Origin: an uncultured Clostridia bacterium | GTDB lineage: Bacteria > Bacillota > Clostridia > TANB77 > CAG-508 | Reading direction: 5' to 3' | Assembly: GCA_934169575.1 (NCBI GenBank) | Contig: CAKPOA010000002.1 | Span: forward strand, 46,494-110,493 | DNA length: 64,000 nt | Shown: piece by piece, positions 1-64,000 of the stretch | How positions within the stretch are numbered: position 1 is the first letter of the stretch | How the letters are laid out: each line of letters opens with the position of its first letter | Made by a program: the position numbers and the translations under genes | The notes under the pieces: model-generated | The model's database searches: none | The model's input: only the letters and a program-made list of their open reading frames with translations | Told to the model about the DNA's origin: nothing

Positions 1-57
1 AAGGTCATTACTTTTCTCTGTAATAACTGGTGCAATTATAATTTCTTCTGGTAACAT
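1..57 (-). CDS. rplW: 50S ribosomal protein L23, first 19 codons only (gene runs off the window)
   Basis: Reverse complement of 1..57 reads MLPEEIIIAPVITEKSNDL, which is the conserved L23 N-terminus (PVITEKS). The ATG overlaps the rplD stop (TAATG). Position follows the S10-operon order. Confidence 0.7.
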   Translation of the reverse strand, partial: MLPEEIIIAPVITEKSNDL

Positions 58-680
58 TAAGCGTACACCTCCTCTATTTTCTTAACAGAATCAAGTGGTA
101 ATACTAAATTTGTATATTTTAATAAATCATAAATATTTATTTCATTTACTAATATTACTTTTGCATCTTTTATATTGTTTGTTGATGCTTGAACATTTAT
201 ATTTTTTTCTGGTAATATTACTAATGTTTTTCCAGATACTTTTAAATCTGAAAAAGCTTTAACCATTGATTTTGTTTTTATTTCTTTTAAATTTAATGTA
301 TCAACTACTGTTAATTCATTTTCTAACACTTTAGAACTTAATACAGATCTAATTGCTAATCTCTTTTCTTTTTTATTTACACTATATTTATATGAACGTG
401 GTTTTGGTCCTAATGCAATACCACCTTTAATCCATTGTGGTGCTCTTATACTTCCTTGTCTTGCACGACCTGTTCCTTTTTGTCTCCATGGTTTTTTACC
501 ACCACCACGAACTTCTGCTCTAGTTTTTGTACTTTGAGTACCTTGTCTTTGATTAGCTAAGTAGTTTACAAGTACACTATGTACTATAGTTTCATTTGGT
601 TCAATTCCAAATACTTTTTCATTTAATTCTACATCACTAACCTTTTTACCATTTATATCATAAACATCTATTTTTGGCAT
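57..680 (-). CDS. rplD: 50S ribosomal protein L4
   Basis: 207-aa ORF with the L4 signature RGGGKKPWRQKGTGRARQGS. Lies between rplC and rplW. Confidence 0.97.
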   Translation of the reverse strand: MPKIDVYDINGKKVSDVELNEKVFGIEPNETIVHSVLVNYLANQRQGTQSTKTRAEVRGGGKKPWRQKGTGRARQGSIRAPQWIKGGIALGPKPRSYKYSVNKKEKRLAIRSVLSSKVLENELTVVDTLNLKEIKTKSMVKAFSDLKVSGKTLVILPEKNINVQASTNNIKDAKVILVNEINIYDLLKYTNLVLPLDSVKKIEEVYA

Positions 681-698
681 TTTCTATATCCTCCTTTC

Positions 699-1334
699 TT
701 AATTTGCAGCCTTAACTGTTGATTTTATTTTTAATATTGCACCTTTACATCCAGGTACACTACCTTTTACTAATATAACATTTTTGTCCATATCAATTTT
801 TACAACATCTAAGTTTTGTATTGTAACTGTAACTCTTCCCATATGTCCTGGTAATTTTTTACCTTTAAATACTCTACCTGGTGTAGATGTTGCACCCATT
901 GAACCTGGTCTTCTATGATACATAGAACCGTGTCCCATAGGTCCTCTATGTTGACCATGTCTTTTTATAACACCTTGGAATCCTTTACCTTTTGATATTC
1001 CTTGGATATCTACTCTTTCACCTTCTTGGAATATATCTGCTTTTATTTCATCTCCAACTTTTACACCTTCAATTGAATCTAATCTAAATTCTCTTAAATG
1101 TTTTTTGTTGTCAATTTTTGATTTTGCAAAATGTCCCATCTCTGGTTTATTCATATGTTTTGTTTTAACTTCTCCAAATCCTAATTGTAGTGCATTGTAT
1201 CCTTCTTTTTCTACAGTTTTTACTTGTGCTACTACACATGGACCTGCTTCAATAACTGTTACTGGAATAACATTTCCTTTTTCGTCAAATATTTGTGTCA
1301 TTCCAACTTTTCTACCTATTATTCCTTTTTTCAT
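699..1334 (-). CDS. rplC: 50S ribosomal protein L3
   Basis: 211-aa ORF with [22 protein letters not shown] and other typical L3 motifs. Follows rpsJ. Confidence 0.97.
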
Positions 1335-1393
1335 AATTTTTTCATTCCTTCCTATTGGCTGACATATGCCAGCATTGGTTTTTTATTTATTAA

Positions 1394-1717
1394 TTATAAT
1401 TTTATTTCAATATCTACACCTGCTGGTAATTCTAATTTCATTAAAGAATCTACAGTTTTTTGTGATGGATATAGAATATCGATTACTCTTTTATGAGTTC
1501 TCATTTCAAATTGTTCTCTTGAATCTTTATGTTTATGTGGAGAACGAATTACTGTTACTATTTCCTTTTTTGTAGGTAATGGAATAGGTCCTGAAACTTT
1601 AGCTCCTGTCTTTTTAGCAGTATCTACTATTTTTGCAGCAGACTGTTCTAAAATAGATGGTTCATAAGCTTTTATCCTTATTCTAATTTTTTCGCTTGCA
1701 ACAACTGTTTTTGCCAT
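1394..1717 (-). CDS. rpsJ: 30S ribosomal protein S10
   Basis: 107-aa ORF with IRIRIKAYE and [22 protein letters not shown], which are S10 motifs. First gene of the S10 operon; RBS GGAGGG lies upstream. Confidence 0.97.
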
Positions 1718-1938
1718 ACTAAATTTCCCTCCTTCTAAAATTTCTTTGAATATAGCTTGGCAAGTAGTAACGTACCCTGGTGTTTTGTGATATACCAGTA
1801 TAAAATCCCAATGTATGATAATTGGGATAAGTATTTACCTTTAAACTTACCGCCTGGTCTATGCCATGACATACTCCACTGAAGTTCCCTCCACTTTTAC
1901 TGTGTAGCCACATTCAGCTTCAACGCTAAAATTCATAC
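1718..1938 (-). promoter_or_regulatory. Putative structured 5' leader of the S10 operon, with an attenuator-like hairpin
   Basis: About 220 nt between a consensus promoter and rpsJ, visibly more GC-rich than its surroundings. Several hairpins are readable on the minus strand: ATCCCAAT-N8-ATTGGGAT followed by TTTTAT, CTGGT-N12-ACCAG, and GGTAAGT-N12-ACTTATC. The 64-aa ORF predicted here has no RBS. Confidence 0.4.
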
Positions 1939-1944
1939 TGTAAT

Positions 1945-1973
1945 ATTATATATCCTATTTTTCCATCTGTCAA
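1945..1973 (-). promoter_or_regulatory. Sigma-A type promoter of the S10 operon
   Basis: Minus strand reads TTGACA (1973..1968), a 17-nt spacer, then TATAAT (1950..1945). Both hexamers match consensus perfectly. Confidence 0.65.
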
Positions 1974-2815
1974 GTACTTTTCAGAATATTTTTTACATAA
2001 TTATATCCTGTTTTATATAGCATATCAATTTTACTACTATCTAATAAAGAAATTTTAGGTAAAGGAATATTTATTATATTTTGAATACCGCATTTTTCAT
2101 ATATTGAAAGTTCATGGCAAACCAAGTCTAAAGAGCGAATTGCAATTTCAATCATATTTTCAAATTCATCATCTTCATCTAAAATTGTTTGAAAGCCAAT
2201 TCCTAAAACTTGATCAGCTCCTATATCAATTAATTCTTTCCATGGTAAATTTTCCCTAATTCCACCATCAACCAACCTAACACCTTTATATTCACAAGGT
2301 GAAATAACAGCTGGATAGCTGCAACTTGCTCTTACAGCCTTCCCTATTGGCATATCATATATATATTTTATATCATCTGAATATGTTTTTCTATTTTGTA
2401 TAGATGATGCAATATATACAGTTCCAGTTTTAAGATTTACCATTGGAATTAATAATGGCATTTTTATATCTGTAATTTTTCTAATATTTTTTTCAATACA
2501 TATTTCATTTATCAATTTTTCAATGATTTTTCCACTATTTAATCCATCAACAACAAGTTTTCCTCTAAACATAAGCCCAAATATTATTTCAAAAAATTTT
2601 AAAGGTTCAATATATTTTATTTTTCTAGCATATCTTTTGAAAATTTCTAACATTTCATCACTTGTATATCCTAAGGCATATAGTGTTGCAATAATACTTC
2701 CTGAAGATGTTCCTGATACATATTCAAATTTCATATTTTTTTCTTCTATTGCCTTTAATGCACCAATATGTGCTGCAGCTTTTATGCCACCACCTGAAAA
2801 ACATAAACCATTCAT
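1970..2815 (-). CDS. Patatin-like phospholipase
   Basis: Contains GGGIKAAAHIGAL (GxGxxG), GTSSGSI (GxSxG nucleophile) and DGG. I take the start as the internal ATG at 2815 (MNGLCFSGGG), which has an AAAGGA RBS. Confidence 0.85.
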   Translation of the reverse strand: MNGLCFSGGGIKAAAHIGALKAIEEKNMKFEYVSGTSSGSIIATLYALGYTSDEMLEIFKRYARKIKYIEPLKFFEIIFGLMFRGKLVVDGLNSGKIIEKLINEICIEKNIRKITDIKMPLLIPMVNLKTGTVYIASSIQNRKTYSDDIKYIYDMPIGKAVRASCSYPAVISPCEYKGVRLVDGGIRENLPWKELIDIGADQVLGIGFQTILDEDDEFENMIEIAIRSLDLVCHELSIYEKCGIQNIINIPLPKISLLDSSKIDMLYKTGYNYVKNILKST

Positions 2816-2956
2816 ATAAATTTTCCTTTCAAAAACTAATTTAATAAACCAAAAAAGTAGGAATATACCACATATTATTCTATTGACAAGCAAAAAAGTT
2901 TTGTTGTAAAATAAAATTACTAATATAAATAATTATATGAGGGGGTGTATTTATTT

Positions 2957-3679
2957 ATGTTAAATTTTTGTGCAATTGATGATGACACAGAAACATTAAA
3001 TAATTTAGCAAAAATGCTTGAAACAATTTTTATGCAACATGATATAGATGCAAGTTTAGTTTTAAAAACATCTAATGCTGATGAATTGTTGAGTTTCGCA
3101 AATAGTAATAAAATTGATGTTTTATTTTTAGATATAGATTTATGTCAAAATTGTTCTGGATTAGATTTAGCAGAGAAAATTAGAAAAAATGATAAAGACT
3201 GTTATTTTATTTTTGTGTCTGCTTATCCAGAATATGTTTTTCAAACCTTTAGTCATAAAACCTTTGATTTTATTTTCAAACCTTTTGCTTTGCAAAGAAT
3301 TGAAAAGTGTGTTTTGCGTCTTGTAGATGATATTGTTAGTTCACCAAAAAGATTTATTAGAATCAATAATAAAAATACTATAATTGATGAGAGAGAAATT
3401 CAATATATTAAAAGAGATGGTATGAAAGTTGTTTTTCATACTAAACTTTGTGATTATGAAATATATAGTTCTATTTCAAAAATAGAATCAAAACTTCCAG
3501 ATAACTTTGTTAGATGTCATAAATCATTTATTGCTAACATTGATAATATTACTAGAATTGAACCATCAAATAATCTAATTTATTTTAATTCTTCAATATG
3601 TGATATTGGTCCGAAATATAAAGCTCATTTTATAGAACAAGTTCAGTCGTCAGAAAAAATCTATGAAAATCTCATATAA
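2957..3679 (+). CDS. LytTR-family response regulator (REC + LytTR DNA-binding domain)
   Basis: N-terminal receiver (DVLFLDIDL) and C-terminal LytTR motif (FVRCHKSFIANIDNI). ATG at 2957 follows the RBS GAGGGGG; the ORF track starts at GTG 2945. Confidence 0.85.
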   Translation: MLNFCAIDDDTETLNNLAKMLETIFMQHDIDASLVLKTSNADELLSFANSNKIDVLFLDIDLCQNCSGLDLAEKIRKNDKDCYFIFVSAYPEYVFQTFSHKTFDFIFKPFALQRIEKCVLRLVDDIVSSPKRFIRINNKNTIIDEREIQYIKRDGMKVVFHTKLCDYEIYSSISKIESKLPDNFVRCHKSFIANIDNITRIEPSNNLIYFNSSICDIGPKYKAHFIEQVQSSEKIYENLI

Positions 3680-3693
3680 TTTTCATAGATTTT

Positions 3694-4722
3694 TTACATA
3701 TATGTACATAATACACTTTCAAGTCCTATTGATAAATCAATTAATCCTATTTTTGATTTATAATCTAATTCATATAATTCTTGTAAAATCTTTTTAAGCT
3801 CGCTTGTTTTAAAATACCCTGCCTGCATTTTATATTTATTTGCCAAAAACACTTGATTTGGTTTAAGTTCCAAACTTGAAACTATGTCTTTATTTGATTT
3901 TATAGCTATTTTAGTTAAATATATTTTTCTAAAATGATTATATAATGTTATTAAAATCTTTTGAAGGGGCTCTTTTGATAAAACCAAATTTCTTAAAACA
4001 TCTATAGCTTGTTTTGTATTCTTTTTTCCTAAATTATCTGTTAAATCAAAAATAATACTTTCAATTTTTTTTATTGATAATTTATCTATATCTTGTTTTG
4101 TTATTGTATTTCCTTTTCCTTCATATTCAATTAATTTTCTTATTTCATTTACAAGTTCTTGCATATCAGTACCACAACATTCAATAAAATAATCTATAGT
4201 TGTTTTATCAATATTGACACCATATAAATTTGCTATATTTTTAATTCTTGTTTGAATTTGAAAAGGTTTTAAATATTCAGACTTACAAACTATTCCATGT
4301 TTTTCAAATATATTTAATAATTCACATTTTTCTGCTGTTTCTTCAATAAATACAAGAACAACATCTTTTTTTAGTATATCTATATTTTCTTCTAAATAAC
4401 TTGTTAATTTTACCTTTATATTTGAATTATCATTTTTTGTTTTTTTCTTTGCATCTTTCTTAAATAAGCCTGTATTTTTTGCAACAATTAATTTTCTTTC
4501 AAATCCAAATGCTGGTGTTTGTATATCAGATATAATTTCATTCACATTATTTTCATCAATTAACACAAAATTTATTCCAGCAATTTTCTCACCAAATAAT
4601 TTTTCAATATTTTTCACACAATTATTAATCAAGTACTTTTCTTCACCATATAGTAAATATAAACTTCCTAATATTCCTTGTTTCAGACTCTTTTCTAATT
4701 CTTCAATTTTCAAAATATTCAC
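3694..4722 (-). CDS. holA: DNA polymerase III delta subunit
   Basis: 342 aa. The N-terminus LYLLYGEEKYL and the overall length and pattern are typical of HolA. Confidence 0.8.
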   Translation of the reverse strand: MNILKIEELEKSLKQGILGSLYLLYGEEKYLINNCVKNIEKLFGEKIAGINFVLIDENNVNEIISDIQTPAFGFERKLIVAKNTGLFKKDAKKKTKNDNSNIKVKLTSYLEENIDILKKDVVLVFIEETAEKCELLNIFEKHGIVCKSEYLKPFQIQTRIKNIANLYGVNIDKTTIDYFIECCGTDMQELVNEIRKLIEYEGKGNTITKQDIDKLSIKKIESIIFDLTDNLGKKNTKQAIDVLRNLVLSKEPLQKILITLYNHFRKIYLTKIAIKSNKDIVSSLELKPNQVFLANKYKMQAGYFKTSELKKILQELYELDYKSKIGLIDLSIGLESVLCTYM

Positions 4723-4733
4723 TTCCTAATATT

Positions 4734-4925
4734 ATAAGTCATTTAAAATTTATTACCAAATATATGTATAAATTTTTTTCATACTTTGCAGTCGCAATTT
4801 TCTTATTAAAATTCAACATAATGAAAATTGCTCCAATCGCACTCGCTACGCTCGTTTGATCGCTTACGCAGTATTTCAAAAAATTCATCCATATATTTTG
4901 TTTTAAATCATTTTATGCTGATATA
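4734..4925 (-). repeat. MITE-like intergenic repeat, copy A (inverted relative to copies B and C)
   Basis: The core 4774..4885 is the reverse complement of the cores at 14851..14950 and 24655..24765 (shared ...ACTGCGTAAGCGATCAAACGAGCGTAGCGAGTGCGATTGGAGCAATTTTCAT...GCGACTGCAAAGTATGAAAAA). The ends are more degenerate than in B and C, so boundaries are approximate. Confidence 0.75.
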
Positions 4926-4928
4926 TAT

Positions 4929-5420
4929 CTATAATTTTTCAGAAAATCTATATGAATGTGCATGACAAATTGCAATTGCCATACTATCTGTTGTATCATC
5001 TAACTTTGGCAAATTTTCCTCATTTAAAATCATTTTCACCATATGTTGAATTTGCATTTTATTAGCTCGCCCATATCCCACAACCGCTTGTTTTATCTGA
5101 AGTGGTGTATATTCATAAATAGGCAAGTTATTAATTTTAGCAGTTACTAAAATTACACCTCTTGCTTGTGCAACATTTATAGCTGTTTTTGCATTATTAT
5201 TAAAAAATAGTTCTTCTATTGACATTGCATCTGGTTTATATTTTTTTATTATTTCTTGTAATTCATTATAAATCTGTTCTAATCTTAATGGAAAGGAAGT
5301 ATGTGCTTCTGTTAATATTGCACCAGAATCTATTAAATTAAATTTATTTCCAATATAATCTATTATACTATATCCTGTTATTGCAAACCCTGGGTCAATC
5401 CCTAAAATCCTCATTTTCAA
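4929..5420 (-). CDS. ruvC: Crossover junction endodeoxyribonuclease RuvC
   Basis: 163 aa. MRILGIDPG at the N-terminus and DAMAIAICH-type C-terminal motifs (DSMAIAICHAH). Confidence 0.93.
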   Translation of the reverse strand: MKMRILGIDPGFAITGYSIIDYIGNKFNLIDSGAILTEAHTSFPLRLEQIYNELQEIIKKYKPDAMSIEELFFNNNAKTAINVAQARGVILVTAKINNLPIYEYTPLQIKQAVVGYGRANKMQIQHMVKMILNEENLPKLDDTTDSMAIAICHAHSYRFSEKL

Positions 5421-5484
5421 TCACATTCCTTTATTAAATTATAAACTTGGTTGGAAAACTCAAATTATTTTCCAACCTTTTTTA

Positions 5485-7518
5485 CTAATAAATAATTCTA
5501 AACACTTCTGCCACACTCCAAGCCTGTGCAATTGCACCTTTTGGTTCAAAAGGTGTTTTAGAATCATATAATTCTGAAATAGAACCTATGCAACCTCTTT
5601 CAAATAACTCTTTTTTAAAAGTCTTTTTAGTTTTTTCTTTAAATTTCATAATCTTATTTTCCATTTCTTGTTTTATATCTTTATCTGTTTGAGCATTTTT
5701 TATATTAATTAACGAATTATAATATAGGCCTAATAGCCATGTCCAAGTAGGTCCTTGATGATAACTCATATCTCTTTTAAAATTATCTCCATCATATATA
5801 TCAACAAAACCTTTTTCGTTTTTTGCTAAAGTTTTTAAGCCATAATTGTTTAATAATTTTTTTTCAACAGTTGAGATAATATTTTTTGCCATTATAGAAT
5901 CAGGTTCAATCACCGGATATGTTAAACTTAATGCAAATAATTGGTTTGGTCTAACTTTTTTATCACCAATGAAATCATATAAACATTTTTTTCTTGGATA
6001 GTAAAATTTTTCTTCAAAAGATTTTTTACATCTTTCTGCCAATTCCTCATATTTTTTTGCTTCAATTTTTCTACCGAATTTTTCAAATTTTTTAATTAAA
6101 CTTGCCATTATCATTAAAGCATTATACCACATTGCATTTATCTCAACAACTTTACCATATCTAGGGGTTGCCACAATGTTCATACATTTAGCATCCATCC
6201 ATGTATTTTGTGTATCTTTATGTCCAGAATATATTAACCAATCTGTATCAAGATATATATTATTATTTGAAAATGTTATACCATCAATATAATTTTTCAT
6301 AATTTTCTTTAGTTTAGGATAAATATCTTTCTTTATAAATCCATAATCTTCTGTATAATCCAAATATTTTTTTACTTGTTCAAATAATAATAAAGAACTA
6401 TCAACACTATTATATAGTGGACTATTAGTACTATCAGAATATCCATTTGGAATTAATCCATATTTTATATCTCTTGTTAATGTTAATAATACCTCTTTTG
6501 CAATATCATATTGTCTTGTTCTTAATAACAAACCTTCAAAAGATATTAAAGAATCTCTTCCCCAATCTGCAAACCAAGGATATCCTGCAATTATTGTATG
6601 TAATCCGAAAGAAGGTCTGTATACAATAAAATTATCTATTGCAGTTAAAAATGTTCTTTTTAATTCATTTTCTTCTTTTTCCTTTTTGCTCGTTTCTTTT
6701 TTATTAATCATTAATGTTGTGTTAAAAAATTCACTTTGCCTTATAATTTCATTATTTATCAATTTTTTAGAATCTATTTCATCAATATTTTCTTCTAAAG
6801 AGCAAATAAATGCAACTTCTTTTTCTTCTTCTGGTTCAATTTCAATTTCAAATCTACCACTTACTATATGATTTTCTTCAGGAAAAAATCCCCTTTTTTC
6901 TTCTTCTATATAAAACATATTTTTAAATATATCATTATGATGTTCTATATATTTTCCATCTGTTATTCTCATATAAATTGGTGTTGAAATATTATCATCA
7001 ACAATAATTTTTATTTTATTATTTTCTATTTCTTGTTTCAAAGAAAAATTATGATTAGTATTCATTTCGTGCGAATCACGCATATTTATAACAGGTGCTA
7101 GAGTAAGTTTTATTTTTTTACTTCCATTTCTAATCTTATAAAATACCTGAACTGTGTTTTGTTCATATATCATACAAATATTTTTAGAAATATTTACATC
7201 TTCTACTTTAAATTTAAATATTGGCAACATATCTTTTGTAAATGATTCCATATATTTAAATCCTTGTGAGATATATTCTTTTCCTACATTTGTAAATAAT
7301 TCATATTTTTTTTCATTGATCTCTACACTTTCATCTAATTTTGAAAGTACCAACATTCTTTCTGCTGGTGGTTTAATTGGTGCAACTAGTAACCCATGAT
7401 ATCTTCTTGTATTTGCCCCAATTACTGTAGAAGAAGCATATCCTCCTATTCCATTTGTTATAATCCATTCTTTTTTTAAACCTTTTTCTAACCCTAAGTT
7501 TTCTTTTTCTAAAATCAT
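5485..7518 (-). CDS. Glycogen debranching enzyme (amylo-alpha-1,6-glucosidase family)
   Basis: 677 aa. GYPWFADWGRDSLISFEGLLL matches the GDE_C core. The N-terminal GGYASSTVIGANTRRYHGLL matches the GDE N-terminal domain. Confidence 0.85.
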   Translation of the reverse strand: MILEKENLGLEKGLKKEWIITNGIGGYASSTVIGANTRRYHGLLVAPIKPPAERMLVLSKLDESVEINEKKYELFTNVGKEYISQGFKYMESFTKDMLPIFKFKVEDVNISKNICMIYEQNTVQVFYKIRNGSKKIKLTLAPVINMRDSHEMNTNHNFSLKQEIENNKIKIIVDDNISTPIYMRITDGKYIEHHNDIFKNMFYIEEEKRGFFPEENHIVSGRFEIEIEPEEEKEVAFICSLEENIDEIDSKKLINNEIIRQSEFFNTTLMINKKETSKKEKEENELKRTFLTAIDNFIVYRPSFGLHTIIAGYPWFADWGRDSLISFEGLLLRTRQYDIAKEVLLTLTRDIKYGLIPNGYSDSTNSPLYNSVDSSLLLFEQVKKYLDYTEDYGFIKKDIYPKLKKIMKNYIDGITFSNNNIYLDTDWLIYSGHKDTQNTWMDAKCMNIVATPRYGKVVEINAMWYNALMIMASLIKKFEKFGRKIEAKKYEELAERCKKSFEEKFYYPRKKCLYDFIGDKKVRPNQLFALSLTYPVIEPDSIMAKNIISTVEKKLLNNYGLKTLAKNEKGFVDIYDGDNFKRDMSYHQGPTWTWLLGLYYNSLINIKNAQTDKDIKQEMENKIMKFKEKTKKTFKKELFERGCIGSISELYDSKTPFEPKGAIAQAWSVAEVFRIIY

Positions 7519-7530
7519 TTGTTACCTCCA

Positions 7531-9126
7531 TTATTTTTTTGCCATGTTGTTGTTAAATTTCTTAAGCATTTCTTTTCTTATTTTTTCATAATTTTCGATT
7601 TTAATTGATTCTTCTTTTTGTTCAACATTATTTTTTCTTCTTTGAATATTTTGCTCAGATTCTCTAATAGATTTTATTCTTTCATCATATTTATTTGCAA
7701 ATTTACTTTTACTTTTTATACGTTTAGGTTTATTATTTTTTCCATTTTTTTGTTTTTTTAATGCTTTTTTCTGTTTCTTACTTATTTCTTTATCAGCTTT
7801 TAATTTTGTATTCATTAATAAGTATTCTGGTTCATTTTGCTTGTCCATATATTTAAAGTCATCACATATCATTTGGATTACAATATCTGCAATCATTGTT
7901 GCATTATGTCTTATACAATTTTCAGAAACAACAGATAAATCTTTTTTAATAAATTTTATTTTTTTATCTTTAATATCTTGTAAATTTTGTTCAACTAAAT
8001 CTGCACCATCTCTATTATATCTTTTCAAAATTTCTGGTATAATCTCACCTGTATCATATAAACAATAATCAATCAATCCTTCTCCGCAATGTTCTGTTAT
8101 ACTATTTATATGATCTGCAACAGAATAATTATCTGTTAGTCCAGGTTCTGTCATTATATTACAAACATATATTTTTTTTGCATTACTTTCTTTAATTGCT
8201 CTTGATATTCCTTTTACAAGTAAATTAGGAATAACATTTGTATATAAACTTCCAGGTCCAATTATTATACTATCTGCATTTTTTATAGCTTCAATTACTC
8301 CAGGGGTAGGTCGGCAATTTGATGGACTTAAGTAAACTCTATTAATCTTGGTTAATTTATCATATACCATTGATGCTATTTTTGATTTTTCTTCAACAAC
8401 ATATCCATTTCCAAGTTCAGCACATATTTTTATTTTGTCTTCTGTTATTGGTAAAACCTTACCATAAATTTTAAATATTTCATTACTATTTTTTACTGCT
8501 TCTGCAAGCCCATTTGATATATCTTTTATTGCCTCAAAATATATATCTGAAAAAGCTATTCCCTTTAAATAACCTTCTTTAAATCTATAATTAAACAATT
8601 CTAACATTTTACTATTTTCATGTAATGAAAGTGCTGCAATTCCATTTTTTATATCTTCTAGTTGTAGATATTTCATTTTATCATTATCTTTCGTAAGTGT
8701 TTCACCATAATTTGATACAGTCACAATTGCAGTTATATTACTTGTATATTTTTTAAACCCTTCAAGTAAAGTATTTAATCCACTTCCTCCTCCAATTATT
8801 ACAATATTAGGTCCATCATCATAAATTTTTTTATTAAATATCAATGAATTAACATTTATCTTTTTGTTGCTTCTTGATCTTTGGTCTGTTGATTCAATAA
8901 ATAATTCCATTGCTCTTTTATTAAAAAATATCATTCCTAAAATTATGCAAGTAAATCCTACTACAAAATATATTATTATTTTCGCTGCATGTTTAAATGT
9001 TATTGAATCTGTTGATACAATAATATTAGCCATACCAAATGATGCAAATACAACTCCAACTAAAATAAGCATCATCCATCTTTTCATTTTAGAACTATCT
9101 TTAAACCATCCAAATATTTTTTTCAT
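7531..9126 (-). CDS. YvcK/CofD-like (gluconeogenesis-factor family) protein with N-terminal membrane anchor and Lys-rich C-terminal tail
   Basis: Core IVIIGGGSGLNTLLEGFK and GPGSLYTNVIPNLLV are YvcK-type motifs. About 100 extra N-terminal residues form two hydrophobic helices. About 100 extra C-terminal residues are K/E-rich. Confidence 0.7.
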   Translation of the reverse strand: MKKIFGWFKDSSKMKRWMMLILVGVVFASFGMANIIVSTDSITFKHAAKIIIYFVVGFTCIILGMIFFNKRAMELFIESTDQRSRSNKKINVNSLIFNKKIYDDGPNIVIIGGGSGLNTLLEGFKKYTSNITAIVTVSNYGETLTKDNDKMKYLQLEDIKNGIAALSLHENSKMLELFNYRFKEGYLKGIAFSDIYFEAIKDISNGLAEAVKNSNEIFKIYGKVLPITEDKIKICAELGNGYVVEEKSKIASMVYDKLTKINRVYLSPSNCRPTPGVIEAIKNADSIIIGPGSLYTNVIPNLLVKGISRAIKESNAKKIYVCNIMTEPGLTDNYSVADHINSITEHCGEGLIDYCLYDTGEIIPEILKRYNRDGADLVEQNLQDIKDKKIKFIKKDLSVVSENCIRHNATMIADIVIQMICDDFKYMDKQNEPEYLLMNTKLKADKEISKKQKKALKKQKNGKNNKPKRIKSKSKFANKYDERIKSIRESEQNIQRRKNNVEQKEESIKIENYEKIRKEMLKKFNNNMAKK

Positions 9127-9154
9127 TAATAAACAAATCCTTTCAATATTAAGT

Positions 9155-10061
9155 TTATATTATTTCTACTTCTTCTTCTATTTTTACATGATAATTTTTA
9201 TATACTTTATTTTTTGTATATTGTATTAAATCTAATATATCTTTTGATGTTGCATTTCCTTTGTTTATTATAAATCCTGCATGTTTTTCTGAAATTTGTG
9301 CTCCTCCAATTGAATATCCTTTTAATCCACATTTTTCAATCAATTCTGCTGTTATAAATCCATTTCCTCTTTTAAATGTACTGCCAGCAGATGGATATTC
9401 TAATGGTTGTTTTTCTTTTCGTTGTTTCATTATATTTTCCATAACATTTTCTATTTTTTCACAATTGCCTTTTTTTAATTTTAATTTTACCTCTAAAATT
9501 ATATATTCATTATTTTGAAAAATACTTTTTCTATAACCTAACTCTTGTTCATTATTTAAGAAAATTTTTATTTTTCCATTTCTGTCTATACATTTTGTTT
9601 GGATAATTATATCTTTCATTTCTTTATTATATGAACCTGCATTCATTCTGTTTGCTCCACCTATAGTTCCGAGGAATTCCAGATAATTCTTCAAAACCCG
9701 ATATTCCATTTTTCTTTAATATTTGTGCCAATCCCATCATTTTAACACCAGCACCAACTGTTACGATTACATTTTTTTTATCATTTTCTATATCTATATT
9801 TTTTATATCTATTTTTAATACAATTCCCTTTATCCCCTCATCTTTTACAACTAAATTACTTCCATTACCAATTATATACAATGGTATTTGTTCTTCTTGG
9901 GCTAGTTTTAAAATTTCTTTTATTTTTTCTATTGAATCTGCTTTAATACAATATTCTGCCTTTCCTCCTGTTTTAAATGTTGTATGTTTATACATTGGTT
10001 CATTATATTTAACATTTTCTTTAGATACAATTTGTTCTAACCTCTTTCCTATTGAATCCAT
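9155..10061 (-). pseudogene. murB: UDP-N-acetylenolpyruvoylglucosamine reductase, split by a 1-nt frameshift near 9671
   Basis: Two overlapping ORFs, 9627..10061 (N-terminal FAD domain, TFKTGGKAEY, IIGNGSNL) and 9155..9709. The expected junction GIPGTIGGANRMNAGSY is restored by skipping one base in CCTCGGAAC. Confidence 0.8.
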
Positions 10062-10090
10062 TTTTTAAGCCCTTCCTTCCTAAAAGCACC

Positions 10091-10573
10091 TTATTCTACA
10101 TTTTTATATAATAGTTCTCCATTACTTGTTGTTTTAGTTTTGTAATTAAATACTTCTCCTGTAGAATAATTTATAATATATTGTTGTTCACTTCCTGTTA
10201 TGCCTAACTTTTCTAATATTTCTGAATCTATTTTATAATAATATATTTCATCATCTTGATTTGATGTATCATCATAATTTTCTCCTCTTAAACTTAATGA
10301 ACTAGAAATTTCTTGAAGTGATGTTTTTGCTTCATTAAATGTTATTTTTTCTCCTAATAAAATATTACTATTTTTTGTTTGTTTATATTTTATATCTGTT
10401 TCTAATACAATTTGTTGTACTTGTGTAATTTCTGCTTCTAAAACTGCAGATTTTGTGTCTTTTACATTTTTTTTAGCATCAATTCCCCTAGTTATTGTAA
10501 TACTAGCAATTATTGCAAGTACAACTATTGTAATTACAAGTGTTACCAATGTTATACCTTTTTCATTTTTCAT
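10091..10573 (-). CDS. Prepilin-type N-terminal cleavage/methylation-domain protein (pilin-like)
   Basis: N-terminus MKNEKGITLVTLVITIVVLAIIASITI is a class III signal-like motif followed by a hydrophobic helix. No pilus machinery genes lie nearby. Confidence 0.6.
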   Translation of the reverse strand: MKNEKGITLVTLVITIVVLAIIASITITRGIDAKKNVKDTKSAVLEAEITQVQQIVLETDIKYKQTKNSNILLGEKITFNEAKTSLQEISSSLSLRGENYDDTSNQDDEIYYYKIDSEILEKLGITGSEQQYIINYSTGEVFNYKTKTTSNGELLYKNVE

Positions 10574-10713
10574 CTGAAATCACAATCCTTTCTTTTGTCC
10601 AATATATAATATCATTTTTTTATATTTTTTACAACATTTTTTTGCAAAAAAATTTGATATATTTTCCATAATATGTTATAATTAATATTAGAGATGCAAA
10701 TGGAGGTGCTTTT

Positions 10714-11157
10714 ATGTGGGGATTTTGGCTAATATGTAGTGGAATATTTTTTATTATTGAAATATTTACAACAGGATTTCTTATTTTTTGGCTAGGGATT
10801 GCAGGTTTATGTTCAATGGTTGTAAGTTTCTTTACTTCAAATATTTTTATTCAAACAATAGTATTTGTTGTAGTTTCAATTTTACTTATTTTATTTACAA
10901 GACCATTAATAAATAAATTTTTAAAAATTGATAAAAAAAACATATTACCTACAAATGTCTATAGACTTATTAACAAAGAAGGGATTGTAATCCAAAATAT
11001 AGAGCCATTATCAAATACTGGTAAAGTTAAAGTCGGTGGAGAACTTTGGTCTGCCATATCTGATATGGAAATTGCAAAAGATACACATATAAAAATAACA
11101 GGTGTTGAAGGTGTTAAATTAAAAGTTGAACCTGTAAAACAAACATCAAATAAATAA
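10714..11157 (+). CDS. NfeD-family membrane protein
   Basis: Three N-terminal TM helices and a C-terminal OB-like GKVKVGGELWSAIS motif. Lies upstream of an SPFH gene, the classic NfeD-SPFH pair. Confidence 0.8.
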   Translation: MWGFWLICSGIFFIIEIFTTGFLIFWLGIAGLCSMVVSFFTSNIFIQTIVFVVVSILLILFTRPLINKFLKIDKKNILPTNVYRLINKEGIVIQNIEPLSNTGKVKVGGELWSAISDMEIAKDTHIKITGVEGVKLKVEPVKQTSNK

Positions 11158-11208
11158 GTTTTTTAAATTACCATTATGGTATTAATATAAATTAAAGGAG
11201 GATATATT

Positions 11209-12114
11209 ATGGGATTTTTAATAATTTTACTTATTATTATTGTAGTAATAGCTCTAACATCAATTAAAGTAGTAAATCAATCTGAAGTATATATTATTGA
11301 AAGATTAGGTAAGTTTCAAAAAATGGCAGATGCAGGTCTTACTATAATAATTCCATTTTTCGACAGAGTAAGTTCAGTAGTTTTACTTAAAGAACAAACT
11401 ATGGACATTCCACCACAAGGTGTTATAACAAAAGATAATGTTACAATAAACATAGATACAGTTGTATTTTATCAAATAACAGATCCTGTAAAGGCTGTTT
11501 ATGAAATACAAAATTTGAAAAAAGGTATTGAATATCTTGCAATTACAACTATTCGTGATATTGTTGGTAAAATGGATCTTGATGAAACATTTGGTTCACG
11601 TGATTCGATAAATTATCAATTATGTTCTATCTTAGATGAGGCAACAGATAAATGGGGTTGTAAAATAAATAGAGTTGAAATAAAAGATATCAATCCACCA
11701 GCAGATATTAGAGATGCAATGGAAAAGCAAATGAATGCTGAGCGTAATAAAAGAGCTCTTATTTTAGAAGCTGAAGCACAAAAACAAGCTGACATTACAG
11801 TTGCTGAAGGTAAAAAACAAGCATCTATTCTTGAAGCTGAAGCTGATAGTGAAGCTAAAATTAGACGTGCCGCAGGTGAGGCTAAAGCTATAAAACAAGT
11901 TGCTGAGGCTAAAGCACAAGAAATTGCTATGGTCTATAAAGCAATGATGGAAGCTAATCCAAATGATAAATTAGTTCAATTAAAATCATTAGAAGCTTTA
12001 TCAAAAATTGCAGATGGTGAGGCAAATAAAGTATTTATACCATTTGAAGCAACTTCAGCATTAAGTGGAATCGGAGCAATGTCTGATATAGTAAAAGAAA
12101 AAGATAAAAAATAA
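11209..12114 (+). CDS. SPFH/band-7 (stomatin-like) protein
   Basis: 301 aa. N-terminal TM helix, SPFH core (VVNQSEVYIIERLGKF, DTVVFYQITDP) and an Ala/Glu-rich coiled-coil tail. Confidence 0.88.
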   Translation: MGFLIILLIIIVVIALTSIKVVNQSEVYIIERLGKFQKMADAGLTIIIPFFDRVSSVVLLKEQTMDIPPQGVITKDNVTINIDTVVFYQITDPVKAVYEIQNLKKGIEYLAITTIRDIVGKMDLDETFGSRDSINYQLCSILDEATDKWGCKINRVEIKDINPPADIRDAMEKQMNAERNKRALILEAEAQKQADITVAEGKKQASILEAEADSEAKIRRAAGEAKAIKQVAEAKAQEIAMVYKAMMEANPNDKLVQLKSLEALSKIADGEANKVFIPFEATSALSGIGAMSDIVKEKDKK

Positions 12115-12120
12115 TATTTA

Positions 12121-12162
12121 AAAAAGAAAAACAATATCAAATTAATATTGTTTTTCTTTTTT
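12121..12162. terminator. Bidirectional rho-independent terminator
   Basis: Perfect palindrome AAAAAGAAAAACAATAT-caaatt-AATATTGTTTTTCTTTTT between convergent genes. Confidence 0.7.
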
Positions 12163-12468
12163 TCATCTTTTTCTTCTACAATAACACCCTGTATTATTTG
12201 AATTAATGCTATTATTATTTGTTTCTTCTTCCTCATATGTCATAAAATTCACTTTAATAATATATGCTGTTATAAATGCAATTATTGAGTAAATTATTGT
12301 TGCAATCAAAGCTTCTGCAAGTGAACCAGAGAAAGCTGCAAATGCTATAATTAAATATATAGCAAAAAATGTAATTCCTACTAATATGGGACATTTTAAA
12401 ACTGTCTGTAAAACAATAGAGAGTAAAATTGTTGCAAGTGGTAATGCAAAAAATACTAATAAATTCAT
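12163..12468 (-). CDS. Small hypothetical membrane protein
   Basis: 101 aa with three predicted hydrophobic helices and a basic Cys-containing tail (GCYCRRKR). No recognisable family. Confidence 0.45.
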   Translation of the reverse strand: MNLLVFFALPLATILLSIVLQTVLKCPILVGITFFAIYLIIAFAAFSGSLAEALIATIIYSIIAFITAYIIKVNFMTYEEEETNNNSINSNNTGCYCRRKR

Positions 12469-12520
12469 ATAAGCCTCCTCTTTGTTTATTTATATATTTT
12501 ATGCATTACATTTTTTATTG

Positions 12521-14020
12521 TTACTTTTGAGCAAGATCTACTTCAAAATAAAATTCTACACCACCTGCTACATTTTTAACACCATATTTATTTCCATAAT
12601 TATTCATAATTGCTTTTACTAAAGAAAGCCCTATTCCATTTCCACCTTTTGAACGATTTCTTGATTCATCTAATTTATAAAATCTATTCCAGATTCTTGT
12701 CATCTCTTCTTCAGATAATCCATTAAATGTATTAAATATTTTAACTCTAAGTTTATTTGTTTTTATATTGATTTCATTTTTAATTTCTATTCTTTTTTCA
12801 CCATTAATTTCTGTTGAATATTTTATTGCATTCATAATATAGTTTGTCAAAACTTGTTCAATATAAAAATCATCTGCATAAATATTTATATTTTCGCATT
12901 GTTCAAAATTCACATTAATATTTTCTTTTTCAATCATAACTTGTGATTTTCTAAGAATCTCTTTTTCTAATTCTACAATATTAAATTCACTATTATTAAA
13001 TTCCATTTTTCCATATTCAAGTTTCATTAATTCTAAAAGTCTTTTAACAAGTTTATCCATTTTAGTTGCTTCATCTAAAATAACTTCAGCATAAAAATGT
13101 TTACTTTCTTCATCAGTATTTACATTTTCAAGCAAACCTTCGCTATATCCCTGAATTAATGCAATAGGTGTTTTTAATTCATGAGACACATCTGAGATAA
13201 AACTTTTTCTCATTTCATCAATTTGGGATTTTTCTTCTACATCTTTTTCAAGTTCAAAATTAGTTCTTTTTAATTGTTTTATAGTACTTTCTAATTTATC
13301 AGAAAGTACATTGATACTTTTTCCCAATTCATCAATCTCATCATTTGTTGTTGAACATTTATACTTTTGACTAAAATTTAAATTTGACATTTGTTTTGCT
13401 ATGTTTTCTAATTCCTGTATTGGTTTACTAAATCTTTTAGAAACAATATTTATAACAAATGTTCCAATCAAAAGTACAAATATTGCAATTATATATAAAA
13501 ATTTATTCGATATTTTTACACTTTCTTGTATTGAGGTCATAGGCATTCTAATATATAATTTATATCCATTATCTAACTTTGCAGTAATCATTATATATCT
13601 TATATTTGTACCAGTATCATTTACCTCACTAACCATAAAATTTTGTTCTTGTTCTAGAATAACATAATCTCTATCTCTAAAGTCTCTTGATGACATTATT
13701 GCAAATTGCAAAATACTAGAAAAAAAATCTTTATTTGAAAAATATATATTTTCATCAGAATCATTTTTGATTAAAATATCAAAATCATTTTTAATTGATA
13801 TTCTTTCAAGTTGGCTATTTATATAATCTTGTTCATAATCTTGATTATAATATTCATTTACCAAACTATATACTTTTTTTAATCCTTCTTTTTTATTATA
13901 CACATAAAATTTTTCTAAGACAAAATTATTTAATAAAATTGAAAGAGTCACAATTAAAAGAACAATTACACAAAGAGATAAAAATAATTTTGCTCTTATT
14001 GATGTAAATACTTTTTTCAT
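12521..14020 (-). CDS. Sensor histidine kinase (HAMP-HisKA-HATPase)
   Basis: H-box FISDVSHELKTPIA, N-box NAIKYS and G-box GGNGIGLSLVK, with two TM helices. I take the start as the ATG at 14020, based on RBS spacing. Confidence 0.9.
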   Translation of the reverse strand: MKKVFTSIRAKLFLSLCVIVLLIVTLSILLNNFVLEKFYVYNKKEGLKKVYSLVNEYYNQDYEQDYINSQLERISIKNDFDILIKNDSDENIYFSNKDFFSSILQFAIMSSRDFRDRDYVILEQEQNFMVSEVNDTGTNIRYIMITAKLDNGYKLYIRMPMTSIQESVKISNKFLYIIAIFVLLIGTFVINIVSKRFSKPIQELENIAKQMSNLNFSQKYKCSTTNDEIDELGKSINVLSDKLESTIKQLKRTNFELEKDVEEKSQIDEMRKSFISDVSHELKTPIALIQGYSEGLLENVNTDEESKHFYAEVILDEATKMDKLVKRLLELMKLEYGKMEFNNSEFNIVELEKEILRKSQVMIEKENINVNFEQCENINIYADDFYIEQVLTNYIMNAIKYSTEINGEKRIEIKNEINIKTNKLRVKIFNTFNGLSEEEMTRIWNRFYKLDESRNRSKGGNGIGLSLVKAIMNNYGNKYGVKNVAGGVEFYFEVDLAQK

Positions 14021-14042
14021 TTTATAGTACATTCCCTTCTAA

Positions 14043-14723
14043 CTAATTTTTCACTTCAAATTTATATCCGATTCCTCTTATTGTTTCTATATATCTTCCT
14101 TTTTTTCCTAACTTATGTCTTATCTTTTTTATGTGACTATCAATAGTTCTTGAATCTCCATAATAATCATAATTCCATACATTATTTAAAATTTTTTCTC
14201 TTGATAAAGCTACTTTTTCATTATCTAATAAATACTTTAAAAGCTCATATTCTCTGAGACTAAGTTCAATTGGTTTACCATCAACAGTAACAGTTCTACC
14301 AATTTCATCTATCTCAATTCCATCAAAATTTCTTACTTGTTTTGATTCACCTTTAATTCTTTTTAATATTGCATCAATTCTAGCAACCAAAATTCTTGGG
14401 CTAAATGGTTTTGATACATATTCATCAACACCTAACTCAAATCCAAATAATTCATCTTGTTCCTCTCCTCTTGCGGTTAACATTATTACAGGTGTTTTAG
14501 CCTCTTGTCTTATTTTTCTAAGTACAGTCCAACCGTCAACTTTCGGCATCATAACATCTAAAATAACTAAATCTATTTTTTCTTTATTTAACTCAAATAT
14601 TTCAAGTGCTTTTTCTCCATCTTCTGCTTCTAAAATTTTATATCCTTTAGCATTTAAAAAATCTTTAATAAGTTTTCTCATTCTTTCTTCATCATCTACA
14701 ACTAGTATTGTAATATTATCCAC
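14043..14723 (-). CDS. OmpR-family response regulator
   Basis: Receiver ILVVDDE...DLVILDVMMP plus a winged-helix C-terminus (TIRGIGYKF). Adjacent to the kinase. Confidence 0.93.
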   Translation of the reverse strand: MDNITILVVDDEERMRKLIKDFLNAKGYKILEAEDGEKALEIFELNKEKIDLVILDVMMPKVDGWTVLRKIRQEAKTPVIMLTARGEEQDELFGFELGVDEYVSKPFSPRILVARIDAILKRIKGESKQVRNFDGIEIDEIGRTVTVDGKPIELSLREYELLKYLLDNEKVALSREKILNNVWNYDYYGDSRTIDSHIKKIRHKLGKKGRYIETIRGIGYKFEVKN

Positions 14724-14791
14724 AAATAATCCCTCCTATAACTTATAGTAATTATTATACAATATCTATATGAATTTTATGTGAACATTTT

Positions 14792-14997
14792 GTTAATAGT
14801 CAGCCTTTTTAAATTCTAAATCCTAGAAATTTATATTATATTATTTTTTAATACCGCGTAAGCGACCAAACGAGCATAGCGAGTGCGATTGGAGCAATTT
14901 TCATTTGTTTATTTTTAAATATGGAAATTGCGACTGCAAGGTATGAAAAATAATATAATATAAGTTTTTAGGGTAAATATTTTAAGGCTGACTTAAC
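14792..14997 (+). repeat. MITE-like intergenic repeat, copy B
   Basis: Terminal inverted repeats GTTAATAGTCAGCC (14792..14805) and GGCTGACTTAAC (14986..14997). The GC-rich core 14851..14950 is shared with copies A and C. Confidence 0.8.
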
Positions 14998-15002
14998 AAA
15001 TT

Positions 15003-16061
15003 TTAAGTATTTTTTATCTCCATTGTTTCTAATGCAAGTTTAATATCATTTTGTTTTATAATATTCATTATTTCATAATTTAATTTTCCTTTTTCTATAC
15101 AAAATTGATCAAAATCTGTAACATTTAAATAACAGTAAATATGTATATTATAATCATCCGAATTTATTTGTTTTAAAAATACATTTGCACTTTGCTCAAC
15201 AACCATATCATAATTATTCAAAAAGTCTAAAACAGAATGTTCAAAATTTGATAATTTGGCTAAACTTGTATCAAAATTAACTTGTAAATCTATTTCATAT
15301 AATCTTTTCTTTATTCTACTTATATTCACAACAGTTGTACTGGAAATAACAGAATTTGGTACTTGTGCTAAAGAATTGTCACGCATTCTAACTCTTGTAC
15401 TTCTAAAAGTTATATCTTCAATAGTACCTTCATATGTCCCAAATTTCACATAATCTCCAACCTGAAATGGTTTATCTAATGCAATCATTATTCCGCTAAA
15501 TAAATTTTTCAAAGTATCTTGTGCAGCAAGTGTTAACACAACACTTCCAAGTCCAAGGCCTGTAACTAATCCACTTAGATCATACCCTAACTCGGCAATA
15601 ATCATAAAACCTGCAATAATATATATTAATACTTTTATCATTCTTATCAAAAATTTTACTGATGAATTTTCAATATCTTTTTCAGATTTATCAATAATTT
15701 TTCTTACTAAAAAAGATTCTTTATCTATACTTTTTGCAAGTCCAATAGCAGTATTTAATATTACAATAACTTTAAATATTTTTGTTGCAATATTCATAAA
15801 ATTATCATCAATATTTAAAGTTGGTTTTAAAAACAATAATGCTAAATATACACCTAATACCTTAAAAAATGATTTTAAAGGTATATAAAAAGCATTTTTT
15901 TTAATTTTAGCACCTTTTTCTTTAAATTTAAATATTTTAATTACTGCATAAGAAAAAAGCGGACTAAAGATGTCTAAAACCGCAATTATTAATACAGCAA
16001 TTACTAAATCTACTGTTTCTTGACCAGTTAAATTTTCTAAAAAACTCTTTATATTTGACAT
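15003..16061 (-). CDS. Mechanosensitive ion channel (MscS family)
   Basis: LKNLFSGIMIALDKPFQVGDYV...GTIEDITFRSTRVR is the MscS beta-domain signature. Multiple TM helices at the N-terminus. Confidence 0.88.
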   Translation of the reverse strand: MSNIKSFLENLTGQETVDLVIAVLIIAVLDIFSPLFSYAVIKIFKFKEKGAKIKKNAFYIPLKSFFKVLGVYLALLFLKPTLNIDDNFMNIATKIFKVIVILNTAIGLAKSIDKESFLVRKIIDKSEKDIENSSVKFLIRMIKVLIYIIAGFMIIAELGYDLSGLVTGLGLGSVVLTLAAQDTLKNLFSGIMIALDKPFQVGDYVKFGTYEGTIEDITFRSTRVRMRDNSLAQVPNSVISSTTVVNISRIKKRLYEIDLQVNFDTSLAKLSNFEHSVLDFLNNYDMVVEQSANVFLKQINSDDYNIHIYCYLNVTDFDQFCIEKGKLNYEIMNIIKQNDIKLALETMEIKNT

Positions 16062-16081
16062 TTATTCCACTTCCTTTTATA

Positions 16082-17257
16082 TTAAACCATATAATCTCTT
16101 AATTTTTTACTTCTACTAGGATGTCTTAATTTTCTAAGTGCTTTTGCTTCAATTTGACGTATTCTTTCTCTTGTTACATCAAATTCTTTACCAACTTCTT
16201 CTAGAGTTCTTGCTTTTCCATCATCCAGTCCAAACCTTAATCTCAATACTTTTGCTTCTCTTGAAGTTAATGTTGACATTACCTCTTCAAGTTGCTCTTT
16301 TAATAATGTATATGCAGCAACATCTTGAGGTTCAGGTGAATCATCATCTTGAATAAAATCTCCCAAATGGCTATCATCTTCTTCACCTATTGGAGTTTCT
16401 AAAGAAACTGGATCTTGTGCAATTTTTTGTATTTCCATTACTTTTTCAACAGGCATTTCTAATTCCTTTGAAAGTTCTTCAGGTGTAGGCTCTCTTCCCA
16501 TTTGTTGTAACATATGTCTTGAAGTTCTAATTAATTTATTTATAGTTTCTACCATATGAACAGGTATTCTGATTGTTCTTGCTTGATCAGCAATAGCTCT
16601 TGTTATTGATTGCCTGATCCACCATGTTGCATATGTGCTAAATTTAAATCCTTTAGTATAATCAAATTTTTCAACAGCTTTTATTAATCCCATATTTCCT
16701 TCTTGAATTAAATCTAAAAATAGCATACCTCTTCCAACATATTTTTTTGCTATACTTACAACAAGCCTTAAATTTGCTTCAGCAAGTTCTTGTTTTGCTT
16801 CTTCATCACCTTGTAAAACTCTTTCTGCAAGTTTAGTTTCATCTTCATATGATAATAGTGGAATTCTACCAATTTCTCTTAAATACATTCTTACAGGATC
16901 ATCAACACTTATTCCTTCAAAATCGTCTGGTCCTATATCATCTAATTTCAAATTTTCAACTTCTTCTAAATCTTCTTCATCTGGTCCTTCTTCAAAATCA
17001 TCTCCAAAAAGATTTACTCCCATTTTCTCCATTGCATCAAAAATTTTTTCCATTTGGCTTGGATTAGCATCATCTAATTCAGATGCAAGTTCCCCATATG
17101 TTATTTTTCCTTTTTCTTTTGCTTTTTCTAATATTTTTTTAACTTTTTCTTTTGTTTTTTCATCACTATTTTCGGCTTTATTTTCAACATCTGTTTCATT
17201 TTTCACTTCAATATTTTCATTGTTTAATACTTCATTTTTCTTTTCTTTTTCATTCAT
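16082..17257 (-). CDS. sigA: RNA polymerase primary sigma factor
   Basis: Regions 1.2-4.2 are present: [35 protein letters not shown] and [30 protein letters not shown]. Paired with dnaG. Confidence 0.96.
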
Positions 17258-17270
17258 TCTAAATTCACCT

Positions 17271-19055
17271 CTATTTTAATTTTACTAATTCTAAAATTAT
17301 ATTATTAAGTTCAATACCTAGTTGTTTTTTCTTTTCAATATCAATTTCTTGTTCTTCTTGTCTTAATATTTCATCACGTCTTTTTTCAAGCTTTTCTCTT
17401 TTATATTTATGAATTATTTCTGTTATTGCTTTTTTATTGTCTGTAATCCCATAATCTTCTGTCATAATTGATGTTATATGATCTTGCAAATTATCATCTT
17501 GCATGTGATTTAATATTATATTAATATTATAATTTTTATTTTCAATTTCAGTATATATCTCAGACAATATTTTTTTATTTATTTCACTTTTAAAATCATC
17601 TATTGCTATATTTTCTTTTATTATTTGATATGTATCTAAATTGTTTAATAATATTGCAATTATTGTATTTTCTCTTTTTAATATTTCTTTTGATATATTT
17701 TCTTCTTGCTTTTTCACTTTTATTATTGGTTTATTTTTTTCGAGAATCCTACTATCTTTTCTATTTGAATATTGTAACTTATTTACTTCTGCATATATTG
17801 CTTCTTTAGATATATTATACCCTTTTGCTATCTTTTCTATGTATATCTCTTTTTCCATTGTATTATCTATTTTAGCAATTAATTTTGCAATTTCATTTAA
17901 AAATTTAATTTTATCACTTGCATTTTCTAGATTTAAATCTTTCTTTAGAATTTTAACTTTATATTCTATTAATGATATTGCATCATCTAAAATTTTTTTA
18001 AATCTTGCAGCACCATATTTTACAACAAATTCATCAGGATCTTTTGCATCATGTATTTGCAAAACTCTAATATCACACCCCATATTTTGCATAATTTCCA
18101 TAGCCCTTAAAATTGCGGTTTGGCCAGCATCATCAGCATCAAATCCTAAAATTACTTTTTCAGTACTTTTTCTAAGAAGCCACCCCTGGTTGGTTGTAAG
18201 TGCTGTTCCTAATGCTGCAACAACATTTTTTATTCCTCTTTGATGAAGTGATATAACATCCATATATCCTTCTACAATTAATAATTGTTTTTTTATATCA
18301 CTTTTTTTTGCAACATTTAATCCAAATAAATGCTTTCCTTTACTATATACCACATTTTCTGGTGAATTTATATACTTAGGTTTAGAATCATCTAATACTC
18401 TACCACCAAATGCAATTACTCTTCCTCTTTCATCACATATTGGTATCATTAGTCTATTTCTATATCTATCAATATATGTCCCATTATCATTTTTATTTAC
18501 TAATCCAGATTCTAATATTTCTTCATCTTGAAATCCATTTTGCCTTAATGATTTATATAATTCATCAAATTTTCCTGAAAAGCCTATTTTAAAATTTTCT
18601 AATGTTTCATTATTCAATTTTCTTTTTTTTACATATTCTTGTCCTAATTTTGCATCTGGTGTATATAATCTTTTATGATAATATTCTGCTGCATATGAAT
18701 TTACTTTATACACTTTTGCTCTTAATTCATCTTTTCTACTTTCTAAATCATTTTGAATTGTTGGTAATGTAATATTTGCTTTTTCTGCCAAAAGTTGTAT
18801 ACTTTCTCTATATCCTATATCTTCAATTTTACGTACAAATGTTATTACATTTCCTCCAACTCCACATCCAAAACAGTGAAATATCTGTTTTTCTGGTGAT
18901 ACAGAAAGTGATGGTGATTTTTCATTGTGAAATGGGCATATTCCAAAATAATTTCTTCCACTTCTTTTTAAATGTATGTATTGTGATATAACTTCTACTA
19001 TGTCATTTGATCTAATTACTTCATCTATTATCTCATCACTATATCTCACATACAT
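17271..19055 (-). CDS. dnaG: DNA primase
   Basis: Zinc finger [13 protein letters not shown]...FHCFGCG and [15 protein letters not shown]. Confidence 0.95.
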
Positions 19056-19195
19056 TCACTCCTTTTCTAAAAATCTCCTATATTATATTATTCGACCAAT
19101 TTTACATAAATCCCTCTTTTTGTTTCATTTTTTTCCATTTGCAACCTAAAAAGAACAGACATTTACATTTTATATTAATTGTCTGTCCTATTGTT

Positions 19196-20938
19196 TTAAT
19201 CAATATCAAGTTTTATATGAACATCTTTTAATTGTTGATTACTTACAACAGAAGGAGCATTCATAAGTAAGTCTCTTGCTCTTTTATTTTTAGGAAATGC
19301 TATTATTTCTCTTATATTTTGAGAATTTGCAATAAGCATAACCATTCTGTCTACTCCAGGAGCAGCGCCAGCATGTGGTGGAGTTCCATATTGGAAAGCA
19401 TTATATAATGCTCCAAATCTATTTTCAACTTCTTGTTCAGTATATCCAGCTATTTCAAATGCTTTAACCATTATTTCTGGACTGTGATTTCTAACAGCAC
19501 CAGAAGCCATTTCATATCCATTACAAACTAAGTCATATTGATATGCTAAAATATCAAGTGGATCCATATTTTCTAATGCTTCTAATCCACCTTGTGGCAT
19601 TGAAAAAGGATTATGTGAAAAATCAATTTTACCTTCATCAGATAATTCATACATAGGAAAATCTACTATAAAGCAAAATCTATATGTATTTTTTTCTAAT
19701 AAATCTAATCTTTTCCCAAGCTCAATTCTAACAAGACCAGCTATTTTTTGTGCAACATTAAATTCATCTGCGACAAAAAAGATTGCACTATTTCTAGTTG
19801 CTCCATAATCTGATATTAATTTTTCTTTTATATCATCTGTTATAAATTTAGCTATTCCACCTTCACATATATTTTCCTCATTGATTTTTGTCCATGCCAA
19901 TCCTTTAGCACCACATTCTGTAACTGCAAAATCAGATATTTTATCGAAAAATTTTCTTCCTTGAGTACCACATTCTGGAACAACAATTATTTTAACTGTT
20001 TTATTTTTAAATGCATTAAAATCTGTATTTTCAAATAATTCAGTTGCATCTTGTATAATTAATGGATTTCTTAAATCTGGTTTATCAATACCATATTTCT
20101 CCATAGCCTCTTTATATGGTATACGTATAAATGGTCCTTTATCAACTTTCCAATTTGTGAATTTTTCAAATATATATGGTACAACTTCTTCTATCACTCC
20201 AAAAACATCTTCTTGTGTAGCAAAAGCCATCTCAAAATCTAGTTGATAAAACTCTCCTGGAGCTCTATCTGCTCTTGGATCTTCATCTCTAAAACATGGT
20301 GCAATTTGAAAATATTTATCAAAACCAGATACCATTAATAATTGTTTAAATTGTTGAGGTGCTTGTGGTAAAGCATAAAATTCCCCTGGATTTAATCTAC
20401 TTGGTACTAAATAATCTCTTGCACCTTCTGGTGATGAATTTGCAAGTATAGGTGTTTGAATTTCTGTAAATTCTAGTTCATCCATCTTATCTCTTATAGC
20501 TTTTAAGATTTTAGAACGTAATAAAATATTATTATGCAATTTTTCATTTCTCAAATCTAAAAATCTATATTCTAATCTTAAATCTTCTCTAACATCTTGT
20601 TCTTTATTTATTTCAAATGGCAACATATTTTTGCATTTACCTAAAATTTCTAGTTTTTCTGCAATAACTTCAATATCACCTGTTTTCATTTTTGAATTTT
20701 TGCTTGTTCTTTCCACAACATTTCCACAAATATGTATACAACTTTCTGTTGTACATTCTTTAGCTTTTTCTTGAATTTTTTCATCATTAATAACAATTTG
20801 AGTAATACCTGTTTGATCTCTTAAATCAATAAAAATCATACCACCCAAATTTCTTATTTTTTGAATCCACCCTGAAAGTTCAACATATTCACCCACATTT
20901 TCAATTCTTAATTCACCTAATTTTTTTGTTCTATACAT
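19196..20938 (-). CDS. aspS: Aspartyl-tRNA synthetase
   Basis: 580 aa. Class II motifs FRDEDPRADRAPGEFYQLDFEMAF and GAAPGVDRMVML, with an N-terminal OB anticodon-binding domain. Confidence 0.93.
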   Translation of the reverse strand: MYRTKKLGELRIENVGEYVELSGWIQKIRNLGGMIFIDLRDQTGITQIVINDEKIQEKAKECTTESCIHICGNVVERTSKNSKMKTGDIEVIAEKLEILGKCKNMLPFEINKEQDVREDLRLEYRFLDLRNEKLHNNILLRSKILKAIRDKMDELEFTEIQTPILANSSPEGARDYLVPSRLNPGEFYALPQAPQQFKQLLMVSGFDKYFQIAPCFRDEDPRADRAPGEFYQLDFEMAFATQEDVFGVIEEVVPYIFEKFTNWKVDKGPFIRIPYKEAMEKYGIDKPDLRNPLIIQDATELFENTDFNAFKNKTVKIIVVPECGTQGRKFFDKISDFAVTECGAKGLAWTKINEENICEGGIAKFITDDIKEKLISDYGATRNSAIFFVADEFNVAQKIAGLVRIELGKRLDLLEKNTYRFCFIVDFPMYELSDEGKIDFSHNPFSMPQGGLEALENMDPLDILAYQYDLVCNGYEMASGAVRNHSPEIMVKAFEIAGYTEQEVENRFGALYNAFQYGTPPHAGAAPGVDRMVMLIANSQNIREIIAFPKNKRARDLLMNAPSVVSNQQLKDVHIKLDID

Positions 20939-21923
20939 AATTTTCTCCTTTTATACTATTAAAATATCTATCTAACTCAGTTATTATTTCATCTTTATTT
21001 TCTAAAAAATTTATTTTTCCTCTAAACACACTTGAATCTGGCAATCCTTTAGTATAATAGCTTATATGTTTTCTAAATTCACGTATACCTGTATATTCAC
21101 CTTTTTCTTTTAGTTCTAAATCAAAATGTTCTTTTATCAATTCAAGCCTTTTTTCTAAATCAACATCTTCCAAAAATTCTCCATTTTTTAAATAATATTG
21201 TATTTTTTGAAATATCCATGGATTTCCTAAAGAACCTCTTCCTATCATTATTCCATCTACGCCCGTTTTTTCAAACATATTTAATGCAGATTTTTCATCT
21301 ACAATATCACCATTTCCAATAACAGGTATATTAACAGATTGTTTCACTTTTTTTATTATTTCTAAATCTGCTTTTCCAGAATAATAGTCTTCTCTTGTTC
21401 TTCCATGAACTGTTATAGCTGAAACTCCAAGTTTTTCTGCAATTTTTGCAATTTCTATACCAACAATATTATTTTTATTCCATCCACTCCTAATCTTTAA
21501 TGTTACAGGTTTTAATGAATTATCTACAACAGATTTTATAACTTCACCTGCTTTTTCTAAATCCATTAACAATCTACTTCCATCACCATTTTTTGTAACT
21601 TTAGGTGCAGGACACCCCATATTTATATCAACAATATCAGATATTTCTGAAACATATTTTGCTGCATATCCCATAGTTTCTGGATCACTTCCAAATATTT
21701 GTATTGCAATCGGTCTTTTTTCTCCATCTATATTCATAAGTTTTTTTGTTTTTTCATCATTATAAAATATAGCTTTCGAACTTACCATTTCTGTTGTTAC
21801 AAGCCCAGGCTCAAATTTTTCCACAATTTTTCTAAATGGCAGGTCTGTTATACCTGCCATAGGAGCTAATAATATATTATTTTTCAATTCTACATTTCCA
21901 ATTTTTAAAGTGTGTAAATACAT
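20931..21923 (-). CDS. dus: tRNA-dihydrouridine synthase
   Basis: LAPMAGITDLPFRKI, NMGCPAPKV and a TIM-barrel pattern. Overlaps the aspS start by 8 nt. Confidence 0.9.
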   Translation of the reverse strand: MYLHTLKIGNVELKNNILLAPMAGITDLPFRKIVEKFEPGLVTTEMVSSKAIFYNDEKTKKLMNIDGEKRPIAIQIFGSDPETMGYAAKYVSEISDIVDINMGCPAPKVTKNGDGSRLLMDLEKAGEVIKSVVDNSLKPVTLKIRSGWNKNNIVGIEIAKIAEKLGVSAITVHGRTREDYYSGKADLEIIKKVKQSVNIPVIGNGDIVDEKSALNMFEKTGVDGIMIGRGSLGNPWIFQKIQYYLKNGEFLEDVDLEKRLELIKEHFDLELKEKGEYTGIREFRKHISYYTKGLPDSSVFRGKINFLENKDEIITELDRYFNSIKGENYV

Positions 21924-21972
21924 TTCTCCTCCTCAACCAAATTTTCCTCAAACAACATATTTGAGGAGAATT

Positions 21973-23085
21973 TTATTGTATAAATATTGTCTTTTTTCTA
22001 TTTCCACTAATATTTAATAATAAACCTATACATATAAAACTTGTAACTAGTGAACTTCCACCATAACTTACAAATAAAAGAGGTACACCTGTTATTGGCA
22101 ACAATCCCATTGTCATTCCTATATTTTCTGTCATATGGAATAAAAGAACACCACTTATACCAGCAGCAATATATGCTCCACTATCATCTCTTGCAGTTTT
22201 TGCAATATATAGTGATTTTGTTATTAAAAATACATATGCAATTATAACTGTTCCAGCAACTATAAATCCCATTTCTTCACCTATTGCTGAAAATATAAAA
22301 TCAGTTGTTTTGGGTGATAAATAACCAAGTTGTGTTTGATTTCCATTTAACAAGCCCATTCCTGTAAGTTCTCCAGCTCCTATTGCAAGTTTAGATTGAA
22401 TTATATTATATCCTGAACCTTTTGGGTCAGATTCTGGATTTAAAAATACATCTATTCTTGATTTTGCATGGTCTGGCAATACAAATTGGTATATTAATGG
22501 TATTCCAATTACTAATAATATACTAGCTATTATAATATATTTTTTATCTATTCCAGCTACAAATAGTACCATTATTAATGCTACAATATATGCTGCAGCT
22601 GTTCCAAAATCTGGTTGTAAAATTATTAATACTACCGGTAATGCTACAACAGATATTATTGTTAATAATTTAATAATTCTATTTATTTCTTCTTTTCCTG
22701 TTACTTGTACTCTTGTTACAACATATGCTAAAAACAAAATTACAGCAACTTTTGCAAATTCTGCTGGTTGCAATGAAAATGCTCCTATATTAAACCAGCT
22801 ACTTGCACCATTTATTGATTTTGTAAATAATACTACAATTAGTAATATTATTGATAAGCCATATAAAATTGGAGAAATTTTCACTAATATTCTGTAATCT
22901 ATAAATGTTACAGCAATCATTATAAATAAACTAATGCCAATCCATATTAATTGTTTTTTTAAATCTCCAAAATTATCTGATTGTGTTGTTGAATAAAGTG
23001 CCACACAACCTATTACACAAAGTAGTATTGATAAAATTAAAATCCACCATTCTACATTTTTAAATTTTTCTCTATTCATCTTCAC
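21973..23085 (-). CDS. rodA: SEDS-family peptidoglycan polymerase (RodA/FtsW)
   Basis: 370 aa, about 10 TM helices, QPAEFAKV and GLLPITGVPLLFVSYGGSS motifs. Lies downstream of minDE, as for rodA in Clostridia. Confidence 0.85.
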   Translation of the reverse strand: MKMNREKFKNVEWWILILSILLCVIGCVALYSTTQSDNFGDLKKQLIWIGISLFIMIAVTFIDYRILVKISPILYGLSIILLIVVLFTKSINGASSWFNIGAFSLQPAEFAKVAVILFLAYVVTRVQVTGKEEINRIIKLLTIISVVALPVVLIILQPDFGTAAAYIVALIMVLFVAGIDKKYIIIASILLVIGIPLIYQFVLPDHAKSRIDVFLNPESDPKGSGYNIIQSKLAIGAGELTGMGLLNGNQTQLGYLSPKTTDFIFSAIGEEMGFIVAGTVIIAYVFLITKSLYIAKTARDDSGAYIAAGISGVLLFHMTENIGMTMGLLPITGVPLLFVSYGGSSLVTSFICIGLLLNISGNRKKTIFIQ

Positions 23086-23671
23086 TCTCTTTTTTAATAT
23101 TTTCTTTTTTATTAGTAGTTTTTTGATTTTCTACTTTTTTTGTTTGTTTTTCTTTGTTGCTATTTTCATTATGTTGAACTTCTTGTTTTTCTTTGTTGCT
23201 ATTTTCATTATGTTGAACTTCTTGTTTTTCATTATTGTTTTTTTGATGATGCTCTTTTTGCATATCATTCTTTGGTTTATGGTCTTTTTTCATTTCTTCT
23301 TGTTTCTTTTCTTTTATTTCTTTATTTTTTTCTGTTTTTTCTTCTTTCTTTTCTTCATTTTTCATAGTTCTTGTTGTTTCTTTTATATTAATAATAGGGA
23401 TATTTGCATATAAAGCTGGAGCTCCTTGTGTTCCATCTTCATTTTCTTGATTTGTTAATCTAACATCCATTGCAGTTTCATCTATATCTATATATTTTTT
23501 TATTACCTCTATTATTTCTTGCCTCATTAAATCTAAGAAATCTGCAGATACATTTGCCCTATCTTGCATAAGGACTAAATGTAATCTTTCTTTTGCAGTT
23601 TCTTTAGAACTAGCATTAAGTGCTTCTCTTTTATTAGCCTTTTTAAAAAATTTCATAATGTTTTCAAACAT
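23072..23671 (-). CDS. minE: Cell division topological specificity factor MinE with a ~95-aa K/E/N/Q-rich C-terminal extension
   Basis: The N-terminal ~100 aa match MinE (SKETAKERLHLVLMQDR...EIIEVIKKYI). The rest is low complexity and includes a tandem 13-aa repeat. Confidence 0.85.
   Translation of the reverse strand: MFENIMKFFKKANKREALNASSKETAKERLHLVLMQDRANVSADFLDLMRQEIIEVIKKYIDIDETAMDVRLTNQENEDGTQGAPALYANIPIINIKETTRTMKNEEKKEEKTEKNKEIKEKKQEEMKKDHKPKNDMQKEHHQKNNNEKQEVQHNENSNKEKQEVQHNENSNKEKQTKKVENQKTTNKKENIKKESEDE
23146..23223. repeat. Tandem 39-bp repeat (2 full copies plus a partial third) inside the minE 3' extension
   Basis: GTTTTTCTTTGTTGCTATTTTCATTATGTTGAACTTCTT occurs at 23146..23184 and 23185..23223. 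It encodes KEKQEVQHNENSN twice. Confidence 0.9.
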
Positions 23672-23702
23672 CTAATTACCTCCATCTCTATTTCATTTGT
23701 TT

Positions 23703-24497
23703 TTATCTTTTTTTAAAAAGTCTCTTTAATCTTGCAAAAAAGCCTTTTTCTCTTCCTGGAATTGTTACTTCTATATTTTCTCCTAATACTCTTTTTGCAA
23801 TTTCTAAATAAGCTTTTCCTGATGGAGCTTTTTTATTTTGTATAACTGGTTCACCTTTATTTGTTTGTGTTATTATATATTCATCATCTGGAACTACACC
23901 AATTAAATCTATAGATAATAAATCTACAATATCATCAACATCCATCATTTCACCTTTTCTAACCATATTTGGTCTTATTCTATTTATAACCAATTCTGGA
24001 TTTTTTATTTCAGCAGATTCTAATAATCCAATTATTCTATCTGCATCTCTTATTGATGATATTTCAGCTGTTGATACTACTATTGCTCTGTCTGCTCCTG
24101 CAATTGCATTTTTAAATCCTTGCTCTATTCCTGCTGGGCAATCTATAAGTATATAGTCGAATTCTTCTTTTAGTTTGTCTGTAAGATCTTTCATTTGTTC
24201 TTCATTTACTGCAGATTTATCTCTTGTTTGTGCAGCAGGTAATAAGTATAATTCTTTAAATCTTTTATCTTTTATTAATGCTTGTCTTAATTTGCATTTT
24301 TCTTCAACAACATCTACTATATCATATACAATTCTATTTTCTAGTCCCATTACAACATCTAAGTTTCTTAGCCCTATATCTGTATCTATTAATACAACTT
24401 TTTTTCCTTCTAGTGCTAAACTTGATCCTAAATTTGCTGTAGTTGTTGTTTTTCCTACTCCACCTTTTCCTGATGTAATAACTATAACTTCTCCCAT
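23703..24497 (-). CDS. minD: Septum site-determining ATPase MinD
   Basis: Deviant Walker A SGKGGVGKTT, 264 aa, C-terminal amphipathic helix GFFARLKRLFKK. Confidence 0.95.
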   Translation of the reverse strand: MGEVIVITSGKGGVGKTTTTANLGSSLALEGKKVVLIDTDIGLRNLDVVMGLENRIVYDIVDVVEEKCKLRQALIKDKRFKELYLLPAAQTRDKSAVNEEQMKDLTDKLKEEFDYILIDCPAGIEQGFKNAIAGADRAIVVSTAEISSIRDADRIIGLLESAEIKNPELVINRIRPNMVRKGEMMDVDDIVDLLSIDLIGVVPDDEYIITQTNKGEPVIQNKKAPSGKAYLEIAKRVLGENIEVTIPGREKGFFARLKRLFKKR

Positions 24498-24602
24498 ATT
24501 CTTCCTCCTTAGGATTTTGAAAAAATTCCTATAATATAATATAATGAATTTGACAAAAAGTCAATGCTATTGACATAAAAACCTAAATTTTTTTTATTTT
24601 TT

Positions 24603-24813
24603 GGTTACTGGTCAGCCTTTTTTAATTTATTTCCTGAATATGTGTATGAAACTATTTTTGAAATACTGCGTAAGCGATCAAACGAACGGAGTGAGTGCGA
24701 TTGGAGCAATTTTCATTTAATTAATTTTAAATATAAAATTGCTACTGCAAAGTATGAAAAAATAATTTTATACACATATTTAGGTTTAAATCTCTTTGTG
24801 GCTGACCAGTAAC
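24603..24813 (+). repeat. MITE-like intergenic repeat, copy C (best preserved)
   Basis: 14-bp perfect terminal inverted repeats within GGTTACTGGTCAGCC (24603..24617) and GGCTGACCAGTAAC (24800..24813). The core is shared with copies A and B. Confidence 0.85.
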
Positions 24814-24869
24814 TATTTTTCTGCTAAAAAAAGCCACAAACTTTTTTGTTCATGACTTTTGTTTTTATT

Positions 24870-25736
24870 TTAAATTGCAACAGGAATTTTCCCTAAATTA
24901 ATCTCTTTATTATAATCATACCCTTGAATTTCAAAATCTTCTATCTTAAATTCGTAAAAATCTTTTGTATCATTATTTATAACTAGCTTAGGAGTAACAT
25001 CTATTGATTTTGCATTTATCAATTTTTCAATTAAAGGTATATGTCTATCATAAATATGACAATCTCCTATATTATGTGTTAAGGTTCCAACTTCAAGACC
25101 TGCACATTGTGCAAACATACATAATAAAGCAGCATATTGCATAGTATTCCAACCATTTGCAGCAAGCATATCTTGTGAACGTTGGTTTAAGATCAAATGC
25201 AATTTTCCTCCTTTTACAAGCCATTGTGTTCCATATGCACATGGTTCTAAATTCATATCTTTTAAATCTTCAAAATTAAATATATTTGTCATTATTCTTC
25301 TACTTGATTTATCATTTTGCAATAAATTTAAAACATAATCAACCTGGTCTATATGCTTAATACCTTGTTTTGTTTTAAAATCATATTTTTTTGCCATTTG
25401 ATATCCATATGCTTTTCCAATTGATCCATCTTCATCAGCCCATTGATCCCATATATGTGAATTTAAGTCATTTACATTATTAGACTTTTTTTGCCATATC
25501 CATAAAATTTCATCAATAGCTCTTATTACTGTTTTTGAATTGTTTCTTAATGTTATCATTGGAAATTCTTTTCCAACATCATATTTATTTGTCACACCAA
25601 CTACTGATATATAATTGGCTTCAGCTCCATCTTCCCATCTTGTTCTTACATTTGTTCCTTCTGATGAATATCCATTTTCTAATATTTCTTTACATGTTTC
25701 TATAAAATTTTTATCAGCCTGTGTCATATTTATCAC
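24870..25736 (-). CDS. thyA: Thymidylate synthase (ThyA type)
   Basis: LEPCAYGTQWLV (catalytic Cys), LNQRSQDMLAANGWNTMQYAALL and GDCHIYDRH. Confidence 0.92.
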   Translation of the reverse strand: MINMTQADKNFIETCKEILENGYSSEGTNVRTRWEDGAEANYISVVGVTNKYDVGKEFPMITLRNNSKTVIRAIDEILWIWQKKSNNVNDLNSHIWDQWADEDGSIGKAYGYQMAKKYDFKTKQGIKHIDQVDYVLNLLQNDKSSRRIMTNIFNFEDLKDMNLEPCAYGTQWLVKGGKLHLILNQRSQDMLAANGWNTMQYAALLCMFAQCAGLEVGTLTHNIGDCHIYDRHIPLIEKLINAKSIDVTPKLVINNDTKDFYEFKIEDFEIQGYDYNKEINLGKIPVAI

Positions 25737-25798
25737 TCTCCTGATGCTATTCTAACATTTGTTCTCATATCCGTCAATAGATTTTTTACATTTTTTAT

Positions 25799-25839
25799 AT
25801 ACATATTTAAGTTATAAATTTAAAAAGCTGACTAGTAAC
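25799..25839 (+). repeat. Solo right-end fragment of the MITE-like repeat
   Basis: ATACATATTTAAGTTATAAATTTAAAAAGCTGACTAGTAAC aligns with the right end of copy C (ACACATATTTAGGTTTAAATCTCTTTGTGGCTGACCAGTAAC). Confidence 0.6.
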
Positions 25840-26090
25840 TACTGGATAATGGTTTATTTAAAATTAACATAAGGAAATAGTTGTAATATCAAATTTATAG
25901 TCAATTACTCTTGTTTTTCAATATAATTTTAATTTTTTTCTATTTATTCCCTAAATGCCTTACATAAAATTCATTTTTCATTTATTATATATGTCATGTT
26001 TCTGCAATCTTATGTGATTTTTATTTACATATTTGCTCCAATTATCTATTGTAGATACATACATTATTATTTTAAAGGAAGTGTTTATAA

Positions 26091-26339
26091 ATGAGTATAT
26101 CAGATGCTATTAGATTTAGAATCGATGATTTATTAGAAGATTATGACTTAACAGCATACAGATTATCTTATCTTGCTGGCATTTCACCTTCTGTTATTAG
26201 TGACTGTCAAAGAGGAAAAGTTAAAGAGCCAACAATTAGCACAATTATTCATATTTGTGAAGGGCTTGGTATCCAATTAAAGGATTTTTTTGATTCTGAA
26301 ATCTTTACTGATGTTGAGGCAATTGAAAGATTTGATTAA
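26091..26339 (+). CDS. XRE-family helix-turn-helix protein
   Basis: 82 aa with an HTH_3-like segment (YRLSYLAGISPSVISDCQRGK). A hairpin/T-run terminator follows at 26358..26399. Confidence 0.75.
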   Translation: MSISDAIRFRIDDLLEDYDLTAYRLSYLAGISPSVISDCQRGKVKEPTISTIIHICEGLGIQLKDFFDSEIFTDVEAIERFD

Positions 26340-26516
26340 AAAGAATTATCAGTATTTAAAAAGGAGATTTAAGGTATTTTAAACTTAGTTCTCCTTTTTG
26401 CAATATTTCAATATATATACCTATAAATCTTTTAAGAATTTATTTATAAATACATGGCATTTTATAAGATTTTGTGATATATTTATTGAAGAAAATAATT
26501 TTAGAAAGGTGATAAA

Positions 26517-27305
26517 ATGGAAAAAAAGCCTATGAAAATCTTAATTATTGAAGATGATGTTGAAGAATGTAAAGATTTTATTGAATGTGCAAAAACAATG
26601 GACGATATTGAAATAGTTGCTGTTACTGATTCTGATATTGTTGGATTACAATATACTAAAGCTAAACACCCAGAAGGTATAGTACTAGATTTAGAACTAA
26701 ATAATAGTCAATCTGGTAATACCGATTCTTTAGGATTTTTATCTGATTTAAAAAATTTACACATGAATTATCAACCTATTATTATTGTTACAACACATGT
26801 TAATTCTAAAAGGACTTATGAAATATTACACAGAAATGGAGTTGATTTAATTTTATATAAAGACCAGCCAAAATATTCTCATAAATATGTTTTTAACAAG
26901 TTTTTAAACTTTAGAAGCACTCTTGAAGTTTCAAATTCAAATTCCATCCAAGACAAATTAATTGACTTGGATAGTAAAATTTCAGATTGCATTAATCATG
27001 AACTTGATATAATTGGAGTTGCACGAAATTTGAAAGGTAGAAAATATTTGCATGATGGAATTTTATTTTTAATTCAAAATGAAAACTCTGACATAAATGT
27101 TATGCAATATTTATCTAAAATATATAAAAAATCTCCAAATACAATAGTTAATGGTATTCAAAACTCTATCTTTCATGCTTGGCGTGTTTCTCCTATTGAA
27201 GATTTAACTGCTTATTATACTGCAAAAATAAATTATGAAACAGGTATACCAACTCCTATGGAATTTATATATTACTATGTTGATAGAGTAAAAAAATTGA
27301 TTTAA
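26517..27305 (+). CDS. Spo0A-like response regulator (receiver + Spo0A_C-type DNA-binding domain), paralog 1
   Basis: REC motifs are present (IIEDD, VLDLEL, IIVTTH, LYKD). The C-terminus follows the Spo0A_C pattern: ELDIIGVARNLKGRKYLHDGI, IQNSIFHAWRV, PTPMEFIYYYVDRV. 262 aa. Confidence 0.75.
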   Translation: MEKKPMKILIIEDDVEECKDFIECAKTMDDIEIVAVTDSDIVGLQYTKAKHPEGIVLDLELNNSQSGNTDSLGFLSDLKNLHMNYQPIIIVTTHVNSKRTYEILHRNGVDLILYKDQPKYSHKYVFNKFLNFRSTLEVSNSNSIQDKLIDLDSKISDCINHELDIIGVARNLKGRKYLHDGILFLIQNENSDINVMQYLSKIYKKSPNTIVNGIQNSIFHAWRVSPIEDLTAYYTAKINYETGIPTPMEFIYYYVDRVKKLI

Positions 27306-27320
27306 AATAAATATAAATTT

Positions 27321-27346
27321 GAACTCTGAAAAAGAGTTCTTTTTTA
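27321..27346 (+). terminator. Rho-independent terminator
   Basis: GAACTCT-gaaaa-AGAGTTC followed by TTTTTTAT. Confidence 0.7.
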
Positions 27347-27441
27347 TTTGCAAATATTCTATGTATATATCATTGTAACAAATAATTTTTTATTACTAAT
27401 TGAAGAATTTATTTGAAAATAATTTTATAATTCTGTTGAAC

Positions 27442-28389
27442 TTAATTTTCTTTTTTTAATAAGTTTTTATAGCACATTCTACAAGATAAATATCTCATCA
27501 AATCCAATTTTCCTATTCTATATAAATATTCTCTCTTTTTTATATTTTTTTTAACGTTCCTATACTTTGCATATTTTCCTTTTTTATCTCTTCCTAAAAA
27601 AAGAAAATTATTAGTGTTTTTATATATTCTACTCTTTTTATTCAAAGTCAAATTCTCCTTTTGGAGCAATTTTTTTATTTCTTCCAAACAGTATTTTAAA
27701 TATTCTTTTGATTCATGAAATAGCAAAAAATCATCTTGATAACGCACATAATATTTTATTTTTAAATTTTCTTTAATAAAATGATCCATATCATTCAAAT
27801 AAAAAATTGCTAATACTTGACTCGTCATATTTCCAATTCCTAATCCTTCTGGCTGACTATCTATAACTTTAAATACAATATCCAATGCTTCTTTGTCCTT
27901 AATTTTTCTTAGTAATTTTTCTTTTAAGATATTTTTGTCTATACTAGCGAAAAATTTACTAATATCGCATTTTAGTACATAGTATTCTCCATATTTTATA
28001 GTACATTTGTTATGGAATTTGTTTACTAATTTTATACCATATCTTGTACCTTTATTTTCCAAACTTGCTACATTTTCATCTATCAAGCAAGGAATTAAAG
28101 ATGGATATAATATTTGCCTACTAATCAGATGATTTATTACTTTATCTTGTAAGTTTTGACTCACAATTGTTCTTTCCTTAGGTTCATATATTGTAAAAAC
28201 ATTATAACTCCCTACTTCATATTTTCTTTCTAGTAAAATTTTATATATTCTGCTAATATAAATACATCTATATTCTCTATAATTTCTTACTTTTCTTTTA
28301 TTTCTTGTATGTGAGCATACTTCGTTATATGCTTGTTCTATATTTTTCATTTTTAATAAATTATTATATAAATTATTTTTTCTTTTCAT
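27442..28389 (-). CDS. DGR reverse transcriptase
   Basis: GIGNMTSQVLAIFYLN is the DGR-specific [I/L]GxxxSQ motif 4, and VRYQDDFLLF is the YxDD box. RBS AGGAG precedes the ATG at 28389. The gene lies directly downstream of TR. Confidence 0.92.
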   Translation of the reverse strand: MKRKNNLYNNLLKMKNIEQAYNEVCSHTRNKRKVRNYREYRCIYISRIYKILLERKYEVGSYNVFTIYEPKERTIVSQNLQDKVINHLISRQILYPSLIPCLIDENVASLENKGTRYGIKLVNKFHNKCTIKYGEYYVLKCDISKFFASIDKNILKEKLLRKIKDKEALDIVFKVIDSQPEGLGIGNMTSQVLAIFYLNDMDHFIKENLKIKYYVRYQDDFLLFHESKEYLKYCLEEIKKLLQKENLTLNKKSRIYKNTNNFLFLGRDKKGKYAKYRNVKKNIKKREYLYRIGKLDLMRYLSCRMCYKNLLKKEN

Positions 28390-28581
28390 TATTACTCCTA
28401 TAAAAAAAGTAGCCAAATCGCTACTTAAAAATAGTACTAAAATATATTCCCTTTCAATTTCTTTACTAACAAATATATTTATCTACTTTTATTTTATCGC
28501 ATTACAGCGAAGGGACAATAGTTTGTTTCTATATTATCTCTTATATAGTCACAATAACTATATAACCACAGTTTATAGAAT

Positions 28582-28732
28582 CTACAGGGCGCACAGCGAA
28601 CCATTTTGCATTGGAATTGCCGTTCGAATTGAACAAGTCATTGCCGGTGCCAGCATTGCCTTCATTGACAACCCCTGGACCGAAATTGCAATAGTCAGAG
28701 CCATTCATGTTGACACCAGAAGAAGCAAGCCA
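28582..28732 (-). repeat. DGR template repeat (TR)
   Basis: 151 bp collinear with 29744..29894 (offset 1162, no indels). 19 mismatches, all T on the plus strand, which is A on the coding (minus) strand. In the target frame it encodes an Asn-rich peptide (WLASSGVNMNGSDYCNFGPGVVNEGNAGTGNDLFNSNGNSNAKWFAVRPV) with AAY codons. Confidence 0.95.
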
Positions 28733-28738
28733 CTACAA

Positions 28739-29095
28739 CTATGCCCCATTGTCTTGCTTTGAAATTGATTTTTGCCATCCTATTGAATATTTTAATATAT
28801 CATCTAATTTCTCACCAAATTTTGTGTATCTTTTCATATTTATTATTTCTTTGTCATAACATAAATTTATTAAAAAATCTAATACTTTAATTTTAGCGAT
28901 TATGTCGTTGATATATTCTATTTTATTTTCTTTGGTTATATTTGCTTTATAAGCCAATTCTAGCAAATCGTATGATAAATTTCTTATTCTATTTTTTATT
29001 TCAATATCTTTTTTGGGAAAGTTATTCAAATATTTATCTATATAAATAACTAACTCTCTAATAAAATTTATTACTTTAAATTTTTCTTCTTTCAT
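28739..29095 (-). CDS. avd: DGR accessory variability determinant (four-helix-bundle, 23S rRNA IVS-protein family)
   Basis: 118 aa, a helical pattern typical of Avd (FIRELVIYIDKYLNNFPKK...LLELAYKAN...). Lies immediately 5' of TR. Confidence 0.8.
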   Translation of the reverse strand: MKEEKFKVINFIRELVIYIDKYLNNFPKKDIEIKNRIRNLSYDLLELAYKANITKENKIEYINDIIAKIKVLDFLINLCYDKEIINMKRYTKFGEKLDDILKYSIGWQKSISKQDNGA

Positions 29096-29513
29096 TTATA
29101 ATTTTTTCAACCTCAAAAATTGTTTTCTCATCATTGCACATAAGTAAATATTTATATATTTTTTCAATTCTCATTTTTTTTGCAATTTCTTTTTTTGCTT
29201 TTTCATAAAATTCTTTATAGTTATTCAAATTTTTATTATTATCTTCTTCCTCAACATCATAGTTATTTCTTTTGTCCAATACTATATAATTTATTTTATT
29301 TTTTTCTAATATTGATAGAACTTTATTATATGCACTTTTTGGAAATGAAGAATTATATATGTTATTATCAAGAATATTTATTTTATATCCTAGCAAGTAT
29401 GAAATAATATATGAATCTCTACCATAGCAATTATAAAAATTCCCAACTCTTACTAATACAACATGTTCTTTATGTACTTCTTTAACATTTTTAACTATAT
29501 TTATAATTCCCAT
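29076..29513 (-). CDS. MutS domain I-like small protein (DGR accessory gene candidate)
   Basis: 145 aa. VVLVRVGNFYNCYGRDSYIISYLLGYKI...SFPKSAYNKVLSILEKNKINYIVLD parallels the MutS mismatch-binding domain (llfFRmGDFYElFyeDA...lLgitLT...aGvP...yl.kLv..G.kVai). No ATPase domain is present. Overlaps avd by 20 nt. Confidence 0.6.
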   Translation of the reverse strand: MGIINIVKNVKEVHKEHVVLVRVGNFYNCYGRDSYIISYLLGYKINILDNNIYNSSFPKSAYNKVLSILEKNKINYIVLDKRNNYDVEEEDNNKNLNNYKEFYEKAKKEIAKKMRIEKIYKYLLMCNDEKTIFEVEKIINERRKI

Positions 29514-29531
29514 AATCTACCCCTAATAATT

Positions 29532-29561
29532 TTCCAAGAAGTCCAAAGGACCTTCTTGGAA
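29532..29561 (-). other. Strong hairpin between the DGR target gene and the accessory genes
   Basis: TTCCAAGAAGTCC-aaa-GGAC(C)TTCTTGGAA, a 13-bp stem with one bulge. No T-run follows on the minus strand. Confidence 0.5.
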
Positions 29562-29612
29562 GTCTTCTTAATTTATTTTGTTATTATTATTTATCCCTGC
29601 AGTCTTATATTT

Positions 29613-31010
29613 TTACTCCGTGATTTGTCCGTATTCTAAACTTTTACCACTAAACGAATTCGGAATTGTCGTTGTCCACTCTTCTTCACTACCAGTTGAA
29701 GAAACGGACAAATCATCAACCGTGACTCCAGATTGTAGATAAACTACAGGGCGCACAGCGAACCAAGCCGCACTGGAATCGCCGTGCGAAATGAACAAGG
29801 CATAGCCGGTGCCAGCAAAGCCTCCAGCGACAACCCCTGGACCGAAATGGCAAAAGTCAGAGCCATACATGTAGACACCAGAAGAAGCAAGCCAGTAAGA
29901 TTTTCCATTCGATTCTCTTTCTGTTCCTCTAAACAACACTTCATATAATTTACTACTTTGTTCAACTGTATCTGCATTTGGATATTGGTACATAAATGCT
30001 GTTCCCTCTACACTATCTCCTGCTTTTTTATTAGTTAATGAAGAATAGGTACTATTTGATGAATATTTTTGTTTTAAATAATTTTCTGGTGCATAATCAT
30101 TTGTTTTATATGTATAACTTTGTCCGAAAGAACCTTGATATGCTGAAATTGGTGTTTTTGATTCATCTGCAGTTTTATATAATTTATTATTTGTTTTATC
30201 CAAAGATAATCCTAATGCTGTATTTATATCTTCGATGCGCATACTTTTTGTTGAATCTGCAAATTTCCCATCATAAATTTTGCAAATGTCATCTAAAACA
30301 TTCTCACTAGTCGCCTCGCCAGCCCAATACCAACCTTCTGCTGAATTTAAATATAGATAAGGGTCTTTTTCCCAATCTTCTCCACTTGACTTCATAACTT
30401 TTTTTATTGGGCTACCTGTTGTTATCATCAATTTTGTTCCTGTTTCATCTAGTCCCAATACTCTCCATGTTGTGTTTGTATCGACATTATATTGTTGTGT
30501 CCCTGTATATCCAGTTTTTGTACTATCCACAGAAACACTTGCAGATGAATTTTTTAAAGTAGAATTATAATTTTTTATATAATCTCCTACATTTATTTCT
30601 TTATCTCTAAATGCTTGCACTAATGTTTTTGCATTTGATATAGAACCAAGCACACTAAAATCTATAGTTATTCCTCCTATTGTTATTACATCATTTTTTT
30701 CTAATGTTGCAACTTCACTATCAGTTAAATTTCCGTCTGCGTGTAACTGAGCAATTACTTCTGCTCTTGTTTGCTTGGTTCCTTCAATATAATTTACACC
30801 AGTATTATTGGATGCAGCCAAAGTTACAGTTTCCTTTACTTTTCCTCCTCTTGTTGCATCTTTTGCTTGTACTGTTCTATTTAAAATTCCGTTATTTCCT
30901 GATAACATTGCTATTGAAATTCCTGCTAAAATTATTAATACGATTATTGTAATAATTAATGCAATTAATGTTATACCTTTTTGTCCACTTTTTTGTTTTG
31001 TTTTTTTCAT
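29613..31010 (-). CDS. DGR variable (target) protein: prepilin-type N-terminus, central domain of unknown function, C-terminal variable C-type-lectin-like region
   Basis: ATG at 31010 follows the RBS AGGGGG. N-terminus MKKTKQKSGQKGITLIALIITIIVLIILAGISIAM. The VR encodes residues WLASSGVYMYGSDFCHFGPGVVAGGFAGTGYALFISHGDSSAAWFAVRPV near the C-terminus. Confidence 0.9.
   Translation of the reverse strand: MKKTKQKSGQKGITLIALIITIIVLIILAGISIAMLSGNNGILNRTVQAKDATRGGKVKETVTLAASNNTGVNYIEGTKQTRAEVIAQLHADGNLTDSEVATLEKNDVITIGGITIDFSVLGSISNAKTLVQAFRDKEINVGDYIKNYNSTLKNSSASVSVDSTKTGYTGTQQYNVDTNTTWRVLGLDETGTKLMITTGSPIKKVMKSSGEDWEKDPYLYLNSAEGWYWAGEATSENVLDDICKIYDGKFADSTKSMRIEDINTALGLSLDKTNNKLYKTADESKTPISAYQGSFGQSYTYKTNDYAPENYLKQKYSSNSTYSSLTNKKAGDSVEGTAFMYQYPNADTVEQSSKLYEVLFRGTERESNGKSYWLASSGVYMYGSDFCHFGPGVVAGGFAGTGYALFISHGDSSAAWFAVRPVVYLQSGVTVDDLSVSSTGSEEEWTTTIPNSFSGKSLEYGQITE
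29744..29894 (-). repeat. DGR variable repeat (VR), with invariant GC-rich 3' end (IMH-like)
   Basis: Counterpart of TR. 14 codons differ from the TR-encoded peptide. The invariant 3' end on the minus strand is GGTTCGCTGTGCGCCCTGTAG. The flanks diverge beyond it (IMH versus IMH* pattern). Confidence 0.95.
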
Positions 31011-31056
31011 ACATTTTCCCCCTTTGATTTTTTGTATTAAAATATTTTTCAAAATA

Positions 31057-31085
31057 ATATTATCATTTATAATTTTATTTTGCAA
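31057..31085 (-). promoter_or_regulatory. Candidate sigma-A promoter of the DGR target gene
   Basis: Minus strand reads TTGCAA (31085..31080), a 17-nt spacer, then TAATAT (31062..31057), about 45 nt upstream of the ATG. Confidence 0.45.
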
Positions 31086-31108
31086 TATCATTTTTTCTAA
31101 AAATATCG

Positions 31109-31129
31109 ATATATATATATATATATATA
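31109..31129. repeat. (AT)10 dinucleotide microsatellite
   Basis: ATATATATATATATATATATA, 24 nt upstream of the candidate -35 of the DGR target gene. Confidence 0.95.
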
Positions 31130-31248
31130 CAGCCTCAAGGGTTTCAGCGTTTATTACGATTTCATTACATTTTTATTACTTTTTTGTTACATTTTAAATT
31201 TTGTAGCTAAACCTATTTGCAAATAAACATAAATAAGATTGATAACAG

Positions 31249-31365
31249 TTATATTTCTACATTTTGAAAACTGTTACTATCTTGTGCAGTATTAATATTA
31301 TTCTGCGCAATAAACTCCTGTAAAAATTTTCTTCTTTCTTCTGATATTTTTTGATGTTTAGCCAT
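31249..31365 (-). pseudogene. Possible N-terminal remnant of an IS256-family transposase (38 codons)
   Basis: MAKHQKISEERRKFLQEFIAQNNINTAQD resembles the N-termini of Firmicute IS256-type transposases (from memory). A good RBS (AAAGGAG) is present. The ORF stops after 38 codons and no transposase body follows. Confidence 0.3.
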
Positions 31366-31389
31366 TTTTTTACTCCTTTCCCACAATAG

Positions 31390-31433
31390 AAAAATTGACT
31401 ATGATTTCTTCTATTGTATCATAGTCAATTTTT
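31390..31433. terminator. Hairpin/terminator downstream of the leuS remnant
   Basis: 16-bp perfect inverted repeat AAAAATTGACTATGAT-N12-ATCATAGTCAATTTTT, flanked by T-runs on both strands. Confidence 0.55.
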
Positions 31434-31494
31434 ATTTTTTAGAGTTTACACAGTTATTTCGATATTCTCCTCTTTTTCATTTTCTAATCATTTA

Positions 31495-32411
31495 TTATCT
31501 AGCATCATCTCCAGGATCTGTTGAACAAGTTAGAGCTTTATTCTTTTTATTCACTACTATATTATAAATCCTGCCTGGCACATATATCTCTTTCTTTACA
31601 TCATATTGACTTAATAGTGTTGCAATTCTGGGAGCTGATTTTATTATACCCAAAATTTCTTCTGATGTAGTTTCTGAACTTACTGGAATTACTGCTCTTA
31701 GCTTTCCATTAACTTGGATTGGGATATTCTTAGTTCCTCCATTAAGCTCATTTTCATTAACTTTAGGCCACTCTTCTTTATGTACAGATTGCTCTTTTCC
31801 TAAGCTTTGCCATTGTTCTTCAGCATATTCGGTTGTCTTTAAAAACCATTGTTCCATTTTTTTCTTTCAACAGGTGTACCACATCTTTCACATTTACAGT
31901 CAATAACTTGTTCATTTGCTAAAACTGTCTTACAACTGTCGCACCAATTTACTAATGAATTCTTTTTATATGCAAGTCCTTGTTGATATAATTGAGTAAA
32001 TATCCATTGAGTCCATTTATAGTATTCTGGTTTACAAGTTTCTACGGAGTAATCCCAATCGTAGTTCACTCCCATTTCTTCAAGTTGTCTTCTCATAGTT
32101 TCAATATTTTTTTCTGTAGATACTTTAGGAGATATTCCTGTTTTTATTGCATAATTTTCAGCAGGTAATCCAAAAGCATCAAAACCCATTGGATGAAATA
32201 CATTATATCCTTGCATTGATTTATACCTTTAGAATGAATCAGCAGGTGCAAAATTGAACCAATGTCCTAAATGTAAACTTGCTCCTGATGGATATGGAAA
32301 CATCTCCATTGTGTAAAACTTTTCCTTTTTACTTTCATGATTATATTTATACAATCCCTCTTCTTTCCATTTCTCTTGCCATTTTTGATCTATTTGTTTT
32401 GAATAATTCAT
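31495..32411 (-). pseudogene. leuS: Leucyl-tRNA synthetase remnant (nonsense codon, frameshift and large internal deletion)
   Basis: Three ORF pieces. The N-terminus carries the HIGH motif (SLHLGHWFNFAPADSF), then an in-frame TAA, then [26 protein letters not shown] frameshift lies in an A-run at [19 protein letters not shown]. The sequence then joins directly to the extreme C-terminal domain (IPIQVNGKLR...), so roughly the central 500 aa of a normal LeuRS are missing. Confidence 0.88.
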
Positions 32412-32430
32412 TTTTTATTACTCCTTAAAT

Positions 32431-33486
32431 TTATAATTCATTTTTGCTAGTAAAATTTTTTAACGTTGCAATTTTAGCTTCTTGTGTAATTTCTTTCCAG
32501 CTTTCTCTTAATAAGTTAATATCTATCTTCTCTTTTGATAATTGAACATCTGTATTTTTCAAATAGTTTTTCATACTTAGTGTTCCATCTGGCAATAAAT
32601 ATATTGCTATGCCATCATCACTGCTCTCTCCCCAATACCATATCGCAACTTCTCTACTTTTGTTTTTTAATTCTTTCAATTTTTGTTTTATTGCATCTGC
32701 ATTTGAAACACTTAATTCATTATAATTTTCTGCTCCCCTACCTGATGGTAATAAACTAAACACAAACCATTGCTTTATATTATTCTGTTCCACAAATTTA
32801 TAAATTTCATCCAATTCATTTTCGTTGTATCTATTTAATACAGTAACAATTCTAACATTATCCATATATTTCTTTGCTAATTTTATATTTTCTTTTACCC
32901 TATATAAATTATCTGTTCCTCTCAAATTCGCATATATATCTTTATTCAATGTGTCTAAACTTATTTGTAGTGTTATGCATGATTGAGATATTTGATTAAT
33001 AAGCCTTTCATTTAGTAATATTCCATTAGTTGCTATTGCTGGTTTTACTTTTTCATTTTCAAATAATTTCAAAATATCTTCAATATCTTCTCTTACTAAA
33101 GGTTCTCCTCCTCCAATTATAATTCTCATACAATCCCACTTTAAAATTTCCTTAGTAATTCTTTTTATTTCTTCAAAGTTTAGTTCATTTTTTCCTATTC
33201 CTGAATCATTACAACAAAAACGACATCTCGAATTACATTTATTGGTTATTTGCCAAGATAAACTTATTGGTGCAGATAAGTCTAACTTATTTATATCTGA
33301 AAAATCTCCTAATAAAAAGGCATTTTTACTCTTGTATGGATTATTTGACAGTAATTCTTCTTTATAACGTTCTATATTTTCTTCTTTTTTGATGCTCCAC
33401 ATTCTATCATATTTTATATCTTGTAATACCATTCCCCATTGTTCTTCTCTAGCAACCAATCGATTATCTATCACCTTCATCATCAT
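32431..33486 (-). CDS. Radical SAM enzyme with ~85-aa N-terminal extension
   Basis: CNSRCRFC is a CX3CX2C cluster motif, IIGGGEPL is the SAM-binding GGE motif, and LLPSGRG is also present. There is no Cys-rich SPASM/twitch C-terminus. The start overlaps the upstream kinase gene by 23 nt. Confidence 0.85.
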   Translation of the reverse strand: MMMKVIDNRLVAREEQWGMVLQDIKYDRMWSIKKEENIERYKEELLSNNPYKSKNAFLLGDFSDINKLDLSAPISLSWQITNKCNSRCRFCCNDSGIGKNELNFEEIKRITKEILKWDCMRIIIGGGEPLVREDIEDILKLFENEKVKPAIATNGILLNERLINQISQSCITLQISLDTLNKDIYANLRGTDNLYRVKENIKLAKKYMDNVRIVTVLNRYNENELDEIYKFVEQNNIKQWFVFSLLPSGRGAENYNELSVSNADAIKQKLKELKNKSREVAIWYWGESSDDGIAIYLLPDGTLSMKNYLKNTDVQLSKEKIDINLLRESWKEITQEAKIATLKNFTSKNEL

Positions 33487-34246
33487 CTATTCCTCTTTCT
33501 TTTTTTTTATTTGCTTGCCTTTGTCTAATAGATACTAATGCCTGATACGCATTAGGATAACTTCCATCTCTATCTTGTTTTTGATTATATACTAATATAG
33601 GTAAATCCTCAGCAGTTTGACCTCTTATAAGAACTTTTATGTTTTCTATATCAGAAGAACTACTCATAATACCTACACTCCTTTTAAAACCTTCATCTGC
33701 TTCATCAATAAAGCTCTCACTTGTTTTTCTATAAAAATTCCTCATTGTCCTTCTTTGTTCTTGCTCTCTTAATAAAGCTGAAACCTTACTTTGCTCATTA
33801 GATACAGCTAATGCATATACTTCTATATCAAAACCCTGAGCCTTTGCTCTATCAATTACTACTTGTTTCAAATACTCATATATGCGCATTGTTCCTATAT
33901 GAATAAAACTTATTTTATTTTCCAAACAATATTCTAGCATTTCTTTTTCTATTCTTATTGAAAATTTATTTGTACTTTGCACAAAGTCAGCATTATCATC
34001 TTCTATTTCTTTTAATCTTGGATGATACATCCTATACTTATCCATATCTATTGATACAAATGAAACATTTGGATAATCTTTCATTATCTTCTTAGGTAGT
34101 GCCGATTTTCCTGATGCTGGTTGTCCTGCTGCAAAAATCAATCTAGGGCTTTTTTCTGATTGTGCTTGTCCAACGTAATCTCTTTTTACTTTTTCAAATG
34201 CTTCTTGATATTCATCTTCTGTATAATCATAAGATTTTGTTTCCAT
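33464..34246 (-). CDS. Zeta-toxin-family P-loop kinase
   Basis: Walker A AAGQPASGKSALPK in a context typical of zeta toxin/AAA_33 phosphotransferases. 260 aa with an acidic/basic tail. No epsilon-like antitoxin gene lies upstream. Confidence 0.65.
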   Translation of the reverse strand: METKSYDYTEDEYQEAFEKVKRDYVGQAQSEKSPRLIFAAGQPASGKSALPKKIMKDYPNVSFVSIDMDKYRMYHPRLKEIEDDNADFVQSTNKFSIRIEKEMLEYCLENKISFIHIGTMRIYEYLKQVVIDRAKAQGFDIEVYALAVSNEQSKVSALLREQEQRRTMRNFYRKTSESFIDEADEGFKRSVGIMSSSSDIENIKVLIRGQTAEDLPILVYNQKQDRDGSYPNAYQALVSIRQRQANKKKERGIDDDEGDR

Positions 34247-34321
34247 CTAAAAAACTCCTTTCTAATTTATTGACTTTTTCTCTATATTGGAGTATTATAT
34301 ACTCATATGGAGATGATATAT

Positions 34322-35059
34322 ATGAATTTACAAAATAAAACTGCAATTATTACTGGTGCAAGCCGTGGTATCGGTTTGGCTACATGTCAAAGATTTATTA
34401 ATGAGAATATTGAAAATCTTATTATGATAGGGGCTAATAGCCAAAATTTGTCGTTAGCAAAAAATCAATTAAATTATAACAATATATTTACATACCAATG
34501 TGATTTATCAGATAAAAAATCTATTGATAATACTTTTGACAGAATTTTATCTAAATTTACTCATATTGACATTCTTATAAATAATGCTGGTATAATCGAT
34601 GACTCCTCTTTTGTTGAAATGACAGACATTCAAATGAAACATGTATTAGATGTGAATTTTTATGGTTCTTTTTATTGTATTAAAAAGATATTGCCTATCA
34701 TGATTATGCAAAACTATGGTAAAATAGTTAATGTTTCTTCAACATCAAAGTTTGGTACCGTTAATAAATCTAATTATGCGGCATCTAAAGCAGCATTAGA
34801 TGCATTAACAAGAACCGTATCTAAAGAAGTAGCCGAATACAATATAACTATTAATTCTGTTGCTCCTACACTAATTGACACTGATATGTTAAAGTCTATC
34901 CCTACAGATACTTTATCTAAACTAGTTAATAATTCGCCTATAAAAAGATTAGGGAAACCAGAAGAAATTGCATCTATTATATATTTTCTTTCTTCTGATG
35001 ATTCATCTTACATTACAGGAGAAACATTAATTGCTTCTGGTGGCTTATTTACTATCTAA
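34322..35059 (+). CDS. Short-chain dehydrogenase/reductase (FabG-like)
   Basis: TGASRGIG (TGxxxGxG), NNAG and the YAASKAA catalytic YxxxK. It is the only plus-strand gene of the cluster. Its 3' end overlaps the convergent methyltransferase by 15 nt. Confidence 0.9.
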   Translation: MNLQNKTAIITGASRGIGLATCQRFINENIENLIMIGANSQNLSLAKNQLNYNNIFTYQCDLSDKKSIDNTFDRILSKFTHIDILINNAGIIDDSSFVEMTDIQMKHVLDVNFYGSFYCIKKILPIMIMQNYGKIVNVSSTSKFGTVNKSNYAASKAALDALTRTVSKEVAEYNITINSVAPTLIDTDMLKSIPTDTLSKLVNNSPIKRLGKPEEIASIIYFLSSDDSSYITGETLIASGGLFTI

Positions 35060-35797
35060 TTTTTGCAATATAAAAATTTGCTTTGGAGATTGGAGATTAA
35101 ATTCATTGTAATTATAATCGCCAATTTTTTCTTTTAATATAAATTCACTGTTATTTATTAATTCTTCTAATTGCCCAGGAAAATATTGTCTCATAAAAGT
35201 ATTACTTTCTATATATAAACTTAATTTTTCATTAACATATATATTAGTTAAATAATTAATTCTGGTTGTTTTATCATATTTTCTTATTTCATATAAATCA
35301 ATATTATCTTTATAATACTCACTATAAAAACTATATCTATACTCTTTTGTTTCTTCTATATTTAAAAATCTCATATTAGGATTAAATATATCTATAATCA
35401 ACAATCCTTTATTTCTTAACACATTATAACATGATTTTAAGAAATTGTCTACATCTTCGTCATTTTTCAAATGTTGTAGAGAGTTAAAACCACATATTAC
35501 TATATCAAACATACCTAATTTTTCTTTTTCCAGTTTTCTCATATCTCCCCAAATATATTGTATATTTTCATTCTTTGTTTTTGCAATATCTAACATATCT
35601 GTAGAATAATCTAATCCTATGTACTCTTTTACATTTTCACATATTTCTTTTGATAATCTTCCTGTACCACAAGCTACTTCTAATACTCTCATATCACTCT
35701 TTAAATATTTGTTATAAAATTTTATATCTTCGGTTTGTACAACTTTGTTCATGTCATCATAAAATATATGATCACCATAGTATGTATTACATTTCAT
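35045..35797 (-). CDS. Class I SAM-dependent methyltransferase
   Basis: Motif I VLEVACGTGRL and motif post-I GLDYS. Confidence 0.85.
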   Translation of the reverse strand: MKCNTYYGDHIFYDDMNKVVQTEDIKFYNKYLKSDMRVLEVACGTGRLSKEICENVKEYIGLDYSTDMLDIAKTKNENIQYIWGDMRKLEKEKLGMFDIVICGFNSLQHLKNDEDVDNFLKSCYNVLRNKGLLIIDIFNPNMRFLNIEETKEYRYSFYSEYYKDNIDLYEIRKYDKTTRINYLTNIYVNEKLSLYIESNTFMRQYFPGQLEELINNSEFILKEKIGDYNYNEFNLQSPKQIFILQKLDSK

Positions 35798-35815
35798 ATA
35801 AATTCTCCTTTTCTA

Positions 35816-36691
35816 TTATAAGTTTAAAAAGTTTTGTATATTTTCATATAATATTTTGTTTTTTATTTCTTTTTTAATATTTAGTGCATTTATCAAATTT
35901 ATTTCATCAATTAGATTATAGTTCCACCAGCATGAGAAAGGATAACTTGAACCAAATACTATTTTATCTGACATTCCTTTATTATTTACCAAATCTTCTA
36001 ATATTTGTGTTGCTTCCATATTTGAATATTGAAAGGCATCATAAGCTGGAAATACATTTTGATTGTTTTCAAACCATCTTAAATGTCCACTTATACCACT
36101 TGTTTCTATTACCACATTATCCATTTGTTTTGCCATTTCTAATGCCTTTACTGAAGCTCTTAATAAATGTCCCATTATGAATTTCTTGTTTGGAAATGCT
36201 CTTGCAAAATTTATTGCATCTTGTGGTCCATAATTTCCTAATTTTTGTACTCTTCCAATATCTTTTTCATTCAATGCAGCAGTGTGTATATAAATGAAAA
36301 AATCATTATTTTTTGAAAATTCTATAAACTCTTTATTTGCCTCTATTTTTCCAACATCAATATTGCATAATATAGGCCAAATTACAATCCCTGCTTTGTT
36401 ACATTTTTTTAAATATCTCTCAACATCTAAAAAGCATTCATGATAATTTATATTTAATGCAAACACTGGAATTAAATTATTATTTTTTTTATATAACTCA
36501 TATATCGTTTTGTTTTCTTCCGTATATTTTCCATCTTTTGAACTTGGAAAAGGATATATTAATGCTTTATTATCTATTCCATAATTTATTTTATTGAATT
36601 CTTCTAAATATTCTTTATGTGGTCTTTGTGGTAAATTTTCTGATAGCCAATAATCTGTTCCCACTAAATAATGAGCATCTATAAACTTCAT
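35816..36691 (-). CDS. Amidohydrolase-family (TIM-barrel metal-dependent hydrolase) protein
   Basis: MKFIDAHYLVG is the N-terminal metal-binding strand. IYIHTA, MGHLL and the overall length are typical of amidohydrolase_2. I take the start as ATG 36691. Confidence 0.65.
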   Translation of the reverse strand: MKFIDAHYLVGTDYWLSENLPQRPHKEYLEEFNKINYGIDNKALIYPFPSSKDGKYTEENKTIYELYKKNNNLIPVFALNINYHECFLDVERYLKKCNKAGIVIWPILCNIDVGKIEANKEFIEFSKNNDFFIYIHTAALNEKDIGRVQKLGNYGPQDAINFARAFPNKKFIMGHLLRASVKALEMAKQMDNVVIETSGISGHLRWFENNQNVFPAYDAFQYSNMEATQILEDLVNNKGMSDKIVFGSSYPFSCWWNYNLIDEINLINALNIKKEIKNKILYENIQNFLNL

Positions 36692-36692
36692 T

Positions 36693-37856
36693 TTACACAA
36701 CCTTTCCTTTACTATTAAATTCACTTACAGTTCCATATTTTGCTTCTCGTATATCATCTAATTTTTTATCATTTAATTTATAATAATATATATCTAAATT
36801 CTCTTTTGCATTTTTTATAATTTCTTTTATACCTGATAAATCATGTATTATTTGTTTCCCATCATTTATAGAATATACTTTGAAACTTTCTATTCCATCT
36901 TTTATATTTTGAACTATAATAATCCTTACACCTTTTCTTAAATATTGATTCTTAATTGTTTTTAATTTTTTTACTCCTAAATTAGCATCAAAATAAATTC
37001 TATTCTTTCTCTCATCTTCTTGTATTAAATTTCGGATCATAGCACTTTTAATTTGTTTATTATAAATTATCGCTATATCCTTATTTTCATATATAGAAGG
37101 TAATCTCATACCAAAATTATCCATGTTGTTATATGCTAAATATGCAAAAATCTTTTGACTATATCCTATATCAAATATATATTTATTTTTAAATTCTTTG
37201 GAAACATTAAAACTATCTAATAATTCATCATCTAATAGGCTACATTGTAAAATAGTTTGAGTTTCTCCTTTTTCATTGATAGCACTTACCATATACACTT
37301 TTTCAGAATATCCTTTTACTCCATCATATTCTAAGACAACAACTGGTAAGTTTATACTTTTACAAAATTTTTTCATTTTTTCAACAACATATTTAATAGC
37401 CTCATTTTTATTCATTTTATCTATTGCTAAATTAAATTGTAATAGAGGTGATATATAGTAGTCTCTACTCATTGGTATTTGCTTTGAATCCAAAAGCCTT
37501 ATCATATAATAATAACTCAATAATGCACATTTATTTTCTTTATCCATTTTTTCTAAATTATATGGTAATGCATCTGTAATATACATATACTCTTCATTAT
37601 CCTCATCCTTAAAAAATGCTATGGTAGAATCATATTTTTGTATTCTATCTTTATATTTGTTTGAAAATTTATTAATTTTTTGAATTTCTTTAGGATAATT
37701 TATTTCTATATTGAAATCCTTAGAAAAACACTTTAAAAATGCTTCTATAGTAATATTTTGCATTTTTAATCCGTCTTCTGTCCATAATGGAAATCCCTTT
37801 GCAATACCATCAGGATAAACTAAATTCAACATTCTTAAAGCTTCTTTATAATCCAT
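36693..37856 (-). CDS. Degenerate class IIa aminoacyl-tRNA-synthetase-like protein (ProRS/ThrRS-like core + anticodon-binding-like domain)
   Basis: GFPLWTEDGLKMQNITIEAF parallels ProRS G..iw..G..i...i. NEKGETQTILQCSLLDDELLDSFNV parallels dGkalQ.gTsH.LGqnFsk.F.i. IGYSQKIFAYLAYNNMDNFGMRLPSIYENKDIAIIY parallels wGvStRliga.i..HgDd.GLvlPp.iAP.qvviiP. Canonical catalytic residues are replaced (TSH to CSL, motif-3 Arg to Lys). Confidence 0.55.
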   Translation of the reverse strand: MDYKEALRMLNLVYPDGIAKGFPLWTEDGLKMQNITIEAFLKCFSKDFNIEINYPKEIQKINKFSNKYKDRIQKYDSTIAFFKDEDNEEYMYITDALPYNLEKMDKENKCALLSYYYMIRLLDSKQIPMSRDYYISPLLQFNLAIDKMNKNEAIKYVVEKMKKFCKSINLPVVVLEYDGVKGYSEKVYMVSAINEKGETQTILQCSLLDDELLDSFNVSKEFKNKYIFDIGYSQKIFAYLAYNNMDNFGMRLPSIYENKDIAIIYNKQIKSAMIRNLIQEDERKNRIYFDANLGVKKLKTIKNQYLRKGVRIIIVQNIKDGIESFKVYSINDGKQIIHDLSGIKEIIKNAKENLDIYYYKLNDKKLDDIREAKYGTVSEFNSKGKVV

Positions 37857-38295
37857 CTTTCATTTCCTCTATTTCTATAACTATTTTTATATATTGTTCT
37901 TCACTTTTAATTTCATATTTATGTTGTTCTATAAATTCCTTTATATTTTTTATTTTATCTTTATTATATATTTGAATAAATATTAAGTTGGTTTCTTTTT
38001 TCTTATATAAACCTTTTATACAAGTAAAATAATCTTTTTTCTTTTCCAAACACCCATTTATTAAATTAAATGTTGTATTAAATGTAGCCATACTATATAA
38101 TTTGTTTTTGAAAATCTTCTTTTCATAAAAATATATGTTGGAATTTTCAGGTACAATTGGTGGAATTTCTATATACAAAAATTCCATTTTTTGTAGCTGT
38201 TCTAATATATTAGAAACATTTTCTTTAAATTTATACTTAAACATATTTTCATATTCTTTCAAATTTCTAATCTCCCTTAAATTATTAAAATTCAA
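37846..38295 (-). CDS. Hypothetical protein (149 aa), translationally coupled on both sides
   Basis: No confident family. MEFLYIEIPPIVPE weakly recalls class II aaRS motif 1 (G..ei.tP..e). Overlaps both neighbours by 11 nt. Confidence 0.4.
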   Translation of the reverse strand: MNFNNLREIRNLKEYENMFKYKFKENVSNILEQLQKMEFLYIEIPPIVPENSNIYFYEKKIFKNKLYSMATFNTTFNLINGCLEKKKDYFTCIKGLYKKKETNLIFIQIYNKDKIKNIKEFIEQHKYEIKSEEQYIKIVIEIEEMKDGL

Positions 38296-39253
38296 CTCTA
38301 AATCTAATATTTTCGCTACATTCTATTTCAGCAGTAGCACCTATTGGTATTGTTATTTTTGGATTAGTATGTCCTAAGTCCACATTATACATAATAGGAA
38401 ATTCGTCTTCTTTAAAAAATTCATTTAAAAAATCATTAATAACTATATTATTATCATCTTCGACAAACTTTCCTATAATTAGTCCCTTAATATTTTTGAA
38501 AATTCCTCTCAGTCTTAGAGCTTGCATAAACGAATCAAATTCTCCCATTGAAATATTTACATCCTCTAAAAACAAAATTTTATTATCAAATACTTCTATT
38601 GGTAAATATTCCGTTCCTAATATAGTTAGTATGCTAGATAAATTTCCTCCTATTATTTTTGCTTTTGCTTTTCCTTTTTTATTTACTTTCCAAACACAAT
38701 TGCTATAATCTTTCTGTTTTACTACTGGATTTATTTCTTCTTGCTTCCAATCTATGAATTCTTTAATTTCATAATTGGGTACTTTATAATCAATACATCG
38801 ATTATTTAACAATTCATTCAAACAGTTCCAAGTATATTCATAAGGTTGTGGGTACTCGCATATTTCTGGTAAAAATGTTGGTCCATGAAAAACGATTTTT
38901 TTAGTTTTTACATATATAGCTAAAAGCAAACATGTTATATCGCTATATCCACAAAATATTTTATTGCTTTTGGAGATTTTTTCATAATCCAGCTTATCAA
39001 TTAATTGATTTGAATTATACCCACCTATACTAGCCATAATAACATCAATATTTTCATTATCTAATGCCATATATATATCTTCAATTCGTTCAACAACTGT
39101 TCCTGAATAATATGATATTTTTTTTGAGGCGTTTTTTTCAAAATTCACATTATATCCACATTTATTAAGAAACTTACATCCTCTTTTAGCTCTATTTGGA
39201 TAGTCTATTAAATAACTACTTGCAGGCGAAATTATTGAAAATCCTTTTATCAT
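38285..39253 (-). CDS. S66 LD-carboxypeptidase / MccF-like serine peptidase
   Basis: Nucleophile motif FCGYSDITCLL, C-terminal DLGHTNP (catalytic His) and N-terminal IISPAS. Confidence 0.85.
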   Translation of the reverse strand: MIKGFSIISPASSYLIDYPNRAKRGCKFLNKCGYNVNFEKNASKKISYYSGTVVERIEDIYMALDNENIDVIMASIGGYNSNQLIDKLDYEKISKSNKIFCGYSDITCLLLAIYVKTKKIVFHGPTFLPEICEYPQPYEYTWNCLNELLNNRCIDYKVPNYEIKEFIDWKQEEINPVVKQKDYSNCVWKVNKKGKAKAKIIGGNLSSILTILGTEYLPIEVFDNKILFLEDVNISMGEFDSFMQALRLRGIFKNIKGLIIGKFVEDDNNIVINDFLNEFFKEDEFPIMYNVDLGHTNPKITIPIGATAEIECSENIRFRVEF

Positions 39254-39265
39254 TTAATCACCCCA

Positions 39266-40117
39266 TTACTTTCCTATTAATGAACTATGGTATAATTCAG
39301 GATCATTAAATATATCTGCTTCTTTTTTCCTTAATATAAATATAGTAAATCCCATATGGCTATTATTCTCATTAAATAAATGCATATAATCATAATAGAC
39401 TTTCTCTAAAACATTTAAGCTTTCTTTTGACAAACTTTTTAAATGTTCCCTTGACAATATATTCTTACAAAATTCATTTATTTCACTATCAGTACACTTA
39501 TTGAACTTAAAATCAATTTCATCAAAAATTTCATCTTCATCTCTAACAAAGAATTTTTTCCAGTCATTTTTATATAATACAGATATATTTACTTGTATAG
39601 CTTTTCTTACATCGTTTACTAATTTTTCACTTGGTGTCTCTAAATAATACATTGGTACAGCTACCAAATATCCATTTGGTTTTAATACTCTCCAATATTC
39701 TTTCAATGCATTTTCCCTATCGCTAACTAAAGAGGTAACATTTCCTGCAAATACTACATCAAAAGTTTTGTCAGGAAATTTCATATTTGTTGCATCATCT
39801 AACATAAATTTTGCTTTATTTAATTCAAATCTGTTTATTCTCTCTTGAGCCGTTTTTAGGCTCATTTCATTTATGTCAATTCCTACCACTTCGCAATTTA
39901 ATAGTCTACTAAATTCTAGTGCTGAATGTCCTGTACTTGTACCTATATCAAGTATTTTACTATTATTATTTAACATTAATTTTTCTGCTACAGTTCTTAT
40001 TGTATTTAATCCTCCTGGTGTTCTATTCGTTTCCCTCACTAATCCAATAATTTCATTATAACTCATTTCTTGTATATCTTTAGGTGTTATATTTTCTATT
40101 TTTTTCATTTCAATCAT
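39266..40117 (-). CDS. Class I SAM-dependent methyltransferase
   Basis: Motif I ILDIGTSTGHSALEF, then GIDINE and FDVVFAGNV. Confidence 0.85.
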   Translation of the reverse strand: MIEMKKIENITPKDIQEMSYNEIIGLVRETNRTPGGLNTIRTVAEKLMLNNNSKILDIGTSTGHSALEFSRLLNCEVVGIDINEMSLKTAQERINRFELNKAKFMLDDATNMKFPDKTFDVVFAGNVTSLVSDRENALKEYWRVLKPNGYLVAVPMYYLETPSEKLVNDVRKAIQVNISVLYKNDWKKFFVRDEDEIFDEIDFKFNKCTDSEINEFCKNILSREHLKSLSKESLNVLEKVYYDYMHLFNENNSHMGFTIFILRKKEADIFNDPELYHSSLIGK

Positions 40118-40126
40118 TCCTTTCTT

Positions 40127-41143
40127 TTATGGTATTATGTCTTGTCCCAAAAATCTTGGCAAAATTTGGCAATCTCTTATATCATCTTTCTTAGTTAACC
40201 ACAGTATGAATCTTTCTACTCCCATTCCAAAGCCTGACGTTTGCATTGGATACTCATCCTTCATTTCTATATACCATTTATACTCATTTTCTGATACTTG
40301 ATGTAATTTAAGAGCTTCTCTCACTTCATCACCAGTACTATGTCTTTCTCCAGCTCCTACCGTTTCTCCAATTCCTATTAATAAATCTGCATTATTAGCA
40401 TATCTTTTATCAATATTTGTACTTTGATAGAACGGAACTGCTTTTATATCAAAATGTGTTATCCATACACATCCATTAAAATAATTTATTAATGCTCTTT
40501 CTCCTTCTTTAGTAATATTTCTAAATCCTAACTTATTATATTCAAAATATTTTTCATCATTTTTCAAAATATTAATTGCTTCTTCAAATGTAACCTTTGG
40601 GATTTCCTCAAGATTTATAAATTTATGTATGTGTTCACTTGTTCCTGCTATATCTATTATTTCCTTTTCATATTCCTTTAAGATATTTTTAGACAAATAT
40701 TTTAAATATTCTTCTACTAACTGCATAATATCTTCTAATTTTCCACATATCTCTGCTTCACTATGATAAAATTGACTTAAATGTCTTTTATCTTCGCTTT
40801 CTCCACGGAATGATGGCATAATATACCATACACCATTTTCAAAAAATCTGCATCCATATTCCAATGCAAATTGCATAGAATCCGCTAAATAAGTATCACG
40901 TCCACCTAATTTAATTTTTACAGGTATTGAATCACTCCCTAATCCCATTGGACTAGATATCGAACCTGTTGTAACAGGTAAGTGCATTGTTTTTATATTT
41001 TTTTCAATATAAAATAAATTTGTGTACTTAGATATTAGATTATCAATTTCTACTAATCTCTTATACCACTCGTCATTAATTGCATTTATAAAATGTCTTT
41101 GTGGAACTTTCCATAATTTTTTTGGTTCAATTAGTTCTTTCAT
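40127..41143 (-). CDS. Stand-alone class II aaRS catalytic core (AsnRS/AspRS/AsnA-like), no anticodon-binding domain
   Basis: Motif 2 IMPSFRGESEDKRHLSQFYHSEAEI and motif 3 SGFGMGVERFILWL. Only 338 aa and begins directly with the catalytic domain. RBS AAGGAG. Confidence 0.8.
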   Translation of the reverse strand: MKELIEPKKLWKVPQRHFINAINDEWYKRLVEIDNLISKYTNLFYIEKNIKTMHLPVTTGSISSPMGLGSDSIPVKIKLGGRDTYLADSMQFALEYGCRFFENGVWYIMPSFRGESEDKRHLSQFYHSEAEICGKLEDIMQLVEEYLKYLSKNILKEYEKEIIDIAGTSEHIHKFINLEEIPKVTFEEAINILKNDEKYFEYNKLGFRNITKEGERALINYFNGCVWITHFDIKAVPFYQSTNIDKRYANNADLLIGIGETVGAGERHSTGDEVREALKLHQVSENEYKWYIEMKDEYPMQTSGFGMGVERFILWLTKKDDIRDCQILPRFLGQDIIP

Positions 41144-41199
41144 ATCTCGCTCCTTCTTTTAACTACAATTATTTTTCATTTTTGTTATATAAACATTTT

Positions 41200-42311
41200 T
41201 CACATATTAATTATTTTTTCCCAACTTAAACTCTCTTTTCCAAAATGTCCATAATTTGTTGTTTGTTTATAAATTGGTTTTCGTAACTCCAAATATTCAA
41301 TAATACCTTTAGGTGTTAAATCGAATCTATTCTTAATTTTCTTAATGATTTCATCTTCTGGTAGTTGATTAGTCCCGAAAGTATTTATATATAGACATTG
41401 GCTCTTTCATACCTATTGCATAAGATATTTGTAGTTCACATTTATTTGCATACCTATTTGCCACTACATTCTTTGCAATATGCCTCATCATATATGCAAC
41501 ACTTCTATCAACTTTGCTTGCATCTTTTCCTGAAAAAGCTCCTCCTCCATGTCTAGCATATCCACCATATGTATCTACAATAATCTTTCTACCTGTTAAC
41601 CCTGTATCTCCTAGTGGTCCTCCTATTATAAAACTTCCTGTAGGATTAATATAAATATTTGTATTTTTATCTAAATATTCTTCTGGTATAGTTCTTTTGA
41701 TAACTTTTTCTATTATATCTTTTTTCATCATCTCAATATCTGTATCTCTCTCATATTGATTTGATATTAGAATTGTCTCTATTCGCTTAGGTTTATCACT
41801 TTCATATTCAACTGTAACTTGTGTTTTTCCATATGGTCTCAAATATGCTATTTCGTTTGTTTTTCTTACCTCTGCTAGTTTATTTGATAATTTATGTGCC
41901 ATCACTATTGCAAATGGCATATAAGATTCTGTTTCATTTGTAGCATATCCAAACATTATTCCTTGATCTCCTGCTCCGTCCTGTATCTACTCCTAATGCA
42001 ATATCAGAACTCTGTTTTGTGATACTTACATCTACTTTACAAGTATCAGGATTAATATCAAGTTCTTCATTTCCATATCCTACATCTTTAATAGCTTATC
42101 TTGCAATTTTTTCAATATCAACTATACCTTTACTCGTAACTTCGCTAGAAATTACTATTTTGTTTTTAGACACAAATGTTTCAATCGCAACTCTTGAATC
42201 AGTGTCTTGCTTTAAATACTCATCTAATAAAGAATCAGATATGTAATCGCATAATTTGTCTGGATGACCTTCTGTAACACTTTCTGATGTAAAGTAATAA
42301 TTTTTTAGCAT
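41200..42311 (-). pseudogene. metK: S-adenosylmethionine synthetase, inactivated (one in-frame TAA and two frameshifts)
   Basis: N-terminus [16 protein letters not shown], then IAR-TAA-AIKDVGY (stop at about 42096), then a +1 shift just before [12 protein letters not shown] (about 41975). The middle part carries GGGAFSGKD. There is a shift in a TATATATA run at about 41395. The C-terminus YGHFGKE is readable in a third frame and ends at 41200. Confidence 0.88.
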
Positions 42312-42333
42312 TTTTCTCCTTCATTTCATTTTA

Positions 42334-42368
42334 GTATAAAAAAGAACAAAGTTTTAATTACTTTGTTC
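42334..42368 (-). terminator. Rho-independent terminator overlapping the end of the 29-codon sORF
   Basis: Minus strand reads GAACAAAG-taattaaaa-CTTTGTTC followed by TTTTTTAT. The sORF stop codon sits in the loop. Confidence 0.7.
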
Positions 42369-42447
42369 CACAAAAAGGCATAACAATGCTATAAAATTTT
42401 CCACATTTATTTTGTTGTTTATTTACTAATACATTTATTTTGTTCAT
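42358..42447 (-). CDS. Small ORF, 29 aa: MNKINVLVNKQQNKCGKFYSIVMPFCGTK (candidate precursor or leader peptide)
   Basis: Not in the ORF track because it is under 60 aa. A strong RBS AAGGAGG lies 6-7 nt upstream of the ATG. It has its own near-consensus extended -10 promoter and its own terminator. It sits directly upstream of metK' and the aaRS-like operon. Confidence 0.55.
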   Translation of the reverse strand: MNKINVLVNKQQNKCGKFYSIVMPFCGTK

Positions 42448-42481
42448 AGCATTTTCCTCCTTTTTCTACATCAATATCTAA

Positions 42482-42511
42482 ATTGTATCACATTTTTTCG
42501 CCATTTGTCAA
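42482..42511 (-). promoter_or_regulatory. Sigma-A promoter driving the sORF (and, by read-through, possibly the operon)
   Basis: Minus strand reads TTGACA (42511..42506), an 18-nt spacer, then TGaTACAAT (extended -10, 42490..42482). Confidence 0.6.
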
Positions 42512-42594
42512 TGTTTTATTTATTTTTTGGCATGTATATGTGTCAATGATGTGAAACAAAGTTTTATAAAAAATTTGTAGTATCACTGAATATT

Positions 42595-42658
42595 TATCAG
42601 TGCTATCGCACTGATACTTGAAAAAATATATAAAATAAATTTTATACATTTTTTCAAG
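42595..42658. terminator. Two adjacent palindromes (terminator or IS-end structure)
   Basis: TATCAGTGC-tatc-GCACTGATA (42595..42616), followed immediately by CTTGAAAAAAT-N20-ATTTTTTCAAG (42617..42658). Lies just 3' of the transposase remnant. Confidence 0.45.
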
Positions 42659-42673
42659 TTTAAAACTTTACTC

Positions 42674-42895
42674 TTATGCTACTGCTAACTCTAGTTCTGC
42701 TATTTTTTCTTTTGGTGTTAAATAACCTAAAACAGCCATTGGGATATTGTTTGATCTTTTTAAATATGCTTTTCCTTGCTTTATCAAATCTTCTAAACTA
42801 TAGAATTTTAAATAACTATAAAATCTTTCATTATCATTTCTATGTATAAATGATAAAATAAGAGTAACCAAAAAAGGGAAAATAAAAATTACCAA
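42674..42895 (-). pseudogene. C-terminal remnant of an integrase-core (rve/DDE) transposase
   Basis: ...NERFYSYLKFYSLEDLIKQGKAYLKRSNNIPMAVLGYLTPKEK resembles the C-terminal tail of IS3/IS30-type transposases (yNn.R....Lgy.tP.e). No catalytic core remains. The ORF's N-terminus is an artefact. Confidence 0.45.
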
Positions 42896-42899
42896 AAAT

Positions 42900-44970
42900 G
42901 GTTACTTTTTTTGATATACAAATAATAATATGATATATTCTGAAAAAAATAAAAGGAGTAATCATATGAAAAAATATAAAGAAATGAAAGGTCAATTAGA
43001 AATAATGAAAACTTTAGGTATAAAACCAAATTTTAGTGAATTAGAAAGAACTTATGGAATTAATAGACATACCATAAAAAAATATTATGAAGGATATGAA
43101 GGAAGCTCACATATAAGAAATAAACCATCTAAAATAGATCCATATTATGAAGAAATACATAATAAAATAAAACTTGCAGGTGTTAATGTAATGAGCTTGT
43201 ATCAATACTTTTATGAAAGGGATAATGAAATAGGAACATATTCAAATTTTAAAAAATATTTAAAAAAGCACAATTTAAAACCAATAAAAAATATTGAAGT
43301 GCATCCAAGATATGAAACAGAAGCAGGAGAACAAATGCAATTTGATTGGAAAGAAGATTTAAAAATGATCAGCAAGCATGGAGAATTGTTTGAATTTAAT
43401 ATTTTTTCTGCTACTTTAGGATTCTCAAGATTACATGATTTTGTCTATACAAAAACAAAAACTAGAGAAGATTTAGAAAGATGTTTAATATCTACATTTA
43501 AATATATAGGTGGAGTTCCAAAGAAACTATTAACAGATAATATGAGAGCAGTTGCAGATATAAGTGATAATAAAACAAAAGTTAATAAAGAGTTTAGTCA
43601 ATTTGTAAAAGATATGGGAACTACTATAAAACTTTGTAAGCCATATTCTCCAGAAACTAAAGGAAAAGATGAAACAGCTAATAAATTTATGAATTGGTTA
43701 ATTCCATATAATCATGAATTTGAAGATGAAAGAGAATTATTGGAAATAACCACCAAAATAAGAAATAAAGTAAATGCAACAGCAAATCAAACAACTAATA
43801 TGCAACCAATATTGTTATACAAAAAGGAAAAAGAATATCTGTTAGAATTACCAAGTATGCATGTTATAAATTCATACCTAATAGATGTAGAAAAATCAAA
43901 AGTAACTAATGATTCATTGATTTACTACAAAGGTCAAAGATATTCTGTTTCCCCTAAATATATTGGACAATTTGTTAAAGCCAAACAAATTGATAATATA
44001 CTATATATATCACAATAAAGAATTAATAGCAACACATGAAATAGATAAAAAATTATTCAATTATACAAAAGAGCATTATTCAGAATGTTTAAAGATGACA
44101 ATGCCAGATAAGAATGATGATGAAATAGAAAAATTGACACAAAAAAATTTGCAAAATTTTGATAAATTGCTTAATAATAAAAATTAAAAGAAAGTGAGAT
44201 AAATGATATGATATATAATGAGGTTATAAATAATTTACAAAAACTAAAATTAGATAAAATGAGTACATATTTATCAACATATTTAGATGAAATAAATAAA
44301 AATAATATTTCATTTATAGATGCTATGTATGAATTAACAAATAAAGAAATAGAATTCAAAGAACAAAGAGCTTCTGAATTTAATATAAAAGTAGCAGGAT
44401 TTCCATTTAAAAGAACATTAAATGAATTTGATTTTGACTTTCAACCAAGCATAAATAAAAGAGAAATTATGGATTTGGCTACATTGCGATTTATAGAAGA
44501 AAAAAAGAATATTCTTCTTGTTGGTTCAAGTGGTGTAGGTAAAACACATATAGCAACAGCAATAGGGATTGAAGCAGCAAAAAAAAGAATAAGTACTATT
44601 TTATAGGTTGTCATGATTTGATAACTAAACTAAATATAGCACATCAAGAAAATCGACTCAAGGAAGCATTAAAAACTTTTAATAAGTATAAATTATTAAT
44701 AATAGATGAAATTGGATATTTACCAGTAGATAAAAACGGAGCTAATTTATTATTTCAATTAATAGCAAAAAGATATGAAAAAAGTTCTACAATAATAACT
44801 ACAAACCAAGCATTTTCTAAATGGGGTGAACTATTTAATGATAATATTTTAGCTAATGAAATATTAGATAGATTATTACATCATTCTTATGTTTTTAATA
44901 TAACAGGAGAATCATATAGAATTAAAGATAAAATTTCTAATATAGAAAATATTAATAATTCTAGTAGGAG
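42900..44970 (+). mobile_element. IS21-family insertion sequence (istA-istB), both genes frameshifted; ends not resolved
   Basis: Two-gene istA/istB organisation with diagnostic motifs. I could not identify convincing terminal inverted repeats, so the boundaries are approximate. Confidence 0.65.
42966..44187 (+). pseudogene. istA: IS21-family transposase IstA, frameshifted in a (TA)n run near 44000
   Basis: N-terminal HTH, DDE core (MQFDWKED...LLTDNMRAV...ETKGKDE). The ORF breaks at ...QIDNILYI/YHNKELIATHEI within CTATATATATC. Confidence 0.8.
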
Positions 44971-44986
44971 AATATATTTAAATTAA
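44208..44986 (+). pseudogene. istB: IS21-family helper ATPase IstB, frameshifted in a poly-A run near 44580
   Basis: Walker A VGSSGVGKTHIA, Walker B LLIIDEIGY and the C-terminus LLHHSYVFNITGESYR. The break occurs at GCAAAAAAAAGAATAAG. Confidence 0.8.
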
Positions 44987-45582
44987 TACTTTATCATTTC
45001 TGAGAGACAGTCTTGGAAAAACTTAATTTACATTCTAATATATTTAAATTAATACCCATTTTTTTCTACAAGCTTAATTCCAAAAGCAACATTTACATTC
45101 TAATATATTTAAATTAATACAGAACGTGAAAAAGAAATAATAAATATGTATGCAAAAATTTACATTCTAATATATTTAAATTAATACCTTGTAAAAGAGT
45201 AGTTATCTACACCTTGATTATCAATTTACATTCTAATATATTTAAATTAATACAGGACTAATTAGCTCTTGAAATACAGAGCTAATTAAATTTACATTCT
45301 AATATATTTAAATTAATACGATTAGGACTGCTTGTGAAAAATTAAATACATATGATTTACATTCTAATATATTTAAATTAATACCATTGTATTATTTGAC
45401 CAAGTATTAACTGTTGATGATATTTACATTCTAATATATTTAAATTAATACTTAATTAATTCTGGACTTGCTTTATCTAAACTATATTTACATTCTAATA
45501 TATTTAAATTAATACTTTATCAGTTACTATTACTTTTACATTCCAAGAATATATTTACATTCTAATATATTTAAATTAATAC
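44971..45582 (-). CRISPR. CRISPR array: 9 full 30-bp repeats plus one truncated/degenerate terminal repeat, 9 spacers of 34-37 bp
   Basis: The plus-strand repeat ATTTACATTCTAATATATTTAAATTAATAC occurs at 45026, 45091, 45158, 45224, 45290, 45355, 45422, 45486 and 45553. On the minus strand it reads GTATTAATTTAAATATATTAGAATGTAAAT and ends in ATGTAAAT like clostridial I-B repeats. The 19-nt partial repeat lies at 44971..44989. Confidence 0.97.
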
Positions 45583-45760
45583 AGGTTCTTCCAAAGTCCC
45601 TATAAATAGTGCATTTTCTAATACTATTCTGTCTATGCACTATTATAATAGCATAAATTTCTAAAAAAATCTATACCTATAAAAAAAAATGTTATTTTTT
45701 CAATTAATTTAGCATCTGTCATTCAAAGCATATTTTTACACTATTGCCATTCGACAGAAA
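45583..45760 (-). promoter_or_regulatory. CRISPR leader
   Basis: AT-rich 178 bp between the cas2 stop and the first repeat on the transcribed (minus) strand. Confidence 0.7.
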
Positions 45761-46045
45761 TTATAAAAAATTATCAGTTTTATCATCCTCAATCATTCCA
45801 AGAAATTCTTTTTCCATCCACCTTTTACTTCTGCTTTTAAACAAAATTACACTATCCTTATTTTGTCTAATATATGTATCAAGTTCTGATTTCAATTTAA
45901 TAGCTTGTGATTCAAGTAATTCTCCTTCAAAAACAGAATTTTGAATATGTACTAAATACTTTTTACATGTTTTAAAAACTTTTCTTAATACTTTTTGTCC
46001 TTCTTTATTTTCTAAATTTATATCATAAACTAAAATAACATACAT
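45761..46045 (-). CDS. cas2: CRISPR-associated endoribonuclease Cas2
   Basis: MYVILVYDI... is a Cas2 N-terminal beta-strand, about 94 aa. I take the start as ATG 46045, directly after the cas1 stop. Confidence 0.9.
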   Translation of the reverse strand: MYVILVYDINLENKEGQKVLRKVFKTCKKYLVHIQNSVFEGELLESQAIKLKSELDTYIRQNKDSVILFKSRSKRWMEKEFLGMIEDDKTDNFL

Positions 46046-46046
46046 A

Positions 46047-47039
46047 TTACCACCACATTTTAAACCCTTCATATTCTTCATCTTCAATTAAATGTTTAAT
46101 CAATTTATATACCTCTAATCTCATCAAATATTCATAACTTACTTCTCTTTCTAATTTTTTATGTTTAATTTTAGTTTGCAATCTAAGATCAATCTCTCTA
46201 GTTATTTCTTTTCTAGTATTATCTTTTATATAGGTAAAATTAAGTCCTTCCTCAAAATCTTTTTCTGTTATTTGTCTTTTATTTAACATAGAAAAAATTA
46301 ATCTATCAGCTATAATTGGTTTAAAAATCTCTGCAATGTCTAAGCATAATGAAAATCTTCTTTCAGATGGTTCATGTAAATAACTTATTGTAGGATTTAA
46401 TTGAGTTTTGTAAATTTCACTTAAAACTCTTGTATATATAATTGTATTAACATATGAAATTAATGAATTGATTGCATTATCTGGTGGATTTTTAACTCTT
46501 TTTTCAAATGCTATATCTTGATTAATTATAATATTCCATGAATCATAATAAACTTTTCTAATATTTCCTTCTATTCCCATCAATTCTGGTACATTTTTGC
46601 ATAATTTTATCTGTTTCCTTAAGTAATCTATTTCAGCCATATATTCTTTTAAATCTTTTCCTCTATTATTATAATAAGTTAAATTTCTATAGATATTATA
46701 TGATGCAGCTTCTATAAAGGCTTTTGCAATATTTAATCTTTTTTCTTTATCATTATAGTGTTCAACTTGCTTTATTAATAATTTTCCAGATACAAGTGAT
46801 TCTTTTGGATAATATGTTCCTGTATAAAATCCATAATAATTAAAAAAATGTACGTTTATGCCAAACTGTGATAAAAAATTTAATAAATTAGTATTAAAAT
46901 CAAATTCAGTCATAACATATATATCATCTACTCTTTCAACTGGTATGCTTTTCTTTGTATTATCTTTGTATACTATTTCTAATGTATTATCTTTCCTTTG
47001 AAGTCTCCCACTTTTATATAAATAATATGATTGTTTCAT
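46047..47039 (-). CDS. cas1: CRISPR-associated endonuclease Cas1
   Basis: 330 aa. Lies between cas4 and cas2. Typical Cas1 pattern (YLHEPSERRFSLCLDIAEIFKP). Confidence 0.92.
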   Translation of the reverse strand: MKQSYYLYKSGRLQRKDNTLEIVYKDNTKKSIPVERVDDIYVMTEFDFNTNLLNFLSQFGINVHFFNYYGFYTGTYYPKESLVSGKLLIKQVEHYNDKEKRLNIAKAFIEAASYNIYRNLTYYNNRGKDLKEYMAEIDYLRKQIKLCKNVPELMGIEGNIRKVYYDSWNIIINQDIAFEKRVKNPPDNAINSLISYVNTIIYTRVLSEIYKTQLNPTISYLHEPSERRFSLCLDIAEIFKPIIADRLIFSMLNKRQITEKDFEEGLNFTYIKDNTRKEITREIDLRLQTKIKHKKLEREVSYEYLMRLEVYKLIKHLIEDEEYEGFKMWW

Positions 47040-47064
47040 TTCTACAATTCCCTTCTACATAATT

Positions 47065-47553
47065 TTATACATAGCATAAATCAAAGTAAGAACATTTTTT
47101 GCAAATTTTTGAATCTATAGTTTTAGGTGGCTTATCTTGTTTTACAATATTTTTAATATTTTCTATAACATTATTTAAAATATTTCTATCATCTTCTTCT
47201 AAAATAACCTTTTTGGTTTCTCTTATCAATGGGAAATCAATTTCTGCTTTGATATTTTTTATTCCCTTTTGTTCTAAATAATACATATAATATTTTAATT
47301 GCCAAATTCCCGCTTCCTCAATTGATTTTGTTTTTTTCACTTCATGCAAAACTGCACCATTATTTATAAAATCTATATTTATAGTATTATCTATTAAAAC
47401 ACCTTTCTTTTCTCTCTTATATGTTGCTTCATCAATTATTTTTCCAATTTGTACAAGTTCACTATTTTGTTCCATATTTATTTGATTGGAAAAATACCAC
47501 AATCTTCGCTCACATATAAAATAATAATAAACCATTATTCCTGTAATATTCAT
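47065..47553 (-). CDS. cas4: CRISPR-associated exonuclease Cas4
   Basis: 162 aa. One N-terminal Cys (FICERRLW) plus the C-terminal CKKCSYFDLC, the four-Cys Fe-S pattern of Cas4. Confidence 0.9.
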   Translation of the reverse strand: MNITGIMVYYYFICERRLWYFSNQINMEQNSELVQIGKIIDEATYKREKKGVLIDNTINIDFINNGAVLHEVKKTKSIEEAGIWQLKYYMYYLEQKGIKNIKAEIDFPLIRETKKVILEEDDRNILNNVIENIKNIVKQDKPPKTIDSKICKKCSYFDLCYV

Positions 47554-47565
47554 ATATTCCTCCTA

Positions 47566-49749
47566 TTATAGTTCTCGTGAATTTATTGAATACCCTTCAT
47601 CTGCCTCTAATGATAAACCACTTTCTTTATCATATTTTGTATCAATAATATATTTTCCTTTTATGTACGGACATTCTATTATATAATTACCTAATTTATA
47701 TCTATTTTTACTATTAATTGATATAAATAATTTATCAAGTTTTCTTTTTATTTCATATTTTTTCTTCTTATTATTTTCTTTCTCGTATTCATTAAATATG
47801 TTTAAATTTTCATCATAAATATTTTTTGGAATTACATCTATATTATCAATATTTCTTAAAATATGTTGTGCCTCTTTTTTACTTGTATCATAATCTATAA
47901 TATTATCTAATATTCTAAATGATTGTATAAAACTTTTGTAAAATTCAGTTTCTTGTAGCATATCTTTTGAATATAGTTTATCAACTAAATCAATTTTTGT
48001 TTTTTCTTTTAATATTTCTCCACTATATGACATTAATAATTCTATACTTTTTTCATAAATTTCTTTATCATATATATAACCTATTCCACTTGTATCTTTA
48101 ATATATATCTTAACATTTGGTATATCTTCACTATATTCTCTACTTCTATAACATCTTCCTAATCTTTGGAACAAACTATCTAATGTAGACATTTCTGTAT
48201 ACAACCTATCAAAATCTATATCTAAAGATGCTTCAACAATTTGTGTTGTTATCCATATTCCAGCTCCATTTTCACTTTTAGAAAATTCTTTAATTTTTTC
48301 TTCTTTTTTATTTCTATCTGTTTGTATAAATCTCGAATGTAATAAATTTACATTTACTACACCTTCATCTTTTAATTTTTCATACATTTCAATTGCCTTA
48401 TTTATTGTATTAACAATTATTAATACTTTTTTATTTTTAGAATTTTCTTTTATTTCTTCTATGTTTTGTTCTATTCCAGAATCTACTAATTGGATCTTAT
48501 GTCTTATTGTATCTTTTATAAATTCTCCATATTCAAATTTTATTCCCATTTCTTCTAATTTTTCTTTATATATTCGTGGAAGTGTAGCTGTCATTATCAT
48601 AAATTTTCCATTTAAATTATTTATCATTTGCAAACCTTTTAAAATAACTGCCACTATTTCTGGCGAATATGCTTGGATCTCATCAATTATTACTTTAGAG
48701 TAACTTAATGTTGCATAGATTTTTTCATATCCTCTATATTTAAATACAAATGGAAATATTTGATCTATTGTACATGTTGTAATTTTTTCATATAAATTTC
48801 GTGCTTGATCTATTTTGTTAAATTCATTTTTCTCATCTAAATAATCAGAAGCTGTGGAATGTAATAAACCCACATGTTTATATCCAATTGTTTCTTCTAT
48901 TCTGTCATAAATTGCATTTATAGTAATTCTTAATGGCAATGTAAAAAATGTTTTATCATTATCACTCCAAAGTAATGCTCCCTCAGTTTTACCCATACCT
49001 GTTGAACCAATTACTATAACATTTTTATCTTTATTTTCTTTAGCAAATTGCTGTAAATCGTTTTGTTTAAAATTCTTCTTTTTCATAAATTGTTCAACAA
49101 AATTAGATATTTCATCATTTGTTTCATCTTCAACCGGTATCCAAGCAGAACTACAATGGTCTAATCTATGTAATAGTCCTTTCATTATACAATAATCCTT
49201 ATATATATTATCATATTCAGTTATTCTAGCTTGTCCTTCTACCATTCCCAAATATACTGTTTTTAATTCTGGAACATCTATTTCTAGTTCATTTTTTATT
49301 GTCTCAATATTCGGTTCTATATCTTCTTTTATTATCTCTTCTAGTAATTCACGATTAATATGTATTGTATTAATTCTCTCATGATGATAAAAAATCGCCT
49401 GATATACCAATTTTCTTTCTGTTTTAGTCATATCATATTGCTTATATGGTACGAACATTGGTGATATTTGTTCATGTTTCATTTGTTCATTATCAAATCT
49501 AGTTTGAATAAGTGGTTCTCCTATCGCTTTTTTTATTGCATTTTGAAACCCAGAATAAACTTTTCCTACATCATGATATTTACATATTATTTCCATTAGT
49601 TGCCAAAATCTTTCTTCTGGCATATCTATTACCTGTACAATTTTTGAACCATATTTTCTTTTTAAAATTTCTAAATTTTCCAACAATTTATCTGTATGTT
49701 CTTTTATTGTTTCTATTGGATTGGATTTTGCATAATATTTATAATTCAT
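47566..49749 (-). CDS. cas3: CRISPR-associated helicase/nuclease Cas3 (HD + DEAH helicase)
   Basis: HD domain (KYHDVGKV, FYHHER), Walker A GSTGMGKTE and DEAH-like IIDEIQAY. I take the start as ATG 49749. Confidence 0.92.
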   Translation of the reverse strand: MNYKYYAKSNPIETIKEHTDKLLENLEILKRKYGSKIVQVIDMPEERFWQLMEIICKYHDVGKVYSGFQNAIKKAIGEPLIQTRFDNEQMKHEQISPMFVPYKQYDMTKTERKLVYQAIFYHHERINTIHINRELLEEIIKEDIEPNIETIKNELEIDVPELKTVYLGMVEGQARITEYDNIYKDYCIMKGLLHRLDHCSSAWIPVEDETNDEISNFVEQFMKKKNFKQNDLQQFAKENKDKNVIVIGSTGMGKTEGALLWSDNDKTFFTLPLRITINAIYDRIEETIGYKHVGLLHSTASDYLDEKNEFNKIDQARNLYEKITTCTIDQIFPFVFKYRGYEKIYATLSYSKVIIDEIQAYSPEIVAVILKGLQMINNLNGKFMIMTATLPRIYKEKLEEMGIKFEYGEFIKDTIRHKIQLVDSGIEQNIEEIKENSKNKKVLIIVNTINKAIEMYEKLKDEGVVNVNLLHSRFIQTDRNKKEEKIKEFSKSENGAGIWITTQIVEASLDIDFDRLYTEMSTLDSLFQRLGRCYRSREYSEDIPNVKIYIKDTSGIGYIYDKEIYEKSIELLMSYSGEILKEKTKIDLVDKLYSKDMLQETEFYKSFIQSFRILDNIIDYDTSKKEAQHILRNIDNIDVIPKNIYDENLNIFNEYEKENNKKKKYEIKRKLDKLFISINSKNRYKLGNYIIECPYIKGKYIIDTKYDKESGLSLEADEGYSINSREL

Positions 49750-50410
49750 TTGGCATCCTTTCACTATAAAAATAAATATTGTCTCCATCTTCATCTTGTA
49801 ATATTTCTGTTCCTGTTAAACTTTTATTTGTATATTTTTCAACATATTTTACATTTACTTTATTCCATTTTCTAATATCATCTTGTATTTTATATGTAGT
49901 ATTTAATCTATAATTAATACCCTCTACCTCACTATCTATCCATTCTGGTATATATGCACTTTTTCCTATGTTAGGTTCATCAACTTCATTAATATTTTTT
50001 AAGATTTTTATTTCATCTATTCTTACAATATCTTCGTTTCTACCTAAAGTAAATGTTTCAACTCCATTTATTATATTTTGATATATTCTATCAATTATTT
50101 CATCTTCTGCTTGTACATGAATAATTAAATTAACATTTAATAATTGATGCACATTTCTTGGCATTGATGTTACTTTATCCTTTCCTTTATACATTCTTAA
50201 ATTCTGATAATTGCTAAATATTCCTTCATAACTTCCTTGAACAGATATATTCATAGGAAAATATTCACCTGATTGTGCTCCTAATATTTTATGAAACATT
50301 CCTATTATTGTTGAATATGGTGGCAATGGATATGTTTCTGCAACTTTGGTTGCAAATGGCTTTTTATAGCATGCTGTTTCTTGGTATAGTTTTAGTTTTA
50401 AAATTTTCAT
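49739..50410 (-). CDS. cas5: Type I-B Cas5
   Basis: 223 aa. The N-terminus KLKLYQETACYKKPFA is a Cas5-type first strand. Lies between cas7 and cas3. Confidence 0.8.
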   Translation of the reverse strand: MKILKLKLYQETACYKKPFATKVAETYPLPPYSTIIGMFHKILGAQSGEYFPMNISVQGSYEGIFSNYQNLRMYKGKDKVTSMPRNVHQLLNVNLIIHVQAEDEIIDRIYQNIINGVETFTLGRNEDIVRIDEIKILKNINEVDEPNIGKSAYIPEWIDSEVEGINYRLNTTYKIQDDIRKWNKVNVKYVEKYTNKSLTGTEILQDEDGDNIYFYSERMPNEL

Positions 50411-50428
50411 TTATACCAATCCTTTCTT

Positions 50429-51340
50429 TTATGCTTTGTAATATTCATTTACTTTTTCTTTTAATTGTTTAAAAAATTCTTCTATACTTATTGTTTTTCC
50501 TTCAAACATTTCTTCTATTTCATTTTCATTGTTAAATGTATTTTTTAATATTCCAACTTTTGTATCATCATATATTGATTTATCTCCAATTGTTAATGTT
50601 GTTGTATCTTTTAACATTTCTGTATCAATACCGAATTCTCCATTTTTTCCATTCAATTTTATTCTTCCTAAAAAGAATGGTGAATTTATGTCATACATTC
50701 CGCCAATAACAAATACTGGACTTAAATTTTCTTCTCTTCCTCTTATTTCTCTATTTAATATTTTTACTATGTCTAATAATTGATTTACTCTTTGTGTTTT
50801 TTCTTCATTTGGTAATTCTATTCCTTCATCTTTTCCTATTTTTTCTAAGTCTATTGTTATTGTATATGTGTAATAACTTAAGTGTTGTTCAACATTTGCA
50901 AGATTTGGGAATTCGTTAATTCTATCTGCTAATCCCTTATTATTTAAGAAATCCATATCACTTTTGTAATCTTCTAATGAAATAGCATTACTTAATCTAA
51001 CAGCTGCACTTCTTATATCTGACCCTTCTCCTGTATTTTTTGTTTTCATATATCCAAAAAAATCCATTTCTTGAGAATCTTTAATTGTTAATTTATCATT
51101 AAATTGAATTGTACCTTTTTCCTTATTTACAACTTCCAAATTCCAATCAAATAATTTATTTCCAAGTCGTACAATATCATATCTTAATGCTTGTCTTGAA
51201 GCATAAGTATAAACACTTCCATCTCCTCTTGATAATTTTTTTAATTCAGATATATTTCCTATACCTTCTCCATAATTTAAACTTTGAGCTTTAAATATCA
51301 TAGTAATTGATAATCCTTTTTTATTTTTTATATTATCCAT
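50429..51340 (-). CDS. cas7: Type I-B Cas7 (Cst2/DevR family)
   Basis: 303 aa. YASRQALRYDIVR matches the Cas7/DevR motif. Position in the operon fits. Confidence 0.82.
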   Translation of the reverse strand: MDNIKNKKGLSITMIFKAQSLNYGEGIGNISELKKLSRGDGSVYTYASRQALRYDIVRLGNKLFDWNLEVVNKEKGTIQFNDKLTIKDSQEMDFFGYMKTKNTGEGSDIRSAAVRLSNAISLEDYKSDMDFLNNKGLADRINEFPNLANVEQHLSYYTYTITIDLEKIGKDEGIELPNEEKTQRVNQLLDIVKILNREIRGREENLSPVFVIGGMYDINSPFFLGRIKLNGKNGEFGIDTEMLKDTTTLTIGDKSIYDDTKVGILKNTFNNENEIEEMFEGKTISIEEFFKQLKEKVNEYYKA

Positions 51341-53165
51341 CTATTTTTTCCTCCTCTTTCTTTTCATATTTATTAGATATTAATCCAGCTAAAAAGCTGT
51401 GTCCGATTGATTCAAAATCTAAGCCTGTACTTTGCATTGTTTCTAAAAAGATTGGTGATATGTCTTTACCCATGGCCATATGTAGTCTTATTACAATATC
51501 CATAAATTCTTTTTTGTTTCCTGCTTTTATACTATTTAACATTTTGTATGTATACCCATCCAATTTATTATCTTCACCTTTGTTTTTTAGTTCTTCATGA
51601 ATTTTAATTCCTAAATTATACATAACATACAATTTATCATTATTTTTCTTTATATCCATTTCTTCTTTTCCCTCCTTTTTTAATAAATTTAATATCACTC
51701 TTATTTGTGTTGCTAAAAATGAATTATATCCACTTTTCTTTTCACCTTTTTTTAGTTCTCCTCTTAATCTGTCATTAATTATATATTTTATATCTTTATT
51801 TTTCATGATATAATCAACTATTTGTAGCCTATATCTGTAATCCCATATTTTTGATAATGTTTTTTTAGCATATTGTGTAAAAAATATTGACATATATCTT
51901 TTTATGTTAAAATATTCAATTCTACTATATGCCAAATATTCAGCATCTATCTCAACCACAAATATGTTTTCTAATTGCCATGTACTTACTTGTTTATCTT
52001 GTTCTACTATATCTAATATTAATTCTGAATATGGATTTTCTTTTCTGTTTTCATATCTTGATTTATTGCTAAAATTAATATTTGTTTTATATAGCATGTC
52101 TACTCCTGTATCTAAATTTACAAAACTTAAAATACTTACTTCTTTATATATCCTTTTACCTTTATCTATATCCTTTTTTGTTTTAGTTATAGTTGTCATT
52201 CCTGCGGGTATACAAAATAAAATTAATTTACATATATCACATATTGGCATTTTCACATTTTGATTCCAAAAAAAATTATTTGACTCATTGCTTATTGCAA
52301 GTGGCAAAAAAAGTCCTTCTGAATAATTTGTTGTTAACCCTATTTCATTTTCACACATAGAGCATCTTTTAATCACTTTTTCTTTTAAATATTTTTTTAT
52401 ATCTTCAACTGTTTTAGATTTATTAATATAGTCTTTTTCTATTTTCAAATATATTTTTTCTATGTCTTGAGATATATTACCTTGTTTTGCATTTTCTATA
52501 TATTGTTGTATTTGTTCAATATTATACTTATCTTGTATAACATCATTAATAAATCCTGTTTCTACAATATTACTTACATAGTCTCTGTACATTAAATTTT
52601 TTTGTTCTTCATAACTCATAGCTGCTCTAGTTCTTTGTAAAAATGACATTTGTCCATAATATGTATTACCTAAAACTGATCTAATTATGTTAATTGTTAA
52701 TTTTTCGTTTATACTCCTCTTTTCAAAATCTTTTATCAGTACATCTTTTATTTCTTCGATTTCTTGTTTAGTTGTAGCTTTATCGATTTTATCATATTCA
52801 TTTTTCATTTCATCATATGTTATTACATCATACTTTTTTATTTTATCCATTTGTTTTTTTACAGTATCTTTAATATATTTTTTATCTGATTTTATTGTAT
52901 CTTTTCTTTGTTTTTCCTTTTCTTTTTCTTCAAAAACCATTTCTATATTATTTTCTAAATTTTCAAATGCTTTTTTGGTTCTATCTTTTACACTTTCTGC
53001 AACATTGTATTTTTTGAAAAAATAATTAAAATAATATTTATGAAAATTTCTTAAATCCTCTGTATCAAATTCAATATAGTTTTTTCTTTTAACTGCAAAT
53101 TCATTTTCATTATTTTTAAGAATCTCCAAAAAGCCTACAATTCCGTGCATTATAGAACCAATCAT
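51333..53165 (-). CDS. cas8b: Type I-B large subunit Cas8b (Cst1-like)
   Basis: 610 aa. Zn-finger-like CSMCENE...CDICKLILFCIPAG. Lies between cas6 and cas7. Confidence 0.75.
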   Translation of the reverse strand: MIGSIMHGIVGFLEILKNNENEFAVKRKNYIEFDTEDLRNFHKYYFNYFFKKYNVAESVKDRTKKAFENLENNIEMVFEEKEKEKQRKDTIKSDKKYIKDTVKKQMDKIKKYDVITYDEMKNEYDKIDKATTKQEIEEIKDVLIKDFEKRSINEKLTINIIRSVLGNTYYGQMSFLQRTRAAMSYEEQKNLMYRDYVSNIVETGFINDVIQDKYNIEQIQQYIENAKQGNISQDIEKIYLKIEKDYINKSKTVEDIKKYLKEKVIKRCSMCENEIGLTTNYSEGLFLPLAISNESNNFFWNQNVKMPICDICKLILFCIPAGMTTITKTKKDIDKGKRIYKEVSILSFVNLDTGVDMLYKTNINFSNKSRYENRKENPYSELILDIVEQDKQVSTWQLENIFVVEIDAEYLAYSRIEYFNIKRYMSIFFTQYAKKTLSKIWDYRYRLQIVDYIMKNKDIKYIINDRLRGELKKGEKKSGYNSFLATQIRVILNLLKKEGKEEMDIKKNNDKLYVMYNLGIKIHEELKNKGEDNKLDGYTYKMLNSIKAGNKKEFMDIVIRLHMAMGKDISPIFLETMQSTGLDFESIGHSFLAGLISNKYEKKEEEKIDG

Positions 53166-53212
53166 TTAAATATACTTTTACCTTCAAAATTTTTTCACCT
53201 CCTCTTTTTATA

Positions 53213-53926
53213 TTAAATCAATTGAAACATTCCGAAACCAGCACTATGCTTACTTCCAATTCCAGCCTTATAAAGATAATTTAAAAGCTCTTTATTTCCT
53301 TCAAGTTTAAATGTTCCTGCTGAACATTCTATTTGTTTTTCATAAAATTTTATAATAACTTTTTTAGGTGTTATAGGAGTTATTTTTAAAGTATCTACTA
53401 TTTCTACTGGGAAATCTGTTATTTTTAGTTGCTCTTTAATGTTTATTTTTAATACATCTTCAAATTTTTTATTTTCATATGAATAATAGTAATCTTTATT
53501 TTCAACTCTTTCTCTCACACATAATGGTGATTGAAATTTTATTATTGCAACATCCTCTGTTATTTCTTTTTCTGGCACAAGTACAATATTTTGTAATACC
53601 AATGAATTTTGATTAATTGAAAATTTTTTGTTTTTTTGATGATTAAATGCATTATACATATTAATAGCAGTTTCATAGCTTTCTATTGTCATATTCATTT
53701 CAAACTGTTTATTGTTTAGTATAATTTCTTTTTCACAAAATTCTGGTTGTCTAAAAAAAACAGAAAAAGCATAAGGTTTTATAATATTATCTTTCTGATT
53801 ATAGTATTTTTTTAATACTTTTTCACTATATTCAGATAATGACAATTTTATAAAACTGATTATGCTTCTTCTATAATCAATTGGCATTTTGTTATTTTCT
53901 AATATAAAGTATAATTTCATTCTCAT
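53213..53926 (-). CDS. cas6: CRISPR RNA endoribonuclease Cas6
   Basis: The C-terminal glycine-rich loop GIGSKHSAGFGMF is diagnostic of Cas6. First gene of the cas operon. Confidence 0.88.
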   Translation of the reverse strand: MRMKLYFILENNKMPIDYRRSIISFIKLSLSEYSEKVLKKYYNQKDNIIKPYAFSVFFRQPEFCEKEIILNNKQFEMNMTIESYETAINMYNAFNHQKNKKFSINQNSLVLQNIVLVPEKEITEDVAIIKFQSPLCVRERVENKDYYYSYENKKFEDVLKINIKEQLKITDFPVEIVDTLKITPITPKKVIIKFYEKQIECSAGTFKLEGNKELLNYLYKAGIGSKHSAGFGMFQLI

Positions 53927-54055
53927 ATTTTCTCACCTCTTTTTCTATATTTATTACTTTGTTTTTATTCTATCATAAGTTGTATGATATATAAATGTTT
54001 CTAGAATGAATACTTCTTTCTATATTGTAACCGCAAACCGTACGACTTTTTATTT

Positions 54056-54406
54056 TCATGACTTTTTTATGTATATTCCAATATTTTTAAGAACTTCAAT
54101 TGCATTAATAACTTCTTCATCTGAAAATTCTTTTAAACATTCTCTAGTTTCTTTAATAGATTCATCATCAAGTCCATACAAAATAAAATCTGTAGAATGT
54201 CCACTAATATCTCTAAGTTTTCTTAAGCTTCTATAAACTAAATTTGCTCTACCATCTTCAACTAATCCTAAAAATTGTGGAGAAATTCCTAATTCAAGTG
54301 CCATCTGAGATTTATTAAGTTTTAATTCAACCTCTCTAATTTCTCTAATGCGCTGACCTCTTCTTATATTTTCCCTTTTGTCTAAATCACGATATTTTGT
54401 TCTCAT
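54056..54406 (-). CDS. XRE-family helix-turn-helix regulator
   Basis: LKLNKSQMALELGISPQFLGLVEDGR is an HTH_3 motif. Divergent from Spo0A-like paralog 2 and upstream of the cas operon. Confidence 0.8.
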   Translation of the reverse strand: MRTKYRDLDKRENIRRGQRIREIREVELKLNKSQMALELGISPQFLGLVEDGRANLVYRSLRKLRDISGHSTDFILYGLDDESIKETRECLKEFSDEEVINAIEVLKNIGIYIKKS

Positions 54407-54544
54407 AATTACTCATCCTTTTTTATTTTATTTTTTCATGTTAATTATATAATATAAAAAACAATTTTACATAGTAAAATAACGTACAAATATATGGTAT
54501 TCTATAGAATTTTGTGGTATATTATTTTCAGAGAGGGTGATAGA

Positions 54545-55333
54545 ATGGAAAATAGACCAATGAAAATATTAGTTATTGAAGATGATGTTGAAGAATGTAA
54601 AAGTCTTGTTGAATGTGCTAAAACAATGGATAATATTGAAATAGTTGCTATTACAGACTCTGATATTACTGGCTTACAATATGTTAAATCTAAACACCCA
54701 GAAGGAATAATATTAGATCTTGAATTAAATAATGGCAATTCTGGCAATACAAGCTCTTTAAGTTTTTTATCTGACTTAAAAAACTTACACATTAATTATC
54801 AACCAATCATTATTGTTACAACACATGTTAACTCAAAAAGAACTTATGAAATATTACATAGAAATGGAGTAGATTTAATTCTCTACAAAGACCATCCAAA
54901 ATATTCTCATAAATATGTTCTTAACAATTTTTTAACTTTTAGGGATACTCTTAATACATTTAATTCAAATTCTGTTCAAGATCAAATAATTGACCTAGAT
55001 AGTAAAATTTCAAATTGCATTGATCATGAATTAGATATAATTGGTGTAGGAAGAAATTTAAAAGGTAGAAAATATATACATGATGGAATTCTATTTTTAA
55101 TTCAAAATGATGGTACAGATACAAATGTTATGCAATATTTGTCAAAAATACACAAAAAATCTGCTAGTACAATAATAAATGGCGTTCAAAATGCCATTGC
55201 TCACGCTTGGCGTGTTTCTCCAATAGAAGATTTAACAGTTAATTATACAGCTAAAATCAACTATGAAACTGGTGTGCCAACGCCTATGGAATTTATTTAC
55301 TATTATGTTGATAAAATAAAAAAATTAATTTAA
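54545..55333 (+). CDS. Spo0A-like response regulator, paralog 2
   Basis: 262 aa, collinear with 26517..27305 without gaps. Roughly four of five residues are identical by eye. Nucleotide similarity starts about 60 bp upstream of the ATG. I take the start as ATG 54545 (RBS GAGGGTG). Confidence 0.75.
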   Translation: MENRPMKILVIEDDVEECKSLVECAKTMDNIEIVAITDSDITGLQYVKSKHPEGIILDLELNNGNSGNTSSLSFLSDLKNLHINYQPIIIVTTHVNSKRTYEILHRNGVDLILYKDHPKYSHKYVLNNFLTFRDTLNTFNSNSVQDQIIDLDSKISNCIDHELDIIGVGRNLKGRKYIHDGILFLIQNDGTDTNVMQYLSKIHKKSASTIINGVQNAIAHAWRVSPIEDLTVNYTAKINYETGVPTPMEFIYYYVDKIKKLI

Positions 55334-55339
55334 AATTCG

Positions 55340-55372
55340 AAACTACTCTAGCTTATGAGTAGTTTATTTTTA
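55340..55372. terminator. Bidirectional rho-independent terminator
   Basis: AAACTACTC-tagcttat-GAGTAGTTT followed by ATTTTTAAT. Lies between convergent genes. Confidence 0.7.
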
Positions 55373-55388
55373 ATCTAATTTTAAAAAT

Positions 55389-55595
55389 TTAATCTTCAAA
55401 ACTTTTTTCGACTTCTTCAGAAACTATTTTAACTCTTTCCTCAAACCCAACAAGTGCTGCAAAAGGTGCAAATTGTGCTGCTCTTTGTTCAATTGACATT
55501 TTTGAATGTTTTGTAGAAACATGATGTGGTAAATTTATTATATCTTCATATTTATTATTAGCCTTTGTGTCCACCAACTTGTGCATTTCTTTCAA
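55389..55595 (-). CDS. YolD-like protein
   Basis: 68 aa. RAAQFAPFAALVGFEE is the YolD-family core. Overlaps the end of a Y-family polymerase gene, as in B. subtilis uvrX-yolD and yqjW-yqzH. Confidence 0.75.
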   Translation of the reverse strand: MKEMHKLVDTKANNKYEDIINLPHHVSTKHSKMSIEQRAAQFAPFAALVGFEERVKIVSEEVEKSFED

Positions 55596-57036
55596 TCATT
55601 GTACCTCCCTCTATAAAATTCATTCCTTTTAAAACTGCATTTTTGCCATATTTCTTTTTTATATCCAAAATTGATTTTTGCAAATTCTTTTCTTTAAATT
55701 CCATTTCTTTTTGTTTTTGATTATAATCTATAAATAAATTCATTTGTTCAAATTTATTTTTATTTTCTGCCTCATATTCATTAACAACATTATTAGCTGT
55801 TATATTAATTCTCCTTGTTAACAAATTTTTATCAATTATTCTATCAAATAATTCTACAGCAGAATTCATTATTAATTTTGTAGATGATGTTTTATGTTCT
55901 AAATTTATTGTTCCATGTGCATGTTTTGGTACTTTTCTTCCATATCTATCTTCTGTCACTTCTCCTTTATAGCTGATATTTTTATTACTTAAATTATCAA
56001 TATCATATCCAACTGTAATAACAATTTGGTTTGTCACTAAATGCTTTTCTACTAATTCTAAAACCAAATTTTCAGTCATCTCTTTTATTATTAATTTTGT
56101 TTTTTCATAATCATATGGGCAATGTAAAACTTGACCTGAACTTATGCTATTTGTAGATGGTTTATATGATTTTATATCTTTCATTGTGCATGGTTCATAT
56201 CCCCAACTATGATCTATTAATAATTCAGCATTTATCCCAAATAATTTATATAATTTATCTTCATTATTTATTGAACATCTTGCTACATCACCCATTGTAA
56301 ATATTCCATTTAGTTCAAGTTTCTTAGCAATTCCTTTTCCCACTCTCCAAAAATCTGTTAAAGGTCTATGATTCCATAATTGTTTTCTATACATCATTTC
56401 ATTTAAACATGCAATTCTAACTCCATGATTATTTTCTTTAACATGTTTTGCAACTATATCCATAGCTATTTTTGCTAAATATAAATTAGTACCAACACCT
56501 GCAGTTGCAGTAATTCCTGTTGTTTTATACACATCTTGAATAACCTTTGTAGCAAGATCACTTGCTTTCATTTTATATGTATTTAAATAATGTGTTGCAT
56601 CTATAAATACTTCATCTACAGAATAAACAAATATATCTTCAGCAGAAAAATATTTTAAATATATATTATAGATCCCTATACTATATTTCATATATTTTTT
56701 CATTTGTGGTGGTGCAATTATATAATCTAATTCATATTCAGGATGTTTTTTTAACTCTGTTTCGTCATATGATTTTCCATTTAATACATGTCCTAATGCT
56801 TTATATTTTCTTTGCATATTTATTTCTTTTACTTTTTGCACTACTTCAAATAATCGTGCCCTTCCTGGTATTCCATATTTTTTTAATGATGGACTTACTG
56901 CTAAACATATTGTTTTTTCTGTTCTACTGCTATCTGCTACCACTAAATTAGTAGTTAGCGGATTAAGCTCCCTTTCCATACATTCAACAGAAGCATAAAA
57001 ACTTTTTAAATCAATCGCTATATAGATATTTTGCAT
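55558..57036 (-). CDS. Y-family (UmuC/DinB-like) translesion DNA polymerase
   Basis: The N-terminus IAIDLKSFYASVECMERELNP is the IMS catalytic motif. FVYSVDEVFID and TATAGVGTNLYLAKIA are also present. Confidence 0.88.
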   Translation of the reverse strand: MQNIYIAIDLKSFYASVECMERELNPLTTNLVVADSSRTEKTICLAVSPSLKKYGIPGRARLFEVVQKVKEINMQRKYKALGHVLNGKSYDETELKKHPEYELDYIIAPPQMKKYMKYSIGIYNIYLKYFSAEDIFVYSVDEVFIDATHYLNTYKMKASDLATKVIQDVYKTTGITATAGVGTNLYLAKIAMDIVAKHVKENNHGVRIACLNEMMYRKQLWNHRPLTDFWRVGKGIAKKLELNGIFTMGDVARCSINNEDKLYKLFGINAELLIDHSWGYEPCTMKDIKSYKPSTNSISSGQVLHCPYDYEKTKLIIKEMTENLVLELVEKHLVTNQIVITVGYDIDNLSNKNISYKGEVTEDRYGRKVPKHAHGTINLEHKTSSTKLIMNSAVELFDRIIDKNLLTRRINITANNVVNEYEAENKNKFEQMNLFIDYNQKQKEMEFKEKNLQKSILDIKKKYGKNAVLKGMNFIEGGTMIERNAQVGGHKG

Positions 57037-57104
57037 AATTCACCTCCATCAAATTATATTGTATCATAACATTTTGTTTTTGTAAACACTTGTTTGTGAA
57101 CTTT

Positions 57105-57143
57105 TTAAATTTTATTTAAATGACTCTAAGGCTGACTTGTAAC
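57105..57143 (+). repeat. Solo right-end fragment of the MITE-like repeat
   Basis: ...TTTATTTAAATGACTCTAAGGCTGACTTGTAAC aligns with the right ends of copies B and C (GGCTGAC-N-GTAAC). Confidence 0.5.
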
Positions 57144-57274
57144 AATGCAAAAGTAAATTCTATTTTTTCCCTAAGACCAAAATTTACTTTTTCAATTTTA
57201 ACTTTTTAAATTTTCTTGCATTTTTTCTTAAACATGATATACTATATTTATCTCTATTATGAAAGGAAAATGAA

Positions 57275-57931
57275 ATGAAAGTTTTATATGAAGATAACCA
57301 CATAATTGTTGTTCAAAAGGAACCAAATATTCCTTCTCAACAAGATAAAACAGGTGATATAGATATGCTTACACTTGTTAAAAAATATATAAAAGAAAAA
57401 TATAATAAACCTGGAGATGTATATATAGGACTTGTTCATAGATTAGATAGACCTGTTGGTGGTGTAATGGTTTTTGCAAGAACTTCTAAAGCTGCATCCA
57501 GACTTAGTGAACAGGTTAGAAACAAAACCATGAAAAAAACATATATTGCTATGGTTGATGGTAAACTCAAAGAAAAGTGTGGTATTTTAGAAGATTATTT
57601 ATACAAAGATGAAAGAAATAATATGAGCAAAGTTGTTGATAAAAATAAAAAGAATGCAAAACTTGCTAAACTTGAATATGAAGTTATTGATTATGATGAA
57701 AAAAGAGATTTAAGTATAGTGAAAATTAAATTACATACTGGTAGACATCATCAAATAAGAGTTCAGTTTGCACATTTTGGACATAGTCTTTTTGGTGACC
57801 AAAAATATGGTGTTAGAGGCCGTGGAAAACAAATAAGGTTATGGGCATATGAACTTGAATTTGTACATCCTGTAAAAAAGGAATTAATGATTTTTAGGAG
57901 TGATCTTCCTGATTGGTGCAAAAAAGCTTAG
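57275..57931 (+). CDS. RluA-family pseudouridine synthase (no S4 domain)
   Basis: Catalytic motif LVHRLDRPVGGVMVFA and TGRHHQIRVQFA. Confidence 0.9.
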   Translation: MKVLYEDNHIIVVQKEPNIPSQQDKTGDIDMLTLVKKYIKEKYNKPGDVYIGLVHRLDRPVGGVMVFARTSKAASRLSEQVRNKTMKKTYIAMVDGKLKEKCGILEDYLYKDERNNMSKVVDKNKKNAKLAKLEYEVIDYDEKRDLSIVKIKLHTGRHHQIRVQFAHFGHSLFGDQKYGVRGRGKQIRLWAYELEFVHPVKKELMIFRSDLPDWCKKA

Positions 57932-58052
57932 AAATCTTCTAAGCTTTTTTCTATACCTTTCTAAATTTTATATTTTAAGATTAATTTAATATTTCGGTTA
58001 TAATATTTATTTTAAAAAAATTTATATTTTTCAACAACTGTATTTAGATTAG

Positions 58053-58916
58053 TCATTTTTCCCATCTTCCATAAATACCGCAAGGCAAAATTAAGTTTGA
58101 ATTTTCCATAGGTAGTCCAATTTCACCAGAAGAAACTTTTCCTTTGAATTTCTTAGATATGGTAAGATTTAAAATATTGGCAAGTACAGTACTTGAAATA
58201 CCTGTTGTATATGAATTTATCAAGAAAAATAAAGGATTATCTGAAAGGACATTGGTACATAACTCTACTAAATCATAAATATTATCTTCAAATTGCCACA
58301 CTTCACCATTAGTACCTCTACCATATGATGGAGGATCCATAATTATTGCATCATATTTATTTTCTCTTCTTATTTCTCTATTTACAAATTTTACAACATC
58401 ATCAACAATATATCTAACTTTTCTTTTTTCTAAACCAGAACTTTGAACATTTTCTTTTGCCCAATTTACCATTCCTTTTGAACTATCTACATGGCATACA
58501 GATGCATTACTTGCAAGGCATGCAACTGTTGCACCCCCAGTATATGCAAATAAATTCAAAACTTTTATTTCTCTTTTGGAGGTTTCAATTTTCTTTCTCA
58601 TCCAATCCCAATTTACTGCTTGCTCTGGAAAAAGTCCTGTATGTTTAAATCCCATTGTTTTAATATTAAAACATAGATCTTTATATTTTATTTTCCAAAA
58701 ATCAGGAGTTCTTTTCTTGTATTCCCAATTTCCACCACCAGTTTTACTTCTTGTATAAACTGCATTTGCATTTTTCCATTCATTTGGAAAAGTTTTATTT
58801 TTCCAAACAATTTGTGGGTCTGGTCTTGACAAAATTATATTTCCCCACTTTTCCAATTTTTGACCATTTGCCATATCTATTATTTTATAATCTTTCCAAT
58901 TATTTGCTATATCCAT
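58053..58916 (-). CDS. Class I SAM-dependent (rRNA large-subunit type, RlmI/YwbD-like) methyltransferase
   Basis: VLNLFAYTGGATVA (motif I), IMDPPSYGRG (DPP motif IV), 287 aa. Confidence 0.75.
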   Translation of the reverse strand: MDIANNWKDYKIIDMANGQKLEKWGNIILSRPDPQIVWKNKTFPNEWKNANAVYTRSKTGGGNWEYKKRTPDFWKIKYKDLCFNIKTMGFKHTGLFPEQAVNWDWMRKKIETSKREIKVLNLFAYTGGATVACLASNASVCHVDSSKGMVNWAKENVQSSGLEKRKVRYIVDDVVKFVNREIRRENKYDAIIMDPPSYGRGTNGEVWQFEDNIYDLVELCTNVLSDNPLFFLINSYTTGISSTVLANILNLTISKKFKGKVSSGEIGLPMENSNLILPCGIYGRWEK

Positions 58917-58931
58917 TATTACCCTTTCAAC

Positions 58932-59144
58932 TTAAATACTTTTTAAAATATTCATAAAACTATAAACTAAAAATACATTTAAAACAAAACACATAATAAA
59001 AATTGTAATTGTTCCTGTAATTAATTTATTTGATTTTATAAACTTTTTCAATTTACTTGTCCACTCCTTTTTCTTTTTCACGCTTGTCTTTTCTAAAACA
59101 GAAGTATAACTTACATTAAACACATTATTTTTTGGCATATCCAT
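58932..59144 (-). CDS. Small hypothetical membrane protein
   Basis: 70 aa with one C-terminal TM helix. No family recognised. Confidence 0.35.
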   Translation of the reverse strand: MDMPKNNVFNVSYTSVLEKTSVKKKKEWTSKLKKFIKSNKLITGTITIFIMCFVLNVFLVYSFMNILKSI

Positions 59145-59192
59145 ATATATTCCCCCTTAATATATATATATGCCAAAAAATGAAATATATTC

Positions 59193-60557
59193 CTATTTTT
59201 CCAAATAATCTTTTATAACATATTTTCTCTCTTTGCCTTCAGGATCTTGCCAAATCATATAATACTCTGTTTTACCTGATGACATTTCCATATACATCTC
59301 TTTAAATACACAAGATATCAATTCTTCTCCATTAGAATTTATACAAGTATATTTATTATCTCTTTTTACAACGAGTGCATCATAATTTGGTATAACTAAT
59401 AAATCATAATTTACACCTTTATTTGATGTAGCCTTAGAACCTATTGCTTCATATTTTAAATCTGTAACTTGATGACCTGTTATATCAAAAAATCCCCATT
59501 TACTATTTTGTTGTACAGGTATTAATTTATTAAGTAACACATACCCAGATTTAATACCATTTTGTTCATATCCAGATAAATCTATACCAATTTTACTATA
59601 TTCAATATATATTATTACATTTCCATTAATATTTACAACACCATATAATCCATCTTTTTTAGCTAAATATAGCTCATTTTCATTATCTATTAATGTAAGT
59701 TCATCATATTCTGGGGATATTTTAGTTGTACCATCACTTGATATTATTCCGACTTTATTATTTTTCATAATTAAAAATGCTTTTTTGTGTGGAATATATG
59801 TTATTTTATCATATTTTGAGTCAAGCATTTTTTGCCCTGTTGAATAATTTACAACACCATATTGCCCATCTTCTGATTTTACTACCATAATATCTTCAAG
59901 AATAGCCTTATGGTTTTCTAATGAATCATCTAATTCTTTATATCCATATTGTGTAACTTTTGATTCTGCAGATTTTACCATTGTATCTAATGTGTAAAAA
60001 TCAACAATCTTCTTTTTAGCATTATATGAAATAGCTAAGTTAAAACCATTTTCTAATCCTTCATCATCTGTATATAGCACATCATCTTTTTTTAAAATTT
60101 TCTTATTTATTTTGCAATATTCATAATTTGAATCTTGAGTTTTTCTATCTATTTTATATATAATATTTGAATCAAGATTAAATACAGCTACTTCCTCTTC
60201 ATTTTGAACATAACAACTATCTGTATCTTCAGATACCATTGTATATTCTCCATTAAATGCTTCATATCCAAAATATGATGCAATTTCTTTGATAGGTGCA
60301 TATATTGAAATATTGCCACTTCCATCTGTTTCAACACTTATAATATTTTCTAGATTTCTATTTTCTCTTCCATTTAATTTCACAATTGTTCTATTAGGAT
60401 TATTTACTAAATAATTTATTGCAAGAATAAGTGCCATAATCACCAAAATACTTATTACAATTGATGAAATTATAATCCTTTTTAAATTTTTACTTCTTTT
60501 TTCTTCTCTTCTCATTTGATCTTCATCATATAAATTCATAAATACACTCCAATTCAT
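59193..60557 (-). CDS. WG-repeat (KWG-type) membrane-anchored protein
   Basis: N-terminal TM helix. Repeated motifs are YGVVNYSTGQ, VGIISSDGT, YGVVNINGN and WGFFDITGH. Confidence 0.7.
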   Translation of the reverse strand: MNWSVFMNLYDEDQMRREEKRSKNLKRIIISSIVISILVIMALILAINYLVNNPNRTIVKLNGRENRNLENIISVETDGSGNISIYAPIKEIASYFGYEAFNGEYTMVSEDTDSCYVQNEEEVAVFNLDSNIIYKIDRKTQDSNYEYCKINKKILKKDDVLYTDDEGLENGFNLAISYNAKKKIVDFYTLDTMVKSAESKVTQYGYKELDDSLENHKAILEDIMVVKSEDGQYGVVNYSTGQKMLDSKYDKITYIPHKKAFLIMKNNKVGIISSDGTTKISPEYDELTLIDNENELYLAKKDGLYGVVNINGNVIIYIEYSKIGIDLSGYEQNGIKSGYVLLNKLIPVQQNSKWGFFDITGHQVTDLKYEAIGSKATSNKGVNYDLLVIPNYDALVVKRDNKYTCINSNGEELISCVFKEMYMEMSSGKTEYYMIWQDPEGKERKYVIKDYLEK

Positions 60558-60562
60558 AAATC

Positions 60563-61696
<1,134 letters not shown>

Positions 61697-62317
61697 TTAA
61701 TTTGAAAAAAGTTTTAAACCTTGTTTTATTATTTCTTCTACAGATAAATTACTTGTATCTATTTGCTCAATAATTTTTTCAATATCTTTTCTTTGATATC
61801 CTAAAACTTGAAGTGCAGAAATAGCTTCATTTACTTTGTTATCTGCAATTATTACTTTATTAATCTGATTTTTCTGTTCAGTAGTAACTTCTGATAATTG
61901 TGCAATTTGTTCTTCTTTTTTTAGTTTATCTTTTAATTCTAAAACTATTCTCTGTGCAGATTTTGCACCAATACCTGGTATTGTTTTTAATGTATTTATA
62001 TCATTTGAAATAACTGCTATTGCAAATTTTGAAGGTTCAATAGCTCCAAGCATTGCAACTGCTGTTTTTGCACCAATACCACTTACTTGAATAATTAATT
62101 CAAACATTCTAAGTTCTTCTTTTGTACAAAATCCAAATATTTTTATATCATCTTCTGAAACTTTATAATATGTGTGTACTTTTACAACTTCCCCAACTTT
62201 TCCTATATTTTGTATTCCTATTTCAGACATCCAAATTTTATATCCTAATCCATTTACATCAACAACAATATATCCAATTTGTTTATCTGCAATTTCTCCT
62301 TTTATATATGCTAACAT
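61697..62317 (-). CDS. ruvA: Holliday junction branch-migration protein RuvA
   Basis: MLAYIKGEI..., HhH motifs (VSGIGAKTA, IPGIGAKSAQRIVLELK). I take the start as ATG 62317. Confidence 0.92.
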   Translation of the reverse strand: MLAYIKGEIADKQIGYIVVDVNGLGYKIWMSEIGIQNIGKVGEVVKVHTYYKVSEDDIKIFGFCTKEELRMFELIIQVSGIGAKTAVAMLGAIEPSKFAIAVISNDINTLKTIPGIGAKSAQRIVLELKDKLKKEEQIAQLSEVTTEQKNQINKVIIADNKVNEAISALQVLGYQRKDIEKIIEQIDTSNLSVEEIIKQGLKLFSN

Positions 62318-62395
62318 AAAAAATCTCATTCCTTTCTTGCTCTACAAAAGCATACCTAGTAATGAAAGATTTTATTTTCTTTCAAACTATTTTCC

Positions 62396-63646
62396 TTAGT
62401 TCATATTTTGTATAGCTTTTAAAACTCCTATTTTTCCATATTGATATGTCAAGCTTCCTTGCATATATGCAATATATGGCTTTCTTATTGGTCCATCACA
62501 ACTAAGTTCTATTGTAGAACCAGATGTAAATGTTCCTGCTGCCATTATTACTTTATCATCATATCCTCCCATATCACTAGGTTCAGGAGTTATAAAAGAA
62601 TCTATAGGAGATGCTGATTGTATCCCCTGACAAAATTTTATAAGTTTTTGTTCATCACCAAATTCTATTGTTTGTACAATATCTCCTCTTTTTTCATTAT
62701 ACATAGGACTTGTTTTATATCCTAATTTTTCTAATATAGCACTTGCAAAAACCATTGTTTTTAAAGCATTTGCAACAACACTTGGTGCAAAAAATAGTCC
62801 CTTTAAGAAATTAGAGTTTTGATTAAATGATGGTCCAATTTCTTTTCCAATTCCTGGTGCAGTCAATCTTTCGGCACATAATTCTATTAAATCTTTTCTT
62901 CCAACAATATAAGCTCCAGTTGTAGCAATACCCGCCCCTAAATTCTTCATTAATGAACCTACAACAATATCTGCTCCAACTTCAATTGGTTCTTTTTCTT
63001 CTACAAATTCGCCATAACAATTATCTACCATTATAATTACATCTTTATTTACTTTTCTTATTTCTTTTATAACTTCTTCTATTTGATTTATTGTAAGTGC
63101 TTTTCTTGTAGAATACCCAATTGACTTTTGTATTTCCACAAGTTTAACATTATTTGTTGATAATCTATCTACAATTTTAGAAATATCAAATTTATTTTTA
63201 ATTAAATCTATTTGTTCATAATTTATTCCATATGCTTTTAAAGAACTTTTGCTTTCAGTTTTCCCAATACCTATTACTGTTTGCAATGTATCATAAGGCT
63301 CCCCACTAATACTTATCATTGTATCCCCAGGTCTTAATAATGCTCCTAATGTTATTGATAATGCATGTGTTCCTGATATTAACTGACTTCTTACTAGTGC
63401 ATCTTCTGCCTTAAATATATCTGAATATATTTGTTCAATTTTATTTCTACCTGGTTCATCTATTCCATAACCTGTTGATGTATTAAAATGTGTTTCTGCT
63501 AAATTATTTTCTTGAAATGCTTTTAATACTTTCATACTATTTAATTCACAAATTTTATCTATTTCATCAAATTGTTTTTTTACATTTATTTCTATTTCTT
63601 GTGATAATCTTTCTAAATCTTCACTTATTCCAAAATCTTTATACAT
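62396..63646 (-). CDS. PLP-dependent YnbB/aluminium-resistance (methionine gamma-lyase-like) family protein
   Basis: 416 aa. ISGTHALSITLGALLRPGD, GSLMKNLGAG (PLP lysine region). Confidence 0.75.
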   Translation of the reverse strand: MYKDFGISEDLERLSQEIEINVKKQFDEIDKICELNSMKVLKAFQENNLAETHFNTSTGYGIDEPGRNKIEQIYSDIFKAEDALVRSQLISGTHALSITLGALLRPGDTMISISGEPYDTLQTVIGIGKTESKSSLKAYGINYEQIDLIKNKFDISKIVDRLSTNNVKLVEIQKSIGYSTRKALTINQIEEVIKEIRKVNKDVIIMVDNCYGEFVEEKEPIEVGADIVVGSLMKNLGAGIATTGAYIVGRKDLIELCAERLTAPGIGKEIGPSFNQNSNFLKGLFFAPSVVANALKTMVFASAILEKLGYKTSPMYNEKRGDIVQTIEFGDEQKLIKFCQGIQSASPIDSFITPEPSDMGGYDDKVIMAAGTFTSGSTIELSCDGPIRKPYIAYMQGSLTYQYGKIGVLKAIQNMN

Positions 63647-63695
63647 TTCTTTCTCCTTTTCTCCACATATATTATACTATATTGTTTTCATAAAA

Positions 63696-64000
63696 TCAAT
63701 GATAAATTCCATATTCTTCTACAATTTCACTCCAATTGGTGACTAATTTTGCCCCTTGTTTGATAATTTCATTTGTACCATATGAATTTTCGGAATTAAT
63801 ATTTCCTGGTATTGCAAAAACATCTCTTCCTTGTTCTAAAGCAAAATCTATTGTTATTATTGTTCCACTTTTTGCTTTTGCTTCAACAACTAAAATTCCA
63901 TTACACATACCACTAATAATCCTATTTCTTTTTGGAAAATTCGCCTTTTCTGGTTTTGTCCCAAGTGGACATTCTGAAATAATTGCACCATTCGAATTTA
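63696..64000 (-). CDS. dprA: DNA-processing protein DprA, C-terminal part (gene runs off the window)
   Basis: GILVVEAKAKSGTIITIDFALEQGRDVFAIPGNI is the DprA Rossmann-fold motif. The reading frame stays open upstream to the window end (..FPKRNRIISGM..). Confidence 0.85.
   Translation of the reverse strand, partial: NSNGAIISECPLGTKPEKANFPKRNRIISGMCNGILVVEAKAKSGTIITIDFALEQGRDVFAIPGNINSENSYGTNEIIKQGAKLVTNWSEIVEEYGIYH

Follow-up and report, generated by a model that had tools for sequence, protein, structure and literature searches.

Organization of the cassette

The window, which is the whole 64,000-nt stretch of DNA analysed here, carries a cassette on its minus strand. It begins with the gene for a target, or variable, protein (29613..31010; 465 aa), followed by those for a MutS-like accessory protein, MSL (29076..29513; 145 aa, pI 9.2), and the accessory variability determinant, Avd (28739..29095; 118 aa, pI 9.2), with the MSL gene overlapping the start of avd by 20 nt. 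Downstream lie a 151-nt template repeat (TR; 28582..28732), a 183-nt "spacer" (Sp) RNA directly 3' of TR (28399..28581) and the gene for a DGR reverse transcriptase (RT; 27442..28389; 315 aa). This arrangement, target - MSL - avd - TR - RT, agrees with the initial annotation of the locus, which had listed a target, accessory genes, TR and RT in that order. The end of the cassette is marked by a bidirectional terminator-like hairpin (27321..27339), where the RT gene and a convergent Spo0A-like gene face each other with their 3' ends.

The target probably starts at the ATG at 31010; the mechanically called ORF reaches an ATG at 31091. An identical 465-aa protein exists in a public protein collection and, among the homologues listed, nearly all full-length members are 430-480 aa. 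The RT probably starts at the ATG at 28389, which follows an AGGAG ribosome-binding site at a distance of 8 nt. A TTG at 28416 was rejected as the RT start; it falls within the terminator hairpin of Sp.

TR and VR differ at template adenines

TR is the non-genic copy of a repeat whose counterpart, VR (29744..29894, minus strand; 151 nt), spans codons 373-422 of the target. The initial annotation had described a gapless pair at a constant offset of 1162 in which every mismatch lay on a TR adenine. A computed alignment reproduced the offset with 0 indels and placed 19 of 19 mismatches at plus-strand T, minus-strand A, with no substitution at any other template base. Read on the minus strand, these adenines became T (8), G (6) or C (5) in VR. 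Because TR holds only 33 A in its 151 nt, the probability that all 19 changes fell on A by chance is about 1e-15 (hypergeometric; 3e-13 by a binomial calculation). TR is 49% G+C, compared with ~25% for the genome. Beyond either end of the repeat, TR/VR identity drops at once, and an A-masked scan of both strands found no further VR in the 64 kb. The same TR/VR pattern was present in some 20 related loci in which a TR/VR pair was found.

Several details of the coding frame required revision. VR begins at a codon boundary of the ORF (29613-31091) and ends 43 codons before its stop; because the ORF runs on for these 43 codons, the terminal CTGTAG (...CCCTGTAG), which is out of frame, is not the stop codon it had been taken for. 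Counted in the ORF frame, TR has 10 AAY codons rather than 11, and 15 codons rather than 14 differ between TR and VR. Twenty TR codons contain A, and only one of these 20 is able to mutate to a stop.

In a candidate IMH (29724..29765, minus strand), a 22-nt stretch shared without change with TR (TGGTTCGCTGTGCGCCCTGTAG, 29744-29765) is followed by ~20 nt that are only partly similar (29724-29743), the first 16 of which match the sequence after TR at 10 positions. Related loci repeat this layout, with a GC-rich ...CGYCCYGTAG followed by TTTATCTA... after VR versus MTTCTATAAA... after TR. The sequence of the TR/VR 3' ends is consistent with an IMH/IMH* reading, for which the candidate function is drawn by analogy with Bordetella.

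VR divergence among strains

We compared the window with four other assemblies of the same species (L001, L092, L093 and L094; 98.6-99.3% identical). All four had TRs identical at 151 of 151 positions, and their VRs differ. VR divergence was 8-17% compared with 0.4-0.9% in the flanks, and 68 of the 69 inter-strain VR differences were at TR adenines, the lone exception being a C to G change in L001. The window and L001 had 0 differences in RT, MSL, TR and Sp. In a ten-member cluster at 90% identity, nine different VRs were found in a nearly constant backbone, two members having an identical VR in the region compared. Across 10 sequences, the most variable adenine-templated codons took 4-8 states. 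Downstream of VR, at a distance of 90 nt, a second patch also varied (amino acids 449-457), but with only 3-4 haplotypes.

The location of these inter-strain differences on TR adenines argues that the DGR is recently active. The earlier remark that the element looks active thus gains the backing of the strain comparison, in which VR has been rewritten at adenine-templated sites. Alternatively, the cassette could be a fossil that once diversified VR but no longer does so, the A-specific differences being left over from that past activity. Some A-site states are common to several strains, and therefore not every site has turned over since divergence. However, a fossil does not readily fit VR divergence so far above that of the flanks and, apart from the change in L001, confined to adenine sites, nor the nine different VRs in the ten-member cluster. 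Furthermore, RT, MSL, TR and Sp are free of substitutions between the window and L001, no ORF is disrupted, and the RT has kept its catalytic and fidelity motifs. We consider a fossil improbable. Less probable again is that the VR differences arose by recombination of pre-existing alleles rather than by retrohoming. The patch at amino acids 449-457, with its few haplotypes, does resemble allelic exchange, but recombination does not predict that differences in VR would be restricted almost completely to one template base (68 of 69), and the 4-8 states at the most variable adenine-templated codons also argue against it.

The reverse transcriptase

Further evidence for a DGR comes from the RT, which matches Pfam RVT_1. 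Among solved structures in the PDB it is closest to the RT of the Bordetella phage DGR (bRT; 8ub7, E 1e-22, 84 bits), as compared with 2e-7 and 34 bits for the top group II intron RT. Aligned to 8ub7, the protein keeps counterparts of Arg74 and Ile181, IGNMTSQ and YQDD. The motif of DGR RTs and the roles of the fidelity residues have been defined (PMC7826257), and IGNMTSQ, already pointed out in the initial annotation, fits the DGR consensus IGxxxSQ. Phage relatives of the RT are RTs from DGR-carrying phages, at ≤41% identity.

There is very little room for the view that the RT is of the group II intron, retron or defence (DRT/Abi) type and that the repeat is unrelated to it. NCBIfam matches to group II (71 bits, cut-off 300), Drt3a (67, cut-off 200) and retron St85 models were all far under their cut-offs, and bRT outscored the group II RT. 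The motif is IGxxxSQ and not QGxxxSP, the locus has no maturase/X domain, endonuclease domain, intron RNA domains or Rfam match, and Avd is adjacent. With bRT as the best match, the RT did not group with group II or retron enzymes, an affiliation that had been raised as a point to check.

A structured RNA flanks TR

The predicted fold of Sp, all on the minus strand, comprises an outer helix (28574-28580 with 28527-28533), a 10-bp hairpin (28541-28565) that is a candidate Avd-binding stem-loop, the 3' strand of a duplex that brackets TR (28512-28526), a small hairpin (28497-28511), a long helix (28483-28490 with 28427-28434) that encloses 28440-28480, and a terminator hairpin with a U-run (28402-28426). 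The terminator was also recovered in an independent terminator scan; this intrinsic terminator sits directly before the RT ribosome-binding site. RNAalifold analysis of 14 loci yielded 49 Sp pairs, 24 with compensatory changes, and a covariance model (R1) had 81 matches in 90 sources. Among 76 distinct sequences, 98.1% of cells were paired and 42 of the 49 pairs had double changes. The covariation score was 0.535, compared with ≤0.087 in slid controls, and was matched in 0 of 500 shuffles. A search of Rfam with Sp returned no family at E≤1. This conserved, structured TR-flanking RNA, with no Rfam counterpart, is a new element here.

The 5' strand of the long-range duplex is a 13-nt element (28735..28747, minus strand; GGGGCAUAGUUGU) that lies immediately upstream of the TR start and includes the avd stop codon. 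It pairs with Sp 28512-28526, and the template is therefore bracketed. A complementary element was present upstream of Sp, at the expected distance of the TR 5' flank, in 69 of the 69 loci with enough upstream sequence. In anchored counts, 93.7% of cells were paired, as compared with a maximum of 90.1% in 1000 shuffles, and four pairs covaried. The duplex lies precisely where TR/VR homology ends on the 5' side. We also sought a TR:Sp primer duplex; no covariation supported one and no priming nucleotide was found.

The invariant copy is the one outside a gene, and after it come a conserved structured RNA and an RT of the DGR type. Together with the chance probability of about 1e-15 and the recurrence of the pattern in some 20 related loci, this makes it barely credible that the repeat reflects ordinary duplication, or gene conversion between paralogous stretches, with differences that fall on one base by chance or through compositional mutation bias; nothing but the bare existence of a 151-nt repeat favours that reading.

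Accessory proteins and target

MSL matches Pfam MutS_I at 35.4 bits (cut-off 20.6), and PF01624 was found in all but one of the 120 relatives listed. Its motif VGNFYNCYGRD aligns with the mismatch-binding motif VGDFYECFGED of MutS, with the Phe retained and the Glu changed to Asn. Among 110 relatives, residues G24, F26, C29, Y30, G31 and D33 each show ≥95% conservation, and in the relatives inspected MSL is located between a target-like gene and avd. The avd product matches Pfam bAvd at 46.6 bits (cut-off 40) and NCBIfam DivGenRetAVD at 51 bits, under the equivalog cut-off of 80. The combination of MSL and avd corresponds to Architecture D, described for 16 of 372 DGRs (Wu et al. 2018, PMC5758913).

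At its N-terminus the target carries a prepilin-like leader and a hydrophobic helix (MKKTKQKSGQKG|ITLIALIITIIVLIILAGISIAML, about 30906-31010), with Ala in place of Glu5 at position +5. The window protein scored 14 bits against Pfam N_methyl, under the 21.2 cut-off; the model matches 23 of 27 members of the target family, with a best E of 5.7e-5. An AlphaFold model has a long N-terminal helix, but its confident stretches are limited to residues 41-70 and 81-120 (10-residue block means 72-92), and pLDDT in the VR domain is <50. The VR domain had no match in Pfam or PDB, and no pilus assembly genes were present among the window ORFs scanned, including those that flank the cassette. Judged by its N-terminal motif alone, the target is a prepilin-like surface protein, and its probable role is that of an adhesin or of the tip subunit in a type IV pilus-like fibre. 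More than 1900 homologues are hypervariable at AAY columns, and across strains and homologues alike hypervariability maps exactly onto the AAY-templated positions. The possible ligand-binding variants are predicted to number about 4e16.

Model for the element

Collectively, these data make it very probable that the window holds a complete chromosomal DGR of the Avd+MSL type, from an uncultured low-G+C human-gut Clostridia, with a prepilin-like target and an RNA scaffold. If the element works like its homologue in the Bordetella phage, the transcript of the operon, spanning target, MSL, avd, TR and Sp, would fold into an RNA scaffold bound by RT and Avd. Synthesis of cDNA would be primed within Sp, and TR would be copied in the 3' to 5' direction, with nucleotides inserted at random opposite A, until the bracketing duplex halts synthesis. 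The cDNA would then replace VR, guided by the GC-rich 3' end (IMH). The Sp terminator probably holds RT expression low relative to the RNA. MSL appears to consist of the MutS mismatch-binding domain on its own, with the stacking Phe retained and the Glu missing. Host MutS decreases DGR output in Bacteroides (bioRxiv 10.1101/2024.11.15.621889), and we conjecture that MSL probably protects the mismatch-rich cDNA:VR heteroduplex from the mismatch repair of the host, or acts on this heteroduplex in some other way.

Comparison with known systems

The mechanistic prototype is the DGR of Bordetella phage BPP-1 (mtd - avd - TR - brt), with which the window element shares adenine-specific TR-to-VR transfer, a homologous RT (E 1e-22) with IGxxxSQ and the Arg74/Ile181 counterparts, Avd, and the IMH/IMH* layout of an identical GC-rich TR/VR 3' end followed by diverging sequence. 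In contrast to the phage-borne prototype, the window element is chromosomal, in a Gram-positive anaerobe, and has an additional MSL gene. Its target is a prepilin-like protein rather than a tail fibre, its VR is not at the extreme C-terminus, and its Sp has no detectable sequence or Rfam relationship (Rfam E≤1) and closes with an intrinsic terminator before the RT gene.

Like other Architecture D elements, the window encodes avd and a small MutS-domain-I protein, which at 145 aa falls within the published range of 112-283 aa (Wu et al. 2018, PMC5758913). The Bacteroides Bfr, Bth and Bun DGRs and the Legionella DGR have MSL too. The window element differs in the pI of MSL (9.2, compared with a published mean of 7.2 +/- 1.7), in its uncultured gut Clostridia host and in target type. 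The DGRs of Bacteroides type V pilus tip adhesins (bioRxiv 10.1101/2024.11.15.621889) are likewise chromosomal, reside in gut commensals and carry Avd with or without MSL, and the window target, from its N-terminal motif only, also appears to be a pilus-associated adhesive subunit. However, those targets are type V pilins, whereas the window target carries a class III signal of the type IV/T2SS-like kind, and no assembly genes were present among the window ORFs scanned.

Among known RT-associated RNA motifs is RT-10, which in BPP-1 occupies the interval from TR to brt (Weinberg et al. 2017, PMC5737381). In the Bordetella DGR RNA, cryo-EM defined a stop duplex and, shortly past TR, a stem-loop that binds Avd; priming there is in cis, from Sp (bioRxiv 10.1101/2023.10.23.563531). 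The window similarly has a conserved structured RNA between TR and the RT gene, with a hairpin immediately 3' of TR and a duplex formed by the sequences on either side of TR. By contrast, its Sp, with no Rfam match at E≤1, belongs to another sequence family, of about 183 nt and eight helices with a built-in terminator, and in most related loci TR-Sp and the RT gene are on opposite strands and convergent.

An adenine-templated repeat pair within a complete cassette

The locus is a diversity-generating retroelement (DGR) of the kind that carries both Avd and a MutS-like accessory protein (MSL), resident in an uncultured gut Clostridia bacterium, and the initial annotation was right both to call it and in how it read it. 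On the minus strand the cassette runs target, MSL, avd, template repeat (TR), structured spacer RNA (Sp) and reverse transcriptase (RT). A base-by-base comparison of TR (28582-28732) with the variable repeat (VR; 29744-29894) reproduced the reported geometry: each is 151 nt, the offset is a constant 1162 and there are no indels. All 19 mismatches lie where the plus strand of TR has T, that is, A on the minus, coding strand, as had been claimed. Read on the minus strand, the changes from TR to VR comprise eight A to T, six A to G and five A to C. With 33 adenines among the 151 nt of TR, the probability that 19 differences would all hit adenines is ~1e-15. Identity drops away directly beyond either end of the pair, which was independently recovered by a repeat finder. 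An adenine-masked scan of both strands of the 64-kb window revealed no further VR, and exact-pattern scans of genome and metagenome contig collections with the adenines of TR and VR masked returned no match; close relatives of the element were reached via protein look-ups.

VR occupies codons 373-422 of 465, in the 3' part of the target gene, and TR is intergenic, between avd and RT. Some details of the coding interpretation required revision. In the ORF frame, TR contains 10 AAY codons rather than 11, and 15 codons rather than 14 differ in VR. Nor does the terminal CTGTAG act as an in-frame stop: VR starts with a complete codon of ORF 29613-31091, and 43 codons remain after it. Twenty TR codons contain an adenine, giving ~4e16 possible peptides, and a stop can be reached by mutation from only one of them (AAA). 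At the 3' end, a 22-nt GC-rich stretch is identical in TR and VR, after which the flanks are ~60% similar. As judged from the sequence, this arrangement is consistent with an IMH, the candidate 3' end of VR that gives direction, and IMH*, its non-identical counterpart at the end of TR. The GC-rich 3' end of TR, ...GTGCGCCCYGTAG, is kept throughout the DGR lineage and encodes the target's invariant ...AVRPV. The G+C content of TR (and VR) is 49% versus ~25% in the genome.

Recent turnover of VR with an invariant TR

The view that the element looks active was borne out by a comparison with four further assemblies of this species (L001, L092, L093 and L094), which are 98.6-99.3% identical to the window over ~5 kb. 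In all four, TR is identical at 151/151 positions and VR has turned over recently. Their VRs each have 12-25 differences from that of the window, 69 in total, and 68 of the 69 are at TR adenines. Across these assemblies divergence from the window was 8-17% in VR compared to 0.4-0.9% elsewhere in the region, and between the window and L001 there were zero substitutions in RT, MSL, TR and the post-TR RNA. When each VR was compared to TR, 17-19 sites were mismatched, and the sole change at a position other than adenine was one C to G in L001. The window and L092 have the 5' part of the VR pattern in common and differ only toward the 3' part, a pattern that would fit retrohoming tracts anchored at the 3' (IMH) end.

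The same pattern was evident in the proteins. In a 10-member cluster at 90% identity we found nine different VRs on a near-constant backbone (two members were identical over the compared region), and the hypervariable columns were AAY-templated codons with up to 8 states. The same columns were variable among >1900 more distant target homologues (E<=1e-3).

A second variable patch lies downstream of VR, at 29643-29671 on the minus strand (target residues 449-457; for example IPNSFSGKS, LPNSYDSVR and IPNSFNGEK). Outside VR, the window and L001 have 50 differences, 10 of which fall in this patch. We considered whether it is a second VR and rejected this idea, as only 3-4 haplotypes occur there and the window contains no template for it; the patch resembles ordinary allelic variation or the outcome of recombination.

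The RT and its accessory proteins

The RT gene (27442-28389) encodes a 315-aa protein from an ATG behind AGGAG and matches Pfam RVT_1. The protein contains IGNMTSQ, which had been cited as a DGR hallmark and which matches the signature [I/V/L]GxxxSQ that replaces QGxxxSP in DGR RTs (PMC7826257). We checked its affinity against group II intron and retron enzymes, and by PDB match it is closest to the Bordetella phage DGR RT, bRT (8ub7; E 1e-22, 84 bits); the next-best solved relative is a group II intron RT (E 2e-7). NCBIfam group II, Drt3a and retron matches were all far under their cut-offs. Alignment to bRT places Arg opposite Arg74, Ile opposite Ile181, IGNMTSQ opposite IGSLTSQ and YQDD opposite YMDD; in bRT, Arg74 and Ile181 promote adenine mutagenesis (PMC7826257). 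Relatives of the RT in phage collections have at most 41% identity, and the records include the DGR carriers ANMV-1 and Bordetella and Bacteroides phages.

The avd gene (28739-29095) scored 46.6 bits against Pfam bAvd (cut-off 40) and 51 against NCBIfam Avd, the latter below the equivalog cut-off of 80. MSL (29076-29513; 145 aa) matches Pfam MutS_I with 35.4 bits (cut-off 20.6). Its VGNFYNCYGRD aligns to the mismatch-binding motif VGDFYECFGED of Taq MutS, with the Phe retained and the Glu replaced by Asn, and the core G-x-F...C-Y-G-x-D has at least 95% conservation among 110 relatives. PF01624 was present in all but one of the 120 listed MSL relatives, and those inspected were cassette-linked. 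The window cassette has both genes that define 'Architecture D', an Avd homologue and a small MutS domain I gene, a combination reported by Wu et al. in 16/372 DGRs (PMC5758913); MSL has been found in Bacteroides DGRs too (bioRxiv 10.1101/2024.11.15.621889).

A covarying spacer RNA follows TR

Sp fills the 183 nt (28581-28399) between TR and the ribosome-binding site of the RT gene, and is kept in loci whose RTs are 56-93% identical to that of the window. Compensatory changes are discernible by eye among related loci, and RNAalifold applied to 14 of them gave 49 Sp pairs, 24 with compensatory changes. Searched against 90 sources, a covariance model made from the 14-locus alignment gave 81 matches, whose E values ranged from 1e-34 to 1e-3. 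Among 76 distinct Sp sequences, in an alignment fitted to the covariance model, 98.1% of cells were standard pairs, and in 42/49 pairs both partners had changed (594 cells); covariation scored 0.535. Slid controls yielded no more than 24 pairs, 78 cells and a score of 0.087, and 0/500 shuffles reached the observed values. Sp comprises eight covarying helices. The last of them and its U-run (28426-28402) form a terminator-like hairpin that an independent scan also called as an intrinsic terminator. A 10-bp hairpin at 28565-28541, 16 nt after TR, has compensatory changes in 10/10 pairs and is, by analogy, the obvious candidate for an Avd-binding stem-loop.

Of 78 distinct Sp matches, 73 were directly preceded by an AAY-rich TR ending ...CGYCCYGTAG. 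A search of 26000-32500 against Rfam returned no family at E<=1, and we found no description of this RNA scaffold family, which is an addition beyond the initial annotation. Promoter-like matches were no commoner than in shuffled sequence.

A long-range duplex brackets TR

Two conserved Sp segments, GUCC(Y)UU and GAAAGGGA, were considered as a possible pseudoknot. We rejected this pairing: both segments are near-invariant and have no compensatory changes. The GUCC segment is accounted for by a long-range duplex with an element upstream of TR. Specifically, the seemingly single-stranded Sp segment ACAAACUAUUGUCCC (28526-28512) is complementary to GGGGCAUAGUUGU at 28747-28735, 13 nt that include the avd stop codon and end two bases short of the TR start. 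The 5' limit of TR/VR homology (28732) is two bases from the edge of this duplex. A complementary element upstream of Sp, at the distance expected for the TR 5' flank, was present in 69/69 loci with sufficient upstream sequence. When pairs were counted by anchored indexing in 63 distinct sequences, 93.7% were paired, compared to a shuffle maximum of 90.1%, and 0/1000 shuffles reached the observed value. Covariation is clear at four pairs, for example C-G 48 / U-A 13 and A-U 38 / G-C 17. MAFFT alignment of the concatenated strands misplaced a bulge, and unanchored duplex prediction between the whole upstream region and the whole of Sp was uninformative. The Bordetella DGR RNA is similar in both respects: the TR-bracketing duplex of the window resembles its stop duplex, and each RNA has a stem-loop just downstream of TR. 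In BPP-1, the RT-10 motif has been placed between TR and brt by Weinberg et al. (PMC5737381).

We also searched for a primer duplex between TR and Sp. The last 40 nt of TR yielded no stack of at least 4 pairs at 90% pairing or more, and the 3' end of TR varies too little for informative covariation. Candidate pairings of the TR 3' end with Sp, including CUGUGG with CCYGUAG, were set aside for lack of covariation support, and a search of Sp for a priming adenosine found none.

A prepilin-like family of target proteins

The target (probable start ATG 31010; 465 aa) is present as an exact protein in a public collection, and nearly all listed full-length homologues are 430-480 aa. Its N-terminus, MKKTKQKSGQKG/ITLIALIITIIVLIILAGISI with the slash at the presumed cleavage point (context KG/ITLIALIITIIVL), resembles in sequence a class III (prepilin) signal. 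The window protein scored 14 bits against Pfam N_methyl, below the cut-off of 21.2, and 23/27 relatives match this family (best E 5.7e-5); the NCBI name of one relative is 'type II secretion system protein'. Ala, not Glu, occupies position +5 of the window protein, as it does in all aligned homologues that have an N-terminus. Some tip or minor pseudopilins, GspK among them, can do without Glu5.

With 121 homologues as input, AlphaFold gave a model that has a long helix at the N-terminus and a mean pLDDT of 55, with values <50 over the VR domain; it is confident only at residues 41-70 and 81-120 (10-residue block means 72-92). Foldseek comparison of this low-confidence model to the PDB gave no match at E<1, and neither a PDB profile search nor Pfam scans of 27 members assigned a family to the C-terminal domain. 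These searches addressed the C-type-lectin (or Ig) fold on which DGRs display their variable regions, and yielded no significant match. Pilus assembly genes (ATPase, platform protein, prepilin peptidase) were absent from the 35 window ORFs scanned, which include the cassette flanks, and from the neighborhoods of target homologues in four related loci, L002-L005. G-type pilin domains do occur among DGR targets, though rarely (PMC11661182). We conjecture that the protein serves as a subunit at a pilus tip.

A perfect 12-bp inverted repeat, TGATTTGTCCGT / ACGGACAAATCA, occupies 29621-29632 and 29704-29715 on the minus strand, starting 29 nt downstream of VR and enclosing ~71 nt. Close relatives retain it, the related locus L061 with a single compensatory double change (GTCCAT / ATGGAC), and more distant loci lack it. 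The repeat may assist target recognition as a structure in DNA or RNA, or may have arisen by chance.

Related loci carry the RNA or the target in other arrangements

In most related loci the TR-Sp unit directly follows the RT gene but is encoded on the other strand, and the two converge; examples are L018:5972-6155(-), L033:8240-10913 and L131:378-3517. There are 4 copies of the Sp RNA in L033 and 3 in L131, and such multi-copy loci suggest that one RT is provided with several template RNAs. A loose Sp pattern followed by the covariance model identified 75 further matches in 100 genome loci, nearly all from gut Clostridia. At the level of the loose Sp sequence pattern, nine IMG/VR viral contigs (L207-L215) are candidate carriers of this RNA family.

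A rearranged relative was also seen. In L006 and L008 (ERZ27263529 and ERZ28761995), target, MSL, avd, TR and Sp are followed by an inserted AbiEii and toxin-antitoxin module, and the RT lies beyond the insertion on the opposite strand with its own second MutS_I gene. L002 and L003-L005 harbor target homologues that are 72-86% identical and have hypervariable VR columns, with no RT, avd or TR adjacent; these genes adjoin the sporulation and cell-wall genes SpoIID, Peptidase_M23, SpoVG and MurC. The finding that homologous targets often have no adjacent cassette suggests that remote targets are served in trans, and those in L002-L005 are probably diversified in this manner.

A proposed mechanism

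By homology, RT, Avd and the RNA would form a ribonucleoprotein in which cDNA synthesis is cis-primed from Sp and ends at the TR-bracketing duplex, and VR would then be replaced under the direction of the IMH. In Bacteroides, host MutS cuts DGR output 5-10 fold (bioRxiv 10.1101/2024.11.15.621889); we conjecture that MSL binds the mismatch-dense heteroduplex and could limit host MutS. The terminator, in a similar vein, might set a high ratio of RNA to RT.

Taking the RNA and target families together, a bolder model, to which we give somewhat under even odds, is the following. The RNA family, which consists of the 5' bracketing strand, TR and the 183-nt Sp and is found in well over 100 gut Clostridia genomes, mostly convergent with the RT and sometimes in 3-4 copies, would be an autonomous, terminated, trans-acting unit that works with RT, Avd and MSL, one RT serving several templates; the DGR-varied product would be a Glu5-less, prepilin-like tip adhesin of a type IV pilus-like fibre. 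Bacteroides DGRs vary type V pili and, if this model is true, gut Clostridia would do likewise with the tip of a type IV pilus-like structure.

The locus is a clean, demonstrably active DGR from an uncultured human-gut Clostridia lineage. It does not overturn current understanding, and the DGR itself will not surprise a specialist; the added value is the covariation-supported RNA scaffold family and the prepilin-like target family, and both the RNA model and the MSL example should be useful. The former is a covariation-backed secondary-structure model for a DGR RNA outside Bordetella, in which the bracketing duplex and post-TR hairpin are kept in an unrelated sequence family and a built-in terminator is added, and the Sp model can be used to locate TRs even far from any RT. 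The MSL is a compact example that has the mismatch-stacking Phe and lacks the Glu, and is a candidate for studying how DGRs escape mismatch repair. The >1900 prepilin-like target homologues point to pilus-type adhesins as a major substrate of hypermutation in gut Firmicutes.

Host and genomic surroundings

The window has a G+C content of ~25% and contains the housekeeping genes dnaG, rpoD, aspS, dus, rodA/ftsW, minDE and thyA. A phage or prophage origin was rejected, as its 35 larger ORFs are mostly chromosomal housekeeping genes and include no phage structural genes; a CRISPR-Cas locus and a transposase-type integrase are among the same ORFs. Relatives of the RT were found at 80 loci in metagenome-assembled genomes of uncultured gut Clostridia; the hosts were human, rabbit, chicken, goat and zoo animals. 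Among species representatives, 'uncultured Clostridiales bacterium ERR260175-bin.10' is nearest, with 93% identity across the portion that is present, and a syntenic contig (L093) comes from a Hadza human gut metagenome.

The CRISPR array (44958-45592) has 10 repeats (ATTTACATTCTAATATATTTAAATTAATAC, period ~66) and adjoins a type I-B-like cas operon (45761-53926) with Cas1, Cas3 and a Cas8b-type CXXC_CXXC protein; the gene at 42930-44018 encodes a transposase of the rve family. Next to the cassette, 26517-27305 on the plus strand encodes a Spo0A-like regulator, convergent with the RT, which has a degenerate receiver domain and Spo0A_C; the regulator scores well below the equivalog cut-off. This gene and an 82-aa HTH gene at 26091-26339 are syntenic with the DGR in L001, L092, L093 and L094. 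On the other side, three short ORFs (120, 125 and 60 aa; 31495-32411, minus strand) are fragments of a class I tRNA synthetase (tRNA-synt_1g, Anticodon_1) and look like a degraded or split MetRS-like gene. Their fragmentation is shared with the Hadza contig and is therefore not an assembly error. Finally, a 195-aa SAM synthetase lacking the N-terminal domain (41369-41956, minus strand) and a 338-aa class II tRNA-synthetase catalytic core lacking the anticodon-binding domain (40127-41143, minus strand) lie in an island with methyltransferases, a radical SAM enzyme and a zeta toxin (32431-41143).

Follow-up and report, generated by a model that had tools for sequence, protein, structure and literature searches.

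Relationship to the agrocin 84 cluster

The locus analysed here has a described counterpart in pAgK84: the agrocin 84 (agn) cluster, whose product poisons leucyl-tRNA synthetase (LeuRS). In this system, AgnB2 is an experimentally proven immunity LeuRS that is approximately 1000-fold less sensitive to TM84, while AgnC1 has been reported to possess a ProRS fold and has been discussed together with a small upstream ORF, agnC0 (PMC8323819). Production of agrocin 84 has also been reported to be SAM dependent, and MccF cuts an acyl-N(P) carboxamide bond (PMC8323819). In pAgK84 itself, an S66 gene lies within the biosynthetic agnC operon.

On the basis of sequence comparison, the operon at positions 32431–42511 of our window (the entire 64,000-nt stretch of Clostridia DNA that was analysed) is homologous to the agn cluster. 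A preceding sequence-only reading had considered the operon undescribed-looking and without a fit to any recognized cluster architecture; the agn architecture does fit. The same reading cited AgnB2 and MccF as precedents but missed the homology of the entire operon to the agn cluster.

Organization of the operon

All ten ORFs originally proposed for this region were borne out with respect to coordinates, junctions and family assignments. Recomputed junctions for the order AsnRS-like, AgnB1-like methyltransferase, S66, small protein, ProRS-like, amidohydrolase and second methyltransferase (MT2) are +9, +12, −11, −11, −32 and +18 nt, which reproduces the packing given earlier for the six minus-strand genes from 41143 to 35816 (a 32-nt overlap to an 18-nt gap). 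The 23-nt overlap of the kinase and radical SAM genes was likewise verified, as was the status of the SDR gene as the only one of the ten on the plus strand. The latter is convergent with MT2, overlapping its 3′ end by 15 nt, and divergent from the kinase, whose start is 60 nt away; this inverted orientation is retained in the related loci L001 and L011. Upstream of a metK remnant, a minus-strand promoter-like site at 42482–42511 (TTGACA-18-TACAAT with extended TG, 11/12 consensus matches) may be the operon promoter, the number of such sites in the region being no higher than the shuffled expectation.

Core enzymes

All features described below are on the minus strand unless stated otherwise. 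The 338-residue product of 40127–41143 is an AgnA-like class II AsnRS/AsnA-type core (Pfam tRNA-synt_2, 1e-36) with intact motif 2 (FRGE...) and motif 3 (GFGMGVER) and no anticodon-binding domain, as originally described. Its closest PDB match is AsnRS 1x54 (1.6e-26), and it shares 39% identity with AgnA of pAgK84 over 99% of its length. With respect to the question of an ordinary asparagine synthetase, the protein scores 297 against the NCBIfam "asparagine synthetase A" cutoff of 322 and falls under every NCBIfam AsnA cutoff, as does AgnA. The adjacent class I SAM methyltransferase (39266–40117, 283 aa; Pfam Methyltransf_11/25/31) shares 51% identity with AgnB1 (E 9e-90); both occupy the same place, directly after the AgnA homologue.

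The next gene (38285–39253) encodes a 322-residue S66 serine peptidase (Pfam Peptidase_S66 and S66C), the counterpart of AgnC5 (24% identity, E 2e-36). It has the triad motifs GYSD, LED and GHT. Its best PDB matches are to MccF of B. anthracis (1.9e-46) and E. coli (6e-45), compared with 1e-20 or weaker for LdcA-type structures, and its NCBIfam LdcA score is 126 against a cutoff of 378. The protein therefore groups with the MccF enzymes, which hydrolyse aminoacyl-nucleotides, and not with the peptidoglycan-recycling LdcA enzymes, in line with its first assignment.

The 387-residue protein encoded at 36693–37856 has no sequence match in Pfam, NCBIfam or the PDB. Its AlphaFold model (pLDDT 84) is nonetheless matched by Foldseek to archaeal/eukaryote-type ProRS (E 2e-19, TM 0.70–0.75), with catalytic and anticodon-binding-like domains, in agreement with the fold reported for AgnC1 (PMC8323819). 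Direct profile alignment with AgnC1 by hhalign gave E 1e-5 over 250 columns, and a profile of the Clostridial members recovers AgnC1 relatives such as P0053 (E 8.7e-15), itself 39% identical to AgnC1. The family is rare, with 53 representatives, AgnC1 relatives included, in an exhaustive profile search of 1.84 billion proteins, and R120, D229 and G231 are invariant throughout its superfamily. The class IIa assignment made previously thus stands at the level of fold, but the label "degenerate" undersells a protein whose family is conserved and has an invariant motif-2-like Arg.

Immediately upstream, in the agnC0 position, is a 149-aa ORF (37846–38295) whose start, judged from its homologues, is probably at 38262 rather than 38295, giving 138 aa. 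No family match was found for it in the Pfam, NCBIfam or PADLOC profiles, and its nine close homologues all come from the clusters described here. The hhalign match to AgnC0 is weak (E 0.0015, probability 17%), and the AlphaFold model (pLDDT 45) is unusable.

Accessory enzymes

The AgnC4-like amidohydrolase (35816–36724, 302 aa; Pfam Amidohydro_2, 2.5e-10) aligns with AgnC4 over 297 aa at 27% identity (E 3e-41). The class I SAM methyltransferase MT2 (35045–35797, 250 aa; Pfam Methyltransf_25/11) has AgnC3, a protein of similar length (249 aa), as its top agn match (28% over 112 aa, E 3e-10) and is a possible counterpart within what is a generic family. The SDR oxidoreductase (34307–35059, plus strand, 250 aa; Pfam adh_short_C2, 2e-57) is most similar to AgnD3 among agn proteins (32% identity, E 7e-36), this also being a large generic family. 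The P-loop kinase (33464–34246, 260 aa) belongs to the zeta-toxin family (Pfam Zeta_toxin, 2.5e-30; PDB PezT, 2e-11) and has no match in pAgK84 and no equivalent among the agn proteins.

The radical SAM enzyme (32431–33486, 351 aa; Pfam Radical_SAM, 2e-27) contains one CxxxCxxC cluster and a 75-aa N-terminal extension. It lies under every NCBIfam cutoff (MftC 107/265, viperin 82/180) and scores 88 bits with the PADLOC pVip profile. Its similarity to AgnC7 is confined to the core (25% over 158 aa), and whereas AgnC7 has six C-terminal Cys residues, the Clostridial enzyme lacks a C-terminal Cys cluster. With no SPASM or auxiliary Cys cluster, the enzyme lends no support to the modified peptide that had been offered as an alternative product.

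Related loci and association with LeuRS

Co-occurrence of these genes elsewhere, proposed as a check of the operon, was found: the gene set recurs in other contigs at 30–97% protein identity. Specifically, several independent metagenomic or MAG loci carry the genes for the AsnRS-like protein, the methyltransferase, the S66 peptidase, the small protein and the ProRS-like protein, in three core-gene arrangements: type A (L001–3 and L011), type B, an eight-gene cluster (L004, L013 and L005), and type C (L017). The small gene is kept inside the cluster in all three types and, in types A and B, directly precedes the AgnC1-like gene, while the amidohydrolase and kinase genes are confined to type A. 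Flanking genes of the other loci are unrelated (AhpC/AraC, HTH/secA, pth/RNase G, phage-tail genes), and in L014 the cluster is reduced to a fragment.

A full-length LeuRS gene is present in each related locus that is long enough to show one. In L001–3, L004, L011, L013 and L017 it lies within the cluster or at its end, and in L005 and L006 approximately 4.4 kb off, past IS elements; the L005 gene product is 37–41% identical to the other cluster LeuRSs, and its membership of the cluster is uncertain. Locus L004 contains a cluster LeuRS as well as a second LeuRS in a housekeeping setting beside secA and prfB. These two are 54% identical, compared with 69–76% among the cluster LeuRSs of L001, L004, L011 and L013.

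Flanking metK and leuS pseudogenes

The metK and leuS genes bordering the operon had been described as decayed extra copies, and lesions were verified in both. The metK (SAM synthetase) pseudogene (41200–42311) is split over three reading frames (42096–42311, 41369–41956 and 41200–41292), the middle piece matching Pfam S-AdoMet_synt_M and S-AdoMet_synt_C. It lies directly upstream of the operon in the same orientation. The equivalent of window positions 41306–42178 is deleted in L011 and L015; in L017, the type C cluster begins with an intact metK, which fits the SAM dependence reported for agrocin 84 production.

As in L011, the leuS pseudogene (31495–32411) begins 19 nt past the stop codon of the radical SAM gene. 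Its codon 61 is a stop, and residues ~186–724 have been lost to an internal deletion of ~1.58 kb, so that, aligned with the 832-aa L011 LeuRS, the remnant passes directly from residue 185 to residue 725. The N-terminal remnant is 93.5% identical to the L011 protein, and the leuS remnants share 44% and 35% identity with AgnB2. Decay of this gene is as first described, but it is more than an extra copy at the flank: relatives carry it intact as the final gene of the cluster, and its loss therefore bears on the function of the window copy.

Proposed pathway and alternatives

Taken together, these observations make it likely that this agn homologue encodes a pathway to a TM84-like mimic of leucyl-adenylate that would inhibit LeuRS. 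Homology, synteny, co-conservation with LeuRS and the pseudogenes are observed directly; the product, target, enzyme order and immunity roles are inferred. The core of the original proposal, an aminoacyl-nucleotide pathway directed at an aminoacyl-tRNA synthetase, is retained and sharpened to LeuRS on the agrocin 84/TM84 model. The product would be an adenosine-type nucleotide with a leucine-like acyl group on the 5′-phosphate, probably through an N-acyl phosphoramidate bond. The AgnA-type AsnRS-like and AgnC1-type ProRS-fold enzymes may act as an ATP-using, acyl-activating pair that builds the acyl-N-P-adenosine linkage, with the AgnB1-type methyltransferase as their co-worker and the small protein as a probable partner of the ProRS-fold enzyme. 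In type A clusters, the amidohydrolase, MT2, SDR, kinase and radical SAM enzyme would provide oxygen-independent tailoring of the leucine-like acid, the sugar or both. Immunity is attributed to the dedicated LeuRS, which would maintain translation in the producer, and perhaps to the MccF-like hydrolase, which could destroy accumulated product or instead process an intermediate.

In an unlikely variant of the same pathway, the S66 hydrolase and the cluster LeuRS would not serve protection alone but would take part in biosynthesis. Here, the AsnRS-like enzyme and methyltransferase would make an N-P-linked adenylate that derives from Asn/Asp and is similar to processed microcin C. Removal of its amino acid by the MccF-type enzyme would leave adenosine 5′-phosphoramidate, and the ProRS-fold enzyme, or leucyl-adenylate from the dedicated LeuRS, would acylate the nitrogen with leucine or an analogue. 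Campylobacter MeOPN biosynthesis, in which the phosphoramidate nitrogen comes from a Gln amide and is followed by hydrolytic release, offers a parallel. The S66 gene also belongs to the invariant core of all three architectures, even beside a dedicated LeuRS, and sits within the agnC biosynthetic operon of pAgK84; the bond required is exactly that cut by MccF, and in the albomycin pathway the acyl donor is a SerRS-made seryl-adenylate (PMC8323819). Type B clusters, moreover, have no candidate enzyme for making a hydroxy acid, which suggests the use of leucine itself. This variant is, however, wholly inferential, MccF homologues are established immunity enzymes, AgnB2 is an immunity determinant by experiment, and loss of LeuRS from the window with the other genes intact is a poor fit unless the housekeeping enzyme substitutes. 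Far less probable is a non-antibiotic origin, whether by chance juxtaposition of housekeeping-type genes (AsnA, LdcA, LeuRS, MetK) or as an anti-phage or defence island tied to the neighbouring DGR and CRISPR-Cas loci, between which the cluster sits. PGAP does give AgnA-type proteins the name "asparagine synthetase A", and sub-threshold similarity to prokaryotic viperins is seen in the radical SAM enzyme, which adjoins the kinase. Against this, synteny is kept at 30–97% identity amid unrelated flanks, the AsnA, LdcA and viperin cutoffs are not reached, the S66 protein is MccF-like, PADLOC returned generic domain matches and none specific to a system, and none of the other loci has the DGR and CRISPR neighbours; the defence role once drawn from them is accordingly set aside.

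For the window copy itself, a LeuRS-directed pathway need not imply production, which is doubtful given that the immunity leuS is a pseudogene; together with the lack of an exporter gene in the window cluster, this argues against active production here. Loss of both leuS and the SAM-supply metK indicates that the cluster has probably been disabled or silenced recently. That it is already a non-functional relic, making no compound and retaining ORFs that have simply not yet decayed, has only slightly less than an even chance. The two independent leuS lesions, the metK broken over three frames, the missing exporter and an adjoining IS21 element favour such a relic, as does the fragment in L014, which indicates that decay occurs in this cluster family; the 93.5% identity of the leuS remnant to L011 points to inactivation recent enough for the intact neighbouring ORFs to be uninformative. 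Nonetheless, all ten biosynthetic ORFs have kept their full length, even though stops arise easily at the ~25% G+C of this genome, and dN/dS for nine genes (window versus L011) is 0.08–0.21, although these values mostly reflect pre-lesion history. As an alternative, the MccF-type enzyme alone might protect the cell.

Comparison with known systems

Relative to pAgK84, the Clostridial cluster lacks AgnC2, the dioxygenase AgnC6, AgnD1/D2, AgnE, AgnF and the exporter AgnG, and none of its genes matches those for the agrocin uptake ("Trojan horse") moiety or the exporter. Given a radical SAM architecture distinct from that of AgnC7 and a kinase without counterpart, the product cannot be agrocin 84 itself. 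The roles of the agn enzymes are not transferable step by step. Earlier reports of agn-type clusters are confined to Ensifer and Actinobacteria, and the present locus adds a variant from gut Clostridia.

Relationship of the operon to the agrocin 84 cluster

Overall, most of the operon at 32431-42511 proved to be homologous to the agrocin 84 (agn) cluster of plasmid pAgK84, and it thus does fit a described architecture, contrary to the sequence-only reading, which had recognised none. Specifically, when PLSDB plasmids were searched by tblastn with the AsnRS-like protein (W1), pAgK84 gave a match to its AgnA ('agrocin 84 synthetase') that covers 99% of the query at 39% identity. The window proteins were compared with the annotated agn region by all-against-all BLASTP, and with pAgK84 by tblastn. 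In addition to the pairing of the AsnRS-like protein with AgnA (39%, E 3e-89), the first methyltransferase (W2) matches AgnB1 (51%, E 9e-90) and keeps its position after AgnA, with a 9-nt gap between the W1 and W2 genes. The S66 protein (W3) pairs with the 'MccF-like' AgnC5 (E 2e-36), the 387-aa ProRS-fold protein (W5) with AgnC1 (17%, E 1e-8; hhalign E 1e-5 over 250 columns), the amidohydrolase (W6) with AgnC4 (27% over 297 aa, E 3e-41), and the flanking leuS remnants with the immunity LeuRS AgnB2 (44% and 35%). For the second methyltransferase (W7, MT2) and the SDR (W8), the best agn matches, AgnC3 (28% over 112 aa) and AgnD3 (32% over 245 aa), respectively, fall in generic families, and neither pair is therefore called orthologous. 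The radical SAM protein (W10) aligns to AgnC7 within the radical SAM core only (25% over 158 aa). No counterpart of the zeta-family kinase (W9) was found in pAgK84, and tblastn against this plasmid gave no window counterpart of AgnC6 (a dioxygenase of the Fe/2-oxoglutarate-type hydroxylase kind), AgnD1/D2, AgnE, AgnF or AgnG; AgnC2 has none either. Pfam also detected no transporter in the window cluster.

With respect to layout, an ORF check placed all ten ORFs where the sequence-only reading had located them, and its family assignments (an AsnRS/AsnA core, two class I SAM methyltransferases, S66, Amidohydro_2, SDR, a zeta-toxin-family kinase and radical SAM) were upheld by Pfam and NCBIfam. 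The junctions of the minus-strand genes running from the AsnRS-like gene to MT2 are +9, +12, -11, -11, -32 and +18 nt, and there is a 23-nt overlap between the kinase gene and the radical SAM gene. The only gene on the plus strand, that for the SDR, shows a 15-nt convergent overlap with MT2 and a 60-nt divergent spacer to the kinase gene. An Rfam scan of the window yielded no riboswitch, T-box or other RNA, and promoter and terminator scans gave counts not above shuffled expectation, with one strong promoter-like site only.

The ProRS-fold protein and the AgnC1 family

The 387-aa protein has no match in Pfam, NCBIfam or PADLOC, nor in the PDB by sequence, and its identity was resolved only by structure prediction with Foldseek and by profile searches. 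Its AlphaFold2 model (pLDDT 84.4, pTM 0.84, from 21 homologues) resembles archaeal/eukaryote-type ProRS (Foldseek E 2e-19, TM 0.70-0.75 over ~400 columns) across both the catalytic and the anticodon-binding domains, which shows the earlier description of this protein as ProRS-like to have been right. Homologues are scarce, with 27 matches among 5.8 billion proteins in a word-indexed search and, for the AgnC1 family, only 53 at E <= 1e-3 among 1.84 billion representatives in an exhaustive HMM search. These 53 include full-length proteins 37-44% identical to AgnC1 (e.g., P0053, E 8.7e-15), and this retrieval of AgnC1 relatives indicates that the Clostridial proteins and AgnC1 are homologous. A remote ProRS similarity has been noted for AgnC1 itself, together with an unannotated 420-bp ORF, agnC0, ahead of agnC1 (PMC8323819).

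Eight residues are invariant across the AgnC1 superfamily, including R120 and D229-x-G231. Read by inspection, R120 would be the class II motif 2 arginine and D229-x-G231 a remnant of motif 3, and the overall impression is of a conserved enzyme family, not of an aaRS in decay. A Zn domain with a terminal Tyr is a hallmark of archaeal-type ProRS. In our family alignment (A4), most of the ~400-420-aa AgnC1 relatives, which are of proteobacterial/actinobacterial type, carry a C-terminal CxxC...CxxC segment and a terminal Tyr, and AgnC1 (L008 19714-20949) ends in ...FY without the C-terminal Cys-rich segment. Unlike most other members, the Clostridial AgnC1-type proteins have a shorter C-terminus that lacks both the Cys-rich segment and the terminal Tyr.

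Assignment of the remaining proteins

The AsnRS-like protein is a stand-alone class II core without an anticodon-binding domain (Pfam tRNA-synt_2, 1e-36), in which motif 2 (FRGE) and motif 3 (GFGMGVER) can be recognised in the sequence itself and align with AsnRS 1x54. A housekeeping asparagine synthetase (AsnA) was considered for this protein and rejected, its scores being 297 for NF005053 (cutoff 322) and 264 for NF005055 (cutoff 389). AgnA also falls below these cutoffs (191 and 199) and ranks the sub-threshold NCBIfam models as W1 does, and all cluster relatives of W1 score best, but below cutoff, to 'asparagine synthetase A' models. Given this shared pattern, the PGAP name 'asparagine synthetase A' is no evidence of a housekeeping role. 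For the S66 protein, the alternative of a murein LD-carboxypeptidase (LdcA) was similarly discarded, as LdcA-type structures align in pieces and at no better than 1e-20, and the NF008424 score of 126 lies under its cutoff (378). The nearest structures are instead those of MccF (1.9e-46 for B. anthracis and 6e-45 for E. coli, each as one full-length alignment), and the triad motifs GYSD, LED and GHT are kept.

The radical SAM protein has a 75-aa N-terminal extension and no C-terminal Cys, whereas the NirJ-like AgnC7 has six C-terminal Cys; judged from sequence, the two would not be called orthologues. Viperin (pVip) was likewise rejected, with NF038283 at 82 against a cutoff of 180 and the PADLOC pVip model at 88 bits, scores no better than the MoaA, MftC and NirJ matches, and a viperin-like role is speculation. 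Neither this protein nor the kinase gave informative close relatives in tblastn searches of plasmids. A defence role for the operon, which the sequence-only reading had also entertained, was set aside, since PADLOC returned generic methyltransferase and radical SAM matches only.

The small protein (W4) has no family match, and its structure model (pLDDT 45) is unusable. Its ORF of 138-149 aa occupies the agnC0 position, with a weak hhalign match to AgnC0 (E 0.0015, probability 17%), and homologous small ORFs are present in all Clostridial loci. Comparisons by hhalign with the AsnRS-like and ProRS-like proteins were negative. A 'G[FI]xxIExPPIvP' segment gives the impression of being class II motif-1-like. 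In the otherwise intact cluster of UBA8271 (L011 3959-4375), the 5' end of the small gene is broken by stops and a 113-aa ORF is left, meaning either that N-terminal truncation is tolerated or that this copy is damaged.

AgnA-family proteins ~53% identical to W1 also occur in small clusters without AgnC1. On Bacillus pseudomycoides pBTZ_2 (L009 4428-12254), the AgnA-like gene adjoins those for a class I methyltransferase, an ATP-grasp protein, a TauD fragment and adenosylhomocysteinase, and on a Pantoea agglomerans plasmid (L010 9728-12239) the AgnA-like protein has a GNAT domain fused to it, and an MFS transporter gene comes next. These cases suggest a broader use of the AgnA (plus methyltransferase) module.

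Co-conservation in other Clostridia

Co-occurrence of these genes elsewhere, which the sequence-only reading had proposed to look for, was indeed found, and the neighbourhoods of homologues sort into three architectures. Type A comprises the window, L011, L001-3 and, in partial form, L015/16, with the ten genes alike in order and orientation; in L001-3 and L011 an intact LeuRS gene (821-832 aa) follows the ten. L011 is the MAG 'Clostridiales bacterium UBA8271', with 92% nucleotide identity to the window, and L001-3 are related at 71-81% amino acid identity. Type B (L004/L012, the chicken-gut MAG L013, and L005-7 from human gut, including Hadza samples) combines AgnA-like, AgnB1-like and S66 genes with a PNP_UDP_1 nucleoside phosphorylase, an SDR, the small protein, an AgnC1-like protein and LeuRS. 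Type C (L017/18) consists of an intact metK, GNAT, LuxE, LuxC, AgnA-like, MFS transporter, AgnB1-like, small protein, LeuRS, AgnC1-like, S66 and MT2 genes. The core that is invariant across the types is formed by the AgnA-like, AgnB1-like, S66, small and AgnC1-like proteins.

A LeuRS gene lies within or beside every sufficiently long locus, and it is intact and cluster-linked in L001-3, L004, L011, L013 and L017. In L005 and L006 it lies beyond IS elements at a distance of 4.4 kb and in divergent orientation, so that its link to the cluster must be regarded as uncertain. Two LeuRS genes with only 54% identity are present on the L004 contig, one at the cluster end and the other beside secA/prfB, a housekeeping-type context, whereas the cluster LeuRSs of L001, L004, L011 and L013 share 69-76% mutual identity. 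As far as sequence can tell, this is the classic pattern of a self-resistance gene.

The flanks of the loci vary (AhpC/AraC/TrwB-like, HTH/secA, pth/RNase G, NUDIX/amidase and phage-tail genes), which indicates that the cluster behaves as a mobile island, and the DGR and CRISPR-Cas neighbours of the window are not part of it. The AgnC1-like gene of the Clostridial clade was found in 4 of 185,579 species-representative genomes, all of them uncultured Clostridia MAGs. One of the four, UBA3678 (L014), retains only the C-terminal third of the AgnC1-like gene along with a short piece of that for the amidohydrolase at ~10000-10650, and this looks like a decayed type A remnant in another Clostridiales genome. 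L015 and L016, both ~97.6% identical to the window, end inside the AgnC1-like gene at the equivalent of window position 37546, a common break that may reflect one shared sample or strain-level structural variation.

State of the window copy

The flanking metK and leuS are pseudogenes, in agreement with the sequence-only reading. The metK pseudogene (42311-41200, minus strand) is spread over three frames. The leuS remnant, which begins 19 nt past the stop codon of the radical SAM gene, is interrupted by a stop at codon 61 and, relative to an 832-aa orthologue, jumps from residue 185 to 725, corresponding to an internal deletion of ~1.58 kb. Its N-terminal portion is 93.5% identical to the L011 protein, which implies that inactivation was recent. 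Most of the metK remnant has been deleted independently in L011 and L015, and metK is intact in type C. For nine of the ten genes, dN/dS against L011 is 0.08-0.21 at dS of 0.15-0.49; the small gene was left out as invalid, the 5' end of the L011 copy being disrupted by stops. These low ratios argue for purifying selection on the cluster during most of the divergence between the window and L011.

As the immunity gene and metK are inactivated and an exporter is missing, we regard it as about evenly balanced whether the window copy has ceased to produce anything. Compensation could still come from the S66 enzyme, which is intact, or from a housekeeping LeuRS that is resistant.

In the surroundings of the operon, the segment at 42178-42520, which holds the 5' end of metK and the promoter-like site, is only 77% identical to L011 524-864 and L015 6563-6903, whereas the adjoining cluster is 92-98% identical to these loci, a drop that hints at recombination at the left border. 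An IS21-family element (42930-44986) adjoins the left end of the cluster; its istA is intact (362 aa), and its istB is broken into two ORFs (44208-44606 and 44618-44986) and thus probably inactivated. A CRISPR-like repeat array with a 64-65-nt period (44971-45582) is followed by minus-strand candidate cas ORFs (region 44971-53926). Just downstream of the leuS remnant is the DGR, a diversity-generating retroelement (27442-31091), with a reverse transcriptase (27442-28416), a bAvd-like accessory protein (28739-29095), a small MutS-domain-I-like protein (29076-29513) and a putative 492-aa target protein (29613-31091) whose N-terminus reads as prepilin-like.

Proposed product and pathway

Agrocin 84 is a 3'-deoxyarabinosyl-adenine nucleotide with a 5' N-acyl phosphoramidate, the acyl part being a leucine-like 2,3-dihydroxy-4-methylpentanamide, and its processed form, the toxic moiety TM84, acts as an inhibitor of LeuRS by mimicking leucyl-adenylate (PMC6429109, PMC4392301, PMC8323819). 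AgnB2 is ~1000-fold less sensitive to TM84, and AgnA has been proposed to join a pentanamide precursor to AMP through a phosphoramide bond; the agn pathway as a whole has not been worked out (PMC8323819), and the route of phosphoramidate installation was unsolved as of 2025 (PMC8323819; PMC12596934).

By analogy, the Clostridial clusters most likely make a leucyl-adenylate mimic related to TM84. The two class II aaRS-like enzymes would carry out acyl activation and formation of the acyl-N-P-adenosine linkage, with the conserved AgnB1-type methyltransferase acting alongside them, and the dedicated LeuRS would shield the producer. The MccF-type hydrolase may detoxify intracellular product or process an intermediate, and tailoring of the acyl group or the sugar would fall to the accessory enzymes of type A (amidohydrolase, MT2, SDR, zeta kinase and radical SAM). 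Since no homologue of the uptake-moiety genes is present, any delivery would be unlike the opine mimicry of agrocin 84. We take the hosts to be anaerobic Clostridia; the window contains a Spo0A-like gene, and the oxygen-dependent AgnC6 hydroxylase is absent from the window cluster. Some zeta-family kinases have a known 3'-OH specificity. It is from this specificity and the sub-threshold viperin similarity of the radical SAM protein only that we speculate about a part for kinase, radical SAM and SDR in 3'-deoxygenation.

A more far-reaching reading, which we consider rather improbable, is that these loci form an unrecognised agrocin-like family of gut Clostridia in which the five-gene core, accompanied by a dedicated LeuRS gene, may be the minimal machinery for an N-acyl phosphoramidate mimic of leucyl-adenylate, the MccF-type enzyme is biosynthetic and the accessories are O2-independent. 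The MccF-type enzyme would then unmask an adenosine 5'-phosphoramidate from an Asn-derived intermediate, and the anaerobe-specific zeta kinase, radical SAM and SDR would accomplish oxygen-independent tailoring of the sugar (e.g., 3'-deoxygenation) or of the acyl group. If true, this would offer new LeuRS inhibitors from the gut microbiome and solve the route to the N-P bond of agrocin 84.

Taken together, this is a genuine finding and not a chance arrangement, best described as clusters of the agrocin 84 type in gut Clostridia that have a compact core in common and differ in accessory genes. The kind of cluster is not categorically new, the window copy is damaged, and the chemistry is one that we predict. 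A phylogenetically distant second agn-like set, with three architectures and a small common core, marks the genes that are likely essential; the compact 8-11-gene operons are suited to heterologous reconstitution, and the minimal core makes the long-standing question of agrocin biosynthesis testable. LeuRS is a validated drug target, and the clusters point to LeuRS-targeting nucleotide antibiotics in competition among gut anaerobes. For the window alone the message is narrower, namely that a cluster of a known kind accounts for the operon and that the immunity gene has been lost in this copy.

Comparison with known systems

Previously, agn-like clusters were described only from Ensifer sp. ENS09 and Actinobacteria, with MetRS in the latter (Travin et al. 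2021, PMC8323819), and the Clostridial members are absent from the RefSeq BLASTP survey of that study (PMC8323819). A search of open-access full text and bioRxiv revealed no agn-like clusters in Firmicutes/Clostridia, nor a solved agn pathway, beyond the 2021 review. The Ensifer and actinobacterial clusters likewise have AgnC1 and agnC0 homologues beside agn-like genes and an aaRS presumed to confer immunity. They differ in their accessory gene sets, and most actinobacterial clusters carry a MetRS, implying a MetRS target, whereas the Clostridial ones carry LeuRS as agn does.

Albomycin (abm) is comparable as a nucleoside-based aaRS inhibitor whose cluster has a duplicated resistant aaRS, the SerRS AbmK, but it is a thionucleoside with an NRPS-made siderophore, and methyltransferases are the only biosynthetic families shared. 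Microcin C is closer in its aminoacyl-adenylate-mimic warhead with an N-acyl phosphoramidate bond (here predicted) and in the MccF-type S66 hydrolase of its cluster, and the GNAT and MFS genes of type C recall MccE and MccC. Its hallmark, the ThiF/E1-like domain of MccB, was found neither in the ten window proteins (Pfam, NCBIfam) nor in any cluster protein; the N-P bond here would instead require class II aaRS-like enzymes, and the implied target is LeuRS rather than AspRS.

The agn cluster itself resides in a plant-associated alphaproteobacterium (Rhizobium rhizogenes K84), whereas the present hosts are low-G+C anaerobic Clostridia from gut metagenomes, and the protein identities between window and agn are only 17-51%. 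The Clostridial side is without agnD/E/F (for the N6 glucofuranosyl-phosphoryl uptake moiety), the AgnG exporter, the AgnC6 dioxygenase and AgnC2; the window has an extra zeta-family kinase, and its radical SAM protein lacks the C-terminal Cys-rich domain of AgnC7. Shared by the two are a truncated AsnRS of AgnA type directly before an AgnB1-type methyltransferase, an AgnC1-type ProRS-fold protein with a small ORF ahead of it, an AgnC4-type amidohydrolase, an MccF-like S66 enzyme, SAM-dependent enzymes with an SDR and a tie to SAM supply, and an AgnB2-type LeuRS in the cluster, which is a pseudogene in the window and intact in its Clostridial relatives.

Follow-up and report, generated by a model that had tools for sequence, protein, structure and literature searches.

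The short open reading frame (sORF) at the head of an operon in an uncultured Clostridia bacterium is best read as the translated leader of a cis-acting, ribosome-mediated transcription attenuator, which would be off by default and opened by a translating ribosome; our confidence in this reading is a little above even. The DNA analysed is a 64-kb window of contig CAKPOA010000002.1 ("the window" below means this whole stretch), and the leader cassette lies on its minus strand. The evidence is comparative: across ten diverged lineages the anatomy of the cassette is conserved, its two helices (P1 and P2) covary, and the ORF is retained, with no conservation of the peptide that it encodes. From these features we infer that the leader is translated, that transcription can read through the terminator, and in which direction the switch works.

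The initial annotation had proposed either a precursor of a ribosomally made and modified peptide (RiPP) or a leader-peptide attenuator. The comparison removes a false positive "hidden RiPP precursor" and defines instead an uncatalogued cis-regulatory leader family. As judged by sequence searches, the family is new but the kind of regulator is known, and it is absent from Rfam and from plasmid and phage collections. The leader most likely gates several different small-molecule biosynthesis-like operons in uncultured Clostridia of the human and animal gut.

Anatomy of the leader cassette

The promoter, ribosome-binding site, ATG, ORF and terminator with the stop codon in its loop that were described in the initial annotation are all present where it placed them on the minus strand. 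Together with the two strands of a long helix, P1, they make up the following cassette:

42482..42511, minus strand: sigma-70-type promoter with extended -10 (TTGACA 42511-42506, 18-nt spacer, TG 42490-42489, TACAAT 42487-42482)
42456..42462, minus strand: Shine-Dalgarno (SD) sequence AAGGAGG of the leader ORF, 8 nt 5' of the AUG
42358..42447, minus strand: leader ORF of 29 codons plus TAA, encoding MNKINVLVNKQQNKCGKFYSIVMPFCGTK (ATG 42447, TAA 42360-42358)
42443..42465, minus strand: 5' strand of helix P1, made of AAAAAGG 42465-42459 (part of the SD) and AAUGCUAUGAA 42453-42443 (including the AUG)
42372..42395, minus strand: 3' strand of helix P1, made of the anti-AUG UUUAUAGCAUU 42395-42385 and the anti-SD CCUUUUU 42378-42372
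42338..42369, minus strand: intrinsic terminator P2, with stem GGAACAAAG / CUUUGUUCU, a 7-9 nt loop, then U6

The promoter is an 11/12 match, TG included, and the sole match of such quality in 41000-43000. Its form, TTtACA-17/18-TGnTAtAAT, aligns across 10/10 leader lineages, and just after the -10 box the leader carries a conserved ATATTATTG. A role for this element as an RNA thermometer or operator was among the ideas considered and then dropped.

Five independent metagenome assemblies of this species carry the leader ORF without change, and gene callers list it there as a 29-aa gene. Its two CG dipeptides, previously given as 12 residues apart, are residues 15/16 and 26/27 and so 11 apart. 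The 3' strand of P1 sits within the 3' half of the ORF. In the DNA, the terminator hairpin reads GGAACAAAG 42369-42361 / CTTTGTTCT 42351-42343, followed by T6 42343-42338; the stop codon TAA is in its loop, and the last three sense codons, GGA ACA AAG, form its 5' arm. As in an attenuator, a short ORF with its own SD and start lies in the 5' leader, co-oriented with the operon genes and directly upstream of them, and the terminator stands between this ORF and the first structural gene, where a ribosome finishing the ORF would reach it.

The region 41000-43000 contains a single terminator-like site, compared to 0.3 expected. The hairpin pattern is unique in the 64-kb window, with 0 matches in 100 shuffles, and the cassette is present there in only one copy. 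The isolated terminator hairpin folds at -9.8 kcal/mol, and the window leader RNA as a whole at -25.6 kcal/mol (z = -2.8), a value equalled by none of 200 shuffles. At the gathering threshold, neither the whole window nor nine related loci matched any Rfam family, SAM riboswitches included, and at E <= 10 the region 42200-42950 gave chance-level matches only (E >= 0.15). These searches bear out the earlier statement that there is no SAM-I riboswitch here.

Distribution of the cassette

The cassette, defined by promoter, SD, a 22-35-codon ORF and a GAACARAG/CTTTGTTC terminator, was found in ten diverged lineages, all of them uncultured gut Clostridia. The set was gathered by DNA pattern scans, nhmmer and the gene contexts of the closest MetK homologues. 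In all ten lineages the orientation is constant, and the first gene of an operon follows the cassette at a distance of 30-130 nt. In the nearest relative, contig L001 of the MAG UBA8271, the operon has 92% nucleotide identity to that of the window and the leader merely 77%. Most of metK is deleted in L001; the promoter, SD, ATG, hairpin and an ORF survive, and the peptide encoded is MKKLNNLYIQNISRCFYSFFVSFYRTE. Other gene contexts of the cassette are:

L027, L032: before metK and genes for NAD-synthase-like, B12-radical-SAM, alanine racemase and MetRS proteins
L031: before metK and S66, radical SAM and NifH-like genes
L034: before metK and nucleoside-deoxyribosyltransferase-like, DegT and APH genes
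L035: before a broken metK and radical SAM, oxidoreductase and aminotransferase genes
L118: before a deleted metK
L121: directly before a radical SAM gene
L020/L021: between an apparently intact metK and an asnA-like gene

The leader also heads operons without metK (L021, L121). The asnA-like/S66/radical-SAM cluster of L012-L019 and L022 has neither sORF nor terminator and keeps the same kind of promoter. Judged from these gene contexts, the leader module is optional for such clusters. The leader is absent upstream of all 80 of the 80 nearest metK loci of GTDB species representatives, arguing that it belongs to a small clade of cluster-associated operons; with 0/80 it is ruled out as a general feature of metK. 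Among JGI metagenome contigs, a pattern scan with a metK anchor gave 0 matches, and a relaxed pattern gave four, consisting of three strains of one species and one new lineage. Viral contigs gave 0 matches in a pattern scan, and plasmid and phage collections searched by blastn with the leader gave none. Literature searches turned up nothing relevant on a metK leader peptide or a metK frameshift, and no paper describing the leader family.

A conserved helix over the leader ribosome-binding site

In 10/10 lineages, P1 is a helix of 19-27 bp: a U-rich/GCC strand immediately before the terminator pairs back onto the SD and AUG, and the helix ends 1-6 nt short of the terminator. The sequence AUGAAAC pairs with GUUUUAU, and the SD with a conserved CC and its flanking U's. 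The minimum free energy (MFE) fold of each of the ten leaders pairs the GG of the SD with the conserved CC and the AUG with UAU, and for the window P1 is recovered in both the MFE and the centroid fold. Both P1 and the terminator are also recovered by RNAalifold from the ten-lineage alignment. On this alignment, 91% of cells are paired, and 7 pairs carry changes in both partners; position -1, directly before the AUG, is one of them, forming U-A, C-G or A-U. The paired and covariation values were reached by 0 of 500 shuffles, and slid controls were merely 49-66% paired. The P2 terminator is 97% paired across the ten lineages, with a strength of -7.5 to -13.5 kcal/mol and a run of 5-9 U.

The 3' strand of P1 is also the most conserved block of the leader. 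The best-conserved nucleotides are TGTTTTATR...TTTTTGTGCC...TTTTAG, which abut GAACARAG on its 5' side. Neither the sequence nor the length of the apical part of P1 is constant, and no junction or loop is conserved there. Full-length leaders were also folded with ribosome footprints masked at three positions, and in no lineage did a structure competing with the terminator appear. In terms of the alternative structures of classical attenuators, P1 resembles an anti-antiterminator, and the candidate antiterminator is weak: in nascent-RNA folds the 3' strand of P1 can pair weakly with the 5' arm of the terminator in 7/10 lineages, and no such pairing was found in the window. Where formed, this pairing would reverse the predicted effect of early stalling.

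Conservation of the RNA rather than the peptide

Several observations show that the conserved 3' block is held as nucleotides. Depending on the lineage, it is read in frame 0, 1 or 2. The peptide ends variously in K, E, F or Y, and in L121 no stop codon precedes the terminator. Cys residues are not stable among the ten lineages either, two of which have no Cys codon at all. At the C-terminus, five of the ten carry a motif with Cys, either ...C-(A/C)-(L)-F stop or ...FCAFF, and the recurring FCAF is always encoded as TTT TGT GCC TTT, with zero synonymous variation in a genome of ~25% G+C; the GCC of this block pairs with the SD. The three reading frames, the varying C-termini and Cys residues, and the invariant FCAF codons argue that the nucleotides are conserved as the anti-SD strand. 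In short, by these comparisons it is the RNA and not the peptide that is conserved. The Lys/Asn-rich 5' halves and Phe-rich 3' halves of the leader peptides follow from base composition.

These results bear directly on the possibility that the sORF product is a precursor modified by the downstream enzymes, be it that of a RiPP or bacteriocin or a scaffold peptide of the pearlin/fosfazinomycin type. The layout of a strongly signalled tiny gene, a terminator and then enzymes invites this reading, as does the Cys-containing C-terminal motif in half of the lineages. There are also precedents for hidden scaffold peptides in comparable clusters: short precursor peptides have been overlooked in small-molecule clusters with asparagine-synthetase-like enzymes, methyltransferases and kinases (PMC13622209). 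However, the hairpin and the nucleotides flanking it are conserved in related loci and the peptide is not, an outcome that the initial annotation had itself named as counting against a precursor. The peptide of L001 keeps neither Cys15 nor Cys26, so that the proposed cyclised or cross-linked Cys core is lost in the nearest relative. The sORF and the enzymes are also uncoupled, since the enzyme set occurs without the sORF (L012-19, L022) and the same leader accompanies unrelated enzyme sets (L027/32, L031, L034, L035, L121). Finally, the radical SAM protein, including the N-terminal extension that had been suggested as a RiPP recognition element (RRE), has no PqqD/RRE and no SPASM match, and its gene lies ~9 kb away. 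Neither peptide conservation nor co-occurrence with the enzymes was found; a precursor is accordingly rejected as highly improbable, and with it the nisA-like interpretation of the layout.

Retention of the open reading frame

If the peptide is not conserved, is the ORF itself under selection? A GGAGG/GGGG core lies 5-10 nt 5' of an invariant AUG with an A-rich second codon in 10/10 lineages, and in all ten the open frame runs for 22-35 codons, up to or past the terminator. The combination of SD, AUG and a frame open to the terminator is kept in 10/10 lineages, whereas the two other frames reach the terminator in 3/20 cases. Stop codons are impossible in the U-rich 3' half, whichever the frame, leaving only the A-rich 5' half (~12-15 codons) as a test of ORF retention. 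When the halves were shuffled separately, the frame stayed open with a probability of 0.08-0.24 per lineage, values that are not independent of each other, the ten lineages being related. The G of the AUG is retained although it is merely G-U paired in 9/10 lineages. Relative to the start of the terminator stem, the stop codon falls at -3 to -2, +8 to +13 or +32 nt across the ten lineages, so placed that a ribosome terminating there would sit over the 5' arm. In 9/10 lineages the ORF ends at a position tied to the hairpin, and only L121 reads past it. Within one species, strain variants depart from this pattern: the ORF of L122 is truncated to MKN*, and that of L120 reads through the terminator. 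Either sequencing error or weak constraint could account for these variants. Overall, the pattern of retention makes the leader ORF look selected and translated.

A different view is that the leader is an untranslated structured RNA, either an attenuator controlled by a protein, sRNA or ligand, or a short sRNA, with an ORF that is incidental and an SD-like purine tract and AUG that simply form one strand of P1. Much of the evidence above is compatible with this: P1 and P2 are the conserved and covarying features, the SD and AUG are base-paired in each predicted fold, the peptide is unconserved, base composition keeps every frame of the U-rich half open, and the strain variants break the ORF. 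Arguing against it, there is nothing aptamer-like in the leader, whose P1 apex is variable, and no Rfam family matches; in addition, without a ribosome no alternative structure would relieve the terminator. The SD-AUG spacing and the open A-rich half, at 10/10 versus 3/20, would also be hard to obtain by chance. An untranslated RNA is for these reasons considered unlikely, although it is the most probable of the alternatives.

More simply, a constitutive promoter and a partly leaky terminator might merely damp or insulate the operon, in which case the sORF may be translated but nothing would be sensed. The modest strength of the terminator would suit such an arrangement, and neither regulatory codons nor an antiterminator were found in the window. 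However, passive damping does not explain why a long covarying helix is kept up to sequester the initiation region, nor why the ORF end is tied to the hairpin, and it is judged rather improbable.

Sequestration of the SD by the 3' end of the mRNA, with a terminator directly after the stop, is also reminiscent of type I toxins. The proposal that the sORF encodes a small hydrophobic protein of this class, or belongs to a dual-function sRNA, and is held in check by 5'-3' fold-back pairing gains something from the several versions with a Lys-rich N-terminus and a hydrophobic, Phe-rich C-terminus (e.g. MKRLYNQKLKNIILFYILVLCPFCAF), and from the IS and recombinase genes near the cassette. It is hard to reconcile with a hydrophobic half whose frame is not conserved and with the window peptide, which is not hydrophobic. 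Moreover, the cassette always lies co-oriented and directly before an operon lacking a separate promoter, the search for an antisense promoter gave nothing convincing, and the window holds one copy only. Fold-back sequestration of the SD is the only feature that the leader shares with type I toxin-antitoxin systems, and a toxin is very improbable here.

A model for ribosome-mediated attenuation

The absence of any structure competing with the terminator when ribosomes are masked favours a default-OFF switch in which the ribosome itself serves as the antiterminator. In this model, the strong promoter would yield a leader RNA of ~135 nt. Without ribosome loading, the SD and AUG would be captured in P1 by the U-rich/GCC strand; with P1 formed, the terminator P2 would form 1-6 nt further on, and transcription would halt before the operon (OFF). 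Alternatively, a 30S subunit could capture the nascent SD and AUG before the 3' strand of P1 has been transcribed, and the ribosome would then translate through that strand. On reaching a stop codon abutting the stem, in the loop or beyond, it would occlude the 5' arm and allow RNA polymerase to read through (ON). The peptide itself would have no function, and operon expression would be tied to prompt and unimpeded translation of the leader.

The earlier suggestion that translation of the sORF gates read-through has in this way acquired comparative support that falls short of proof, from the ORF kept in 10/10 lineages and the covarying SD/AUG helix. With the SD buried in folded RNA, translation of the leader would depend on a kinetic window, an unusual requirement among known leader peptides.

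The signal sensed by the attenuator could be general translational capacity, or it could be stalling at particular codons; such stalling could in turn result from an aminoacyl-tRNA synthetase (aaRS) inhibitor that the operons may make. No codon or arrest motif is conserved in frame across the ten lineages. Sensing through Cys codons was dropped as an explanation in view of the two lineages that lack them, and sensing through Phe codons was dropped because these codons are a by-product of the U-rich strand. If the model is true, expression of these clusters is coupled to translation, which would bear on their heterologous activation and on how producers avoid poisoning themselves.

Comparison with known systems

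A short translated 5' leader ORF with a terminator inside it or at its end is also found in bmrB and in the related resistance-gene attenuators vmlR, msrD, vga(A) and lmrC. In the bmrB-bmrCD system of Bacillus subtilis, the leader ORF contains the terminator and must be translated for induction (PMC4191407). Read-through in this group is governed by the behaviour of the ribosome on the leader (PMC4191407), as we infer here from sequence. The lmrC attenuator is located in the lincomycin cluster, and so provides a precedent for a switch of this kind within a biosynthetic cluster (PMC8546547). The bmrB group differs in having three alternative stem-loops, an accessible leader SD and induction by the stalling caused by ribosome-targeting drugs, whereas the present leader has two evident helices, a sequestered SD and AUG of its own, and no predicted antiterminator in the window. 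Among leader-peptide attenuators it is unusual for a leader to conceal its own ribosome-binding site in a helix.

In the pyrBI/pyrE and ampC leaders of E. coli, the ribosome itself is the antiterminator and the leader ORF runs into or through the hairpin. The pyr leaders sense UTP via polymerase pausing, and ampC has been proposed to sense ribosome abundance. The present leader resembles these systems in its U-rich tract before the terminator and, under the model, in the suppression of termination by coupling or ribosome binding. They lack a helix that hides the leader initiation region, however, and have no sequence homology to the leader described here. A UTP-pausing mechanism of the pyrBI kind was dropped, the supporting context being absent.

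The amino acid attenuators trpL, pheL and hisL likewise consist of a short leader ORF followed by a terminator, and their peptides are unimportant apart from the codons. The Phe-rich tails of the present leaders (e.g. FFCAFF) are superficially pheL-like. However, tandem in-frame regulatory codons are absent here and the operons are not amino-acid biosynthetic; the Phe codons are a consequence of the U-rich anti-SD strand and appear whichever frame is read.

Two other comparisons are suggested by the layout. Like nisA, the cassette presents a small ORF, a weak terminator and then enzymes, but RiPP precursors of the nisA type keep their leader and core sequences and accompany their maturases, and this ORF does neither. 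The SAM-I/S-box and SAM-III/SMK riboswitches usual before metK in Firmicutes are also 5' leaders with a terminator or with SD sequestration; in contrast to these, the leader here has no covariance-model match even at E = 10 and no aptamer-like conserved core.

The downstream operon and the metK frameshift

The genes below the leader in the window are arranged as follows:

41200..42311, minus strand: metK pseudogene, the first gene after the leader, with its own SD GAAGGAG
32431..41143, minus strand: downstream operon (gene assignments), with synteny conserved in L001, L020 and L022
41143-40127, minus strand: class II aaRS-like asparagine-synthetase-A paralog, following the metK pseudogene
33486-32431, minus strand: radical SAM gene, about 9 kb and nine genes downstream of the leader

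After the asnA-like paralog come genes for a methyltransferase, an S66/MccF-like LD-carboxypeptidase and two proteins without a Pfam match, and then for an amidohydrolase, a second methyltransferase, an SDR (on the plus strand), a zeta-toxin-like kinase and the radical SAM protein. Beyond this lie two fragments of a LeuRS gene, the remnant of a leuS paralog. An IS21 element and a cas3-cas4-cas1-cas2 set are found upstream of the cassette.

The metK gene that follows the leader is not intact. In the window its codon 72 is the stop TAA (42098-42096), it has an extra C at 41978, and its frame shifts again near 41370; the same lesions are present in five independent assemblies (L002-L006). The cassette is intact in the window, yet the operon under it is decaying, as seen from the metK pseudogene and the leuS paralog remnant.

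Related clusters end in an extra LeuRS gene, which is intact, or in an extra MetRS gene, and they carry an MccF-like peptidase. By analogy with self-resistance copies of aaRSs and with MccF immunity, these genes suggest that the cluster pathway makes an aaRS inhibitor of the aminoacyl-nucleotide type. One could then imagine the leader as a self-product sensor, in which the progress of the ribosome along the leader ORF would register poisoning of translation in the producer itself and adjust the biosynthesis and immunity genes to it, but this idea is speculative and rated as rather improbable.

The extra C in metK is a curious feature in its own right. Five diverged lineages share it, in the sequence GGA-C-GGA-GCA-GGA-GAT, and the surrounding codons show synonymous changes. 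Dropping the extra C restores perfect MetK proteins of 369-370 aa, and in the four lineages without another metK lesion the N-terminal part of the gene has a dN/dS of 0.06-0.13 at dS > 1. The 0-frame codon at the site is CGG, which is used 0 times in the 15,666 codons of the long ORFs of the window. On this evidence the site has the appearance of programmed +1 frameshifting at a codon not otherwise used. In the window, where its additional lesions leave metK dead, the extra C at 41978 is the ancestral +1 site. Should the leader be a self-product sensor after all, then together with the metK +1 frameshift it would mean that SAM supply for these pathways is gated twice by the state of the translation apparatus.

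metK: a candidate frameshift site and recurrent loss

The first gene after the leader, metK, carries an extra C directly before the sequence encoding the GAGDQG motif, and related loci from other assemblies have a +1 site at the same gene.

Positions of the metK +1 frameshift site
Window 41975-41982, minus strand (the strand of metK): site with the extra C at 41978
L027, approximately 650: site in a related locus
L031, approximately 581: site in a related locus
L032, approximately 2337: site in a related locus
L125, approximately 4985: site in a related locus

In the zero frame the codons at this site are GGA CGG AGC; after a +1 shift the sequence is decoded as GGA [C] GGA GCA GGA GAT. The extra C has been kept in five diverged lineages, with synonymous changes in the surrounding codons, and the site was found in none of the 68 remaining loci where this part of metK is readable. 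When the C was deleted in silico, a complete MetK of 369-370 amino acids was restored in the four lineages that have no further metK lesion; comparison of the N-terminal part among these same four gave dN/dS values of 0.06-0.13, with dS greater than 1. The CGG codon is absent from the long ORFs of the window (0 of 15,666 codons). The site is a candidate for programmed +1 frameshifting at an unused codon; a literature search on a +1 frameshift in metK found no paper.

The window copy of metK (41200-42311, minus strand) is a true pseudogene. Beyond the ancestral +1 site, its reading frame is interrupted by a TAA nonsense codon (42098-42096) and shifted a second time near 41370, and these lesions are identical in five independent metagenome assemblies. 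The gene is also largely deleted in L118 and in L001 (the nearest relative, a UBA8271 MAG), and is broken in L035. The metK copy associated with the cluster has thus been lost recurrently.

Leader variants and flanking elements

In two strains of the L001 species, the leader ORF is altered by single-base changes within homopolymer runs. One missing T in L120 (approximately 3090-3152) extends the ORF to 39 codons, through the terminator, and one missing A in L122 (approximately 8268-8395) ends it after MKN. Assembly error is one explanation of these changes; the other is that constraint is relaxed where metK has already been deleted.

In 10 of 10 leaders a conserved (G/A)ATATTATTG box is located after the -10 element and before the Shine-Dalgarno sequence (window 42480-42466 and the aligned positions). 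In some lineages the box forms a partial inverted repeat with the -10 element, as in the ATAATAT-gg-ATATTAT of L034 and L121. The box could act as an operator, or it could be a feature of the initial transcribed sequence.

Features upstream of the leader promoter
42585-42612, minus strand: hairpin ATCAGTGC-gata-GCACTGAT, just upstream of the promoter
42616-42659, minus strand: AT-rich 44-nt inverted repeat, seen as a self-match, just upstream of the promoter
42930-44986, plus strand: IS21-family element, with istA at 42930-44018 and istB in two pieces (44208-44606 and 44618-44986)
45761-49794, minus strand: cas2-cas1-cas4-cas3 set

The inverted repeat and hairpin may represent an IS end, or they may be the terminator of the upstream gene, which is truncated. 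In the window, the IS21-family element separates the leader promoter from the cas set. Its istB is intact (259 aa) in the sister assemblies L003-L006, and the split form is common to the window and L002.

The biosynthetic cluster

The operon, which also occurs in L012-L019 and L022, looks like a small-molecule biosynthetic cluster of the aminoacyl-nucleotide type.

Cluster features in the window
31495-41143, minus strand: operon encoding an aaRS-like asparagine-synthetase-A paralog, an S66/MccF-like peptidase, two methyltransferases, an amidohydrolase, an SDR, a zeta-like kinase and a radical SAM enzyme
31839-32216: LeuRS fragment 1, residues 64-186
31495-31857: LeuRS fragment 2, residues 750-843

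Two further operon proteins had no Pfam match. An intact extra LeuRS is the last gene of related clusters, of which the window keeps only the two fragments, and an extra MetRS is the last gene in other leader-carrying operons. In L012, a version of the cluster without the leader, an approximately 60-nt unit (...tataactt.tctctgaggcttctctacaagaataagattgtgaatg.aattatatgtag) occurs three times in tandem upstream of the asnA-like gene (5620-5800).
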